A stretch of 42,489 nucleotides of DNA from Cytophagaceae bacterium (GTDB lineage Bacteria; Bacteroidota; Bacteroidia; Bacteroidales; Marinilabiliaceae). The translations under genes and the position numbers were made by a program. The stretch spans positions 1-42,489 of the forward strand of contig JAITVO010000348.1 in the NCBI GenBank assembly GCA_031285765.1, given 5' to 3'. Positions 1 to 42,489 of this stretch are shown here, one piece after another. The notes below the pieces were generated by a model. The model saw nothing but the letters and a program-made list of their open reading frames with translations. It searched no databases and was not told the DNA's origin. Position 1 is the first letter of the stretch; each line of letters begins with the position of its first letter.

Positions 1-109
1 TCTAAAAACTCCAATTTCTTCGTTATGCTTCGGACGATAAAATGCTCATTTACGTTCATGTAAACTGCGCTTTTATCGCCTCGCAAGCCTCGAACTTTGA
101 GTTTTTAGA
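1..109. repeat. ~109-bp imperfect palindrome with perfect 11-bp terminal inverted repeats (tctaaaaactc ... gagtttttaga); MITE-like or structured element, possibly cut by the window edge
   Basis: The termini are exact reverse complements. The internal arms share cgataaaa/ttttatcg and tttac/gtaaa around a central loop. Confidence 0.4.
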
Positions 110-325
110 GGTTCCCTAATGACAACGGATTTTTTTATGCTGCTCCGAAAGTAGCTGATACAGCTATGGCGTGAATTACAAACCAGCTTTCGATTCTGCT
201 AAAGAAATGGTCAAAAAAACTGCAATAGAATTATTATTTACAAACTCTCGAACAAGTTCTAAAAATAATTATATTTTTGCACGTGTGATAGATTTTTTTG
301 CATGTTAAGCCCTATTAAATATTAA

Positions 326-836
326 TGGGTTAATCGTATTGAGAATCAAATTGAATTTGAACGGTTGTTTCGCCAGTATTATCCTACATTTTGCAGAATT
401 GCACTTGGCTATGTGCGCGAATATATGGTTGTAGAAGAAATTGTAAACGATGTTTTTGTGAGATTCTGGAACAACCAGTCGCAAATGGACGTTCGCGACT
501 CGCTGAAGAGTTATCTTTTTAAATCGGTTCAAAATGTATCTGTTGATTATTTACGTGCCAACTGTAAACGCAAACAGCACACATCGTATTATAGACGACA
601 CACAACATTGGCTTATTTTGGTGAGAATCCGCTTGATTATATCATCAGTGATGAAACTGAACAAAAGATAATGAAAGCAGCAGACTAACTTCCCAAACGC
701 TATCAGCTGACTTTCAAGTTAAACCGTATTGACCAGCTTAGTTACGACGAATATCCATATTGAACCGTATGAAAGGCTTGGGTCGAAAACGGAATATGCA
801 TCGAGTGCGGCAATAATCGATTTTTAATTAAATAGT
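326..836 (+). pseudogene. Decayed ECF-type sigma-70 factor
   Basis: The translation shows sigma region 2 (ERLFRQYYPTFCRIALGYV...DVFVRFW). It is followed in the same frame by region-4-like LPKRYQLTFKLNRIDQLSYDE, interrupted by in-frame stops at 686-688, 761-763 and 770-772. There is no ATG start; the frame opens right after a TAA at 323-325. Confidence 0.6.
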
Positions 837-838
837 AT

Positions 839-846
839 TATCTTTG
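839..846 (+). promoter_or_regulatory. Bacteroidota-type -7 promoter box TAtcTTTG upstream of the metal-uptake operon
   Basis: Exact match to TAnnTTTG, 22 nt upstream of the ATG at 868. Confidence 0.4.
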
Positions 847-867
847 CAGTTGTAAAATATAAACACC

Positions 868-1752
868 ATGATTAAGTCAATATCACAATTCACCCTGTTT
901 TTTGTTTCGATAAATATCATTTTGTCGGGGTGCGGAACACGCAGGGCAAGCCACGATAAAACAATTATTTCGGTAAACATTATGCCCGAAAAATATTTTA
1001 TCGACCGACTTACAGGCTCTTCGCTCGAAGTGAATGTAATGCTGCCGCCCGGCGCAAATCATGCTACGTATTCGCCCACGCCGCAGCAGTTCAAAAAACT
1101 CTCGGACTCGAGGCTCTACATCGAAATCGGACATCTGGGTTTTGAGCAGGCATGGTCGCACCGACTGAAAGAGCTGAATCCATCGATAAAAGTTCTGAAT
1201 CTTTCGGAAAAAACAGCACTCATACACGGAACTTCCACGCAGCACGGTGCTCATTCGCACGAAGGCGGCATCGACCCGCATATTTGGATGTCGCCCAAAG
1301 TGATGGCTGCATTGATATACGAAATTAAAAACGCCATTGCCGAGTCTTTTCCCGAAATGCGAGAAGCAGTTGAAGCGAATTATCCGCAGTTACTGTCTGA
1401 AATAAAAGATAAAGACCGGAAAATGTGCGTACTCGCAGCAAGTTTGTCGCGCAAGGAATTTCTGATATTTCACCCCGCCCTCACCTATATCGAACGCGAT
1501 TACGGCTTTACGCAAATTCCCGTTGAATTTGAAGGCAAAGAGCCTTCGACAGCCCGCTTGGTATCAACCATTGAACTCGCTCTAAGCCACAACATTTCCG
1601 TGATATTTGTTCAAGAAGAGTACGACATCCGCAACGCCGAACTGATTGCCAAAGAAACAGACGCTACACCCGTGCGAATCAATCCGATGGCTTACGATTG
1701 GATGAAATCAATCGACGACGTCATCACAGCGTTTCAAAACCATTTGCAATGA
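868..1752 (+). CDS. znuA: Metal (probably zinc) ABC transporter substrate-binding lipoprotein, ZnuA/TroA family
   Basis: Lipoprotein signal ...ILSGC. Family motifs DPHIWMSP and FHPALTY. His-rich loop HGAHSHEGG typical of Zn-specific members. Confidence 0.85.
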   Translation: MIKSISQFTLFFVSINIILSGCGTRRASHDKTIISVNIMPEKYFIDRLTGSSLEVNVMLPPGANHATYSPTPQQFKKLSDSRLYIEIGHLGFEQAWSHRLKELNPSIKVLNLSEKTALIHGTSTQHGAHSHEGGIDPHIWMSPKVMAALIYEIKNAIAESFPEMREAVEANYPQLLSEIKDKDRKMCVLAASLSRKEFLIFHPALTYIERDYGFTQIPVEFEGKEPSTARLVSTIELALSHNISVIFVQEEYDIRNAELIAKETDATPVRINPMAYDWMKSIDDVITAFQNHLQ

Positions 1753-2501
1753 ACAAACTGCTTGTATCAGTCCGTGCCGTTACAGCGGGTTACAACGTCG
1801 CCGACCCTGTGTTGAGAGATGTTTCGCTGGATATTTTCGGTAACGATTTTATTGGCGTTATCGGACCAAATGGCGGCGGCAAAACTACGCTCATAAAAAT
1901 AATATTAAGGATTATTCAGCCTTTCAAGGGTGAAGTCGCTTTTCCGTCGGGCAAAATCACTACCGGCTATCTGCCGCAGGCGTCGCAAATCGACCGCAAC
2001 TTTCCCATCACTGTTCAAGATGTTGTTTTTGCAGGCATCAAACCCAAAAACAGGTGGTTGCCGACTCTGTCGAAACATCAAAAAGAACATGCAAAAGAGT
2101 TGTTGAGTAATGCCGGACTTGCCGATTATGTACGTCGTCCGATTGGCGAACTCTCGGGCGGACAGCTTCAGCGCGTACTGCTTTGCCGAGCTTTAACAGG
2201 CAATCCCGATTTGCTGATTCTCGACGAACCAAGCACTTACGTGGATAAGAATTTTGAAAACGATTTGTACGAATGGTTGAAAAAACTAAACAGCCGAATG
2301 GCGATTGTGCTTGTTTCGCACGATATTGGCACGATTGCTTCGATGGTGAAGTCGATAGCCTGCGTAAATTCCACGCTGCACTATCACGAATCAGGCGAAA
2401 TAACCGACGAACTGCTTGCTATTTATAACTGCCCCATTGATTTGGTTGCACACGGAACTATTCCCCACAGGGTGCTGGGACGGCACGGAAATGTTACATA
2501 A
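1749..2501 (+). CDS. znuC: Metal ABC transporter ATP-binding protein
   Basis: Walker A GPNGGGKTT, signature LSGGQLQR, Walker B LLILDEP. The ATG at 1749 overlaps the znuA stop (ATGA), so I prefer it over the longer ORF start at 1698. Confidence 0.85.
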   Translation: MNKLLVSVRAVTAGYNVADPVLRDVSLDIFGNDFIGVIGPNGGGKTTLIKIILRIIQPFKGEVAFPSGKITTGYLPQASQIDRNFPITVQDVVFAGIKPKNRWLPTLSKHQKEHAKELLSNAGLADYVRRPIGELSGGQLQRVLLCRALTGNPDLLILDEPSTYVDKNFENDLYEWLKKLNSRMAIVLVSHDIGTIASMVKSIACVNSTLHYHESGEITDELLAIYNCPIDLVAHGTIPHRVLGRHGNVT

Positions 2502-2538
2502 CAGTTGTTGATATTCAAATAAATGAAAAATGATGTTT

Positions 2539-2597
2539 GGCTAAAGCCGATAAATTTTCGACTACTTATACCGTCTGTTAAAACTGACGACAATGAA
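2539..2597. repeat. Dispersed intergenic module (ggctaaagcc ... ctgttaaaactgac ... caatgaa), related to the one at 8092-8215
   Basis: gctaaagcc plus caatgaa occur at both sites. ctgttaaaactgac appears near-reverse-complemented as gtcagttttagctg at 8140-8153. Confidence 0.45.
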
Positions 2598-2646
2598 CCG
2601 TTTTTTAATATTCATTGGCAACGGATTAAGTGCCAACAAAACAACA

Positions 2647-2679
2647 AACCCTAACAAAGTTTAGACCCCTGTTAGGGTT
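2647..2679. other. Perfect 10-bp stem / 13-nt loop hairpin (aaccctaaca ... tgttagggtt) in the znuC-znuB spacer
   Basis: The arms are exact reverse complements. Confidence 0.5.
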
Positions 2680-2745
2680 AGAGCAGGAAGCAAGCCTGAT
2701 TTTGACAATTATTTTTTAGAAACTATATAAAAACACATTCCAAAA

Positions 2746-3573
2746 ATGAACGACCTCATCTCGCTATTCGATTATCTTTTTTTTAGAAATGCAGTTATTG
2801 CAACAATTCTCACAGGCATATTGGCAGCAATGACAGGCACTTACATTGTATCGCGAAAAATTGTTTTTATCAGCGGCGGAATCACGCACGCCTCGTTTGG
2901 AGGCATTGGGATGGCTTACTATCTTGGGCTGAATCCGTTTTTGGGCGCCGCAACATTCTCCATTCTGTCGGCGCTCGGTGTCGAATGGATATCGAACAAA
3001 GCGAAGATACGCGAGGACAGCGCTATTGCCATTCTCTGGTCGTTTGGCATGGCAATAGGAATTATTTTCGTATTTCTCACACCCGGCTACACGCCCAATC
3101 TGATGAGTTTTCTTTTTGGAAGCATCCTCTCGGTAGGCACAGCCGATTTATGGATGGTTGCCGCGCTTGCAGCCGTTACTGCCCTGTTTATGACTGTTTT
3201 TTACCGTCCCGTTGTGTACTCGGCATTCGACCCCGAATTTTCAAAGACGATGGGTGTCCGCGTTAATTTTTACCGTTATGCGATGTCGATTCTTATTGCC
3301 TGTTCCATTGTAATAAGTATTCGCACAATGGGCATCATACTTGTTTTGAGCCTTTTCACCATACCTCAGTCCACCGCTATGCTTTTCACAAAAGAGTTCC
3401 ATAAAATCATATTTCTTTCGATAATCTTTGGCATCGCCGGCTCCCTGCTGGGATTGTTTTCGTCTTACGCAATGAACATCCCTTCGGGCGCAAGCATCAT
3501 CTTTGGGCTGACGGCGCTTTACTTTTTTTTCAAAGCAGTTGTTGTGATTTGGCGTTTCGTACAAAAACAATAA
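2746..3573 (+). CDS. znuB: Metal ABC transporter permease (ABC-3 family)
   Basis: 275-aa polytopic membrane protein resembling ZnuB/TroC-type permeases, in a znuA/znuC context. Confidence 0.85.
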   Translation: MNDLISLFDYLFFRNAVIATILTGILAAMTGTYIVSRKIVFISGGITHASFGGIGMAYYLGLNPFLGAATFSILSALGVEWISNKAKIREDSAIAILWSFGMAIGIIFVFLTPGYTPNLMSFLFGSILSVGTADLWMVAALAAVTALFMTVFYRPVVYSAFDPEFSKTMGVRVNFYRYAMSILIACSIVISIRTMGIILVLSLFTIPQSTAMLFTKEFHKIIFLSIIFGIAGSLLGLFSSYAMNIPSGASIIFGLTALYFFFKAVVVIWRFVQKQ

Positions 3574-3762
3574 GGGCATACATCTGGCGATTACAATTTT
3601 AAACACATCCATCAGTATCACCATGCCCCGTACTCAAATTATAATATATATTCTAAAAATTACTTACTCAATTTTTTTTGAGTATATCATTTGGCTTCAG
3701 GCAAGTTGATGAAAGTTTCCAAAATTTTGCGATACGTTATTTAAGTGTCTGTAAATTATAAT

Positions 3763-3913
3763 TAAGTATGAATCAAAAATTAATTTACACTAAAAGTAAA
3801 CCACAATGAGCACAAAGTTGTTTACAAAGGACACTGTGTCTTTGCGAACCTTGTGTGTTCTTTGCGAACTTTGTGGTAAAAGATTGTATCAATTAATTTA
3901 TGTTGGGTACTTA
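3763..3913. mobile_element. MITE-like element, copy 1 (151 bp)
   Basis: Near-identical to 13442-13602. Imperfect terminal inverted repeats (taagtatgaatcaaaaattaattta vs the reverse complement of tcaattaatttatgttgggtactta). Internal ccacaaag...ctttgtgg hairpin. Flanked by TA. Lies 12 nt from an IS630-like transposase relic. Confidence 0.6.
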
Positions 3914-3924
3914 TATTAATATTT

Positions 3925-4100
3925 TTCACATATACCACCAGATTCTTTCTACTGGATTGAGGTTAGTGAGTATGTGGGCAAGTGTTTGATTTCAATCATA
4001 GTATGCGCATCCAGAAAGGTCTTTAACGATTTTTCGGGATGAAAACGGGCATTGTTAACATAAAAAAAAATTGGAAACTTTGCTTGGAAACATCCAAAAA
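3925..4100 (-). pseudogene. IS630/Tc1-mariner family transposase C-terminal relic (frameshifted, truncated)
   Basis: The minus-strand translation reads KFPIFFYVNNARFHPEKSLKTFLDAHTMIEIKHLPTYS. After a 1-nt frameshift it continues NLNPVERIWWYM*. This matches the DDE-region pattern DNA.FH...LP.YSP.LNP.E..W. Confidence 0.6.
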
Positions 4101-4240
4101 AACGATTTTATCGAATAAAATCGTTTATAACATCTGATAATTTGAAATTATTTTATAAAATCACCCAGTATAATCCCCCAAAATAATAGTTTTTTTTGCA
4201 AAGAGACAATGATTCGTGTTTCTACAAAAAAGCATTAAAA

Positions 4241-4275
4241 AAAAGCCTCCATATAGAAATAATATGGAGGCTTTT
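4241..4275 (-). terminator. Rho-independent terminator downstream of rplY
   Basis: Perfect 14-bp stem (aaaagcctccatat / atatggaggctttt) with a 7-nt loop, and A/T runs on both sides, so it could work in both directions. Confidence 0.75.
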
Positions 4276-4291
4276 ATCGTAAAATAACGAA

Positions 4292-4858
4292 TTATTTTTG
4301 AGCGGCGGCGCGGGCTGCTCTTGTAAGTTTTACGGAAACTACAACCGAGTTTTTGGCATTCAAAAATTCCAGATTCGGAAATTCAACTTGTCCCACTTGA
4401 ATAGTTTTACCAAGTCCAAGATGCGAAATGTCGATTTTTACTTCATCGGGTAAATCTTTTGCCAATCCTCTTACGCGAAGTTTTCGCTGTTCGAGTTGCA
4501 ACTTACCCCCTGCCTTTACGCCTTCGGCAAGTCCTTCGAGCTGAACAGGGATTTCGATAACAATCGGTTTGTCTTCAAAAATCTGGAGAAAATCGATGTG
4601 TAACAGTTTATCGGTAACAGGATGGTACTGCAAATCCTTAATGACTGCGTCATACTTTTTGCCTTCCACATCCAACGATACAAGATAAACATGCGGAGTG
4701 TAAATCAGTTTGTTCAGTTCTTTTTCGAGCGAAGTGAAATGAACAACTTCTTTTCCGCCATAAAGTACCCCCGGTACTAACTCTTCTTTGCGGAATTGTT
4801 TGGTGGCTTTTTTGCCCAAATCGCGGCGTTCTGCCGCCTTAATCTCAATCTTTTGCAT
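4292..4858 (-). CDS. rplY: 50S ribosomal protein L25 / general stress protein Ctc
   Basis: 188 aa with the typical L25/Ctc sequence (GKKATKQFRKEELVPGVLYG...). Confidence 0.9.
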   Translation of the reverse strand: MQKIEIKAAERRDLGKKATKQFRKEELVPGVLYGGKEVVHFTSLEKELNKLIYTPHVYLVSLDVEGKKYDAVIKDLQYHPVTDKLLHIDFLQIFEDKPIVIEIPVQLEGLAEGVKAGGKLQLEQRKLRVRGLAKDLPDEVKIDISHLGLGKTIQVGQVEFPNLEFLNAKNSVVVSVKLTRAARAAAQK

Positions 4859-4945
4859 TGTTTAAAAAAAAATTGTGTTACTCAAAATTAAGTTTCGAAT
4901 GATGTGCTTAATCTCCCATCACACGAGCCCCTTTGAATGGGGGCG

Positions 4946-4953
4946 CAAAGATA
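4946..4953 (-). promoter_or_regulatory. -7 box TAtcTTTG upstream of rplY
   Basis: Exact TAnnTTTG on the minus strand, ~88 nt upstream of the rplY ATG and just after the prs stop. Confidence 0.35.
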
Positions 4954-4957
4954 GTAA

Positions 4958-5896
4958 TTAAATTAGAAAATGCGTGCTTATCGACTGACAATTATAAACA
5001 CCGTTGATTGTTTCGGACAGTAACGGTGCAATACTCAACACTTTAATTTTGTTAGAACTTTGCCGCAACGGAATTGAATCGGTAACGTAAACTTCGGTCA
5101 GTGCCGAATTTTCAATCAGTTCGTAAGCCTTTCCCGACAAAACGGGATGGGTTGCAAAGGCTCTTACGCTCACAGCGCCTGCCGTCATCATCATGTCAGA
5201 CGCTTTGGTCATTGTTCCTGCGGTATCGATCATGTCGTCAAGAATGATTACATTTTTTCCTTCCACATCGCCGATAATTCGCATATCGTCAATCACATTG
5301 GCTTTTGAGCGATATTTGTGGCATATCACCATCGGCACTTCAAACAGCTTTGCGTAGGTGTTTGCTCTTTTGGTACCGCCAACGTCAGGCGACGCTACGA
5401 CCATATCTTTCAGATTAAGCTGTTTGATGTACGGCGCAAAGATGCTCGACGCATACAAATGGTCAACAGGAATGTTAAAAAATCCTTGAATCTGGTCGGC
5501 ATGTAAATCCATCGTAACCAAACGGTCGATACCTGCGGTCGACAGCATGTCGGCAACCAATTTTGCGCCAATCGACACACGCGGCTGGTCTTTCCTGTCC
5601 TGACGCGCGAATCCGAAATAGGGCACTACGGCAATAATTTTGTAAGCCGATGCGCGTTTGGCAGCGTCAATCATCATCAACAGTTCAAAAAGGTTGTCAG
5701 CAGGTGGAAATGTTGATTGAACAAGAAAAACATGCGCACCGCGAACGGTTTCTTCGTAGGCTGTAGCAAATTCGCCATCGCTGAATTTGGTTAACTGTAC
5801 GTTTCCAAGCTGACAGCCCGCGCACGAACATATTTTTTGAGCAAGATAGCGGGTTGCAGAACCCGCAAAAATCTTAAATGGTGTTTTAGGAGGCAT
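4958..5896 (-). CDS. prs: Ribose-phosphate pyrophosphokinase
   Basis: 312 aa with motifs VVPYFGFARQDRK, DLHADQIQGFF and DDMIDTAGT. Confidence 0.95.
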   Translation of the reverse strand: MPPKTPFKIFAGSATRYLAQKICSCAGCQLGNVQLTKFSDGEFATAYEETVRGAHVFLVQSTFPPADNLFELLMMIDAAKRASAYKIIAVVPYFGFARQDRKDQPRVSIGAKLVADMLSTAGIDRLVTMDLHADQIQGFFNIPVDHLYASSIFAPYIKQLNLKDMVVASPDVGGTKRANTYAKLFEVPMVICHKYRSKANVIDDMRIIGDVEGKNVIILDDMIDTAGTMTKASDMMMTAGAVSVRAFATHPVLSGKAYELIENSALTEVYVTDSIPLRQSSNKIKVLSIAPLLSETINGVYNCQSISTHFLI

Positions 5897-5941
5897 TAAA
5901 ACAAGTGTTTATCTGTTTTTATACAATCGTAATTTGCGCTG

Positions 5942-5949
5942 CAAATATA
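5942..5949 (-). promoter_or_regulatory. -7 box TAtaTTTG upstream of prs
   Basis: Exact TAnnTTTG on the minus strand, 46 nt upstream of the ATG. Confidence 0.4.
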
Positions 5950-6263
5950 AGTAAAAACCATTTCGTTGATACATATATCGTGGAAAAGTGTTGAATATCT
6001 ATATTTTTATTCCCTGCTATTCGATAAAAGATAATAGATGGAAGCCGATAGCTGCCATTTTAATTTATTAGTTTACATATAGTTACTATCAAATAATTTA
6101 AGATTGGCAGAACCAAATTCTTCTATAGCATCAGTACAGGGTAACATCCTCAAATATTTTATATTGATTGATACCATTTTACACATCAAAACAAAAAATA
6201 ATTGCGCCGAACTTTTGTAATTACGCCGAAAAGTCGCAAATTTGGCAGATTTTTATAATACTT

Positions 6264-7403
6264 ATGGCATTTGTTGTACCTACACTATTCGAAATTATTT
6301 GTTTGGCGCTGATAGCCGCGTCGTTTTTGTTTCAGCTGTGGTTTTTGTTTCGGAGGGTTTATCATCTGATTGGCAAAAATAATGCTAATCTCTTAGAAAC
6401 GTCTTTCACGCCACCTGTTTCTGTAATTGTTTGCGCCAAAAACGAAGCTGATAATCTGAAAAAGTTTCTTCCGGCGGTGCTTGCGCAGAATTATCCCGAA
6501 TATCAGGTTATTGTGGTAAATGACAGTTCGGAAGACGACTCGGAAATGACGCTTGCACAAATCAAAAGCAAATATCCGCACCTTTATTTTACAACCATCC
6601 CTTATGATAGAAACTTTAAACACGGGAAAAAACTCGCGATTTCGGTTGGCGTTAAAGCTGCAGCGCACAATTATCTGGTTTTTACTGATGCCGACTGCCT
6701 GCCTGCAAGCGAAAACTGGTTGAAAAATATGGTTTGTGGTTTTGCACCAGCCGGAAAAGAAATTGTTCTCGGCTTTGGTGGATACATGAAACAGAAAGGA
6801 TTTATCAACTTTTTGACACGCTACGATACATTCTTTATTGCTATGCAATACATGGGCTTTGCATTGAGTGGAAAACCTTACATGGGCGTCGGTCGAAATC
6901 TTGCCTATAAAAAAGAGCTGTTCGTGAAAAATAACGGGATGAAGAATCATGTCGCCATTTTGTCGGGCGACGACGACCTTTTTGTTAAAGAAACATCAAC
7001 CTGCAAAAACGTTTCGGTGGTAAATATTCTCGAAGCGCATACTTATTCGTTGCCTCCCAAAACAATGAGAGAATGGCTTACGCAAAAAGCGCGTCATCTT
7101 TCTACGGCGGGGTATTACCGAAACTCTATTAAATACGAACTCTTTTTTGAACCTTTCAGTCGCGAAATATTGTGGCTCACTGCTCTTATTATGATTATTT
7201 TTAATAATTTTGCCGCCGCAACTGGAGGTGTATTAGTAATCAATTTGGTTGTCAAGATAATTATATGGCAAAAAATTGCAAAGCTGTTAAATCAGGGGAA
7301 ATTATTCTGGGGCGTTTTGCTGTTCGACTTTATTCATCCGTGGTTACTGTTATGGGCATTTTTTGTAAATAAATTAGGTAGAAACAAAAAAAGATGGAAG
7401 TAG
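6264..7403 (+). CDS. Family 2 glycosyltransferase, membrane-anchored
   Basis: GT2 motifs VSVIVCAKNE, VVNDSSEDD and TDADC, with flanking TM segments. I prefer the ATG at 6264 over the TTG at 6168. Confidence 0.8.
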   Translation: MAFVVPTLFEIICLALIAASFLFQLWFLFRRVYHLIGKNNANLLETSFTPPVSVIVCAKNEADNLKKFLPAVLAQNYPEYQVIVVNDSSEDDSEMTLAQIKSKYPHLYFTTIPYDRNFKHGKKLAISVGVKAAAHNYLVFTDADCLPASENWLKNMVCGFAPAGKEIVLGFGGYMKQKGFINFLTRYDTFFIAMQYMGFALSGKPYMGVGRNLAYKKELFVKNNGMKNHVAILSGDDDLFVKETSTCKNVSVVNILEAHTYSLPPKTMREWLTQKARHLSTAGYYRNSIKYELFFEPFSREILWLTALIMIIFNNFAAATGGVLVINLVVKIIIWQKIAKLLNQGKLFWGVLLFDFIHPWLLLWAFFVNKLGRNKKRWK

Positions 7404-8002
7404 TAAATCCCAACCTTTCGGATAAGGCGAGGTTCGATGCTGAACTTGTTGAGCAGGCTATCAAAGGCAATCAGAAAGCCTTTGCCGAATTAATGAATAG
7501 ATACCGCGATGCCATTTACTTTATGCTGTTAAAAATGGTTACTAACAAAACCGATGCCGAAGATTTAACCATCGAGGCTTTTGGCAAAGCTTTCAAATAT
7601 ATCAACCAGTATTCTACAACCTATGCGTTCAGTACATGGCTTTTCAGGATTGCTTCCAATAATTGTATCGATTTTTTGCGAAAGAAAAAGACTAATTCAT
7701 TTGTTTCGATTGACGCAAACTTCGGAGATGAAAAAGAGCAGAGTCCTCAAATTCATTTGAAAGGCGACATGCTCAACCCTGAGGAAACCCTTATTCGAGA
7801 CCAGAAAGTTGTTTTGATGCAAACCGTTGTTAAAAAACTAAAGCCGCGCTATCGTACATTAATCGAATTACGTTATTTTAAAGAATATTCATACGAAGAG
7901 ATTTCGGAGGAACTTGATATGCCTTTGGGAACTGTAAAAGCGCAGTTGTTCAGGGCGCGAGAGCTACTCTACAATACATTGAAAGATACTGATGTTAAAT
8001 AA
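7394..8002 (+). CDS. ECF-type RNA polymerase sigma-70 factor
   Basis: Region 2 (DAEDLTIEAFGKAF...WLFRIASNNCIDFLRKK) and region 4 (LIELRYFKEYSYEEISEELDMPLGTVKAQLFRAR). Overlaps the GT2 stop by 10 nt. Confidence 0.9.
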   Translation: MEVVNPNLSDKARFDAELVEQAIKGNQKAFAELMNRYRDAIYFMLLKMVTNKTDAEDLTIEAFGKAFKYINQYSTTYAFSTWLFRIASNNCIDFLRKKKTNSFVSIDANFGDEKEQSPQIHLKGDMLNPEETLIRDQKVVLMQTVVKKLKPRYRTLIELRYFKEYSYEEISEELDMPLGTVKAQLFRARELLYNTLKDTDVK

Positions 8003-8091
8003 TATAATAGCAGTACCGCAAAAGACCGTTCAAAAAGAAGACGGGTTATTGATGATATATATAAAATTATGTGAATCACAGTTGGTTTTGA

Positions 8092-8215
8092 GCTAAAGCC
8101 AATGGCAATGAATAATGATATAAATTCTGCGTCATAGCTGTCAGTTTTAGCTGATGGAAGGTAGAAAATTGCATTTTGGGGGCTTTAGCCCAAAATGTAA
8201 AAACAGTTTTCTACC
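8092..8215. repeat. Composite intergenic repeat with interleaved inverted repeats (gctaaagcc/ggctttagc and ggtagaaaa/ttttctacc)
   Basis: The arms are exact reverse complements at 8092-8100/8181-8189 and 8160-8168/8207-8215. Shares modules with 2539-2597. Confidence 0.45.
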
Positions 8216-8322
8216 TTTGATTTGCATAAATTACAAATAATAATTGCACAAAATATAAGGATGTGAAGCAAACCATATTCAGTGTAATAATATTGTATTC
8301 ACAACCTTATCATTTGTATAAT

Positions 8323-8377
8323 AATCCACGAAAATCAGTACTATCCGCGTCATCTGCGTTCAAAAAAACTTTTTATC
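8323..8377 (+). repeat. ATCCGCG/GTTCAAAAA-family intergenic repeat
   Basis: aatccacgaaaatcagtactatccgcgtcatctgcgttcaaaaaaactttttatc. Related copies lie at 13213-13303, 17904-17958 (inverted), 29601-29644, 37083-37123 and 41141-41178 (inverted). Confidence 0.5.
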
Positions 8378-8384
8378 AGAAAAT

Positions 8385-9005
8385 ATGGAAATTGTATTAA
8401 AATATTTCGCCGGCTTAACAGAGTTGCAAAAAGAACGCTTCGATGCGCTTGATGCTTTATACAGCGACTGGAACAGCAAAATTAACGTTATTTCGCGCAA
8501 GGATATGGAAAATTTTGCCGAGCATCATGTGCTTCATTCGTTAGCAATCGCTAAATTTATTCGCTTCGCCTCGAACAGCGAAATTATTGATGTGGGTACC
8601 GGTGGTGGATTTCCGGGAATACCGCTTGCAATCATGTTTCCCGAAGCAAGGTTTACGCTGATTGATTCAATCGGCAAAAAAATAAACGTGGTAAATGCTG
8701 TTGCCGAATCGCTTGGTTTGGATAATGTTCAGGCGCATCAAATCCGCTCCGAGTCGTTGAAAAGAAAATACGATTTTGTTGTGAGCCGTGCCGTTGCCTC
8801 GTTGCCCGAATTTGTGAAACAAACGCGGCATTTGATAAGCAGCAAACCGCGTAACGCAATTTCAAACGGCATCCTTTATCTTAAAGGCGGAGATTTAACT
8901 CACGAAATACTTCCTTTCAAGAAAATGTCGTCGATGGTTGAGCTGAAATCATTCTTCAAAGAAGAATATTTCAGTACCAAAAAACTGGTGCATCTGTCGC
9001 TGTGA
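8385..9005 (+). CDS. rsmG: 16S rRNA (guanine527-N7)-methyltransferase
   Basis: 206 aa with SAM motif DVGTGGGFPGIPLAI and GidB/RsmG-like sequence overall. Confidence 0.9.
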   Translation: MEIVLKYFAGLTELQKERFDALDALYSDWNSKINVISRKDMENFAEHHVLHSLAIAKFIRFASNSEIIDVGTGGGFPGIPLAIMFPEARFTLIDSIGKKINVVNAVAESLGLDNVQAHQIRSESLKRKYDFVVSRAVASLPEFVKQTRHLISSKPRNAISNGILYLKGGDLTHEILPFKKMSSMVELKSFFKEEYFSTKKLVHLSL

Positions 9006-9019
9006 GCGAGTGAGGAGTT

Positions 9020-9133
9020 TCTCCCCTTGTCCCCACACCAAAGGAGAGGGAGTAGGGGAGAGGTAGAAAATTAAGAGAAGTAAGCAATATGTTTTTGTTC
9101 CCCCTCTCCTTTGGAGAGGGGATAGGTGAAAGG
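9020..9133 (+). repeat. Two CCTCTCC...GGAGAGG hairpin repeat units
   Basis: ccccctctcctttggagaggggataggtgaaagg at 9100-9133, plus a degenerate unit at 9020-9063. Same family and orientation as three units at 38271-38585. Confidence 0.55.
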
Positions 9134-9138
9134 TGATT

Positions 9139-11289
9139 ATGAAAACAAAGAAAAAGAAAAATAAAAAACCAAAAGGCAACCATACGACCGATATTAAAAT
9201 GATAATACAGGATGTGTTTTTCGACAAACCATCCAAGACCTATAATTACAAGCAAGTTGCGCAAATTTTGGGAAATAACCGAAAAAGCGCACAGCAAAAG
9301 GTGCAACTTGCGCTGATTGACCTTGCGGAAAGCGGATTCCTGACCGAAGTTACTACTGGCAGGTACAAACTTGTAGCAAGTGGCTCGTACGTTACGGGAA
9401 CGGTTGATATGACCTCTTCGGGTGCGGCTTACATTGTTCCCGAAGAGGGTGGCGAAGATATTTTTGTGTCGCAAACAAACCTGAAACACGCCCTCAACGG
9501 CGATGTGGTAAAAGTGTTACTGTATGCCAAAAACAGGAGCCGCCGCGCCGAAGGCGAAGTGGTTGAAGTTGTGAAATGCAAGCGCGAACTCTTTGTAGGT
9601 ACGCTGGATGTATCGGGCAATTGCGCCTTTTTGGTTACCGATTCAAAAGTTATTTATCGCAACATATACATTCCTCACGACAAAATTCATGGCGCAAATA
9701 ACGGACAAAAGGTAATTGTAAAAATTATAGAATGGTCAGATAAAGCTAAAAATCCCATAGGCGAAGTGGTTGATATACTGGGCAACCAGGGCGATAACAA
9801 TGCCGAAATGCACGCCATACTTGCCGAGTTTAATCTCCCCTACACCTATCCCGCCGAAATGGATGCCGAAGCCGAAAAAATACCCGAAACCATTCCAGAT
9901 GCTGAAATTATCAAGCGAAGAGATTTCCGAAACATCACTACGTTTACAATTGACCCTGCCGACGCAAAGGATTTTGACGACGCCCTCTCCATTCGCAAAC
10001 TCGACAGCGGACTGTGGGAAATTGGCGTTCACATTGCCGACGTAACGCATTACGTGCAGCCCGACACGCTTATCGACCGAGAAGGCTACGACCGCGCAAC
10101 CTCCGTTTATCTTGTTGATCGCGTGGTGCCGATGCTTCCCGAGCGGTTGAGCAACTACCTCTGTTCGCTGCGCCCCAACGAACAGAAACTCTGCTTCTCG
10201 GCGGTTTTTGAAATGAACAGCGACGCTACCGTCAAAAATCAGTGGTTTGGGCGTACCGTTATCAATTCTGACCGGCGTTTTTCGTACGAAGAAGCGCAAA
10301 CAATCATTGAAACTGGCACAGGCGATTTTGCCGATGAACTGAAAACCATGAACACACTTGCCAAAAAGCTGCGCCGGAAACGTATTAAAGCAGGCGCAGT
10401 TGAATTTGAACGTGTAGAGGTTCGTTTTGAAATAGACGAGACAGGAAAGCCATTGTCGGTTTTTTTTAAGGAATCGAAAGACTCAAACAAGTTGATTGAA
10501 GAATTTATGCTTTTGGCAAACAGAAAAGTAGCTGAACTGATTGGCAAAAAAACGCCACCCCAAACGTTTGTCTATCGTATTCACGACCACCCCAACCCCG
10601 AAAAGTTTGAAACATTCAGTAAATTTGTACGGAAATTTGGCTTAAAAGCCGAACCACAGGGCAAGGAGAGTATCAGCCAGTCGATCAATCGCCTGCTCAC
10701 AACCGTAAAGGGGCGAAAAGAGCAAAACATTGTTGAAACGCTCGCCATCCGTACAATGGCAAAAGCAGTGTACTCCACGCACAACGTGGGGCATTATGGA
10801 CTTGCATTCAAATACTACTCGCACTTTACGTCGCCTATCCGCCGCTATCCCGACATGATGGTACACCGCCTGCTTCAGCGCTACCTCGACGGCGGAAAAT
10901 CGGCTTCAGCCGAAAAGTATGAAGAGTGGTGCGAACACAGCTCCGAAATGGAACAGCGTGCCGCCGACGCCGAGCGTGCATCCATCAAATACAAGCAGGT
11001 AGAATTTTTGAAAGACCGTGTAGGACACAGTTTTGATGGTGTTATATCGGGCGTTACCGAATGGGGGCTGTACGTTGAACTCGACGAAAATAAGTGCGAA
11101 GGCATGATTCCGATTCGCGACCTCAACTACGATATTTATCAGTTCGACGAAGACAACTACATGCTGGTCGGTCGCCGCACCGGACAGGAATACCGGCTTG
11201 GCGACCCCATCAAAATAAAGATTGCCCGCGCCAACCTCGAAAAACGCCAGCTTGATTTTGTGGTAGATGACGACAGTTGGAGGATTTAA
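9139..11289 (+). CDS. rnr: Ribonuclease R
   Basis: RNB catalytic motifs (TIDPADAKDFDDALS, HYGLAFKYYSHFTSPIRRYPD), a C-terminal S1 domain and a Lys-rich N-terminus. The ATG at 9139 lies two codons inside the GTG ORF start. Confidence 0.92.
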   Translation: MKTKKKKNKKPKGNHTTDIKMIIQDVFFDKPSKTYNYKQVAQILGNNRKSAQQKVQLALIDLAESGFLTEVTTGRYKLVASGSYVTGTVDMTSSGAAYIVPEEGGEDIFVSQTNLKHALNGDVVKVLLYAKNRSRRAEGEVVEVVKCKRELFVGTLDVSGNCAFLVTDSKVIYRNIYIPHDKIHGANNGQKVIVKIIEWSDKAKNPIGEVVDILGNQGDNNAEMHAILAEFNLPYTYPAEMDAEAEKIPETIPDAEIIKRRDFRNITTFTIDPADAKDFDDALSIRKLDSGLWEIGVHIADVTHYVQPDTLIDREGYDRATSVYLVDRVVPMLPERLSNYLCSLRPNEQKLCFSAVFEMNSDATVKNQWFGRTVINSDRRFSYEEAQTIIETGTGDFADELKTMNTLAKKLRRKRIKAGAVEFERVEVRFEIDETGKPLSVFFKESKDSNKLIEEFMLLANRKVAELIGKKTPPQTFVYRIHDHPNPEKFETFSKFVRKFGLKAEPQGKESISQSINRLLTTVKGRKEQNIVETLAIRTMAKAVYSTHNVGHYGLAFKYYSHFTSPIRRYPDMMVHRLLQRYLDGGKSASAEKYEEWCEHSSEMEQRAADAERASIKYKQVEFLKDRVGHSFDGVISGVTEWGLYVELDENKCEGMIPIRDLNYDIYQFDEDNYMLVGRRTGQEYRLGDPIKIKIARANLEKRQLDFVVDDDSWRI

Positions 11290-11738
11290 AAAATAAAGAA
11301 TTAAAAAAAATTAGCAATATAGCTTTCTTATGAAGAGGATACCGTGAAAAATTAATGTATCCACCTCTTAATTATTAATTGTGAAACTTTGCAAACATCA
11401 TAATCTGTTATCATTCTTAGGATAATAAGTATAAAATTACGCTCAATATAATGACATTAATATCTGTATAGATGGGTCGCTTCCCTGATTTTATACCCAC
11501 CGCCATTTCAGTCATACCTGCATTAAGTATAGAGTATAGTTGAGTCATCATTTTTTTCAAAAAAAAACACTCCTGTTTTAAACCTTTTTCTCAAAAGATT
11601 GTTCTAAGTATTGTTTCAAGAATAATATTTTATTCATATTAACGTTACAAGTTATAATTCCACTCAACAGTAGTGAAGTATTAATTGCCGGCAGAGTGAA
11701 AACATTGCATCTTTCGGCTTGTTATTTATCAAATTTAT

Positions 11739-13175
11739 ATGTTCAGATTACTAAAAATATCAATCTTATTTGCCCTGTTTCTGTGGTTAACTGGCTGCGA
11801 AAGGGACTATTCGTTTCGCGGTGGCGCTGATGGACTTAATTTTTCGACCGATACTGTAACTTTCGATACCGTTTTTACAACAATTGGCTCGGCAACTTAT
11901 CGGTTAATGGCATACAATCCGTATAATGACGACATGACCATTGATGCCATCCGCTTGGCGGGAGGCGAAAGTTCCAAGTTTCGCATCAATATCAACGGTT
12001 TTCCCGAAACATCGGTCAGGGAAATTCCCGTTATTGCCAACGACAGTTTGCTGATTCTGATAGAAGTAACCATCAATCCAGCCGATAATCACAACTCCTT
12101 TTTTGCCGATGACTCAATTCTGTTTTATACCAAAGAGCGTATTCAATCGGTGCGCTTGGAAGCATACGTGCAAGATGTTGTGGTGCTTCGGAGCCATACG
12201 TTTGCCAACGATACGGTATTGAAAAACGAGAAACCTTATTTGGTTTTCGATTATTTAGTTGTAGATTCCCTAAAAACATTGACGATTGACAAAGGCGTCC
12301 ACATTCATTTTTACGAAGGAGCTTCGATGCAGGTGTTCGGAACGCTGAAAGTGAATGGTACAAAGGATGAACCTGTTTTGTTTGCGGGGCATCGCCTCGA
12401 AAAGTTTTACAACGATAGAGCCGGACAGTGGGGCGGCATTCATCTTCGCCCCGGAAGCCGAGAGCACGCAATTGATTACGCCACAATTAGAAACAGTTAT
12501 TACGGGCTTAATATCGATTCGGTGGGTGTGAAAGACCAAACGCCTGTTGAGCTCCGGAATACGCAGATTAATTATATTACCAAACAGGGGTTGCTTGCGC
12601 AAACTGCTGCCATCAACGTCGAAAACTGCGTATTCGGCTATTGTGGAAGCTCGTCGGTTGCCCTGACGGTTGGCGGCAAGTACAATTTTTACCATTCTAC
12701 GATTGCCAATTACAATATGAATACAGGTGTGGCAAGGGATGGTTTTGATGCGCTGGTGGTATCGAATTATTATCCCGACAAAAATAACGAACCGGTTATC
12801 AGCGATCTCGATTTCTTTTTTTACAACTGCATTATTTCGGGCAACCGGAATGAAAACGACATCAGCATTGATATCAAAAAAACCGAACTGTGCAGCGTAA
12901 ACTGGCGCTTTAGCCATTCGCTTTTAAAAACGTCGGCTACCAATGATTCGCTGACTGGTAAACATTTTGACAATATTAAAATCGAAGAAAGCAAAGACAA
13001 TATTTTTATGGATGACGCCTCTGCCGATTTCAGGCTCGACACATTGTCGGTTGCAAAAGACATCGGTAATTTGAACATTGTTCTTGCCAACGAACGGTTG
13101 CTGAATGACATTGCCGGAAACTCCCGCACCAAAGACAATGCGCCCGACGCAGGGGCATACGAGAGGGGGGAATAA
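11739..13175 (+). CDS. Hypothetical lipoprotein, probably with a parallel beta-helix fold
   Basis: Signal plus lipobox LWLTGC. Repetitive beta-rich sequence. The C-terminal NAPDAGAYE motif is common in beta-helix surface proteins. Confidence 0.7.
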   Translation: MFRLLKISILFALFLWLTGCERDYSFRGGADGLNFSTDTVTFDTVFTTIGSATYRLMAYNPYNDDMTIDAIRLAGGESSKFRININGFPETSVREIPVIANDSLLILIEVTINPADNHNSFFADDSILFYTKERIQSVRLEAYVQDVVVLRSHTFANDTVLKNEKPYLVFDYLVVDSLKTLTIDKGVHIHFYEGASMQVFGTLKVNGTKDEPVLFAGHRLEKFYNDRAGQWGGIHLRPGSREHAIDYATIRNSYYGLNIDSVGVKDQTPVELRNTQINYITKQGLLAQTAAINVENCVFGYCGSSSVALTVGGKYNFYHSTIANYNMNTGVARDGFDALVVSNYYPDKNNEPVISDLDFFFYNCIISGNRNENDISIDIKKTELCSVNWRFSHSLLKTSATNDSLTGKHFDNIKIEESKDNIFMDDASADFRLDTLSVAKDIGNLNIVLANERLLNDIAGNSRTKDNAPDAGAYERGE

Positions 13176-13212
13176 TCAGTAAAGACGCAATTCCATGCGT
13201 TTTTGCGGTTGT

Positions 13213-13303
13213 TTGAACCACGATTTTTGCAAGATTAGCCAAGATTCTCAAGATGATTATCTGGATTGTGAATCCTGTTCATCTTGTAAAAATCGTGGTT
13301 CAA
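13213..13303. repeat. 23-bp inverted repeat (22/23 match) separated by 45 bp; long hairpin just 3' of the lipoprotein gene
   Basis: ttgaaccacgatttttgcaagat at 13213-13235 against atcttgtaaaaatcgtggttcaa at 13281-13303. The sequence is related to the ATCCGCG/GTTCAA family. Confidence 0.5.
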
Positions 13304-13441
13304 GACTGTTTGTTGTGTCTTTAGCCAACGATACAATAAACATCCGTTTTTTAGAACAGGCACACACACTCCTACTACAGCCCGAAGGGCTTCCTATCTT
13401 GAACTGTGATTATTATGATTTAAAGCCTATCTACTTAGCAA

Positions 13442-13602
13442 TAAGTATGAATCAAAAATTAATTTACACTAAAAGTAAACCATAAACCACAAAGAGCACG
13501 AAGTTGTGCACACAAAAGGACACTATGTGTTTGCGAACCTTGTGTATTCCTTGTGAACTTTGTGGTAAAAAATTGTATCAATTAATTTATGTTGGGTACT
13601 TA
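13442..13602. mobile_element. MITE-like element, copy 2 (161 bp)
   Basis: Collinear with 3763-3913, with a few substitutions and a ~10-bp indel. Same termini, flanked by TA. Confidence 0.6.
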
Positions 13603-13681
13603 TGAGTAATTAAATCAACATAAACTTTAGCGAACTTGCAGTTTCTTTTGCCTCCTGTTTGCTTTTTTCATACACATCATT

Positions 13682-13689
13682 TACTTTTG
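13682..13689 (+). promoter_or_regulatory. -7 box TActTTTG upstream of the TPR protein gene
   Basis: Exact TAnnTTTG, 51 nt upstream of the ATG at 13740. Confidence 0.4.
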
Positions 13690-13739
13690 TCTGCTGTTTT
13701 TGAAAGGAATGTGAATAAACACTTTAAATATAGACAAAG

Positions 13740-15962
13740 ATGAACCATAAAGACATAATACGCCGCCTGCATCTCACGTATCAGTATCTGAACGATAAAC
13801 GGCTGAAAAACGCTCTGGATTTAATTGCCGACGCAGTTAAAGATACGCATCGAAGCGACTTGATTGATACGCATTACAACATTGAGATGACCTATAAAAG
13901 CCTGCTCCGTTTTACGGTAGAAGGCTTTACCGATTCGGGGCGGCAGGAGATTTACAATCAGCTCATCAGCGATATTTTTATATTTGCCGACAATGTGTAC
14001 GACGAGTTGCTGACTCGGTTTGGCGAAGGTTATTTTTACGAACTCATCCGAAAGGTTATTCATTCGGGAGTTTCGTTTGAAACGGTTGCCGACAGTTATT
14101 TTGAACAGCTTACAACTCTGAATCTTTTGGAAGAAAGCGGCTCGGATGTTTCGCCTGTTTATCCTGAAATCAGTTGTACTTCATACACTGTTTTTGAACA
14201 TATTTTAACACAACAAATTATTGGGCAATCAGAAACTGAAACATTGACCCGACTTTTCGGCGCAAACGAAGTTCCATGGACGCAACAGGCGGTGTTTACA
14301 ACAGCCATTACCATACAGTTGCTGCACAGGTTTAATATAAAAGGCATTGATTTTCTTTACAGCCTTGCCGAGCATCATCCCAACATGCAGATAAAACAGA
14401 GGGCGCTGGTTGGATTACTGCTCGCACTGTACAAATACGACAGCCGCCTCCGGTATTACCCCGAAATTGTTGAACGCCTCAAAACCATACGCGAAAACCA
14501 ACCTCTGCTCAACATTGTGAAAACGGTTATCATACAATTTCTTCGAACATACGATACCGAAAATATTGTGCGAAGATTAACCGATGAAATTATTCCCGAA
14601 GTAGCTAAAATTCATCCCAATTTGCGAAACCGTCTGGATTTGGATAATATTTTGGGCGACAATTTTAAGGAAGGTAAAAACCCCGACTGGGAAAAAATTT
14701 TCTCCGACTCGCCCGAATTGATGAGCAAATTGGAAGAGTTTACGAAATTGCAAATGGAAGGCGCCGATACGTTTATGTCAACATTCCGTTTATTAAAAAA
14801 TTTTACCTTTTTTAATAATGTTGCACACTGGTTTCTGCCGTTTTTTTATCCGAATCCTATTGTAGATGATATTTTGAAAAACGAAAATGAAACCTTTCGC
14901 AACCAAACAACGTTGGAGAGACTTGCCGATTCGCCGATAATGTGCAACTCCGATAAATATTCGTTTATTTTGAGTATTCCCAAAATGCCAGCCGGTCAAA
15001 AAGAGATAATGGGACAGATGTTTTTGGCTGAAATCGATGCCATTCGCGATTTAGATGAAAACGACAAGTTGATTGACACCAACATGCAGACGCTGTCGAT
15101 ATCCAACCGGTACATTCAGGATTTGTATCGCTTTTATAAACTCAATCCGCATCGCAACTCGTTTATTGACCCGTTTTCGTGGACATTCGATTTTTATAAC
15201 AAATGGTTTATCAATGAACTGTTTCCCAACGATGACTTGCTCAACCGGTTGGGCGAATATCTTTTCGAAAAGGACAGATATAAAGAAGCCTCTGAAGTGT
15301 TTGAAATTTTGAGCAAACGCACCGATAACAATCTTTCGATGCAGTTGCTTCAAAAACACGCCTATTGTCTGCAACAGCTTCAAAACTGCGAAGAAGCTCT
15401 GCAACTCTACCTAAAAGCCGATTTATATAAACACGGACAGGTGTGGAATCTGAAAAAGATTGCACTTTGCTACCGCTACCTCAAAAATCCCGAAAAGGCA
15501 GTGGAATATTACAAAGAAGCCGAGCGTACACAGCCCGACAATTTGCATACGCAGGTAAGCATAGGGCATTGCCTTCTTGAGATGAAAGACTATGCCGAAG
15601 CATTGAAATACTATTTTAAAGTAGAATATCTCGACCCGAAAAACAAAAAGGTGTGGCGTCCGATTACATGGTGTTCGCTTGCGCTCGGAAAACTCGAACA
15701 GGCTGAAAAATATGCAATGAAAAACATTGATGCCGCCCCTGCTCAAAGCGACTTCCTCAACATGGGGCACATAAAATGGTGCATGGGTAATCGCCTCGAA
15801 GCATTGGAGTGGTATCAAAAATGTGTAAAGTTTGAGGGCAATACAATAACCGATTTTCTTGATTCATTTGAAAACGACCGCCAGCTGCTTCTGGATCACA
15901 ATGTGAACAGCGCCGATATTCCAATAATGATAGACCAGTTAAGATATTATTTGGAGAATTAA
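13740..15962 (+). CDS. Large hypothetical protein with C-terminal TPR repeats
   Basis: 740-aa uninterrupted ORF. The C-terminal ~230 aa show TPR-like periodicity (AxxxYxKA...P). The N-terminal region is not recognised. Confidence 0.75.
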   Translation: MNHKDIIRRLHLTYQYLNDKRLKNALDLIADAVKDTHRSDLIDTHYNIEMTYKSLLRFTVEGFTDSGRQEIYNQLISDIFIFADNVYDELLTRFGEGYFYELIRKVIHSGVSFETVADSYFEQLTTLNLLEESGSDVSPVYPEISCTSYTVFEHILTQQIIGQSETETLTRLFGANEVPWTQQAVFTTAITIQLLHRFNIKGIDFLYSLAEHHPNMQIKQRALVGLLLALYKYDSRLRYYPEIVERLKTIRENQPLLNIVKTVIIQFLRTYDTENIVRRLTDEIIPEVAKIHPNLRNRLDLDNILGDNFKEGKNPDWEKIFSDSPELMSKLEEFTKLQMEGADTFMSTFRLLKNFTFFNNVAHWFLPFFYPNPIVDDILKNENETFRNQTTLERLADSPIMCNSDKYSFILSIPKMPAGQKEIMGQMFLAEIDAIRDLDENDKLIDTNMQTLSISNRYIQDLYRFYKLNPHRNSFIDPFSWTFDFYNKWFINELFPNDDLLNRLGEYLFEKDRYKEASEVFEILSKRTDNNLSMQLLQKHAYCLQQLQNCEEALQLYLKADLYKHGQVWNLKKIALCYRYLKNPEKAVEYYKEAERTQPDNLHTQVSIGHCLLEMKDYAEALKYYFKVEYLDPKNKKVWRPITWCSLALGKLEQAEKYAMKNIDAAPAQSDFLNMGHIKWCMGNRLEALEWYQKCVKFEGNTITDFLDSFENDRQLLLDHNVNSADIPIMIDQLRYYLEN

Positions 15963-15984
15963 GAAACTGTTTGAATTAAACAAT

Positions 15985-16020
15985 CATTAGTAAAAAACCA
16001 CACATGGTTTTATACTAATG
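15985..16020 (+). terminator. Putative terminator hairpin after the TPR gene
   Basis: cattagtaaaaaacca / tggttttatactaatg pair at 14 of 16 positions with a 4-nt loop, 23 nt after the stop codon. The T-tract is weak. Confidence 0.4.
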
Positions 16021-16075
16021 GATTTACTAATTTTATAGGAACTAAACTGTTTTACAGTTCTACCACCTCCAAAGT

Positions 16076-16351
16076 TTGATAGAAATACAATCAGCGCCCT
16101 ACGTGGAAACTCTCAGACGTAAACGGAATTATCGTTATAAAGTGAATCGGAGTGTTGCTTTGGGAGTGTTAAAAGAGTATTCAGTACAACAGTTTTGGGG
16201 CAACGATAACAGAGAAATCTTGCGCGAGTTAGAACATCTGTTTGGAAATTATCTGGAACCTGTTCACCCTAATTGTAAATATCCGCGCAACTTCAAGCGA
16301 AGACCGCATTATAAACACTACAATACAACTATCTATAAACGTATTATGTAA
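16076..16351 (+). CDS. Orphan small basic ORF (91 aa, TTG start); coding status uncertain
   Basis: Non-repetitive Lys/Arg/Tyr-rich translation with no ATG and no family I recognise. Could be a gene relic. Confidence 0.25.
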   Translation: MIEIQSAPYVETLRRKRNYRYKVNRSVALGVLKEYSVQQFWGNDNREILRELEHLFGNYLEPVHPNCKYPRNFKRRPHYKHYNTTIYKRIM

Positions 16352-16447
16352 GTCTTAACTTGGTGACATTAGGAAACGCCTAACGGCGTTATGAAAAGAT
16401 ATTGTGCAGTACAGGTAAACAATGTTGTTTTTTATAAAAATGTGCCT

Positions 16448-16531
16448 GTTTCTTTAGAAATAGCATCCGTTTCTTTAGAAATGACATCTGTTTCTATGGA
16501 AATTGTATCCATACACATGGAAATGACAACT
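16448..16531. repeat. Degenerate 21-bp tandem repeat, 4 units
   Basis: The units are gtttctttagaaatagcatcc, gtttctttagaaatgacatct, gtttctatggaaattgtatcc and atacacatggaaatgacaact. Confidence 0.7.
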
Positions 16532-16668
16532 ATTCCCATAAAAAAGTTAAGGAAGTATGTCACTAAACTTAACTTTGAAACTTGAACTCGAAACTTTGAA
16601 CTTATTTATACCTTTTAAACCCAAAGAAATGTGCAATAATTCGCCGCAAAGTTTACTTGAAAAGGTTT

Positions 16669-17781
16669 TTACGATGTCGCGTTATGGAATCGTTCGATTA
16701 AAAACGGCGCTATTTCAGTTAGCCCCATAACCTTTTCTGCGGCGCCAAGCTGAATCGCTTCTTTGGGCATTCCGAAAACTACCGACGATTGCTGGTCTTG
16801 CGCTATGGTAAAGGCTCCCGCTTCTTTCAGTTCAAGTAGTCCTTTAGCGCCATCGGTTCCCATGCCGGTGAGCAGAATGCCTGTTGTATTTTTTCCTGCG
16901 TAACGTGCTGCTGACCTGAAAAGCACATCCACCGCCGGGCGGTGTCTGTTTACAAGTGGTCCGTCTTTCACCTCTACCGAATATTCTTTGCCAACACGCT
17001 TGAGCAGCATGTGTTTGTTGCCGGGTGCTATTAACACTCTGCCCTGATAAAGCCTGTCGCCATCTTCGGCTTCTTTTATTTCCATAGCAGAAGTTTTATT
17101 TAATCCGTCGGCAAACGATTTGGTGAAACCTTCGGGCATGTGCTGAACAATGGCAATGCCGGGCATTCGTGCCGGAAGTTCTCTTAAAAGTGTACGGATG
17201 GCTTCGGTGCCTCCCGTTGAGGCGCCAAGTACAATTATTTTATCTGTATCAATGATGTGCGAACCCAGTGTACCTCTTTCGAGCATTACGTCAGCCGAGA
17301 ATTTGGGACGGACAGTGTATTCAGGCATCATGGGCTTTGTGGTAATGCGTTTCAGTTTTACCTGCGAAGCTGCTTTTACTGCATCACAGAGGATAATTTT
17401 CGATTCGTTGAAAAACTGTGGCGCGTTCATGGCTGGTTTGGCAATAATTTCCGAAGCGCCATACTGCAATGCTTTCATGGCTACTTCGGTGCCCTGTGCT
17501 GTCAGCGATGAAATAACAACTACAGGTATTGGATGCTGCGACATAATTTTCCGAAGAAATGTTAAGCCGTCCATTCGGGGCATTTCAATATCGAGTGTTA
17601 TAACGTCGGGAACCTCAACCTGAATTTTTTTTACGGCGATAAGCGGGTCGGCGGCTGTTCCTATGACCTCAATCTGCGGGTCGCTTTTCAATATCGTGCT
17701 CAGGCTTTGCCTTACAATTGCGGAGTCATCCACAATCAATACCTTTATCTTCTCATTCGTATCCATGTCTTCAGTTCTCAA
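16669..17781 (-). CDS. cheB: Chemotaxis response regulator protein-glutamate methylesterase
   Basis: N-terminal REC domain ([21 protein letters not shown]) plus a methylesterase domain ([24 protein letters not shown]). Confidence 0.93.
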
Positions 17782-17903
17782 ATTATATAATAATTACACG
17801 AAATTTGGCTTACTTCCTGTTTCTAAACCTTGTTGGGTTTGTTGCTTTGTTTGTGTAATTATTATTTGCAATTTATATAAGTATACAGTAATAATTAATT
17901 TTT

Positions 17904-17958
17904 ACGGATTGGCGATTGTTCAAAAAGTGTTTTTGAATGCGGATGACACTGATAGCAC
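17904..17958 (-). repeat. ATCCGCG/GTTCAAAAA-family repeat (inverted orientation) inside the cheD-cheB spacer
   Basis: The reverse complement reads atcagtgtcatccgcattcaaaaacactttttgaac, matching 8337-8377. Contains the hairpin ttcaaaaa/tttttgaa. Confidence 0.5.
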
Positions 17959-18060
17959 ATATTTTTGCAAATTTTATATGGATGATGACTCATATATAAA
18001 TTATACTTCTTTATGTTATTAGTGTGTGCGTCGTCCACCTTCTTTTTGAACAGCCTCGTA

Positions 18061-18534
18061 TTACCGTTCCGATCTGTTTAAAAATTTATGTCGTACTTCT
18101 CCTGTTCTCGAATCAAAAAGAATTTTACGTCCTTTTGTTCCTCCTGTGCTCGATGCTATTATCGGTATTTTGTATTCGGTCAGCATCATTTCAGCTACTC
18201 TTATGTTGCGTTCGCCAATGTGCATACTGCTTTTGTCGGGCGAAAGCAAATCGCCGCCTCCAAATACCTTTGCTGTCAAATTCTCTTTTTTACTGCCCAG
18301 CATCAACATCTTTTCAGTTAGTTTTTCTATTGCGACATTGCCATATTTGGGCGACAGCAAGTCGTTTCCGTTCCAGTTGGGAAGCATGTAATGATTCATA
18401 CCTCCTATTCTCAACACCGGATCGTAAAAACACACCGCTATACACGAGCCCAGAATCGTTTTAATTACATACGGCTCCTTGCTGGCGAATAATGTTGACG
18501 GGTATAAAAAATGTTGTAAAAAATTCTGGTCCAT
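18061..18534 (-). CDS. cheD: Chemoreceptor glutamine deamidase
   Basis: 157 aa with the LGSCIAVC catalytic-Cys motif and CheD-like sequence throughout. Confidence 0.9.
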   Translation of the reverse strand: MDQNFLQHFLYPSTLFASKEPYVIKTILGSCIAVCFYDPVLRIGGMNHYMLPNWNGNDLLSPKYGNVAIEKLTEKMLMLGSKKENLTAKVFGGGDLLSPDKSSMHIGERNIRVAEMMLTEYKIPIIASSTGGTKGRKILFDSRTGEVRHKFLNRSER

Positions 18535-18545
18535 TTTTGAATCCC

Positions 18546-19445
18546 TTAAAAAATCTCGTCATCACCATCAAAAAACAAATCGTTTCCGTCGCCGCTGAAA
18601 CTGTCAACAATGTTTCGTGATTCAGGAATTTTAATGGTAAATGTGGAGCCTTCGCCTTTAGTACTGTCAATTTCAATTGTTCCGTCGAGTACATCAAGCA
18701 GCGATTTGATAATGGAAAGCCCAAGCCCGTGTCCTCTGTTGATTGAATTGATGCCCGAATCCAAGCGTTTGAACCGTTCAAAAATAATCTGCTGATTTTT
18801 TTCAGAAATTCCTGTTCCAAAGTCCTGAACGCAAATAGACAGCACATCTTCGTCGTAGTTTACCTTAATAATAACTTTGCTGTCTTTATAGCTGTACTTC
18901 AAGGCATTGTTAAGGAGATTGCTAAGAATGAGTTTTAACTTTTCGCTGTCGGTTTTAAAATAGAAATTCTTTCCGAAACCGTATTCGATATTAAAGTGAA
19001 ATTCAACTTCTATTCCCATTTTACGCGCCACCAGATTGAACGAGTCGATAATGGACTGAATAAGCGATTTAACACTTACTTTGGCAATGTTTGGCATAAT
19101 TTCACCTGCTTCAATTTTAGCGGCAACAAAAATATTTCTCAACTGAAAGTCGAGATTAAATGCTTCGCTGTGTATCAGGGCTACCATGCTCACTACCTTT
19201 TTCCAGTCGTTTTTCTGTACCGAAAGTATCGATTTTGACAGTCCAAGTATGGATGTAAAGGGGTTTATTATTTCGTTTGAGATGTTCGAAATAAAGTGGC
19301 TTTTCATTGATTCCGACTCCTTAAAGCGCTGCGTTACAATCTGTAACTCACCGGAAAGCATTTTTACTTCGTTCTCTAATTTACTTCTCTCGTCAAGTTT
19401 AATTTTCAGTTCCTTCATCAACTGCTTATCCGAAATGTTTGCCAT
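18546..19445 (-). CDS. Soluble histidine-kinase-like protein (coiled coil + DHp-like + intact HATPase_c) with a degenerate H-box
   Basis: N box LSNLLNNALKYS, G1 VQDFGTGIS, F box IFERF and G2 GHGLGLSI are all present. The H-box reads FISNISNEIINPF, so Asn (AAC at 19275-19277) sits where the phospho-His is expected. No TM or sensor domain. Confidence 0.85.
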   Translation of the reverse strand: MANISDKQLMKELKIKLDERSKLENEVKMLSGELQIVTQRFKESESMKSHFISNISNEIINPFTSILGLSKSILSVQKNDWKKVVSMVALIHSEAFNLDFQLRNIFVAAKIEAGEIMPNIAKVSVKSLIQSIIDSFNLVARKMGIEVEFHFNIEYGFGKNFYFKTDSEKLKLILSNLLNNALKYSYKDSKVIIKVNYDEDVLSICVQDFGTGISEKNQQIIFERFKRLDSGINSINRGHGLGLSIIKSLLDVLDGTIEIDSTKGEGSTFTIKIPESRNIVDSFSGDGNDLFFDGDDEIF

Positions 19446-19458
19446 TTTAATTTGTTTT

Positions 19459-20331
19459 TTAATTGTTTTTTCTGAATATTGTTGGTTTAATATGTTCCAA
19501 TGGTAAGTTCATACCTGATATTGACTCGGAATGTCCGATAAAGAAATAGCCACCCGGTTTCAACTGGGTGCAAATTTGCCGAATAACTTTTTCCTGCGTT
19601 TCCCGGTCGAAATATATCAGCACGTTTCTGCAAAAGATAACATCAAATTCATTGGGAAACGAATAGTTATCCATCAAGTTCAGGTAACTTAACGTCAAAT
19701 TGGCTTGCAAGATACGATTTACTTTTATGGTTTGGTTGGCAGGATCTTTACTTTTCAGAAAATATTTTTTCTTCATTTCAAGCGGAACCCCATCAATTTT
19801 TGACGCAGCATAGATGCCTTTCACAGCAATATCAAGCATTTGCGACGAAATATCGGTTGCCGTAATATCGAACCTGAATGCTGGATTGTTTTTGTGAAAT
19901 TCATTTAAAACAATTGATATGGTATAAGGTTCTTCACCGCTCGAACATCCTGCGCTCCAAATTCTGAAAGTTTCGCCGGGCTTTTGTATTTTTTCGTCCG
20001 GTAAAACTGCATCATTCAAAAAGTTAAAATGAACAGGCTCTCTAAAAAAGTCGGTTTTGTTAGTGGTTACCACATTCAAAAATTGAAGGATCTCTTTGTC
20101 CTGCCCTTCTTTGCTGAAAAGATATTCTTTGTACTCGGTAAAGGAGGTCATTTTAAGTTCCCTTATTCTTTTCAGCAATCGTCCCTGCAACATCACCCGT
20201 TTAATGGGGGGCATCTTTATGCCGAACTGGGCATAAATAAACTTGCTGATATCCGCAAAATCTTTTTCAGAAAGCTGCGCTTTAAAACAATCGAAATCGG
20301 GATTGTTTTGTAATATGCTGTTACTATTCAT
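19459..20331 (-). CDS. cheR: Chemotaxis protein methyltransferase
   Basis: 290 aa with the CheR N-terminal helical domain and SAM-MTase motifs (RIWSAGCSSGEEPYT, FCRNVLIYF). Confidence 0.92.
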   Translation of the reverse strand: MNSNSILQNNPDFDCFKAQLSEKDFADISKFIYAQFGIKMPPIKRVMLQGRLLKRIRELKMTSFTEYKEYLFSKEGQDKEILQFLNVVTTNKTDFFREPVHFNFLNDAVLPDEKIQKPGETFRIWSAGCSSGEEPYTISIVLNEFHKNNPAFRFDITATDISSQMLDIAVKGIYAASKIDGVPLEMKKKYFLKSKDPANQTIKVNRILQANLTLSYLNLMDNYSFPNEFDVIFCRNVLIYFDRETQEKVIRQICTQLKPGGYFFIGHSESISGMNLPLEHIKPTIFRKNN

Positions 20332-20363
20332 TCGTTTTGCAAACTGTTAGACTCCTGTTTATT

Positions 20364-20897
20364 TCACAATTTTGCTTTCTTTTTCCCGCTCTGTTTTTCT
20401 TCAACACTTTTCTCTACAGGCGCATCTTCTACGGTATTCATCAGGGCAACTACCTCTTTCCTGTTGAAAATTACATCGGCATCCAATATATATATCAAAC
20501 GGCTTTCGTACATGTAGAAAGATGAAATGTACGTGGGTTTGTAATCCTCTACCGTAACGTTTTTCATATCCGAATTCTTTATTTCGAGAACATCAGAAAC
20601 GCTGTCGATGGAAATGCCGAGCTTGTAACTGTTTAGGTTTTGTTCGTCTTCCAGTTCAAGCACAATCACACACGTCGAGGGTGTAACATTTACCGGAGCC
20701 ATGCCAAACTTAACGCCTGTGTCAACTAAGGGAATAATTTCTTCTTGATACTCGGTAACACCCGCCACAAACGGATAGGTTTGCGGAATCGGTTTAGGAG
20801 GAGTGTATTCCCTTATTTCCCTTACCTTTGAAACATTAATTCCAAAGTTTTCTTCTCCTATTTTAAATACGAGATACGAATTTAATGTAGTATCCAT
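20364..20897 (-). CDS. cheW: CheW-like coupling protein with a Lys/Glu-rich C-terminal tail
   Basis: Single CheW domain (FKIGEENFGINVSKVREI ...). Confidence 0.88.
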   Translation of the reverse strand: MDTTLNSYLVFKIGEENFGINVSKVREIREYTPPKPIPQTYPFVAGVTEYQEEIIPLVDTGVKFGMAPVNVTPSTCVIVLELEDEQNLNSYKLGISIDSVSDVLEIKNSDMKNVTVEDYKPTYISSFYMYESRLIYILDADVIFNRKEVVALMNTVEDAPVEKSVEEKQSGKKKAKL

Positions 20898-20908
20898 ATA
20901 CTTAGCTG

Positions 20909-21361
20909 TTAGTTGTCAATAATTTGAGAAAGATGTTTTAAGTCGATGATATGAATAAAGGTATTCTTGTGAAGAATGGTTCCTTCATACGAATCAATCA
21001 TTCCCTTTTTGCTGTCCAATACAGTTTCTTTTAAGTCTTCGGGTTTAATTTCAATAACTTCGCTTATCATATCAACATAAATTCCGAATCTTATTTCCTG
21101 CGAATCGGAGGGATTGATAATAATAATTGAATGATTCTTTTCTTTTTCGCCGATTTCTTCTTCCATAATCAGGCGCATATCAACCACAGGAACAATGTTG
21201 CCGTGATGATTGATAACGCCAATCATATAGTCGGGTGTATTGGGCACTTTGGTAATAACATCGGGTACTTCGAGGATGTGTAGCACCTGCAAAGCGTCAA
21301 CCGCAAAAATGTTATCTTTCACAATGAACGATAATATCGTGTTTATTTGATTTGTTTCCAT
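20909..21361 (-). CDS. cheW: CheW-like coupling protein
   Basis: 150 aa, single CheW domain. Confidence 0.88.
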   Translation of the reverse strand: METNQINTILSFIVKDNIFAVDALQVLHILEVPDVITKVPNTPDYMIGVINHHGNIVPVVDMRLIMEEEIGEKEKNHSIIIINPSDSQEIRFGIYVDMISEVIEIKPEDLKETVLDSKKGMIDSYEGTILHKNTFIHIIDLKHLSQIIDN

Positions 21362-21373
21362 ATTCTTGCATTT

Positions 21374-23434
21374 TTAAACAACTGGATTTTTTATCATTTC
21401 ACGCGCAGTTTCTTTTTTAAAGCGGCGAGCATTTAATAGGCGCGACGTGTCAATAACCATCGAAATGGTTCCGTCGCCCATAATCGAAGCGCCCGAAACG
21501 TATCCCTGTTTTTCGAGGAATCTGCCGAGCGGTTTCACTACCGTTTGATATTCGCCTACAACCGAATCGGCTATGATGCCCAACTTTTTATCGTCGGTTC
21601 GTATCAAAATCATTTGCGAATACTCTTCGTCGGTTCTTTCGGCTTCTTTGAAAATGTCTCTTAAATCAATATATGGAATTTGCTCATTATTAATGGTTAC
21701 CACATAGTTGAACGAGGTGTCTTTCCTACCTTTCTCTGCCGAGAATATTGTTTCGATTGACGAAATTGGCAATACATAATGATTTGCTGCCACTTTTATT
21801 AGCAATCCGTCGATAATAGAGAGCGTAAACGGCAGGCGGATGGACATAATAGTTCCTTTTCCTTTTTCGGAGTCAATAGAAACATCACCTCTGATACCTG
21901 CTATTTTACGACGCACTACATCCATTCCAACTCCGCGTCCCGAAATATCGGAAACGGTTTCGCGAGTCGAAAAGCCGCTTGTAAAAAGAAGTTCAAAAAT
22001 CTCTTCTTTTGCGAGTTGAGTGTTCGGTTTAATAAATCCTTTTTTTACGGCTTTATTCATTATAATGTCAGGGTCGATTCCTCGTCCATCGTCTGATACT
22101 TCAATAATAACATTAGCGCCCGAATTATAGGCTTTAAAGAGTATTGTTCCTTTGGGTGACTTGCCGGCTGCAATCCGTTCTTCTTTTGATTCAATACCAT
22201 GATCAATACAGTTCCGCAGGATATGAAGCAACGGGTCGGTCAGGTTTTCGATAATGGTTTTGTCCAATTCAATATCGCTTCCTTCAATGATGAAGTCAAT
22301 GTCTTTGTTTTGTTCTTTCGACAAATCGCGCACCAATCGTTGGAAGCGCATCAATTCGCTTTGAAGTGGAATAAGGCTGATGTCAAAAGCATTATCTCTT
22401 AACTGCCGCGACAGTTTCTGTATATTTTCCGCAATAGCGGCAATTGTTGTATCGTTGTTGTTCTCGGCAAAAAGCGAAAGTTGCGATTGTGTAATCACTA
22501 ATTCACTCACAAGTGTAACCAGTTCATCAACTTTGTGCGACGATACTCTGATACTTGATATTTTATGTTCCTTTGCCACCGCCGCTTTCTTTTTCTCTGC
22601 AGCTTCTTCAGGTGTTTCTACGCAATTTTTCACTTCGTTCAGCGTAAGCAGCGTGTTGGTAGTCGAAGCCTTATCAAGCAGTTCTTTCAGTTTTGGGCTG
22701 TTGATAATTGATGCGTCAGCCACCTGATCAATATGCAGTTCGCACTCGCCATCCACAAATATGAAAACTTCCTTAATCTCGTTAATCGACTGTGCTGTAC
22801 TCAAAATAATTTGCCAAAATGTATAACAAGTGTCGGGTTTCAAATTGTCGATATCAGGAATTTTCGACGTAAACGCAACAGTTACGGCTTTTCCCAGCGC
22901 ATGAACATCGTCGAGTAATAAAAACGGATTTGTTCCATTATCCAACAGTTCAGCCTGTGGAATAAAAGTTATCAAATAACTTTTTTCACCTTCTGGATTG
23001 ACCAACTCTTCATTTTTCGTTTGGATGTTTGTTTTCTTTTCGGAGGCGTTTCCTTTGAGAAATGACTCGAATCCGGCAATAGCTGAGTTAAAATCCGACA
23101 ATTCGTTTTTCGACAAATTATCGCCAAACTTCAACAAGTGCATTATCCTGTCAATAGCCGAAAATGTCAGTGTTATCAATTCACTGTTTACATTGATTTT
23201 TTTATTTCTGACATTGTCATAAATAGTTTCGAGGTGGTGTGTAAACTCACTGAGGCGGTTGAATCCGAACATAGCTCCCCCACCTTTTATAGAATGCATT
23301 GCCCGAAAAATCCGTTCAATAAGTTCCTGATTTTCCATATCGTTCTCCAGAAGCAGCAGCGCTTCTTCGAGGTCGCGTATGTTATCCATAGACTCTTCGA
23401 CAAATTTTGCCTTAAATTGATCTATTTTGTCCAT
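21374..23434 (-). CDS. cheA: Chemotaxis histidine kinase CheA (P1 Hpt, linker/P2-like, P3, P4, P5; no C-terminal REC)
   Basis: Hpt motif AMHSIKGG, P3 IRVSSHKVDELV, P4 HILRNCIDHGIE / DDGRGID / GRGVGMDVV, and a P5 CheW-like end. Confidence 0.95.
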   Translation of the reverse strand: MDKIDQFKAKFVEESMDNIRDLEEALLLLENDMENQELIERIFRAMHSIKGGGAMFGFNRLSEFTHHLETIYDNVRNKKINVNSELITLTFSAIDRIMHLLKFGDNLSKNELSDFNSAIAGFESFLKGNASEKKTNIQTKNEELVNPEGEKSYLITFIPQAELLDNGTNPFLLLDDVHALGKAVTVAFTSKIPDIDNLKPDTCYTFWQIILSTAQSINEIKEVFIFVDGECELHIDQVADASIINSPKLKELLDKASTTNTLLTLNEVKNCVETPEEAAEKKKAAVAKEHKISSIRVSSHKVDELVTLVSELVITQSQLSLFAENNNDTTIAAIAENIQKLSRQLRDNAFDISLIPLQSELMRFQRLVRDLSKEQNKDIDFIIEGSDIELDKTIIENLTDPLLHILRNCIDHGIESKEERIAAGKSPKGTILFKAYNSGANVIIEVSDDGRGIDPDIIMNKAVKKGFIKPNTQLAKEEIFELLFTSGFSTRETVSDISGRGVGMDVVRRKIAGIRGDVSIDSEKGKGTIMSIRLPFTLSIIDGLLIKVAANHYVLPISSIETIFSAEKGRKDTSFNYVVTINNEQIPYIDLRDIFKEAERTDEEYSQMILIRTDDKKLGIIADSVVGEYQTVVKPLGRFLEKQGYVSGASIMGDGTISMVIDTSRLLNARRFKKETAREMIKNPVV

Positions 23435-23525
23435 TGAAAAATACTTTATATGTTAAAATAACTGCACAACTTTTCTCTGCTGAACACTTGTCAAAGTCGG
23501 AAACAATCCAACAAATGAATTTGTT

Positions 23526-23533
23526 CAAATATA
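23526..23533 (-). promoter_or_regulatory. Possible internal -7 box TAtaTTTG in the cheY-cheA spacer
   Basis: Exact TAnnTTTG on the minus strand, 92 nt upstream of the cheA ATG, inside the 129-nt gap. Confidence 0.3.
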
Positions 23534-23563
23534 TAAGTGTTAAGCCTTGTGTTTAGCTTATTC

Positions 23564-23929
23564 TTATCGAATAACTCTTGAAATAGCTGAAAGAAGTTTG
23601 GCTGGAACAAATGGCTTTATAATCCATCCCGTAGCGCCCGCTTCTTTGGCTTCCATTTTCTTTTCTGCCTGCGACTCTGTAGTTAAAAATAAAATTGGCG
23701 TATGTTTGTACTGTTCCATTTCGCGAATTTTTCTAATCAACCCCAATCCATCAAGGTTAGGCATGTGTAAATCGGTAATTACGATGTCGATATGGCGACC
23801 GTCGAGAAATTTCAACGCATCTTCACCATCAATACCAACAAGAACCTCGTATCCTTCGTTTTGAAGCGTAAAACTCACTACTTCGCGGATACTTTCAGAA
23901 TCGTCAACGATTAATACTGTTTTTGCCAT
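23564..23929 (-). CDS. cheY: CheY-like single-domain response regulator
   Basis: 121 aa with DD (VDDSE), phospho-Asp (ITDLHMP), T (LFLTTES) and K (IIKPF) all conserved. Confidence 0.92.
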   Translation of the reverse strand: MAKTVLIVDDSESIREVVSFTLQNEGYEVLVGIDGEDALKFLDGRHIDIVITDLHMPNLDGLGLIRKIREMEQYKHTPILFLTTESQAEKKMEAKEAGATGWIIKPFVPAKLLSAISRVIR

Positions 23930-23952
23930 AATAATACTGCTTTATTTTTGTT

Positions 23953-24267
23953 TTAATTGTTTTTGCAAATTATACCGGAAAAACCGGCATTGGTTAATAA
24001 CGATTTTAAATCGTCGGGGACCGAAATCGAAATACTGACATCGAATCCTTCCTTTTGACCGCTTAATTTTAAAGCATAAAGCAACTGAACAAAAGTTACA
24101 TCAATATTCTCAACATTTTCAGTTGAAATGTCGATGCTTTTATGCTTTTTGCGATTTGCATTCAACTCTTCGGTAATTTTCTCAATATTACTGATGGTTA
24201 ATTGCCCACCAAAGACAACGTTCAAGTTACCTTTTTTATTGCTGTATTTTACACTGTAGTTTCTCAT
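23953..24267 (-). CDS. STAS-domain protein (anti-sigma-factor-antagonist-like)
   Basis: 104 aa with a SpoIIAA/RsbV-like layout (L.G.L....I.....L...........ID...V..ID.....L). First gene of the chemosensory operon. Confidence 0.7.
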   Translation of the reverse strand: MRNYSVKYSNKKGNLNVVFGGQLTISNIEKITEELNANRKKHKSIDISTENVENIDVTFVQLLYALKLSGQKEGFDVSISISVPDDLKSLLTNAGFSGIICKNN

Positions 24268-24415
24268 CTTGTAAATAAAATATTTGTTTTAAACTCAATA
24301 CTGTACATGTTTTTAAATCTTTATATCTGCGTAAACAGACTAAAAATCAATGAAAAACACTATTTCACTAACAATTTACCGACCTTTATACTTTGATTAC
24401 CCTAAAAGGGTTTCA

Positions 24416-24443
24416 ATATTTATCGAATGATTTCGATAAATAT
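24416..24443. promoter_or_regulatory. Perfect 12-4-12 palindrome (atatttatcgaa tgat ttcgataaatat); candidate operator upstream of the che operon
   Basis: The arms are exact reverse complements. Centred ~163 bp upstream of the STAS ATG (24267), within the 472-bp intergenic region. Confidence 0.4.
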
Positions 24444-24691
24444 ATCATATTATTTCCGCATACACATATTTATAGCTGATATTATGCACTTTACAAACTA
24501 AAAAAATCATGATTCTGCTGTTTGGGCTAGATTATTTTGTGAGAGTGGAATTATTTTAGTTTATAATCGATTCATTGTTTCCTAATATTTTTCATTCCAT
24601 TTGTCGGGCAACTGTGTAATAGCGCACTTTCGATTTCCAGAAGCAATTTCTGAAAAAGAATTTGTTGCCGCAACATCCTCATGTATGCAAA

Positions 24692-24730
24692 TAAAAAATC
24701 AAAGCCTCACATTGTTCATGCAAGGCTTTG
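24692..24730 (-). terminator. Rho-independent terminator after tRNA-Lys
   Basis: 8-bp stem caaagcct/aggctttg with a 15-nt loop, followed on the minus strand by ATTTTTTAT. Confidence 0.55.
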
Positions 24731-24739
24731 GCTTTCAAG

Positions 24740-24812
24740 TGACCCCGGAGAGGCTCGAACTCTCGACCCATTGATTAAGAGTCAATTGCTCTACCAACTG
24801 AGCTACGGAGTC
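24740..24812 (-). tRNA. tRNA-Lys (anticodon CUU)
   Basis: I folded a full 73-nt cloverleaf by hand: acceptor GACTCCG/CGGGGTC, D arm GCTC-AGTTGGTA-GAGC, anticodon arm ATTGA-CTCTTAA-TCAAT, T arm GAGAG-TTCGAGC-CTCTC, discriminator A. CCA is not encoded. Confidence 0.93.
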
Positions 24813-24913
24813 ATTTTTTTGTTTTTGGCGGTGCAAAGGTAGAGAAAAAATTGAAAAAACAATACTGAACTTATATTTTTTCTGTTTGTAGATGATTATT
24901 TTTTTACGAACAG

Positions 24914-25465
24914 CTAAAACAACTCATTATTGATAATCGTTTCTATTTTCCGAACAGCATGAAAATAAGAGGCTTTTAATGCGCCTACCGAAGTGTTGAG
25001 AATTTTAGACATTTCCTCGTATTTCATATTATCAAAATATTTCATGTTAAAAACGAGACGTTGCTTATCGGGCAACGTAAGAATACTTTTTTGAAGTCGT
25101 TTTTGAATTTCGTTGCCTGCAAACAGCGGGTCGTTGTTCACTTTTTGCGTCATAACAGATTCAAGGTCTTCGAACGAATTTATCAACTCTGCCTTTTTTT
25201 TATTCAAATGACTCAGCGCTTCGTTTGTGGCAATGCGGTAAAACCAAGTAAAAAAAGACGCTTCACCTCTGAAATTAGGCAAACTGTTCCACGCTTTTAT
25301 AAATGTATTTTGCAGTAAATCGTCGGCATCTTCGTGTACCACAACCATTTTGCGCAAATGCCAATAGAGCCGCTGCTGATATTTTTTAACAAGCAGCGAG
25401 AACGCTTCTTCGCGCTTACGCGGATTTTGAAGCATTTCGAGTATCAATTTGTCGTCGGGATACAT
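24914..25465 (-). CDS. ECF-type RNA polymerase sigma-70 factor
   Basis: 183 aa with region 2 (DADDLLQNTFIKAW...WFYRIATNEALSHL) and region 4 (RLVFNMKYFDNMKYEEMSKILNTSVGALKASYFHA). Confidence 0.9.
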   Translation of the reverse strand: MYPDDKLILEMLQNPRKREEAFSLLVKKYQQRLYWHLRKMVVVHEDADDLLQNTFIKAWNSLPNFRGEASFFTWFYRIATNEALSHLNKKKAELINSFEDLESVMTQKVNNDPLFAGNEIQKRLQKSILTLPDKQRLVFNMKYFDNMKYEEMSKILNTSVGALKASYFHAVRKIETIINNELF

Positions 25466-25552
25466 AAAATTTTCGCCCGCGAAAGTACAAAAAAGATTCG
25501 AATTTTTATTTGTCCAAAATTGACAGGGAGCAGTTAAAGCAGATGTTTAATA

Positions 25553-26251
25553 TTATTCAAAATAAAATGTCAGAACAAAAATTCGGGACAATAATTTGTC
25601 TAACACCTTTGTGTAAAGTATATCTTCAATTTCGCCTGTTCCAATGGGATTCAGGATGTTGACCATGCCTATCGAAATTTTAAATTCGGTAGCGAAACGA
25701 AAATAACTCATGTAAGAGTCGATGCCGGCACCCAACTCCCAGCAAACATCGAACGACCGAATCAGCAGACCGTCTTTCCTGCTTTTTGCCAAGTCGTATC
25801 GGGGATTGATGCCTGCCAACAAATAAGGTTTGGCGTTGTGCATTCGCATTCCATTGAATTTCAGCATAAAGGGGCATTCGAGGTAAGTTGATTTTATTTC
25901 GAGCGGGTATTCGTCTTTAACGCCGTTTGTATCAATAAAGAGTAAATCGCGCTGTCCAAAATTGATACCGGGCAATATGCGAAAACTCAAATATTTATTA
26001 ATTCTGAAATTGGAAACCATTCCCAGATTCAGTCCCGGATTCAACGAAATTACATCGGCATATCGCCGCTCGGCGCCGGCTGGAAGTTCGTTGGCATGAA
26101 CAACCCTGTAATTCATCACGTTGAAGCCTATCAGAAATCCGAAGTTCAACGGTTTATTGTCGAATCCGGACAAATTGGGAACTTTGTTTGTTCGCTGTCC
26201 CCAAGCCAACGTTGCTGTGAATACGAATATAAAAAGGATATGAAATTTCAT
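25553..26251 (-). CDS. Outer-membrane beta-barrel protein, PorT/SprT-like
   Basis: Signal peptide ending AWGQ, alternating beta-strand pattern and a C-terminal aromatic residue. The N-terminal NLSGFDNKPLNFGFLIGFN resembles PorT/SprT family starts as I remember them. Confidence 0.6.
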   Translation of the reverse strand: MKFHILFIFVFTATLAWGQRTNKVPNLSGFDNKPLNFGFLIGFNVMNYRVVHANELPAGAERRYADVISLNPGLNLGMVSNFRINKYLSFRILPGINFGQRDLLFIDTNGVKDEYPLEIKSTYLECPFMLKFNGMRMHNAKPYLLAGINPRYDLAKSRKDGLLIRSFDVCWELGAGIDSYMSYFRFATEFKISIGMVNILNPIGTGEIEDILYTKVLDKLLSRIFVLTFYFE

Positions 26252-26494
26252 TCAAAAACAATAATATCGGCACAAAATATATTTACAGAACGATATTCTG
26301 TTGTGATTTATTGCAAAATGATTTGACAAATGCACTTTCAGCATCCATGAAAATATAATTAACATTAGTTTTATTTACTTTTGAGTTTTTTATCAGTAGT
26401 CAATACAAAGCGTTGTTCCTGTGGAACTTTATGAGTTTTGTGTAACATCAGTAACTTACAAACATTAAACTCTTTGAACTCGAAACTTTGATGT

Positions 26495-27139
26495 TTATTT
26501 TAAATCAAAATGGATGGTAATATTATAGGGACTTTCTACTTTTACGCCATCTTTTTTTGCAGGTATCCACTCCCAGTCGTCGGGAAAATCTTCGGCAGTT
26601 TTAAGGACAATTTCGTCCATCATTTCGTTCAGACTTTTGCTGATATAACTGTCCACAATTTTGCCTTCAGTGGAAATTACCAATGTAAGGATAATTTTGC
26701 CTTCAACTTTATTGTCAATAGCTTCTACAGGATAACCAACGCGGCTTGATATAAAAATATAAGGAATTAAAGGGCTTCCCAAAAAAAGAGGTGGAAAAAA
26801 GTTCCGCATTTCGTGGTATTCCGAACCTGCTCGGCGCAACAGTGTGTCGCGAGTAAAATCGTATTGAAACTCAAAAAGACTTCCAAGATTAAAAAACATC
26901 CATGAGCCAGAACGTTTACCTTCTTTGTAACGCCCGCGCTCAATCAGGTTCGACTTGTAATAAAGTTCGTACTTTCCGTCCCATACCGATGTATCCTCGT
27001 CCTTAACTTGATAATGTTCGGTAAAAAGTTTGTCGGCGCTTCGTCGCATCCGCTGTTTTTGTGCCGGCAACAACTGAACAACAGATAAAAACATCACTAA
27101 AACGATGCTGTAAATAAATATTTTGAGTGTTCGATTCAT
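26495..27139 (-). CDS. TonB C-terminal-domain protein with MORN-like repeats
   Basis: N-terminal TM/signal segment. TonB_C-like GYPVEAIDNKVEGKIILTLVISTEGKIVD...IPAKKDGVKVESPYNITIHF. Confidence 0.7.
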   Translation of the reverse strand: MNRTLKIFIYSIVLVMFLSVVQLLPAQKQRMRRSADKLFTEHYQVKDEDTSVWDGKYELYYKSNLIERGRYKEGKRSGSWMFFNLGSLFEFQYDFTRDTLLRRAGSEYHEMRNFFPPLFLGSPLIPYIFISSRVGYPVEAIDNKVEGKIILTLVISTEGKIVDSYISKSLNEMMDEIVLKTAEDFPDDWEWIPAKKDGVKVESPYNITIHFDLK

Positions 27140-27302
27140 TGGATTTTCTTAATAATATAAAATAAAGATTTGGGATGTAATTGTAATGTAGCAGTTTCAT
27201 AAAATATCACGAAGCTGTTTAAAACCGGATGGATGACAAGGAACTTTACCAATTAGTAATAAATAGAAAACTGTTATGTTTTCATTTTCAATTTTCAACT
27301 CT

Positions 27303-28031
27303 TTAAAGTTTTGCTGCATCCATAAAACTGTTGAGCAGTTCGGGATTTTTTTCGAGTGCATTACCTATCACAACAATATCGGCGCCGTGCTGATAGGCGG
27401 TAGCGAGTTTTTCGGGCGTATCAATGCCTCCGCCTATCATCAGTGGAATTGAAGTGTTTGCTTTTACCCTTGAAATGATACATGCAGGCACAGGCGAGTA
27501 TGCACCACTGCCTGCGTCCATGTAAATTAATTTCATGCCTATCATTTCTCCGGCAATGGCGGTTGCAACAGCGATGTCGGGCTTGTCGGCAGGGATTGGA
27601 CGTGTATTGCTGATGTATTCGACCGAAGTAAGATGCCCGCCGTCGATAAGCATATAGCCCGTGGAGATGGGTTCGATGCTGTAGCGCCTGATTGTTGGTG
27701 CGGCAATTACGTGATTTCCTATCAAAAGTTCGGGATTGCGCCCCGAAATCATCGACAAAAATAACATTGCATCGAAACCTTGAACAACGTGCGACGAATG
27801 ACCGGGGTAAAGAACAATAGGTATGTCTAAATTCTTTTTTAAAAAGCCAAGTAGCGGTTCAACAGGCGTTGAAATGAGGCTTCCACCTACGAGAAGGAAG
27901 TGAGGCGTGCGTTTTTTCATACCTGCAACTAATTGTTCCATCGTTGCATCCGAGCATTTGTCGGGGTCGATGAGGAACGAGAGTAGTTTTTCTCCTTTTG
28001 AAATAACTGATAGAATATTTTCGTAAATCAT
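27303..28031 (-). CDS. Geranylgeranylglyceryl / heptaprenylglyceryl phosphate synthase family protein (PcrB/GGGPS)
   Basis: 242-aa TIM-barrel with family motifs (LVGGS, YMDAGSGA, MIGGGI, VVIGNALE). Confidence 0.8.
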   Translation of the reverse strand: MIYENILSVISKGEKLLSFLIDPDKCSDATMEQLVAGMKKRTPHFLLVGGSLISTPVEPLLGFLKKNLDIPIVLYPGHSSHVVQGFDAMLFLSMISGRNPELLIGNHVIAAPTIRRYSIEPISTGYMLIDGGHLTSVEYISNTRPIPADKPDIAVATAIAGEMIGMKLIYMDAGSGAYSPVPACIISRVKANTSIPLMIGGGIDTPEKLATAYQHGADIVVIGNALEKNPELLNSFMDAAKL

Positions 28032-28074
28032 AGCTGCTTTTTTCGACTATTGCGCGGCAAAGTTACCGATTATT

Positions 28075-28707
28075 TTAACAATGCCAAACAAGTGTATAGT
28101 CCGAATCGGTAATATAATTCAACTGATAGTGTGTGGCGCGTACTCCCAGCTCTTCGGTATTCAATATTCCTTCGTGGCAAAGAGCAAAGGGCGAAACTTT
28201 GAGGTCGGCATTAAAAACAGCATCCTGTCGGCGTATCATTTTATAGAGAACTTCTTTGGCGCACCAAATCAGTGTATCGTATTCCAGCTCCTTATCGGGA
28301 GGGATAAAAAGTTTTTCGTCGGGGTGAAGAAACCTTTCGGCAATGCGTAGAATACGCTGCTGTGGTATTTCGATGTCGATGCCTGCAATGTCATTTTGGG
28401 AGATAGCAATGGCTGCAAAACCTTTAGTATGCGTAATACTGATACTTTTATTGAGCTGCGCAACAAATGGCTGCCCGTTTTCGTTGTAAATAACGTGAGG
28501 AATGTGTTGAGTAAGTTTGTAAATCAGCGCTCGCGAAGCCATCCACTCCAGTCGTCGCGGCGCATAACGAAACGACTGCACGTTTAGCAGCATTTGTTTT
28601 GTGCAAGGGAACATTTGCAAGAGCTGCTCTTCGGTTTCATCTATTTTCCAAACAGCAGCAACGCCGCCTGAATCTGTTTTTCTTGAAAATATAACAGGCA
28701 TTACCAA
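28075..28707 (-). CDS. 4'-phosphopantetheinyl transferase (Sfp type)
   Basis: Motifs GIDIE and WCAKEVLYK. Its start overlaps the gldD stop. Confidence 0.8.
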   Translation of the reverse strand: MVMPVIFSRKTDSGGVAAVWKIDETEEQLLQMFPCTKQMLLNVQSFRYAPRRLEWMASRALIYKLTQHIPHVIYNENGQPFVAQLNKSISITHTKGFAAIAISQNDIAGIDIEIPQQRILRIAERFLHPDEKLFIPPDKELEYDTLIWCAKEVLYKMIRRQDAVFNADLKVSPFALCHEGILNTEELGVRATHYQLNYITDSDYTLVWHC

Positions 28708-29291
28708 TTATTTTTCCATCGAATGCTTTCGACCATGCGAAAAATATCGTCGGAGATGAAATGAACCACCGGAGCAAGCGAATCTTTGTTGGGAGCTGTA
28801 TTAAAATAGAGAGCGCCACGCAAAAAATGCCTTACGCTGTCGGTAACAAAAAATTGAAAGGAGGAAGCTGCATTTCCTTTTATTTCGAAAACTGTTCCAT
28901 AAACGTTTTGATTGTCATTAATAAAGGGATATTCCTTTATACCATCAGCTTTAATGGTATGCGCGTATGCAAAACGGATGTTATCCTCAATAATTTCATA
29001 AATATTATTGTTCACTTCTATATAAGTGATATGTATTTTTGCATTAAACTGCGGGAATGTAATATTAATCCAGTTAGGTTCGGCTGTGGGCGATACATCG
29101 GTTTCTACGCGGGCATACTTTGGATAAATAAAACTGTAAGGCATTGCCGAATCAAGCTGTATGTAACCTTTTTCGGGCATTTCGATACGAAAATAGCCTC
29201 TCGGTTTGGGTGTTCCTGCTTGCCGGCACGAAACCGAGAGCAACATTATTGTGCAAAACACGATTGATAGCCGTAATAAATATTGATACAT
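28701..29291 (-). CDS. gldD: Gliding motility lipoprotein GldD
   Basis: Lipobox LSVSC followed by PKPRGYFRIEMPEKGY. The C-terminal FFVTDSVRHFLRGALYFNTAPNKDSLAPV...ESIRW matches my recollection of the GldD family. Confidence 0.75.
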   Translation of the reverse strand: MYQYLLRLSIVFCTIMLLSVSCRQAGTPKPRGYFRIEMPEKGYIQLDSAMPYSFIYPKYARVETDVSPTAEPNWINITFPQFNAKIHITYIEVNNNIYEIIEDNIRFAYAHTIKADGIKEYPFINDNQNVYGTVFEIKGNAASSFQFFVTDSVRHFLRGALYFNTAPNKDSLAPVVHFISDDIFRMVESIRWKNNW

Positions 29292-29434
29292 TTGCTAATT
29301 ATTTCTTTTTGAACAAGGTGTGTTCACAAATTTTTCTGCCAACAGCCGACAAAAGTAATTTATATGCAGAGAAAAAGCAAGTGGATACTGAAATAAAGAA
29401 GATAATTTGCCAACTCTATTTATACTCAAACAGA

Positions 29435-29476
29435 ATTGATTTGCGAATAAAAGCAACAAGGGGATTAATCCCCTTG
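29435..29476 (-). repeat. Composite palindromic element (20-bp perfect palindrome caaggggattaatccccttg plus the attgatttgcga tail), inverted copy
   Basis: Same architecture as 33265-33306 and 42333-42374, in the opposite orientation. Confidence 0.6.
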
Positions 29477-29600
29477 CCAATAAATAAAACTGAACAGTTA
29501 AAACTGGAATACTCTGTTATTTGTAAACCATTTTTGTTTGAGGATAAATCGGTAAAATATCCTGAATACAGTTTCCGGATTATAGATTAATTTGCCAAAA

Positions 29601-29644
29601 TGCGTATTATTCGAATCATTCGCGTTCAAAAAAACTTTTTGAAC
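29601..29644 (+). repeat. ATCCGCG/GTTCAAAAA-family repeat with a perfect hairpin gttcaaaaa-aac-tttttgaac
   Basis: tgcgtattattcgaatcattcgcgttcaaaaaaactttttgaac, with the hairpin at 29624-29644. Confidence 0.5.
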
Positions 29645-29680
29645 AGTTTCAAAAAAGTTTGTACTTTCTGCAGATTCACG

Positions 29681-29688
29681 TAATTTTG
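29681..29688 (+). promoter_or_regulatory. -7 box TAatTTTG upstream of the 154-aa ORF
   Basis: Exact TAnnTTTG, 32 nt upstream of the ATG at 29720. Confidence 0.4.
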
Positions 29689-29719
29689 GGCGCTCAAATC
29701 ACGTTGAAATTCATCGGTT

Positions 29720-30184
29720 ATGTACACAAAAGAAGAATCAAAAGCGGTAAGGGTTGAGTTTTGGGAAAAACTGACCAACCGCACTCGAAGATTGCCCGGA
29801 CAAAAAGGCCGTAAAAAATTCTGGATTTTCGAAAACACCGGAATCAAGGGTGTTGATTTGCGTTTCGATGTGGATAGAACAAAGGTGCAGGTTGCACTGG
29901 AAATTAATCACACCAGCGAAGAACGCCGGCTCGAACTGTTTGAAAAACTGAAAGCCTGCAAGTCGATATTCGAATCGGAATTTGGCGAGCCGCTTACATG
30001 GACATTTCTGTACGAAAAAGATACAGGCGAACAAGTATGCCGCATATTTGTTGAACGCGCCGGCGATATTCACCAAAAAGATTTGTGGGCAGAAATGATT
30101 TATTTTTTGATTGACAAAATGATGAAACTCGAAAAAGCATTCCTTGCCGTAAAAGATTATATGCAATCGGATATGAATAAGTAA
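29720..30184 (+). CDS. Hypothetical cytoplasmic protein (DUF4268-like)
   Basis: 154-aa clean ORF with its own promoter box. The family assignment is from memory only. Confidence 0.6.
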   Translation: MYTKEESKAVRVEFWEKLTNRTRRLPGQKGRKKFWIFENTGIKGVDLRFDVDRTKVQVALEINHTSEERRLELFEKLKACKSIFESEFGEPLTWTFLYEKDTGEQVCRIFVERAGDIHQKDLWAEMIYFLIDKMMKLEKAFLAVKDYMQSDMNK

Positions 30185-30196
30185 TTGTAACAATTT

Positions 30197-31240
30197 ATGA
30201 ACAATACAATCTGTTTTCCTGCCGAATGGACAGAGCAGGATGCTGTGCTAATGGCGTTGCCGCACAAGGCTACCGACTGGGCTGATATGCTCGGCGAAGT
30301 GCAAAACTGTTTTTGGGAAATCATCAATGCCATAACAAAACATGACGAGCCGGTTATACTGCTTGTTCCCGACCGCCAAAACTTTGATGAGGCTAAACAT
30401 CGCTTCAGCGAAAAGGTATGTCCCGTCATTGTTCCAACCAACGATACTTGGGCGAGGGATTTCTGTCCTGTTTTTATTTACAAGGATGGCGTACCCGTTT
30501 GCCTCGATTTTAAATTCAACGGCTGGGGACTGAAATTCGCTGCCGATAAGGATAATCTGATTTCGGGAACGTTAGCGTGCCGCAATATATTTTCGGAAAA
30601 ATCGGGATACCGTAATCTTTTGAATTTTGTACTCGAAGGCGGAAGTCTTGAATCCGACGGCGAAGGAACATTACTCACCACCGCCCAGTGTTTGCTTTCG
30701 CCCAACCGAAACGGCGAATGGAACCGTCCTCAAATTGAAACGTATTTAAAAGAACATTTGGGACTTTCGCGCATTCTATGGCTTAACAGCGGATTTTTGG
30801 AAGGCGACGATACCGACAGCCACATCGACACGCTGGCGCGTTTCTGCGACACAGAAACCATTACTTATGTTAAATGCAGCTCCCCTAACGATATTCACTT
30901 CGAGGCGCTGGCAAATATGGAAGACGAGCTGAAAAAATTTTGCACCCCCGCCGGAAAACCATACCGACTGCTGCCGCTTCCAATGGCTGAACCTGTATTT
31001 TTCGATGGCGAAAGACTTCCCGCCACTTATGCCAATTTTTTGATTGTAAACAAAGCCGTACTTGTGCCCACTTACAATTCACCGCTCGACGATGAGGCTA
31101 TAAAAATTATCTCATCCGCTTTTCCCGACCGCAAAGTTGTTGGCGTCAACTGCAATGCGCTTATCAAACAGCATGGCTCGCTGCATTGCGTTACAATGCA
31201 GCTGCCCAAAGGAAGTATCAATCCCAATTTTTTAGCATAA
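30197..31240 (+). CDS. aguA: Agmatine deiminase
   Basis: 347 aa, PAD_porph family, with TWARDF, DSHIDTLARF and catalytic-Cys GSLHCVTMQ. Confidence 0.9.
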   Translation: MNNTICFPAEWTEQDAVLMALPHKATDWADMLGEVQNCFWEIINAITKHDEPVILLVPDRQNFDEAKHRFSEKVCPVIVPTNDTWARDFCPVFIYKDGVPVCLDFKFNGWGLKFAADKDNLISGTLACRNIFSEKSGYRNLLNFVLEGGSLESDGEGTLLTTAQCLLSPNRNGEWNRPQIETYLKEHLGLSRILWLNSGFLEGDDTDSHIDTLARFCDTETITYVKCSSPNDIHFEALANMEDELKKFCTPAGKPYRLLPLPMAEPVFFDGERLPATYANFLIVNKAVLVPTYNSPLDDEAIKIISSAFPDRKVVGVNCNALIKQHGSLHCVTMQLPKGSINPNFLA

Positions 31241-31245
31241 CAGCA

Positions 31246-32130
31246 ATGAAAACAGTAAAAACAGGAATTATTCAGCAAAGTAATTCGAGCAGTGTCGAAG
31301 CAAATTTACGGAAACTCGAAAGCAACATCCGCAAAGTTGTTTCGGAAGGCAGCGAATTGGTTGTTTTGCAGGAATTGCACAATACACCATACTTTTGTCA
31401 GACCGAAGACCCTGCTATTTTTGATATGGCAGAGCCGATTCCGGGACCTTCGACCGTTTTCTTTAGCGCTTTGGCAAAAGAGTTAAAAACAGTTATAGTA
31501 ACATCCCTTTTTGAGCGCCGCGCCGCCGGTTTGTATCACAACACAGCCGTAGTTATCGAAAACGACGGCACAATTGCAGGGAAATACCGTAAAATGCACA
31601 TTCCCGACGACCCAGCCTACTACGAAAAATTCTACTTCACCCCCGGCGATACAGGATTTACGCCCATCCAAACCTCTGTTGGGAAATTAGGCGTGCTGGT
31701 GTGCTGGGATCAGTGGTATCCCGAAGCCGCTCGCCTGATGGCATTGCAGGGCGCCGATTTACTGATTTACCCTACCGCCATCGGGTGGGAAAGCAGCGAC
31801 AGCGCCGACGAGAAAGAGCGGCAGAAAGAGGCATGGATACTGTCGCAACGCGCCCATGCCGTAGCCAACGGATTGCCGGTAGTTGCGGTAAACCGCGTTG
31901 GTTACGAGTACGACCCGTCGGGCGTTACAGGTGGCATACTTTTTTGGGGAAACAGTTTTGTTGCCGGTCCGCAGGGTGAATTTATTGCACAGGCAGGAAG
32001 CGACGGCGACGAAAACATTACAGTAGAAATCAACCTTTCGGGTACCGAAGAAGTCCGTCGTATGTGGCCCTTTTTACGCGACCGGCGCATTGATGCTTAC
32101 GCTGATATTTTGAAAAGATTTGTGGATTAA
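31246..32130 (+). CDS. aguB: N-carbamoylputrescine amidase (carbon-nitrogen hydrolase)
   Basis: Nitrilase-superfamily E-K-C triad context (LQELH, YRKMHIP, VLVCWDQWYPE). I prefer the ATG at 31246 over 31186, which overlaps aguA. Confidence 0.9.
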   Translation: MKTVKTGIIQQSNSSSVEANLRKLESNIRKVVSEGSELVVLQELHNTPYFCQTEDPAIFDMAEPIPGPSTVFFSALAKELKTVIVTSLFERRAAGLYHNTAVVIENDGTIAGKYRKMHIPDDPAYYEKFYFTPGDTGFTPIQTSVGKLGVLVCWDQWYPEAARLMALQGADLLIYPTAIGWESSDSADEKERQKEAWILSQRAHAVANGLPVVAVNRVGYEYDPSGVTGGILFWGNSFVAGPQGEFIAQAGSDGDENITVEINLSGTEEVRRMWPFLRDRRIDAYADILKRFVD

Positions 32131-32140
32131 ATAAAGTTTT

Positions 32141-32280
32141 ATTGAGCAATTAAGATGTTATATTGGACCGTCAAGATGTTATATTGAACCGTCAAGATGT
32201 TATATTGAGCCGTCAAGATGTTATATTGAGCCGTTAAGATGTTATATTGAACCGTCTATATTGAACCGTCAAGATGTTAT
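32141..32280. repeat. 21-bp tandem direct repeat: 6 full units plus 1 unit with a 7-bp deletion (consensus attgaRccgtcaagatgttat)
   Basis: Units start at 32141, 32162, 32183, 32204, 32225, 32246 (14 bp, truncated) and 32260. Lies between the aguB stop and the folE promoter. Confidence 0.9.
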
Positions 32281-32495
32281 CGTTATAAAATAAAGATAAA
32301 CATGCGTAACACGAATGAGTTATTATGCATTATAACAGGAGAAGGCAATTTAATACTTAACCGCTATCAAACAAATTAAAATTTACGACAGGTAAAGTAT
32401 CGTTCCTGTGCGACTTTGCAATACATACTCATCCCTTTCCGCAGATTATTGTCCTGTCATTTCTGCTTTCATCAAACATATTCCATTTTTTTCCC

Positions 32496-32503
32496 TACTT
32501 TTG
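32496..32503 (+). promoter_or_regulatory. -7 box TActTTTG upstream of folE
   Basis: Exact TAnnTTTG, 34 nt upstream of the ATG at 32537. This supports the shorter folE start. Confidence 0.45.
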
Positions 32504-32536
32504 TTCCGTTTTTTCAACACAGCTATATTAACAGAT

Positions 32537-33154
32537 ATGGACGAAATGAAAGGTTATCAAAAAATCGACAGGTACGACGACGAACTCACAGCTCAACTTT
32601 CGGACGTTTATCGCCAAGCATTGGTATTGCTTGGCGAAGACCCCACGCGCGAAGGTCTGGAAAAAACGCCGAAGCGTGTTGCAAAGGCTATGCAGTTTCT
32701 TACGCAGGGGTATCATGCAAAGCCCGAAGATATTATACGGTCGGCAATGTTTCAGGAAGATTATCAGCAAATGGTGGTGGTAAAGGACATCGAAATCTAT
32801 TCACTGTGCGAGCATCACTTGTTGCCATTCTTCGGCAAGGCTCATGTGGCTTACATTCCGCGTCATCATATTACAGGATTGAGCAAAATTGCCCGTGTGG
32901 TGGAGGCTTATGCCCGTCGCTTGCAGGTGCAGGAACGCCTGACAACACAAATCAAACACTGCATTCAGGAAACGCTGAACCCGCTGGGCGTTGCGGTTGT
33001 TATTGAGGCGCAGCACATGTGTATGCAGATGCGCGGCATCCAGAAGCAACATTCTGTTACCACAACGTCCGACTTTACGGGCGCATTTATGAAAAATGTG
33101 GCAACCCGCGCCGAGTTTTTCAATATTATTGGCTCGCAAAGTTTTAAAAGTTGA
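32537..33154 (+). CDS. folE: GTP cyclohydrolase I
   Basis: Motifs [13 protein letters not shown] and [18 protein letters not shown]. The GTG-extended ORF from 32408 runs through the promoter region. Confidence 0.92.
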
Positions 33155-33264
33155 TAATTGAAAATGTATCCATCATTTTCCTGTTCTCCATTTTTATACT
33201 CAACAGGAAATAAATTGCCAATAACAGAGGTTTTATATCCGGTTCAACTGTCGCCCTGCACCGG

Positions 33265-33306
33265 CAATGGGACATGCCCCATTGTCGCTTCTATTCGCAA
33301 ATCAAT
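33265..33306 (+). repeat. Composite palindromic element (caatgggacatgccccattg plus tail ...ttcgcaaatcaat)
   Basis: 18 of 20 positions palindromic. Same architecture as 42333-42374, which has a perfect palindrome. Confidence 0.6.
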
Positions 33307-33326
33307 TTTATTTGAGTATAACTTTA

Positions 33327-34433
33327 ATGATTGCCACAAAAAATATTCACAACCGGCTCAATTCCCTATTTACGAAAGAGGAACTGTGGCTTATTGAAAA
33401 TCTTTTTCGCCGAAAACGAACCGTTTTCGATGGAGATACACCCAACGAGGATGTTTTGCTCAGCACATCAAGTCGTAACGGTATTACGCCCCTGCTGTAT
33501 GCTGGCAATTTGTGCGATGGCTTTTCCGAAAGGTTTCGGGCGGCTGTAAAGCAGGAATATCTTTATACGATGGGGCGAAATTCAGCCTTTCAAAAGATTG
33601 CAGAAGAAATTATTAATAAGCTTTCGTCCGTCAATATTCCTGTTATTTTGCTGAAAGGGATTCATTTGGCTACAAATGTTTATCCCGATATTGCCCTGCG
33701 TCCGATGAGCGACATCGATTTGCTTGTTCCGCCCGGTAAAGCAGCTTTGGCGTGGCAAATCATGAACGGTAAAGAACCAGACGAAAGAGATTCGGACAAA
33801 AAGACGGCGCATCATTTGCCCGCGTTCAATTATCGCGGCGCAAACATTGAGTTGCACAGGTATTTATTCCCTTCCGATGTAAAATATACCGTTCCTGTTG
33901 ATGATATATGGAAACATTCCGAAAAACTCGACCGTTTTAATGCGTTTGCAATGAATCCTGTTCATCAAATTATTTATCTTCTGCTGCATGTTTATTACAC
34001 CACGCGACAGGGCGGTTTTCGTTTAGGATGGTTTGATGATATTACAGCCGTAACCGGTTTTTATAGCGACAGCATCGCGTTAAGCGAGTTAAAAACAGCG
34101 TGCGAAGCATGGCGCGTATATAAGCCTGTACATCTGATGCTGCAATTTTACGCGCTGCTGGTTCCCGATAACAAACTTGGTGTTTTGCTTTGCGCGAAAA
34201 GCGAAAAACAGATAAAACAAATGATCCGCCTGCTTCATACATCCAACCAGTTGAAGCCGGAATACGGTTACGGGATTGTTTTTGAACGGTTGTGGCAAAC
34301 AAAAGGCATCCGTAACAAAATTGTTTTCATCAAAAATATATTGAATAACAAATCGGGCTGTTCGCCCCAACGAATTGCACATTTGTTTAAAAACAGTTTC
34401 AGGTTTGCTGTGCAAAAAATATTACGGAGGTAA
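33327..34433 (+). CDS. Uncharacterised nucleotidyltransferase family protein (NTP_transf_5-like)
   Basis: IPVILLKGIHLATNVYPDIALRPMSDIDLLVP is the hallmark of this family. I prefer the ATG at 33327, because the upstream 20 codons lie in the palindromic repeat. Confidence 0.75.
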   Translation: MIATKNIHNRLNSLFTKEELWLIENLFRRKRTVFDGDTPNEDVLLSTSSRNGITPLLYAGNLCDGFSERFRAAVKQEYLYTMGRNSAFQKIAEEIINKLSSVNIPVILLKGIHLATNVYPDIALRPMSDIDLLVPPGKAALAWQIMNGKEPDERDSDKKTAHHLPAFNYRGANIELHRYLFPSDVKYTVPVDDIWKHSEKLDRFNAFAMNPVHQIIYLLLHVYYTTRQGGFRLGWFDDITAVTGFYSDSIALSELKTACEAWRVYKPVHLMLQFYALLVPDNKLGVLLCAKSEKQIKQMIRLLHTSNQLKPEYGYGIVFERLWQTKGIRNKIVFIKNILNNKSGCSPQRIAHLFKNSFRFAVQKILRR

Positions 34434-34436
34434 ATA

Positions 34437-35597
34437 ATGGTTAAACATGTAACAGCTATGCAAAAAGTGATGATTTTTATCGACTGGTTTTTGCCCGGAT
34501 TCAAAGCGGGCGGACCTGTTCGTTCGATGGCAAATATGGTTGAACATCTGAACAGTGATTTTGAATTTTATATTGTAACGCGCAACACCGAGTACCTCGA
34601 AACACAGCCTTATACCAACGTAACAACTGACAGCTGGAACGATTTTGCGCCGAATACAAAAGTCTTTTACGCTTCTAAGGAAAAAATATCGCAGAAGCAG
34701 TGGCGTAAACTGATTCGCGCCATTCGTCCCGATACAGTATATATCAACGGTATCTATTCCCCTTTCTTTTCAATGATGCCTTTGTATGCCGCAAAACTTG
34801 AGCGGATTAAAAAGATTATTGTTGCGCCAAGGGGAATGTTAGCCGAAAGCGCAATCGGCGTCAAGAGTTTTAAGAAAAAACTTTTTTTGAAGCTGATACG
34901 CCTCACAGGACTGTACAAAAATGTTGAATGGCATGTTACCAATTCCAAGGAAGGCAGTGAAGTTTATCAAGTTGTCAATTTAAAGGCGCAACTTTTTGTT
35001 GCACCCAACCTGTCACGCAAAAGCTGTCCCGATTTCCATACAGTTGATAAAAGCGCCGAAAGTGTAAAACTGTGTTCGTTTGCACGGATTTCGCCCGAAA
35101 AAAACACCATGTTTGCGCTGCAGTGTTTAAAAAAGATTCCCCCAACTGTTAAAATTCAATTTGATTTATACGGCGAGATATACAATGCTGCTTACTGGCA
35201 AAAATGCAGAGAAATAATTGACGGGTTCACGAATAACATCACAGTTAGTTACAGTGGAGTTGTTGATCCGTCGAAAGTATCGGACAGCATTGCGCAGTAT
35301 CATGCACTGTTTTTGCCAAGCAGAGGCGAAAATTTCGGACACGTTATTCTCGAAAGTTTTATGGCAGGGCGTCCCGTTATTATCAGCAACCAAACGCCAT
35401 GGCGCAATTTAGCCGAACAAAATGCAGGATGGGATTTGCCTTTGGATGAATCGGAATTTACCGGAACCATCGAACTTTTAGCTCAAATGCAGCAATCGGA
35501 ATACGATAAATGGTGCAAGGGAGCTTTCCGGTTGGCTGCTGGTATTATTAATGATACAAAATTGCTGCTGATGTATAAAGAGATGCTTTCCATTTAG
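34437..35597 (+). CDS. Glycosyltransferase, GT-B fold (GT4-like)
   Basis: C-terminal LFLPSRGENFGHVILESFMAGRPVIIS (the E-x7-E region). The real start may be a few codons downstream (MQKVMIFIDW). Confidence 0.8.
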   Translation: MVKHVTAMQKVMIFIDWFLPGFKAGGPVRSMANMVEHLNSDFEFYIVTRNTEYLETQPYTNVTTDSWNDFAPNTKVFYASKEKISQKQWRKLIRAIRPDTVYINGIYSPFFSMMPLYAAKLERIKKIIVAPRGMLAESAIGVKSFKKKLFLKLIRLTGLYKNVEWHVTNSKEGSEVYQVVNLKAQLFVAPNLSRKSCPDFHTVDKSAESVKLCSFARISPEKNTMFALQCLKKIPPTVKIQFDLYGEIYNAAYWQKCREIIDGFTNNITVSYSGVVDPSKVSDSIAQYHALFLPSRGENFGHVILESFMAGRPVIISNQTPWRNLAEQNAGWDLPLDESEFTGTIELLAQMQQSEYDKWCKGAFRLAAGIINDTKLLLMYKEMLSI

Positions 35598-35653
35598 TTG
35601 AAAATTGAAAACGCCCCCCGTGCCTTCTTCATTTTCAACTCTCAATATTCAAC

Positions 35654-37150
35654 TCACTCTATCCTCACTTCCCTGTACGAGCAAATCTTTTGTCCGTCGC
35701 CCCAGTAGGCTTCGCAGCGAATGGTGTAGCTGCCCCGCCTGCTGAATTTGTAAGTGATTGTTTCGCCCAGCATCAAATCGTTGTTGTTGACGTCCCAAAA
35801 GTAGTGGACGTTTTCGGCGTCGTCAAAGCCCATTAGTGTGGCTTTGAGCGTAATTTCATCACCTCTTTTAACCGTTTCGGGAAAACTGAAATACACTTGC
35901 TGCGGACGCTCCAATTCCAATTCGTAGTTGGCAACATCGTACAGTTCTTCGTTGGTAACAGAGTCAATTACCGAGAGCGTAACCTCGTAGGCGCCCGGTC
36001 CGGGCAAGCAGTGGTCAACCGAAGCGCCAATAGTTTCGGTACCGTCGCTAAAGCGCCATCGGTACTTTACAGGAATTGTATCGGCTTCTATTGCCCGCTC
36101 CTCAAAAAAGGTGAAGCAGTAGTTCTCCTCCTCCACTTCGGCGGCGTCTTCGCAAAACACAATCTTGTAATCGAAGCGGTAAATATTGTCGTTGCCCTCG
36201 CGCGATGATGCAAAAAAGCCCGATGTTTCGTCGGGAAAAATGTAACATCCAAAATCGTCGAAAGGCGAGTTTACAGGGCTCGGAAGCGGCACAGGATTTG
36301 TCCACTCGCCATCCGCGAAAGCGGAAACATAAATATCGAAGCCACCCATGCCACCGTATCTGTCCGAAGCAAAATAGAGTTTGCCCGAAGCATGGAAAAA
36401 CGGGAAAAGCTCGCGCCCTGTCGAGTTGATATTCGCTCCCATATTCACAGGCTCGCTCCATCCCGAAGCGGTGCGGCTGCTGGTGTAAAGGTCGGTTTCG
36501 CCCACGCTGCCTTCCATGTTCGATGCAAAAACAAGCGTTGTGCCATCGGGCGAAAGCGCGGGATGTGCAAATGTGGCAGCGCTGTTTGCCGAAAACGACA
36601 GTTGCGTGAACTCGCCCCACGTGTCGGGACTTGTACGTTGCGCCTCAAACAGCCCCAAAGGTATTTCGCTGTTGCGATTGGCTGAACGCGCTTCTTTGTA
36701 CGATTTTATTTTGTTGAAGGTAGCAATTTGCAACATGCCGTTGTCAGAGAACGTTAGGGAGCCTTCGGAAAGATTCACCGACTTGTCGGGCTGAAACAGG
36801 CGTGCCTTTCCCAACCGCCCGCCCTTTAACAGCGGGGCGCTGTAAACTTTGTAAAGATGCTCGTTGTTTTGGTTGAAGATGCTGATAAGCACATTGCTTT
36901 TGCGGTTCGATACAAAATAGAGCAGCGAATCGTGAACCAAAGGGGCTATTTCGCTCGAATAGTCTTTGTTGATATTCAGTCGCACTGTTTCGATTTCCTG
37001 CGCTGTGGCGGATGTGAACGACCAAACAGTGGTTATTATCAGTAAAATTAATTGGAACACAGATTTACGCAGGTAAAAAAAACAATCCGCGAAAATTCGC
37101 GTTATCCGCGTTCTAAAACTCTGTTTTCTTAAAAAATTATTTTCTGTCAT
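35654..37150 (-). CDS. Secreted PD40/TolB-like beta-propeller protein with C-terminal PKD-like domains
   Basis: Signal peptide ...SATAQE. Repeated PD40-like segments (PALSPDGTTLVFASN, LYFASDRYGG, GFFASSREG). PKD-like YRWRFSDGTE...GAYEVTLSV. Start set at the ATG at 37150. Confidence 0.75.
   Translation of the reverse strand: MTENNFLRKQSFRTRITRIFADCFFYLRKSVFQLILLIITTVWSFTSATAQEIETVRLNINKDYSSEIAPLVHDSLLYFVSNRKSNVLISIFNQNNEHLYKVYSAPLLKGGRLGKARLFQPDKSVNLSEGSLTFSDNGMLQIATFNKIKSYKEARSANRNSEIPLGLFEAQRTSPDTWGEFTQLSFSANSAATFAHPALSPDGTTLVFASNMEGSVGETDLYTSSRTASGWSEPVNMGANINSTGRELFPFFHASGKLYFASDRYGGMGGFDIYVSAFADGEWTNPVPLPSPVNSPFDDFGCYIFPDETSGFFASSREGNDNIYRFDYKIVFCEDAAEVEEENYCFTFFEERAIEADTIPVKYRWRFSDGTETIGASVDHCLPGPGAYEVTLSVIDSVTNEELYDVANYELELERPQQVYFSFPETVKRGDEITLKATLMGFDDAENVHYFWDVNNNDLMLGETITYKFSRRGSYTIRCEAYWGDGQKICSYREVRIE
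37083..37123 (+). repeat. ATCCGCG-family repeat overlapping the 5' end of the PD40 gene
   Basis: caatccgcgaaaattcgcgttatccgcgttctaaaactctg. It is the source of the RITRIFADCFF peptide in the minus-strand ORF. Confidence 0.5.
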
Positions 37151-37347
37151 TTGAATATACTTTTCTTTTGGTTTGAGGCATTTTACCAAAGTTCAACAAT
37201 AATTCCACTTCGATGTCAGTTGCTTTTCGTTGGCAGGCTTCAATTTCTCACTCAATTTCAACTCCAGTAAGAATCCGTATCGTCAACGTTACAAACCTGT
37301 TTTTTATTCGCTAAAATCCGCGTTCCCCTTGTTCGTCTGTCATTGTT

Positions 37348-38271
37348 TTAAAAGAATCTTGGGCTTGTGGTGTTCACACGGTAGCCGAAATCGAACTGTA
37401 ACGATATTTCGTGGCTGCCTGCGTTAAACTTCCGCAATTCGCCTGTCGGAAAGTCGTAACTGTAGGTTGCACGCATACGCGGCGTGATTTGCCAGCCCAG
37501 TACGGCTACAAATTCGTTGTTGGTACGGTAAGTACCGCCCACCCACACCAAATCGAGGATGATAGCCGACAGCGAAATATCGGCAAGTGTACGCACCTGC
37601 GGTCCAAACTTCAATAATGCCGAAGGCTGAAGCCGAAGCGAATTGCTAACATCAAAAAGGTAGCCAGCAGTAAGGTTCATCGACGAGCGACCGAATGAAA
37701 AGAACGATGCTTCGTAATCGAACGGCGTGCGGTAAAAGAAATCGTAAACCGAGAAGCCTGCAAAGAACCGCTCACCATACCATGCAGTTCCGAAACCCAG
37801 AACCGGACGATTGTCTGATTCAATATCCCGCAACTGCTCAAATGCCTCGTCGGGATTCTCAATGTCGATTAATTCGATGTCCATGTTACCGTAGTTTGCC
37901 GACGAAAACCCGCCGTTTAAGCTGAATGCAAGTTTGCTTCTGCCCAAAAACAGACGGTAGGTATATGATAGAGTTGCACGGAAGTTGGCGTAAACGGCAA
38001 ACTTCTCGTTGTAAATAAATCCGCCCAGCGCAACATGTTCGCTTTTAAGCGGCGCATGAATGGTAACATTTTGCGACGACGGCGGATTGGGTGTGTCCCA
38101 CCACTGCTGCCTGAACGAGCCGAAAATCGACAGCGCCTCGCGCGACCCTGCAAACGCAGGATTAATCATATACTGATTGTGCACATAATGCGACGTCATT
38201 AGCATCCGCTCTTGCGAGAAGAGCGATAAAGGAAGCATAAATAAAATAAATAAAAAAGCATACCTCACCAC
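37348..38271 (-). CDS. Type IX secretion system membrane protein, PorP/SprF family
   Basis: Family start ...QYMINPAFAGSREALSIFGSFRQQWW.. and beta-barrel-like sequence to the C-terminal RFF. Probable GTG start at 38271/38268. The 144 upstream codons of the long ORF run through repeat elements. Confidence 0.8.
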   Translation of the reverse strand: MVRYAFLFILFMLPLSLFSQERMLMTSHYVHNQYMINPAFAGSREALSIFGSFRQQWWDTPNPPSSQNVTIHAPLKSEHVALGGFIYNEKFAVYANFRATLSYTYRLFLGRSKLAFSLNGGFSSANYGNMDIELIDIENPDEAFEQLRDIESDNRPVLGFGTAWYGERFFAGFSVYDFFYRTPFDYEASFFSFGRSSMNLTAGYLFDVSNSLRLQPSALLKFGPQVRTLADISLSAIILDLVWVGGTYRTNNEFVAVLGWQITPRMRATYSYDFPTGELRKFNAGSHEISLQFDFGYRVNTTSPRFF

Positions 38272-38585
38272 TATTCCCTCTCCAAAGGAGAGGGGGATAG
38301 CAAGGCGTTTAACTGTTTTTTTTAAGTAATTGTGCGCTTTGAAAAGCGTCCGGATGTATGGCTCAATGCAATATTCGCCTGTGTTTTGCGTAACACTACT
38401 CCCTCTTTTTTGGATAGGGGATAGGGGAGAGGCTTTAAAAGATTTCTTTGTTTTCATATCAGTAAAATTATGGAAAAGAAGAAGTTTCTCACCAAAGAAT
38501 GGGGTGAGTACAGCACAATGCAATGTTCGCTTGCATTGTGCGTAACACTTCCTCCTCTCATTTTGGAGAGGGGATAGGGAAGAGG
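38271..38585 (+). repeat. Repeat cluster in the cargo-PorP spacer: three CCTCT...GGAGAGGGGATAGG hairpin units, two of them inside a ~69-bp direct repeat (38364-38432 and 38516-38585)
   Basis: Hairpin units at 38271-38305, 38399-38432 and 38551-38585. The shared prefix caatgcaatRttcgcYtg...tgcgtaacact precedes the last two. Confidence 0.65.
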
Positions 38586-38594
38586 TGTGCTTTT

Positions 38595-40895
38595 TCATCG
38601 TTTTATAATCAAATATTTTTTTACGGTACTTGCTCCTTTGCCCGAAAAGACATAAGAATAGATGCCTTCGGGCACAGGCTTGCCGTTGCGGGCGCCATCC
38701 CAAAAGGGTGTTCCTGTCGGGTGCCCGTAATCGGTTGCGGTGTAAACCACCTGTCCGTCTTTATCGAATATTACCAGTCGGTTGCCGTTTACCTGATGTG
38801 CACCCACAATTTCGAACAGATCGTTAACGCCGTCGCCATTGGGCGAAAAGCCTGTTGGACAGCGCAACCCATAAAGTGTTATCATTACCTCGTCGTAACT
38901 CATACATTCGCCGTTGCGAACCGTCCAGCCCAGCACTGTTTCGCCGATTGGAAAGCCGTTTGCCGCTGTTTGCGGAAATTTTGCATTAAAGAAAGCGATG
39001 CCGGCGTTTGAGTTCCATTCGCCCTCGCCCACAGTGGGTGTGCGGGCATTTAATGTTGTATTGCTCGAATAGATAATGGTATCGTTGCCTGCAAACGCAA
39101 TGGGTATTTCGTAAAATGTAACGTCCACTTCATCGGTTGTTTGGCATTCTTTGCCGTCCACAACCACAGTCCACGTGAGCGTACAGGTTTCGCGGTTGTT
39201 TACATCATCCATCGTAAAAATAGAATTGGCGGCGTGCACATTGGTAAACGTTCCGCCGGCATTGGCGCCGGCATCTTTCAGTTGCCACGTACCGGTAGCA
39301 CCTGCGCGGGGAGGCTCGGCGTTGAGCGTAATCTGGTTGCCGCACAGCTCAGCGTCGTCGCCTGCAAAAGCGATGGGAATTTCGTAAAACGTAACATTTA
39401 CCTCGTCCGCTGTTTCGCAGCCAACATTGTCCACCGCCACACTCCACGTCAGGGTGTATGTTTTATGGTCATTAACATTATTAATTACAAGATTGGAATT
39501 GGGGGCGTGCGGATTCGAAAATTCGCCTTCGCCGGTATCCTCCTCTTTCAGCAGCCACGTGCCTGTAACGCCTGCGCGGGGAGGCTCGGCGTTGAGCGTA
39601 ATTTGAGTTCCGCACGCTTCGGCGTCGCTGCCCGCAACCGCAATGGGAATTTGATGAAATGTTACGTTTACCTCGTCCGCTGTTTCGCATGCTTTGCCGT
39701 CCACAGCCACAGTCCATGTAAGTTTGTATGTTTTGTGGTCGATTACATCATTAATCACAAAGCCCGAATTGGCGGCATGTACATCTGTAAACGCACCCTC
39801 GCCGGTATCCTCATCGTGCAGCTGCCACGTGCCGGTGTTTCCCTCGAGGGCAGGCGCAGCATTGAGCGCAGTTTCAGTGCCGCACACATCCGTATCGTCG
39901 CCCGCAAACGCCACAGGTTTAATATCGGGAACGGTAATGGTATCGCCCATTCCGTCGGGAGTGGCAATGCAGTTAAGGTTGTCAGTAATTTGTGTTATCC
40001 AAAAATCGGTTTCTCCCTTAACGGGATGGTTCACTATTTTCATGTTCGGCAGTGTTTCGGTAAACGCTTCACTTCCGTTGGTATAGTTTACACTGAAAGG
40101 GGTATTTCCGCCAACAATAAAGGTGATTGCGGCATCGCCTTCGCCGCACACTTCGGAGCTGGTACTGATGTAACCTTTGGGCGAGCCCAGCAGTTTTACA
40201 TTTATGGATGTATCGGCGATGCACTCGTCAACGGCTTGCGTCGAAATGCCGTTGGCTTGCGTAAAAATAACCGTGTAGCCTTCGTTGGGTTCACCCGCAA
40301 AGAGCGTGGTTGAAGCGTTGTGAGGCGTAAACGTTCCATTGCCGCCCGTTGCTACCCGCCATCTGAATACGCTTTCGGTTTCGTCGAGGTCGGGATTCGC
40401 TTTCAGCGTAATGGTATCGCCGCATCCCTCAATCGAAGCATAGTCAAACGTCGGTTTAAGAGGGGTATTGTGAACATGTACGATAATTGCCTCGTCGGGA
40501 TTACCGGGTATCCAGTCGGAAACCCCGTCCCGGAACCATAAAATGGTTAATTTCAGTTTATGGATATTACGATTTTCGAGGAGGAATGGATTGAAACCAA
40601 TTCTCCTGATACATACAGGCTCGCTTACCGACGACGACCAACCCTCTACCGAAAGGTTATCGCTGTAAGGATGAACAGCCATCCCTGTTTCAGCGTCTTC
40701 GAGCCTTATCCGTGCATCGAACGGCTCATCTCCTGTAAAATCAATTTGAAACTCTATATCAAATACATGATTAACAATTGGCTTGGTCAAGCACTGTGTA
40801 CGCTCGTAAACTACCAGCGAGGCTGTAGGCTGTGCCACACCCGCCGCACAAAAGAGCAGCGACGGTATAATAATGAAAGCAATATATTTTTTCAT
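38595..40895 (-). CDS. T9SS type-B C-terminal sorting domain cell-surface protein with four ~90-aa tandem Ig-like repeats
   Basis: The C-terminus CPTGFSPNGDGVNDLFEI...GIYSYVF....KKYLIIKR is the gliding-motility-associated (type B) CTD. Signal peptide MKKYIAFIIIPSLLFCAAGVAQ starts at the ATG at 40895. Confidence 0.88.
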   Translation of the reverse strand: MKKYIAFIIIPSLLFCAAGVAQPTASLVVYERTQCLTKPIVNHVFDIEFQIDFTGDEPFDARIRLEDAETGMAVHPYSDNLSVEGWSSSVSEPVCIRRIGFNPFLLENRNIHKLKLTILWFRDGVSDWIPGNPDEAIIVHVHNTPLKPTFDYASIEGCGDTITLKANPDLDETESVFRWRVATGGNGTFTPHNASTTLFAGEPNEGYTVIFTQANGISTQAVDECIADTSINVKLLGSPKGYISTSSEVCGEGDAAITFIVGGNTPFSVNYTNGSEAFTETLPNMKIVNHPVKGETDFWITQITDNLNCIATPDGMGDTITVPDIKPVAFAGDDTDVCGTETALNAAPALEGNTGTWQLHDEDTGEGAFTDVHAANSGFVINDVIDHKTYKLTWTVAVDGKACETADEVNVTFHQIPIAVAGSDAEACGTQITLNAEPPRAGVTGTWLLKEEDTGEGEFSNPHAPNSNLVINNVNDHKTYTLTWSVAVDNVGCETADEVNVTFYEIPIAFAGDDAELCGNQITLNAEPPRAGATGTWQLKDAGANAGGTFTNVHAANSIFTMDDVNNRETCTLTWTVVVDGKECQTTDEVDVTFYEIPIAFAGNDTIIYSSNTTLNARTPTVGEGEWNSNAGIAFFNAKFPQTAANGFPIGETVLGWTVRNGECMSYDEVMITLYGLRCPTGFSPNGDGVNDLFEIVGAHQVNGNRLVIFDKDGQVVYTATDYGHPTGTPFWDGARNGKPVPEGIYSYVFSGKGASTVKKYLIIKR
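38868..39941 (-). repeat. Intragenic tandem repeats, ~270 bp x 4 (three well conserved, one diverged)
   Basis: Protein repeats of the form VNVTF.EIPIA.AG.DAE.CG.QITLNAEPPRAG.TGTW.L......G.F.N.HA.NS......V......T.TW.V.VD...C.T.DE. Confidence 0.85.
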
Positions 40896-40896
40896 G

Positions 40897-41130
40897 CATA
40901 ATGTATTAAGTTTGTTGCGCAAAACAGCCCTGAAAGGGCTTCATCTTCATAACCGCACCGGCAAATGTAGGGGCGGGGTTTGCCCGCCCAGCGTTGCCTG
41001 CGGAAAATGACGCTCGTATCTCCCTGCCCGCAAGGGCAGAACAGATGTGAAAGTACAGGTTTTGAAGATTCAGCCTTTTCAAGGCTATCAAAAGTAATAC
41101 TGCGTAACATAATGTATTAAGTTTGTTGCG
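40897..41130. repeat. 23-bp perfect direct repeat (cataatgtattaagtttgttgcg) flanking a 188-bp segment with four short GC-rich hairpins
   Basis: Copies at 40897-40919 and 41108-41130. Internal hairpins are agccct/agggct, gggcggg/cccgccc, ctgccc/gggcag and agcctt/aaggct. Confidence 0.8.
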
Positions 41131-41140
41131 AACAATAATG

Positions 41141-41178
41141 AGAACACGGATAACGCAGATTTTCGCAGATATTTTACC
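41141..41178 (-). repeat. ATCCGCG-family repeat (inverted orientation)
   Basis: The reverse complement ggtaaaatatctgcgaaaatctgcgttatccgtgttct parallels 37083-37123. Confidence 0.45.
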
Positions 41179-41830
41179 GTTTCGCAACAATGCCCATTTG
41201 CTCAAGCAACTGTGGGGTATCGGCAAGAGCAATGCGTGCGATGGCTCGAAAATCGCTGTATGTGCTGTACAAACTGTCGAAAGCCTCGTCGCGTGCAATG
41301 GTTGCCTCCTGCGCTTCGCCTTTTTCTTTCAAATACGCCTGATGTGCCTTTTCGGCGATGGTAAGGCTCGTAAGTCCCACTTTCAAATTGTCATCAGTGA
41401 TGTTGAAGCGAGCTATCAACCCAAGCAAGCGAGGCTGTTCGAGTATGTTGGTGTAAAACTCGCGCGCTTCTTTCAGGAATCCCGATATGGAACGCTTGCG
41501 ACTTCCTGTTGCCGACACGCTGAGCAATGCTCCGGGATGTTCTTTAAATGCAATGCGGGCTACCTGCAAATGCACCATATAGTTGCTCCGAGCTTCGTTT
41601 ATTGCCTGTGTCGATGAAACATTAGCGCCAATCTGTTCGCCCTGCTCCCTTTTTTGCACTGCAAAAAGGTGTTTCACATTTTCGAGAGGCTCCAAGCCTG
41701 TTGTCCTGATGATGTCTGCGGTGATACCATAACGTTCAAGTCGCCCTAAGATATCACTGCTGTTGAGTGCGCCATTTAGTGCATTGCTCATTTCGGCAAG
41801 CATGGCGTCGTAAGACTTTGGTTTATTCAT
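41174..41830 (-). CDS. Hypothetical helical protein with an internal two-fold duplication
   Basis: 218-aa clean ORF. The two halves align (ILGRLERYGITADI...ARIAFKEHP against LLGLIARFNITDDN...ARIALADTP). No family recognised. Confidence 0.65.
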   Translation of the reverse strand: MNKPKSYDAMLAEMSNALNGALNSSDILGRLERYGITADIIRTTGLEPLENVKHLFAVQKREQGEQIGANVSSTQAINEARSNYMVHLQVARIAFKEHPGALLSVSATGSRKRSISGFLKEAREFYTNILEQPRLLGLIARFNITDDNLKVGLTSLTIAEKAHQAYLKEKGEAQEATIARDEAFDSLYSTYSDFRAIARIALADTPQLLEQMGIVAKR

Positions 41831-41892
41831 GTTTAATGTTTTAAATATGTTTTACAAACTTACAATTTGTTGTTATTACACTCGTTTTATTT

Positions 41893-42108
41893 TCAATTCG
41901 TAATGAAATACAAGGGGCAGCTAAGCGCTCCCCAACCGCAGCTAAATGCTCCCCAACCATAGCTAAGCGCTCCCCAAGCGCAGCTAAATGCCCCCCAACC
42001 ATAGCTAAATGCTCCCCAACCGCAGCTAAATGCTCCCCAACCGCAGCTAAATGCTCCCCAGCCATAGCTAAATGCTCCCCAACCGCTCTTTAGCGATACA
42101 CAACTCAT
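41893..42108 (-). CDS. Candidate 71-aa heptad-repeat micro-protein MSCVSLKS-(GWGAFS[C/Y])x8-PLYFITN
   Basis: The ATG at 42108 lies 24 nt downstream of an exact TAnnTTTG box. In this frame three of the repeat-unit differences are synonymous third-position changes. Coding status is unproven. Confidence 0.35.
   Translation of the reverse strand: MSCVSLKSGWGAFSYGWGAFSCGWGAFSCGWGAFSYGWGAFSCAWGALSYGWGAFSCGWGALSCPLYFITN
41917..42084. repeat. 21-bp tandem repeat, 8 units (consensus gcagctaaatgctccccaacc)
   Basis: Units start at 41917, 41938, 41959, 41980, 42001, 42022, 42043 and 42064, with 0-5 substitutions from the consensus per unit. Confidence 0.92.
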
Positions 42109-42131
42109 TTTTTTCGACTGCACAACGGAGG

Positions 42132-42139
42132 CAAAAGTA
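42132..42139 (-). promoter_or_regulatory. -7 box TActTTTG upstream of the repeat ORF
   Basis: Exact TAnnTTTG on the minus strand. Confidence 0.4.
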
Positions 42140-42332
42140 TATATTTTCTGCAAATCTATTGTAAGGTTTTTTATATTTATTTTTTTTGGATACAATATTT
42201 TTTTTCGGATGAAGCGCAGGGAGCGGGCTTCAGAGCTTCTGGAGTGAATATTTGTGAAAATGAGGAATTGAAAAATTTGCATCTATAATGCTTCGTATGG
42301 GCAAATTACCCAAACAAAACGTCCTGCACCGG

Positions 42333-42374
42333 CAATGGGGCATGCCCCATTGTTGATTCTGCTCGCAAATCAAT
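42333..42374 (+). repeat. Composite palindromic element (perfect 20-bp palindrome caatggggcatgccccattg plus tail ...ctcgcaaatcaat)
   Basis: Exact palindrome with the same tail as 33265-33306. Confidence 0.6.
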
Positions 42375-42435
42375 AGACTTCTTCGGAAAATAGTATTGAA
42401 ACGCACATTTACACCTGCTCAACCGTTCATCCTGA

Positions 42436-42455
42436 CAAGGGGATTAATCCCCTTG
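42436..42455. repeat. Solo 20-bp perfect palindrome caaggggattaatccccttg
   Basis: Identical to the palindrome at 29457-29476. Confidence 0.6.
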
Positions 42456-42489
42456 TTAATAGAGATGCGGCATCAGCAGCCATGGGGCA

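Follow-up and report, generated by a model that had tools for sequence, protein, structure and literature searches.

A chemotaxis-like gene cluster with a pseudo-histidine kinase and without its receptor gene in an uncultured sub-lineage of the Marinilabiliaceae

Which receptor, if any, is served by a chemosensory operon that encodes coupling and adaptation proteins and has no gene for a methyl-accepting chemotaxis protein (MCP) beside it? This question is raised by nine intact open reading frames on the minus strand at 16669-24267 of the window, which is the whole stretch of 42,489 nucleotides analysed here, and the original prediction had answered it by considering the system receptor-less in kind. 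Here, we report that this was an over-reading: the locus is probably a reduced version of a chemotaxis-like cluster that is frequently found among gliding Marinilabiliaceae, and the receptor gene, missing here, adjoins the cluster in the relatives. The host background is that expected from the prediction, with GldD, PorP/SprF and a CHU_C (type-B CTD) protein encoded in the window and no flagellar genes among its ORFs.

The predicted gene content and the tight packing from cheA to cheD were both borne out by Pfam and by the intergenic distances. The first gene of the operon encodes a STAS-domain protein of 104 aa (23953..24267), scoring 23.2 bits with PF01740, just over the cut-off, and 26.4 bits with STAS_2, and is followed by a CheY-type single-domain response regulator of 121 aa (23564..23929; Response_reg, 1.4e-28) and, after 129 nt, by CheA, of 686 aa (21374..23434), in which P1 (with His47), P3, P4 and P5 are recognized by the Pfam models Hpt, H-kinase_dim, HATPase_c and CheW. 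Downstream are two CheW coupling proteins of 150 aa (20909..21361; CheW, 3.7e-24) and 177 aa (20364..20897; CheW, 1.8e-28), the CheR methyltransferase of 290 aa (19459..20331; CheR, 1.2e-61, plus CheR_N), a soluble pseudo-histidine kinase of 299 aa, here called HK* (18546..19445; HATPase_c, 1.8e-25; HisKA, 18.5 bits, under the cut-off), and the CheD receptor deamidase of 157 aa (18061..18534; CheD, 7e-28), with gaps from cheA to cheD of 12, 11, 32, 13 and 11 nt. The last gene encodes the CheB methylesterase with its receiver domain (16669..17766, in an ORF extending to 17781; CheB_methylest, 6e-66, plus Response_reg); from the ATG at 17766 the product has 365 aa, the same as that called on an identical public contig. 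The AT-rich spacer between cheD and cheB (17767..18060, minus strand) measures about 294 nt, against 35-50 nt in three gene tables of the longer cluster forms described below, and is possibly an internal promoter; it holds TAAAATTTGCAAAAA, a second copy of which (repeat D17) is found at 23960-23974, just upstream of cheY. Downstream of cheB the window holds no further cluster gene, and the upstream boundary of the operon is set by a tRNA-Lys(CTT) and a terminator (24700..24812, minus strand; ARAGORN; Rfam tRNA, 70.5 bits; terminator-like hairpin at 24730-24700). Between this boundary and the STAS gene lies a non-coding leader (24268..24699, minus strand), in the position occupied by the MCP gene in the relatives.

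Pfam searches and residue inspection identified the components of a Che pathway, with all of the catalytic residues present across the che genes: CheA with its domains and the P1 histidine (His47 in HSIKGG, within FRAMHSIKGG), two CheW proteins, a CheY with an intact pocket (Asp9/10, Asp53, Thr83/84 and Lys104, all invariant), and an adaptation set in which the SAM-binding motifs of CheR, Cys31 and His48 of CheD, and Asp59, Ser183, His209 and Asp305 of CheB are retained. CheA is matched along its entire length by the NCBIfam CheA models, with scores under their equivalog cut-offs. Across 82 related loci CheY has a median identity of 91%, the highest of all cluster genes, followed by HK* (76%). 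The least conserved is the STAS protein, with a median identity of 36% to the long forms against 55-59% inside the clade to which the window belongs; the slot of the canonical phospho-serine after Asp56 is taken by Val, Leu or Ile, and conservation reaches 90% or more at Thr58, Phe59 and Gln61 (71 loci).

That the window encodes no MCP, as predicted, was confirmed in several ways. Pfam detected no MCP signalling domain in any window ORF of at least 100 aa, and a family HMM derived from 75 cluster-linked MCPs found none in the six-frame translation of the whole 42 kb (best E = 2.2). The flanks of the window cluster are free of MCP genes for 16 kb in both directions, as is the 32-nt gap between cheW2 and cheR, and tblastn and HMM searches of the leader revealed no remnants of MCP, DUF4154 or Hpt genes; in five other MCP-less loci no MCP was found up to 9.2 kb upstream. 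MCP genes are often unlinked to che operons, and a stretch of 42 kb without one allows few conclusions on the genome as a whole.

The relatives are more informative. A genome scan returned at least 496 relatives of HK*, and this Che pathway, which had been described as rare, is not rare in this group. Gene context, taken from the best 80 of these at least 496 relatives, showed a transmembrane MCP gene directly 5' of the STAS gene in all of the 74 related loci with upstream coverage. The 75 full-length copies of this MCP all end in NYEKF or a close variant, a tail of the CheR/CheB-tether type, and the alignment of one of them with Tsr contains two symmetric 7-residue gaps, which indicates a 34H-type receptor. 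Furthermore, in a more distant Bacteroidota cluster (L105), the slot between cheW and cheR is itself filled by an MCP of the 4HB/HAMP transmembrane type. An MCP dedicated to this CheA class therefore exists, a finding that the original prediction had itself named as fatal to its claim, and the ancestral system was clearly MCP-dependent.

In its full form the cluster comprises genes for DUF4154, MCP, STAS, CheY, Hpt, CheA, CheW, CheW, CheR, HK*, CheD and CheB, followed by GAF/PAS, CheR, CheR, CheB, x259, GAF/PAS-PP2C, DUF6272 and SiaC; this downstream module is present in 67 of the related loci mapped among the best 80, and the long forms carry the PP2C gene and SiaC at their end without a second MCP. 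We consider it fairly probable that this supercluster is conserved across the Marinilabiliaceae and related Bacteroidales and that the window holds an orthologous, trimmed version of it, a judgement that covers the explanation as a whole, including a receptor acting in trans and a role of HK* as a phosphatase or reader. The source of the window is an uncultured sub-lineage of the Marinilabiliaceae, whose cluster lost the adjacent MCP, the small Hpt gene and the downstream second module, and in which only the STAS-to-CheB core has remained linked. The MCP-less loci, consisting of the window and at least six other genomic contexts, form a single clade nested in the Marinilabiliaceae and sister to L007, L008 and L011, and the best match of the RNase R of the window among NCBI genomes (71%) lies in the same MAG as L008; this agreement between a housekeeping gene and the che genes indicates vertical descent. 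Further erosion does occur, since in L006 the cluster ends at the cheD-cheB junction without cheB and L106 lacks both cheW and the MCP.

Inside the MCP-less clade the identity of CheW1 is 73-78%, against 45% to the long forms, and that of CheW2 68-76%, against 40%. Among those organisms of this clade that are comparable with each other, pS reaches 0.7-0.87 (saturated) against a pN of 0.04-0.19, with 0.15-0.19 for CheW2. Overall, 85-97% of the conserved long-form columns survive in the short forms, namely 17/18 in CheW1, 20/22 in the other CheW, and about 90% in CheR, CheD and CheB (104/116 in CheR and 188/196 in CheB). These substitution patterns indicate strong purifying selection on CheW, CheR, CheD and CheB in the MCP-less variant, and with coupling and adaptation genes so constrained the receptor for this operon would likeliest be encoded elsewhere in the genome. 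A pathway truly devoid of receptor, in which CheA, CheW and HK* would signal without an MCP and CheR, CheB and CheD would act on a non-MCP substrate or be regulators only, could explain the lack of an MCP in the regions searched around the window cluster and the five other loci, and the recurrence and conservation of the MCP-less form within its clade; the long stem branch on which CheW1, CheW2 and STAS lie would also fit a change of partner. We nevertheless regard it as improbable, in view of the common lack of linkage between MCP genes and che operons, the retained CheW and adaptation columns, the MCP-dependent ancestry, and the absence from the HK* helices of any EE, EQ or QE pair resembling a methylation site; moreover, we know of no substrate of CheR, CheB and CheD besides MCPs. 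As for a decaying remnant left after receptor loss, the disappearance of the MCP, Hpt and downstream module, the additional loss of cheB in L006 and the widened cheD-cheB spacer are all in its favour, but the nine ORFs are intact with their catalytic residues and decay fits poorly with purifying selection across comparable clade organisms, so that this explanation appears very improbable indeed.

HK* is the more novel element and the least understood part of the cluster. As predicted, it is a histidine kinase-like protein devoid of a sensor domain: it consists of a coiled coil, a DHp hairpin and a CA domain bearing the N, G1, F and G2 boxes, it has no transmembrane domain either, and its AF2 model shows the standard HK fold with a disordered tail (residues 279-299) at a pLDDT of about 33. 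It aligns over the full length with HK853 (2c2a; E 2e-27), whose His260 lies opposite Asn57. The absence of the phospho-accepting histidine had gone unnoticed in the original prediction. Among 147 family representatives at 36-53% identity, Asn57 replaces this histidine in 144, Glu58 is present in 137 and Asn61 in 144 (the ExxN motif), the ATP-binding residues of the four boxes are kept in 130 to 147, and His50, at position -7 from Asn57, occurs in only 70; DHp residues 44-115 are almost invariant. With Asn57 where the phospho-accepting histidine is required, HK* was rejected as a canonical HisKA kinase. Its tail in the window is acidic and ends ...GNDLFFDGDDEIF; in 132 near-full-length representatives the tails are acidic, ending in Phe in 104 and carrying Glu at -3 in 81. 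The last residues, DDEIF, have Phe at -1 and Asp at -4, a position that family-wide is Glu, Gly or Asp, and an MCP-type CheR-binding pentapeptide, which requires an aromatic residue at both -4 and -1, was ruled out. The gene lies directly before cheD in Bacteroidota and in one Magnetococcales MAG and adjoins cheD in all of the distant clusters examined; in L107 a receiver gene overlaps its start. Pfam found no match to PF04344, PF04509 or PF13690 in HK* or any window ORF, and CheZ, CheX and CheC are absent from the window and from the gene tables of six related loci.

The motif E/DxxT/N is the phosphatase motif of HisKA proteins, ExxN is the active-site motif of CheC/CheX, NtrB H139N is the classic kinase-negative, phosphatase-positive mutant, and CheY is tethered by the acidic, Phe-ending C-terminal peptide of CheZ. 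On the basis of its motifs and gene neighbourhood, we propose that HK* may be a tethered phosphatase or reader of CheY~P/CheB~P. As a counterpoint, it is not obvious why the ATP-binding motifs should be conserved in full in a dedicated phosphatase, although certain HK phosphatase activities do use nucleotides as cofactors. The same conservation, in a protein lacking the histidine, would suit a Ser/Thr kinase of the STAS protein, with HK*, STAS and PP2C forming an output partner switch in which CheY~P would regulate HK*. The STAS gene always comes first in the cluster, genes for GAF/PAS-PP2C, DUF6272 and SiaC lie at the end of the long forms, SpoIIE-type phosphatase genes lie just upstream in two MCP-less loci (L087 and L099), and HK* scores 31.5 bits with the RsbW/SpoIIAB-type HATPase_c_2 model (cut-off 27.4), under an overlying 90-bit HATPase_c match. 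In addition, stage 1 F7 clusters contain STAS genes and a serine phosphatase (PMC7184735), and the available text of PMC9855816 links Shewanella Che1 to RpoS partner switching. We find this role rather unlikely: RsbW/SpoIIAB-type kinases lack a DHp domain and act on a Ser-bearing STAS protein, whereas HK* has a DHp domain and the Ser slot of the STAS protein is hydrophobic, only Thr58, two residues on, being conserved. STAS is also the least conserved protein and HK* among the most conserved, which would be uncommon for a kinase and a substrate that are tightly paired, and the invariant ExxN-Pro remnant of the H-box would be left unexplained; to our knowledge, the STAS kinases described so far are without a DHp domain. 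A pseudo-kinase adaptor binding CheY~P or another kinase and signalling by contact without catalysis has precedents in DivL (Tyr for His) and RetS, both among the PDB sequence matches of HK*, and agrees with the near-invariance of the DHp region and the high conservation of CheY; however, ExxN and the Asn and Gly residues that bind Mg/ATP are strictly conserved throughout the family, which suggests chemistry beyond binding, and we hold such an adaptor to be unlikely.

If the trimmed ortholog is served by a receptor in trans and HK* is a phosphatase or reader, as we favour, standard Che biochemistry and the residues inspected suggest how the core could work. The receptor, most probably an MCP of the 34H type that ends in an xYxxF tail and is encoded elsewhere in the genome, would control CheA via the two CheW proteins and would be methylated, demethylated and deamidated by CheR, CheB and CheD, and CheA would autophosphorylate at His47 and transfer the phosphate to Asp53 of CheY and Asp59 of CheB. 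With Asn57 in place of the histidine, HK* would be unable to autophosphorylate at the canonical site; its flexible acidic tail, with the E-h-F end, would tether the receiver domain of CheY or CheB, and its DHp domain would dephosphorylate or read out CheY~P, in the role held elsewhere by CheZ, CheX or CheC. The output of the pathway is not flagellar and would probably pass via CheY~P, HK* and the STAS protein to a partner switch or another target. In agreement with the prediction, no functional study of this Che system in Bacteroidota was found in the literature searched.

Among known systems, the predicted resemblance to the F7 class holds against the definition of stage 1 F7, exemplified in gamma-proteobacteria, V. 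cholerae cluster III and M. alcaliphilum, as STAS-cheY-cheA-two cheW-aer2-like MCP-cheR-cheD-cheB (Ortega et al., 2020, PMC7184735). The window has the order STAS, cheY, cheA, two cheW, cheR, cheD, cheB, the long forms similarly carry a serine phosphatase and STAS-type partner-switch genes at the far end, and in both systems there is no cheZ and the output is non-flagellar or undefined. Unlike stage 1 F7, the window has no soluble aer2-like MCP between cheW and cheR; cheR, cheD and cheB are not contiguous, HK* separating cheR from cheD, and the subsequent mcpA-like MCP, STAS and serine phosphatase genes are not matched in the window. The Marinilabiliaceae receptor is instead transmembrane, 34H-type and placed before STAS, and the host is a non-flagellated gliding bacterium of the Bacteroidota. 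In P. syringae, F8 is characterized by a 34H receptor that ends in a pentapeptide, according to the available text of PMC11253619, and as in cluster II of P. syringae pv. tomato the clusters of the relatives hold a single pentapeptide receptor, assigned to 34H from one MCP, together with its CheR; the window has no such receptor, and HK* and STAS are not mentioned for P. syringae in that text. The gene order matches stage 1 F7; the receptor type of the relatives points to F8. HK and STAS genes had already been listed among the gene-order elements of F7, F8, F9 and F14 in a figure legend, itself without functional work, of Mo et al. (2022).

HK* shares with HK853, EnvZ and NtrB in phosphatase mode the DHp and CA domains (by alignment to HK853), the ExxN/T motif and intact ATP boxes, and differs from them in the family-wide Asn for His, the lack of sensor and transmembrane domains, the additional acidic C-terminal tail and its location by cheD in a che operon. 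With CheZ and CheC/CheX/FliY it would share the proposed role, and in particular ExxN with CheC/CheX, the acidic Phe-ending peptide with CheZ and the position by cheD with cheC, a likeness of motif and tail without sequence or fold homology. Finally, DivL and RetS likewise keep the HK fold with canonical autophosphorylation lost or dispensable and act via contacts with response regulators or kinases; they have sensor domains, belong to other pathways and show no che linkage, whereas HK* keeps all of its ATP-binding residues.

Pfam searches bore out the nine co-directional minus-strand open reading frames (ORFs) of the chemosensory operon together with the domain content ascribed to them: STAS (23953-24267), CheY (23564-23929), CheA (21374-23434), a first and a second CheW (20909-21361 and 20364-20897), CheR (19459-20331), the histidine-kinase-like protein HK* (18546-19445), CheD (18061-18534) and CheB (16669-17766/17781). 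The genes from cheA to cheD are tightly packed, as predicted, with gaps of 11-32 nt, and the sequence is not an assembly oddity because an identical 8.3-kb contig is found in the public assembly of run SRR14710890. Upstream, the operon is flanked by an ECF sigma factor gene, then by a tRNA-Lys(CTT) gene (24739-24812, minus strand) with a strong terminator (24730-24700), which lie between the sigma factor gene and the operon; downstream, a convergent gene encodes a TPR protein. The tRNA was the sole match in an Rfam scan of the window, and a genomic island at this site was rejected, as the tRNA 3' end has no repeat at the opposite end of the cluster, nor was an integrase found. The 15-mer TAAAATTTGCAAAAA (read on the minus strand) is present twice, the copies agreeing at 14/15 bases: one at 17962-17976, some 200 nt before cheB, the other at 23960-23974, some 30 nt before cheY. 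It contains TAnnTTTG, which we take to be a motif of the Bacteroidetes -7 promoter type, and the copies may mark internal promoters.

The gliding/T9SS background of the host was also confirmed, since GldD, PorP/SprF and a CHU_C cargo protein are encoded further out, and the window holds no flagellar genes. The PorP/SprF gene (37348-38703, minus) is directly downstream of the CHU_C (type-B CTD) cargo gene (38595-40922, minus), overlapping it as called, which is the usual cargo/PorP pairing, and a gene for a PQLLE-family protein (41174-41830) adjoins the two. As stated in the original prediction, the window encodes no methyl-accepting chemotaxis protein (MCP): the signalling domain was absent by Pfam from essentially all ORFs of at least 100 aa, and the six-frame translation gave no match to a profile made from the 75 MCPs linked to the cluster in relatives (best E = 2.2). 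Three ORFs had no Pfam or NCBIfam match, namely 11739-13175 (+, 478 aa), which lies 3.5 kb from cheB, 16076-16351 (+, 91 aa) and 41893-42282 (-, 129 aa), and none of them displayed MCP-like features. A receptor hidden among the unannotated ORFs was rejected, given that the 478-aa ORF and the N-terminus of the 740-aa TPR protein gave no Pfam/NCBIfam signal; moreover, an aromatic-x-x-aromatic C-terminal tail was present in no window ORF outside the che cluster.

The related loci give a different picture. Close homologues of HK* number in the hundreds, the best 120 being all of 298-321 aa (nearly all exactly 299) with 73-86% identity, from Geofilum, Alkalitalea, Natronoflexus, Alkaliflexus, Carboxylicivirga, Marinilabilia, Thermophagus and Breznakibacter. 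When one genome per GTDB species was scanned, at least 496 HK* relatives were confirmed, and gene order was mapped at the best 80; while Che pathways had been proposed to be rare in the phylum, this one is not rare in the present group, being widespread in Marinilabiliaceae and related Bacteroidales. The search for a linked receptor was limited to the 74 loci having at least 2.5 kb upstream of cheY, and in 74/74 an MCP gene lies directly before STAS, ending less than 1.5 kb upstream of cheY. A DUF4154 gene usually precedes it in this set, and these two genes occupy the place of the window's tRNA-Lys(CTT). The DUF4154 gene (2139-2654 in L002, a long-form locus, and equivalents elsewhere) stands almost always before the cluster MCP; DUF4154 is presumably the YfiR family, which suggests that its product is a periplasmic partner of the MCP's sensor domain.

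The cluster-linked MCP carries an N-terminal transmembrane segment and a HAMP domain. For one member, that of L002, an alignment with E. coli Tsr running from TM2 through the whole signalling domain left two symmetric gaps of 7 residues, pointing to a putative 34H-type receptor. All the full-length cluster MCPs (75/75) end in ...EFDLDNYEKF or a close variant, and this x-Y-x-x-F tail is, by its sequence, of the kind tethering CheR and CheB. On account of the adjacent MCPs and of their tails, the system as a kind is clearly receptor-dependent, with a dedicated receptor, and the view of it as receptor-less does not stand. At 67 mapped related loci this long form continues past cheB with genes for a GAF/PAS protein, two CheR, a receiver-less CheB, a 260-aa protein and a GAF/PAS-PP2C phosphatase; DUF6272 and SiaC follow further on in all three complete long-form gene tables, and a small Hpt gene is located between cheY and cheA in three such tables. 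This second module (12559-20900 in L002, likewise present in L003, L004 and some 65 other loci), whose 260-aa protein belongs to no family and whose phosphatase is of SpoIIE type, has the appearance of a methylation module linked with a SiaABC-like partner switch. A typical Bacteroidales long-form cluster was also found in a record named 'Eggerthellaceae bacterium' (Actinomycetota; loci L083, CAVGTO010000003.1, and L085), with an HK* 67% identical to that of the window; the contig is probably mis-binned or mislabelled.

The short form, without MCP, DUF4154 and Hpt genes, is carried by the window, by the metagenomic loci L005/L096/L088, L006/L097, L087, L089 and L099, and by the short fragments L101 and L102. 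At least seven distinct genomic contexts harbour it, the upstream side being free of MCP genes over as much as 9.2 kb, and the downstream module is also absent where that side is covered (window and L006); it was found in none of the best 80 genomes of the at least 496 confirmed relatives. In a tree built from CheA, CheW1, CheW2, CheR, HK* and CheD, the short forms having all six (window, L005 and L006) make up one clade within Marinilabiliaceae, sister to the MAGs L007, L008 and L011. The RNase R of the window has close relatives only in uncultured organisms (72-78%), and its best match among NCBI genomes (71%) is in GCA_037439945.1, the same MAG as L008. Since housekeeping and che genes agree on the nearest public genome, the short form is most probably a vertically inherited orthologue in an uncultured lineage; on this agreement, and on the lack of a short form in the best 80 scanned genomes, paralogy and horizontal transfer were rejected and vertical reduction of the cluster is preferred. 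Lenient tblastn and family HMM searches of the window detected no remnants of MCP, DUF4154, Hpt, GAF/PAS, PP2C or DUF6272, returning only cross-matches to its own CheA P1, CheR and CheB. Near two other short forms, SpoIIE-type PP2C genes lie about 1.5-2 kb or less upstream of STAS (L087, 752-3430, minus; L099, 2015-3256, plus), which could be chance or a leftover tie to a partner switch.

Inspection of the window revealed that the catalytic and phospho-acceptor residues are all kept: CheA His47, CheY Asp53, CheB Asp59, Ser183, His209 and Asp305, CheD Cys31 and His48, and the SAM-binding motifs of CheR. Across the short clade, synonymous sites have reached saturation (pS 0.7-0.87), and non-synonymous differences amount to 0.04-0.06 for CheY, 0.09-0.10 for HK*, 0.11-0.19 for the CheWs, 0.12-0.15 for CheR and 0.11-0.13 for CheD. 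Furthermore, short forms retain 85-97% of the columns at least 95% conserved among long forms (CheW1 17/18, CheR 104/116, CheD 63/74, CheB 188/196). The low non-synonymous change and the kept columns and residues indicate that the coupling and adaptation proteins are being maintained, and we know of no role for CheW, CheR, CheD and CheB except acting on MCPs. Most economically, this would be read as a move of the receptor gene to another place in the genome, the receptor of the window being probably just unlinked to the operon. Some erosion is seen, with L006 lacking cheB and the distant cluster L106 lacking cheW and MCP. A truly receptor-less lineage, which we regard as highly improbable, would run a signalling machine independent of receptors from its CheA-CheW-CheW core and HK*, would retain CheR, CheB and CheD for a new non-MCP substrate or partner, and would direct its output to gliding/T9SS or to a STAS partner switch. 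The MCP-less sub-lineage amounts to a natural experiment on what the supercluster can and cannot do without.

Along its entire length HK* can be aligned with HK853 (E = 2e-27), which places Asn57 opposite the phospho-accepting His260 (ISNEIINP versus ISHELRTP). A HMMER search of 1.84 billion representatives gave, among the best 150 matches, 146 one-domain relatives with 36-53% identity (about 212-305 aa, mostly 290-305 aa), which with the query make an alignment of 147 sequences. Asn57 and Asn61 are each found in 144/147 and Glu58 in 137/147, and the Mg/ATP-binding residues N176, N180, D208, G210, G212, G238, G240 and G242 are kept almost without exception. His50 as a relocated phospho-site is invariant in Marinilabiliaceae, yet occurs in just 70/147 of the family, which led us to reject it as a general substitute; that HK* is itself methylated was considered unlikely, its helices having no EE, EQ or QE pair resembling a methylation site. 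AlphaFold2 modelled a standard DHp and CA fold, and the pLDDT of about 33 over the last 21 residues predicts a disordered tail. In 132 near-full-length representatives the final 20 residues contain on average 5.9 acidic and 0.4 basic residues, with a terminal Phe in 104/132 and Glu at -3 in 81/132.

The gene is directly before cheD in the four distant loci examined (4/4), of which one belongs to a Magnetococcales MAG and two or more to Bacteroidota. At the distant locus L107 an extra single-domain receiver gene (9631-10008) overlaps the HK* start by 8 nt, an arrangement that suggests translational coupling of the two proteins. L106 (5070-11486) provides a second and independent instance of a cluster lacking an MCP: its order is STAS-CheY-CheA-CheR-CheB-HK*-CheD, the CheD being an 86-aa fragment, and no MCP gene lies within 10 kb. 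Median identity in the cluster is 91% for CheY, 76% for HK*, 57% for CheA and 40-45% for the CheWs, CheY and HK* being its two most conserved proteins.

His-to-Asn replacement at the phospho-site is the classic change that renders NtrB kinase-negative and phosphatase-positive. The HisKA phosphatase motif is E/DxxT/N beside the His, the CheC/CheX active site has ExxN, nucleotides are cofactors of several histidine kinase phosphatase activities, and CheZ tethers CheY via an acidic C-terminal peptide ending in Phe. Because of these precedents, and because no cheZ, cheX or cheC was found in the window or in the gene tables of six related loci, we tentatively propose, giving it nearly half of the weight among the options for HK*, that it would be a kinase-dead enzyme or reader acting on phosphorylated receiver domains. 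As a Ser/Thr kinase of STAS in a partner switch with the PP2C genes, HK* would agree with its secondary HATPase_c_2 match and with the PP2C and SiaC genes nearby, but the canonical STAS serine is missing and STAS is poorly conserved, and this role seems unlikely; a non-catalytic adaptor resembling DivL or RetS seems quite unlikely. Two helical proteins are encoded upstream of STAS in distant clusters, x254 of L105, from a more distant Bacteroidota genome (3309-4073, 254 aa), and x582 of L107 (3589-5337, 582 aa). Neither has a significant Pfam match. Common to both are the motifs YTMQSxRD and QxHDxIRQKxxHI, the latter with the DxxxQ spacing that CheZ has in its active site, as well as an acidic C-terminus in ...(I/V)ELF. 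We regard both as candidate phosphatases of a remote CheZ-like type, and they would fit with E-h-F tails as receiver-domain docking peptides.

The layout of the F7 stage-1/F8-type accessory systems, which Vibrio, Pseudomonas and Shewanella have too, is present here, and highly conserved, in non-flagellated gliding Bacteroidales, where a CheY 91% identical across genera means that the output cannot be the flagellar motor. For the CheY~P phosphatase or read-out missing from such systems, HK* offers a concrete candidate that can be put to the test. Experiments in cultured relatives are feasible for both central questions, namely where this strongly conserved, non-flagellar pathway sends its output and what the His-to-Asn pseudo-kinase family does.

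Our literature search on the HK gene and on Che function in Bacteroidota found no functional study, the only mention being a figure legend that lists HK and STAS genes in F7/F8/F9/F14 clusters (Mo et al., 2022; PMC9239204); the existence of HK genes in che clusters has therefore already been noticed. Judged from gene order and from the receptor of its relatives, the cluster of the window is a lineage-specific reduced variant of a known accessory chemosensory kind, F7 stage-1/F8-like. The original prediction was right in what it observed and only partly right in its interpretation. Its F7 comparison is sound as to gene order: the 'stage 1' F7 layout comprises an anti-sigma antagonist, cheY, cheA, two cheW, an aer2-like MCP, cheR, cheD, cheB and, further on, a serine phosphatase (Ortega et al., 2020; PMC7184735). 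At L105 an MCP ending in EYEKF occupies the slot between cheW and cheR, in the order Y-A-W-MCP-R-HK*-D-B. The receptor type of the relatives differs from that of the F7 'stage 1' layout, being apparently 34H with a pentapeptide, as in the F8 system of P. syringae, which is marked by a cluster-encoded 34H receptor with a pentapeptide (PMC11253619).

Follow-up and report, generated by a model that had tools for sequence, protein, structure and literature searches.

The window, that is, the whole stretch of 42,489 nucleotides analysed here, carries a che operon on the reverse strand. The operon opens with a gene for a STAS-domain protein (23953..24267, (-); Pfam STAS 6e-5, barely over the cut-off), followed by a CheY-like single-domain response regulator (23564..23929, (-); Response_reg 1.4e-28), cheA with Hpt, H-kinase_dim, HATPase_c and CheW-like domains in Pfam (21374..23434, (-)), two cheW genes at 20909-21361 and 20364-20897 (20364..21361, (-); Pfam CheW 3.7e-24 and 1.8e-28) and cheR (19459..20331, (-); Pfam CheR 1.2e-61, CheR_N). 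The gene of interest (18546..19445, (-)) comes next and is followed 11 nt downstream by cheD (18061..18534, (-); Pfam CheD 7e-28) and by cheB, which encodes a receiver and a methylesterase (16669..17781, (-); Pfam CheB_methylest 6e-66, Response_reg). These Pfam matches bear out the che operon setting given in a preliminary description of the locus. The NCBIfam CheD models matched the CheD protein at E 5e-42, yet remained under their cut-offs.

Within the operon the CheY-like regulator is the most conserved protein (mean identity to relatives 90%), the product of the gene of interest is second (74%) and the STAS protein evolves fastest (36%). No stand-alone Hpt gene was found in the window operon and no MCP gene in the 42 kb window. 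Many relatives of the operon carry an extra stand-alone Hpt gene and most have an MCP gene in the same operon, the latter being absent only in the window type and two other loci.

Domain structure and fold of HKL

The product of 18546..19445 (-), named HKL here, is a histidine-kinase-like protein of 299 aa lacking the acceptor histidine, as identified from its ORF, a HATPase_c match, an AlphaFold (AF2) model and Foldseek. Residues 1-43 (19317..19445, (-)) form an N-terminal coiled-coil helix without a Pfam or sensor domain, residues 44-115 (19101..19316, (-)) form a HisKA-like DHp helical hairpin according to the HisKA profile, the modelled helices and the alignment to HK853, and residues 121-276 (18618..19085, (-)) form the catalytic and ATP-binding (CA) domain. 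Pfam matched HATPase_c to residues 166-276 (1.8e-25, 90 bits). The HisKA score of 18.5 bits lies under the gathering threshold of 26.9 bits, although the model is covered end to end (1-66/66) by residues 47-114; HK853, taken as a control, scored 74.4 bits on the same profile. No TM, PAS or GAF match was obtained in HKL, so that the earlier account of a coiled coil of about 45 aa with none of these domains agrees with both Pfam and AlphaFold. In the N-terminal helix, the motif phi-S-D-x-x-L occurs in 278 of 364 family members and L9 is conserved in at least 90% of the family.

In the AF2 model (pLDDT 82.6) a long helix (6-75) is followed by a shorter one (81-113) and by a CA domain of alpha/beta type, with the ATP lid and the tail (280-299) disordered. 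Foldseek returned HK853 and DivL as the top matches, HK853 at E 1.7e-21 and TM 0.86. The model fits most closely on HK853 taken from its complex with RR468 (TM 0.86-0.89, rmsd 2.2-2.8 A; free HK853 gave 6.3 A), which weakly favours a protein that acts on a receiver. No NCBIfam model reached its cut-off on HKL, the best being PnpS with 170 of the 400 bits needed, and we found no curated family or paper on the HKL family, the literature giving general context only.

All four ATP-binding boxes are intact, as had been reported before: N (NLLNNALKY), G1 (DFGTG), F (FERF) and G2 (GHGLGL). Across the family the CA residues N176, N180, G210, R224, F225 and G238/240/242 are near-invariant (N180 147/147, N176 146/147, G210 146, R224 143, G238-242 about 145), position 208 is D in 130 and N in 15 sequences, and position 183 is K in 63 and E in 56. 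The HATPase_c_2 model, which represents the anti-sigma serine-kinase family, scored 31.5 bits on HKL against a cut-off of 27.4 bits, far below the 90 bits of HATPase_c; the canonical kinase HK853 cross-matches it at 21.9 bits.

Asparagine at the phospho-acceptor position

The H-box of HKL reads KSHFISNISNEIINPFTSILG. It aligns in register, residue by residue, with that of Thermotoga HK853 (2c2a/3dge; phmmer, E 2e-27), MKSHFISNISNEIINPFTSI facing MKTEFIANISHELRTPLTAI, and for this reason Asn57 (codon AAC, 19275..19277, (-)) is taken as the counterpart of the acceptor His260, and His50 as that of Glu253. The sequence and this alignment both confirm that the acceptor His is missing and that Asn57 stands in its place. 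Comparison with orthologs, which the preliminary description had proposed, gave a uniform answer. The acceptor position is Asn in 374 of 375 homologues, Ser in one and His in none, in sequences of 36-86% identity that come from at least three phyla (Bacteroidota, Desulfuromonadota and Nitrospirota); this taxonomic breadth is taken from a second protein search, the genome scan covering the best 80 of 552 matches.

As AAC and CAC differ by a single transversion, HKL could be entertained as an ordinary histidine kinase with a sequencing error or with a lesion confined to one strain. With Asn recurring across hundreds of independent assemblies, and with HKL under strong purifying selection, we give this explanation a negligible probability and have rejected both a sequencing error and a pseudogene. 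On the comparative evidence, Asn57 is ancient and selected, and a protein with this sequence cannot be expected to autophosphorylate at the canonical site.

Immediately after Asn57, residues 58-62 (E-I-I-N-P; 19260..19274, (-)) place Glu at His+1, Asn at His+4 and Pro at His+5. The family counts, taken over 145-147 sequences, are 137/145 for E58, 144/145 for N61 and 145/145 for P62, giving the family hallmark N-E-x-x-N-P. T and N are the usual alternatives at His+4, and both NtrB and CrdS read HEIKNP (PMC3510030). The residues replaced around the acceptor position had previously been read as signs of long-term divergence. This holds for Asn57 itself, while Asn61 is no sign of decay, since T or N is normal at His+4 and is needed for phosphatase activity.

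The nearby His50 had also been put forward as a shifted acceptor, which would leave HKL an active histidine kinase with its phosphorylation site moved up the helix by two turns. The residue precedes Asn57 by seven positions, shares its helix face and is conserved in 120 of 120 close relatives. In the wider family, however, the position is H in 70 sequences, N in 32, Q in 17, D in 7, Y in 5, G in 4 and other residues in the remainder, against an invariant N57, and its counterpart in HK853 is a Glu. The variable position contradicts His50 as an alternative acceptor at family level, and we regard such a kinase as extremely improbable.

Linkage to cheD and the C-terminal tail

The most informative feature of the locus is one that the preliminary description missed. 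In 11 of 12 distinct annotated neighbourhoods cheD lies directly downstream of the HKL gene, with a gap of 9-12 nt in most loci, and this near-constant adjacency is the strongest clue to HKL. In Nitrospirota and Desulfuromonadota the pair is found with neither cheR nor cheB, and at two loci of the latter phylum, in Geobacter and Desulfuromonas, it stands alone with no other che gene. At one distant locus a receiver gene overlaps the start of the HKL gene. No member of the CheC, CheX or CheZ families was seen in any of these annotated HKL gene neighbourhoods, and HKL itself has no Pfam CheC or CheX match at E up to 0.01. Since Asn is fixed across the family and the gene is almost always found just upstream of cheD, HKL is probably an undescribed signalling component and not a broken gene.

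The last segment of HKL, residues 280-299 (18549..18608, (-)), is a disordered acidic tail (pLDDT about 40) with the family consensus G-N-x-phi-phi-F-D ... phi-F-COOH. Of 364 members, 334 have a phi-phi-F motif in their final 25 aa, and the mean net charge of the final 20 aa is -5.9. The tail had been likened, speculatively, to the pentapeptide that tethers CheR and CheB, which is defined as xZxxZ with Z being F, W or Y (PMC7390727). The comparison does not hold: the terminal DDEIF is not an xZxxZ sequence because its position 2 is Asp and not an aromatic residue, and of 261 family tails just 3 conform to the definition. HKL resembles the NWETF-type receptor pentapeptide in having an acidic, disordered C-terminal segment that ends in Phe-COOH; it differs in its acidic position 2, the real pentapeptide of its relatives being located on the MCP.

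It had further been suggested that HKL is a scaffold replacing the receptor. As a chemoreceptor stand-in, HKL would offer its four-helix bundle as a substrate to CheR, CheB and CheD and be tethered via its tail, in line with the position of its gene among cheR, cheD and cheB, the lack of an MCP gene in the window and an acidic tail ending in Phe as MCP tails do. Against this, the operons of most relatives encode an MCP ending in NYEKF, a true xZxxZ pentapeptide, and the HKL-cheD pair exists where cheR and cheB do not. The family consensus, read by eye, also shows no canonical methylation or deamidation site in the N-terminal coil or in either DHp helix, that is, no conserved [EQ][EQ] pair in the context [ASTG][ASTG]-x-x-[EQ][EQ]-x-x-[ASTG][ASTG]. 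We therefore consider a stand-in role very improbable, and the NYEKF-ended MCPs together with the failure of the tails to fit xZxxZ led us to reject a receptor substitute with a pentapeptide tether.

Possible functions of HKL

The explanation that we favour, with a probability of roughly 45%, is that HKL is a kinase-dead HisKA protein which works with CheD as a phosphatase of a phosphorylated receiver, in the manner of CheC. On this view HKL belongs to a large and so far undescribed family of HisKA-type proteins that are dead as kinases, built of a phosphotransfer/dimerisation hairpin and an ATP-binding domain with no sensor domain, in which His has permanently become Asn. The family keeps the Asn at His+4 (the DHp residue that serves the phosphatase reaction only), the adjacent Pro and the receiver-docking helix. 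Such a protein may bind a phosphorylated receiver of the pathway, that of the CheY-like regulator or that of CheB, and speed the dephosphorylation of the bound partner, the nucleotide on its CA domain acting as a cofactor. It would act together with CheD, the product of the near-constant next gene, so that HKL-CheD could be a functional analogue of CheC-CheD in systems with no CheC, CheX or CheZ gene in the vicinity; the acidic phi-phi-F tail is a candidate docking peptide, with CheD as the leading candidate for its partner.

This reading draws on what is known of HisKA kinases. In CrdS, HK853 and two further HisKA kinases, T or N at His+4 proved necessary for the phosphatase reaction alone; substitutions of the Pro strongly lowered this activity, for which CrdS and EnvZ can do without the His (PMC3510030). 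A phosphatase-type Asn at His+4 followed by Pro at His+5 is what HKL retains as N61 and P62. The H-box of NtrB, HEIKNP, becomes NEIKNP in the H139N mutant, which has been employed as a phosphatase-only enzyme (10.1101/122606), and the mutant sequence matches the N-E-x-x-N-P hallmark of HKL. The catalytic motif of CheX and CheC is likewise E-x-x-N (PMC3510030); HKL carries such a motif on a helix as E58-I-I-N61, family-wide, the likeness to CheC and CheX being at the level of the motif only. The reading also draws on the linkage to cheD, on neighbourhoods free of CheC, CheX and CheZ genes, on the high conservation of HKL, second to the CheY-like regulator, and on the receiver gene that overlaps its start at one distant locus.

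Several observations count against a phosphatase. The stand-alone HKL-cheD loci have no receiver gene nearby. In CrdS the Glu equivalent to E58 serves kinase activity and not phosphatase activity, so that a pure phosphatase role leaves the conservation of E58 unexplained, and PleC needs its His for phosphatase activity, which means that loss of the His is not always tolerated (PMC3510030). Separately, the conservation of the ATP-binding motifs across the family exceeds what a site for a cofactor alone would seem to call for, a point against the phosphatase reading. The known pseudo-kinases DivL and RetS have degenerate ATP-binding sites.

A comparison with DivL suggests another role, in which HKL is a non-catalytic pseudo-kinase. 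Its DHp domain would bind a phosphorylated regulator and signal the amount present to a partner (CheD, CheA or the receptor array), and HKL would serve as a scaffold or feedback sensor with no hydrolysis of phospho-aspartate. DivL (4q20) is among the best matches by both sequence and structure. It lacks the acceptor His and has been repurposed as a sensor of a phospho-regulator, binding a phosphorylated single-domain regulator through its DHp domain (PMC4211667). The constant linkage to CheD suits the Bacillus model, in which CheY~P controls the availability of CheD via CheC (PMC3513319), and the invariance of Asn57 suggests a specific contact and not the mere absence of His. The output of DivL, however, lies in PAS domains, of which HKL has none, and a passive binder has no need of the conserved ATP site and of N61. 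The role also overlaps with that of a phosphatase; CheC combines binding with a weak phosphatase activity. We consider a purely non-catalytic role rather unlikely. It is also conceivable, if doubtful, that HKL and CheD form an autonomous two-protein module, operating with or without a Che pathway and with a chemistry that would be new for both families. In one version CheD, a glutamine deamidase, may modify HKL or be gated by it; in another the ATP domain of HKL, with Glu58 as the general base, may phosphorylate a residue other than His on CheD or another client that docks at the former place of the His.

A further candidate is an active protein kinase with a changed substrate, which would use ATP to phosphorylate a residue on a protein docked to its DHp domain. 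The conserved Thr58 of the STAS protein, CheD and the Hpt His of CheA P1 or of the stand-alone Hpt of relatives are candidate substrates. Precedents exist in the PDK/BCK-type serine kinases and in the split kinase CheA4, which acts on CheA3. The four boxes are kept across the family together with E58, whose equivalent in HisKA kinases, the Glu at His+1, acts as general base when the phosphoryl group is transferred (PMC3510030), and HATPase_c_2 matches HKL over its cut-off. The operon opens with a STAS gene and many relatives carry the extra Hpt gene; F7 stage-1 clusters are linked to STAS and serine-phosphatase genes (PMC7184735). These points are offset by others. In a profile alignment the STAS residue facing the phospho-serine of RsbV, SpoIIAA and TM1442, directly after the conserved Asp, is V, L, I or M and only the adjacent T/S58 is conserved, and canonical STAS phosphorylation was rejected on the ground of this hydrophobic position; the STAS protein is also the fastest-evolving one of the operon and is missing from the stand-alone HKL-cheD loci, and the window operon has no stand-alone Hpt. 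In GHKL enzymes of the SpoIIAB/GyrB type the Mg-binding Asn is preceded, at a distance of four residues, by a catalytic Glu (E-x-x-x-N). The corresponding N176 of HKL is Asn, as in histidine kinases, and the phosphate-binding Lys of the N-box is Glu in 38% of representatives and the Asp of G1 is Asn in 10%. The earlier proposal of a Ser/Thr kinase for the STAS protein is thus weakened by the hydrophobic phospho-serine site, the absence of Glu at N176 and the contrast in conservation (36% against 74% for HKL), and a kinase with a changed substrate seems to us improbable on the whole.

Among known systems, the bifunctional HisKA kinases of the NtrB/CrdS type (H-box LAHEIKNPL) share with HKL the DHp and CA fold, the register of the H-box, Glu at +1, Asn at +4, Pro at +5 and intact N, G1, F and G2 boxes. 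HKL differs from them in lacking a sensor domain, in a HisKA match under the Pfam cut-off, in its acidic phi-phi-F tail and in the linkage of its gene to cheD and not to a DNA-binding regulator; the His-to-Asn change, engineered in NtrB H139N, is natural and fixed family-wide in HKL. With the CheC, CheX and FliY phosphatases and the CheC-CheD pair of Bacillus and Thermotoga, HKL shares the placement of an auxiliary gene beside cheD in chemosensory operons, and it is found in settings that show no CheC, CheX or CheZ gene close by. The fold of CheC and CheX is unrelated, however, and HKL has an ATP-binding domain, with CheD binding and phosphatase activity being putative. Caulobacter DivL and RetS also show a histidine-kinase fold with the acceptor His replaced and are close structural matches. 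DivL has Tyr in place of His, whereas HKL has Asn, a 45-aa helix instead of PAS domains, conserved ATP motifs, a setting in a Che pathway and the pairing with CheD.

CheD, which deamidates receptors, is found in many chemosensory systems without CheC, including F7-type clusters of Vibrio, Pseudomonas and Geobacter. A conserved partner gene of CheD across phyla would extend the known set of Che proteins, and HKL would be a candidate for ending the signal or feeding it back in systems unrelated to flagella, for example in gliding Bacteroidota. If HKL and CheD do form an autonomous module, it would give chemosensory systems a new branch of adaptation, one that depends on ATP and takes the place of CheC. 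The family would be a natural case of a two-component kinase fixed in the kinase-off state by the same His-to-Asn change that has been used experimentally in NtrB, and a native protein could then serve to test how kinase and phosphatase functions separate. Geobacter is a suitable organism for such work, with genetic tools available and HKL family members present in related strains.

The gene order of the window matches that of the F7 stage-1 cluster, given as STAS, cheY, cheA, two cheW, (receptor), cheR, cheD and cheB (Ortega et al. 2020, PMC7184735), the comparison being one of gene order. A kinase-like gene such as HKL, which in the window separates cheR from cheD, is not part of the F7 stage-1 cluster as published, and the receptor gene is located upstream of STAS in most Bacteroidota relatives and is absent in the window.

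Sequence, fold and conservation of HKL

The histidine-kinase-like protein (HKL) of the preliminary description is 299 aa long and is encoded by an open reading frame at 18546-19445 (minus strand), with Asn57 specified by AAC (19277-19275, minus strand); it was found, as described, to contain no TM, PAS or GAF domain. Pfam identified HATPase_c (1.8e-25), while HisKA scored 18.5 bits against a threshold of 26.9 bits with a match covering the full model; the control, Thermotoga HK853, scored 74 bits. No NCBIfam model reached its cut-off for HKL, and a few close homologues (P0045, P0048, P0055, P0057) carried a precomputed match to PF27720.1. In a PDB sequence search, HK853 aligned to residues 39-278 (E 2e-27), with HKL 'MKSHFISNISNEIINPFTSI' opposite 'MKTEFIANISHELRTPLTAI'; Asn57 therefore lies at the acceptor His260, as originally proposed, and His50 at Glu253. 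An AlphaFold model built on an input alignment of 60 family members (mean pLDDT 82.6) predicted that residues 6-75 form one long helix and residues 81-113 a return helix, followed by a standard catalytic/ATP-binding (CA) domain; disorder was predicted for the ATP lid (226-238) and for the C-terminal 20 residues. The structures closest to the model were HK853, chiefly in its complex with the receiver RR468, and the pseudo-kinase DivL.

All 120 closest homologues (73-86% identity), which belong to Marinilabiliaceae genera such as Geofilum, Alkalitalea, Natronoflexus, Alkaliflexus, Carboxylicivirga, Marinilabilia, Thermophagus and Breznakibacter, have Asn at the acceptor position. When 1.8 billion cluster representatives were searched exhaustively with HMMER, 1,391 proteins matched at E < 1e-30, and 147 of the best 150, those under 400 aa, were aligned. 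These were mostly about 290-305 aa long and 36-51% identical, with Asn at position 57 in 144 of 145, Glu58 in 137, Asn61 in 144 and Pro62 in all 145. A further search using a 36%-identical member as query added relatives named Geobacter, Oryzomonas, Desulfuromonas, Geopsychrobacteraceae and Nitrospirae, with N-E-x-x-N-P in 117/117. The pooled homologues carry Asn 374 times, Ser once and His never; judged by these alignments, Asn at the acceptor position is a family trait and not a lesion. Asn at His+4, earlier taken as a sign of divergence, does not indicate decay: it is a regular alternative at that position, seen in NtrB and CrdS (HEIKNP), and phosphatase activity depends on it (PMC3510030). 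His50 is constant in the close clade and variable family-wide (H 70, N 32, Q 17, D 7, Y 5, others), ruling it out as an alternative acceptor for the family at large. The ATP-binding motifs were correctly described as intact: N180 (147/147), G210 (146), R224 (143), F225 (146) and the G2 glycines (about 145) are conserved. Two positions vary, with Glu in place of the N-box Lys in 38% of representatives and Asn in place of the G1 Asp in 10%; the HKL of the window retains Lys183 and Asp208.

Gene neighbourhoods and linkage to cheD

Twelve distinct neighbourhoods with precomputed gene annotation were compared (HKL identity 36-84%). In 11 of them cheD is the next gene after HKL, the sole exception having a PAS kinase 3' of HKL, and in most loci 9-12 nt separate the HKL stop from the cheD start. 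This adjacency is the strongest new clue, as it persists when the other genes change: the arrangements include CheR-CheB-HKL-CheD without CheW or chemoreceptor (MCP), a response regulator (RR)-HKL-CheD set in which the receiver gene overlaps the HKL start, MCP-CheW-HKL-CheD-CheR-CheB, HKL-CheD-SiaC, a Nitrospirae contig with RR-MCP-RR-STAS-CheA-HKL-CheD lacking CheR and CheB, and HKL-CheD alone amid unrelated genes at two Desulfuromonadota loci, in Geobacter sp. FeAm09 and a Desulfuromonas MAG. No CheC, CheX or CheZ family was recorded in the 12 neighbourhoods. The two-gene islands (L091:10001-11415, L093:10001-11463 and L094, from the Geobacter strain and the MAG) have no other che gene within 5-10 kb; after the Geobacter island come an unknown 112-aa gene and genes for an HDOD-HD and a GGDEF protein.

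In the window the operon reads, on the minus strand and by Pfam, STAS, CheY-like regulator, CheA, CheW, CheW, CheR, HKL, CheD, CheB. The commonest order in about 80 related loci is DUF4154, MCP, STAS, RR, (Hpt), CheA, CheW, CheW, CheR, HKL, CheD, CheB, often followed by more CheR and CheB genes and a PAS-GAF-SpoIIE/DUF6272/SiaC block. Across these loci mean identity to the window is 90% for the regulator, 74% for HKL, which ranks second, 73% for CheB, 67% for CheD, 62% for CheR, 56% for CheA and 36% for STAS. Apart from HKL, which is an extra gene between cheR and cheD, the gene order corresponds to that of the 'stage 1' F7 cluster described by Ortega et al. (anti-sigma antagonist, cheY, cheA, two cheW, receptor, cheR, cheD, cheB; PMC7184735).

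We found no paper or curated family describing HKL, and unassigned or 'histidine kinase' genes within che clusters of Geobacter and Campylobacterota have been mentioned without analysis (PMC2577667; PMC9239204). Both the fold and the concept of a kinase lacking the His have precedents; what appears to be new is a family with a fixed His-to-Asn change, how widely it occurs and its near-constant (11/12) pairing with cheD.

Possible activity of HKL

In HisKA kinases, kinase activity requires Glu at His+1, and T/N at His+4 is the only residue needed solely for phosphatase activity, for which the acceptor His is dispensable in CrdS and EnvZ and required in PleC; CheX and CheC likewise use E-x-x-N (PMC3510030). 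NtrB H139N, whose mutation creates the hallmark sequence of the HKL family, is used as a phosphatase-only enzyme (10.1101/122606). On such a basis we favour, at a probability of about 0.45, HKL as a kinase-dead, phosphatase-competent helical hairpin (DHp). It would act on a phosphorylated CheY-like regulator or on CheB~P, and would work with CheD as Bacillus CheC does; in Bacillus, CheC-CheD binding is strengthened by CheY~P (PMC3513319). The proposed mechanism is plausible.

A phosphatase role does not explain why Glu58 is conserved or why the ATP site is conserved so strongly, and these features keep two rivals alive. One is a protein kinase with a switched substrate, which we consider improbable. 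Its earlier version, a Ser/Thr kinase for the operon's STAS protein, is weakened on four counts: the position of the RsbV, TM1442 and SpoIIAA phospho-serine is hydrophobic in that protein, HKL has N176 where SpoIIAB-type kinases have a catalytic Glu, STAS evolves fast, and stand-alone HKL-cheD pairs occur without it. The other rival, a non-catalytic, DivL-like sensor, is likewise unlikely. GldD (28701-29291), a CHU_C type IX secretion protein (38595-40922) and a Porphyromonas-type peptidyl-arginine deiminase (30197-31240) place the window in gliding, non-flagellate Bacteroidota, and a flagellar motor therefore cannot be the output of the Che-like pathway.

Termini of HKL and further features of the window

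The last 20 residues of HKL are strongly acidic (mean net charge -5.9), with a conserved core G-N-x-phi-phi-F-D (phi, hydrophobic) and, in most members, a hydrophobic C-terminus after it; phi-phi-F occurs in 334/364 members and the last residue is hydrophobic in 329/364. Geobacter proteins keep the core and end in ...SEK, so the universal part is the core and not the terminal Phe. The suggested likeness to a CheR/CheB-tethering pentapeptide did not hold, xZxxZ (Z, F/W/Y) occurring in only 3/261 HKL tails, while MCPs of related operons end in a true pentapeptide, NYEKF. As CheD alone co-occurs in nearly all contexts, we infer by elimination that the tail would pair with CheD, with HKL itself or with a housekeeping protein. 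The MCPs of related operons (e.g. L001:3216-4910, ending ...EFDLDNYEKF) and the HKL tail ...FFDGDDEIF have the pattern F-D-x-D-x-x-E-x-F in common, and competition between the two tails for one partner is possible.

HKL residues 1-14 (19404-19445) have the consensus M-x-x-L-S-D-x-E-L-x-x-E-L, and phi-[STND]-[DENQ]-x-x-phi occurs there in 278/364 members. The N-terminal CheY-binding peptide of FliM and FliY is LSQxEIDALL; the HKL N-terminus is loosely similar, but the critical Asp and Leu of FliM are out of register, and the likeness is a weak lead.

In the 42-kb window no MCP gene was found. Most relatives have DUF4154 (YfiR-like) and HAMP-MCP genes before STAS (L001:2350-4910, Alkaliflexus); their place in the window (24268-24913) is about 650 nt in which no ORF reaches 60 aa; only L005 and L053 have the same receptor-less form. 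A strong terminator-like hairpin (24730-24700, minus strand) lies just upstream of the operon, after an ECF-type sigma factor gene (24914-25465). The second block 3' of cheB (L001:12588-20900, likewise L003, L004 and many relatives) comprises a PAS/GAF protein, two CheR-like proteins, a receiver-less CheB methylesterase, an unknown gene, PAS-GAF-SpoIIE (PP2C phosphatase), DUF6272 and SiaC, and resembles a partner-switch module of the SiaABC-like kind with additional methylation enzymes attached. At that site the window instead has a TPR protein (13740-15962, plus strand); a 478-aa protein with a lipoprotein-like N-terminus (11739-13175) gave no Pfam match at E up to 0.001. The cheD-cheB gap, about 70 nt in L001, is 279 nt and AT-rich in the window (17782-18060) and contains weak matches to promoters; an internal promoter may lie there, or the gap may be what is left of an insertion.
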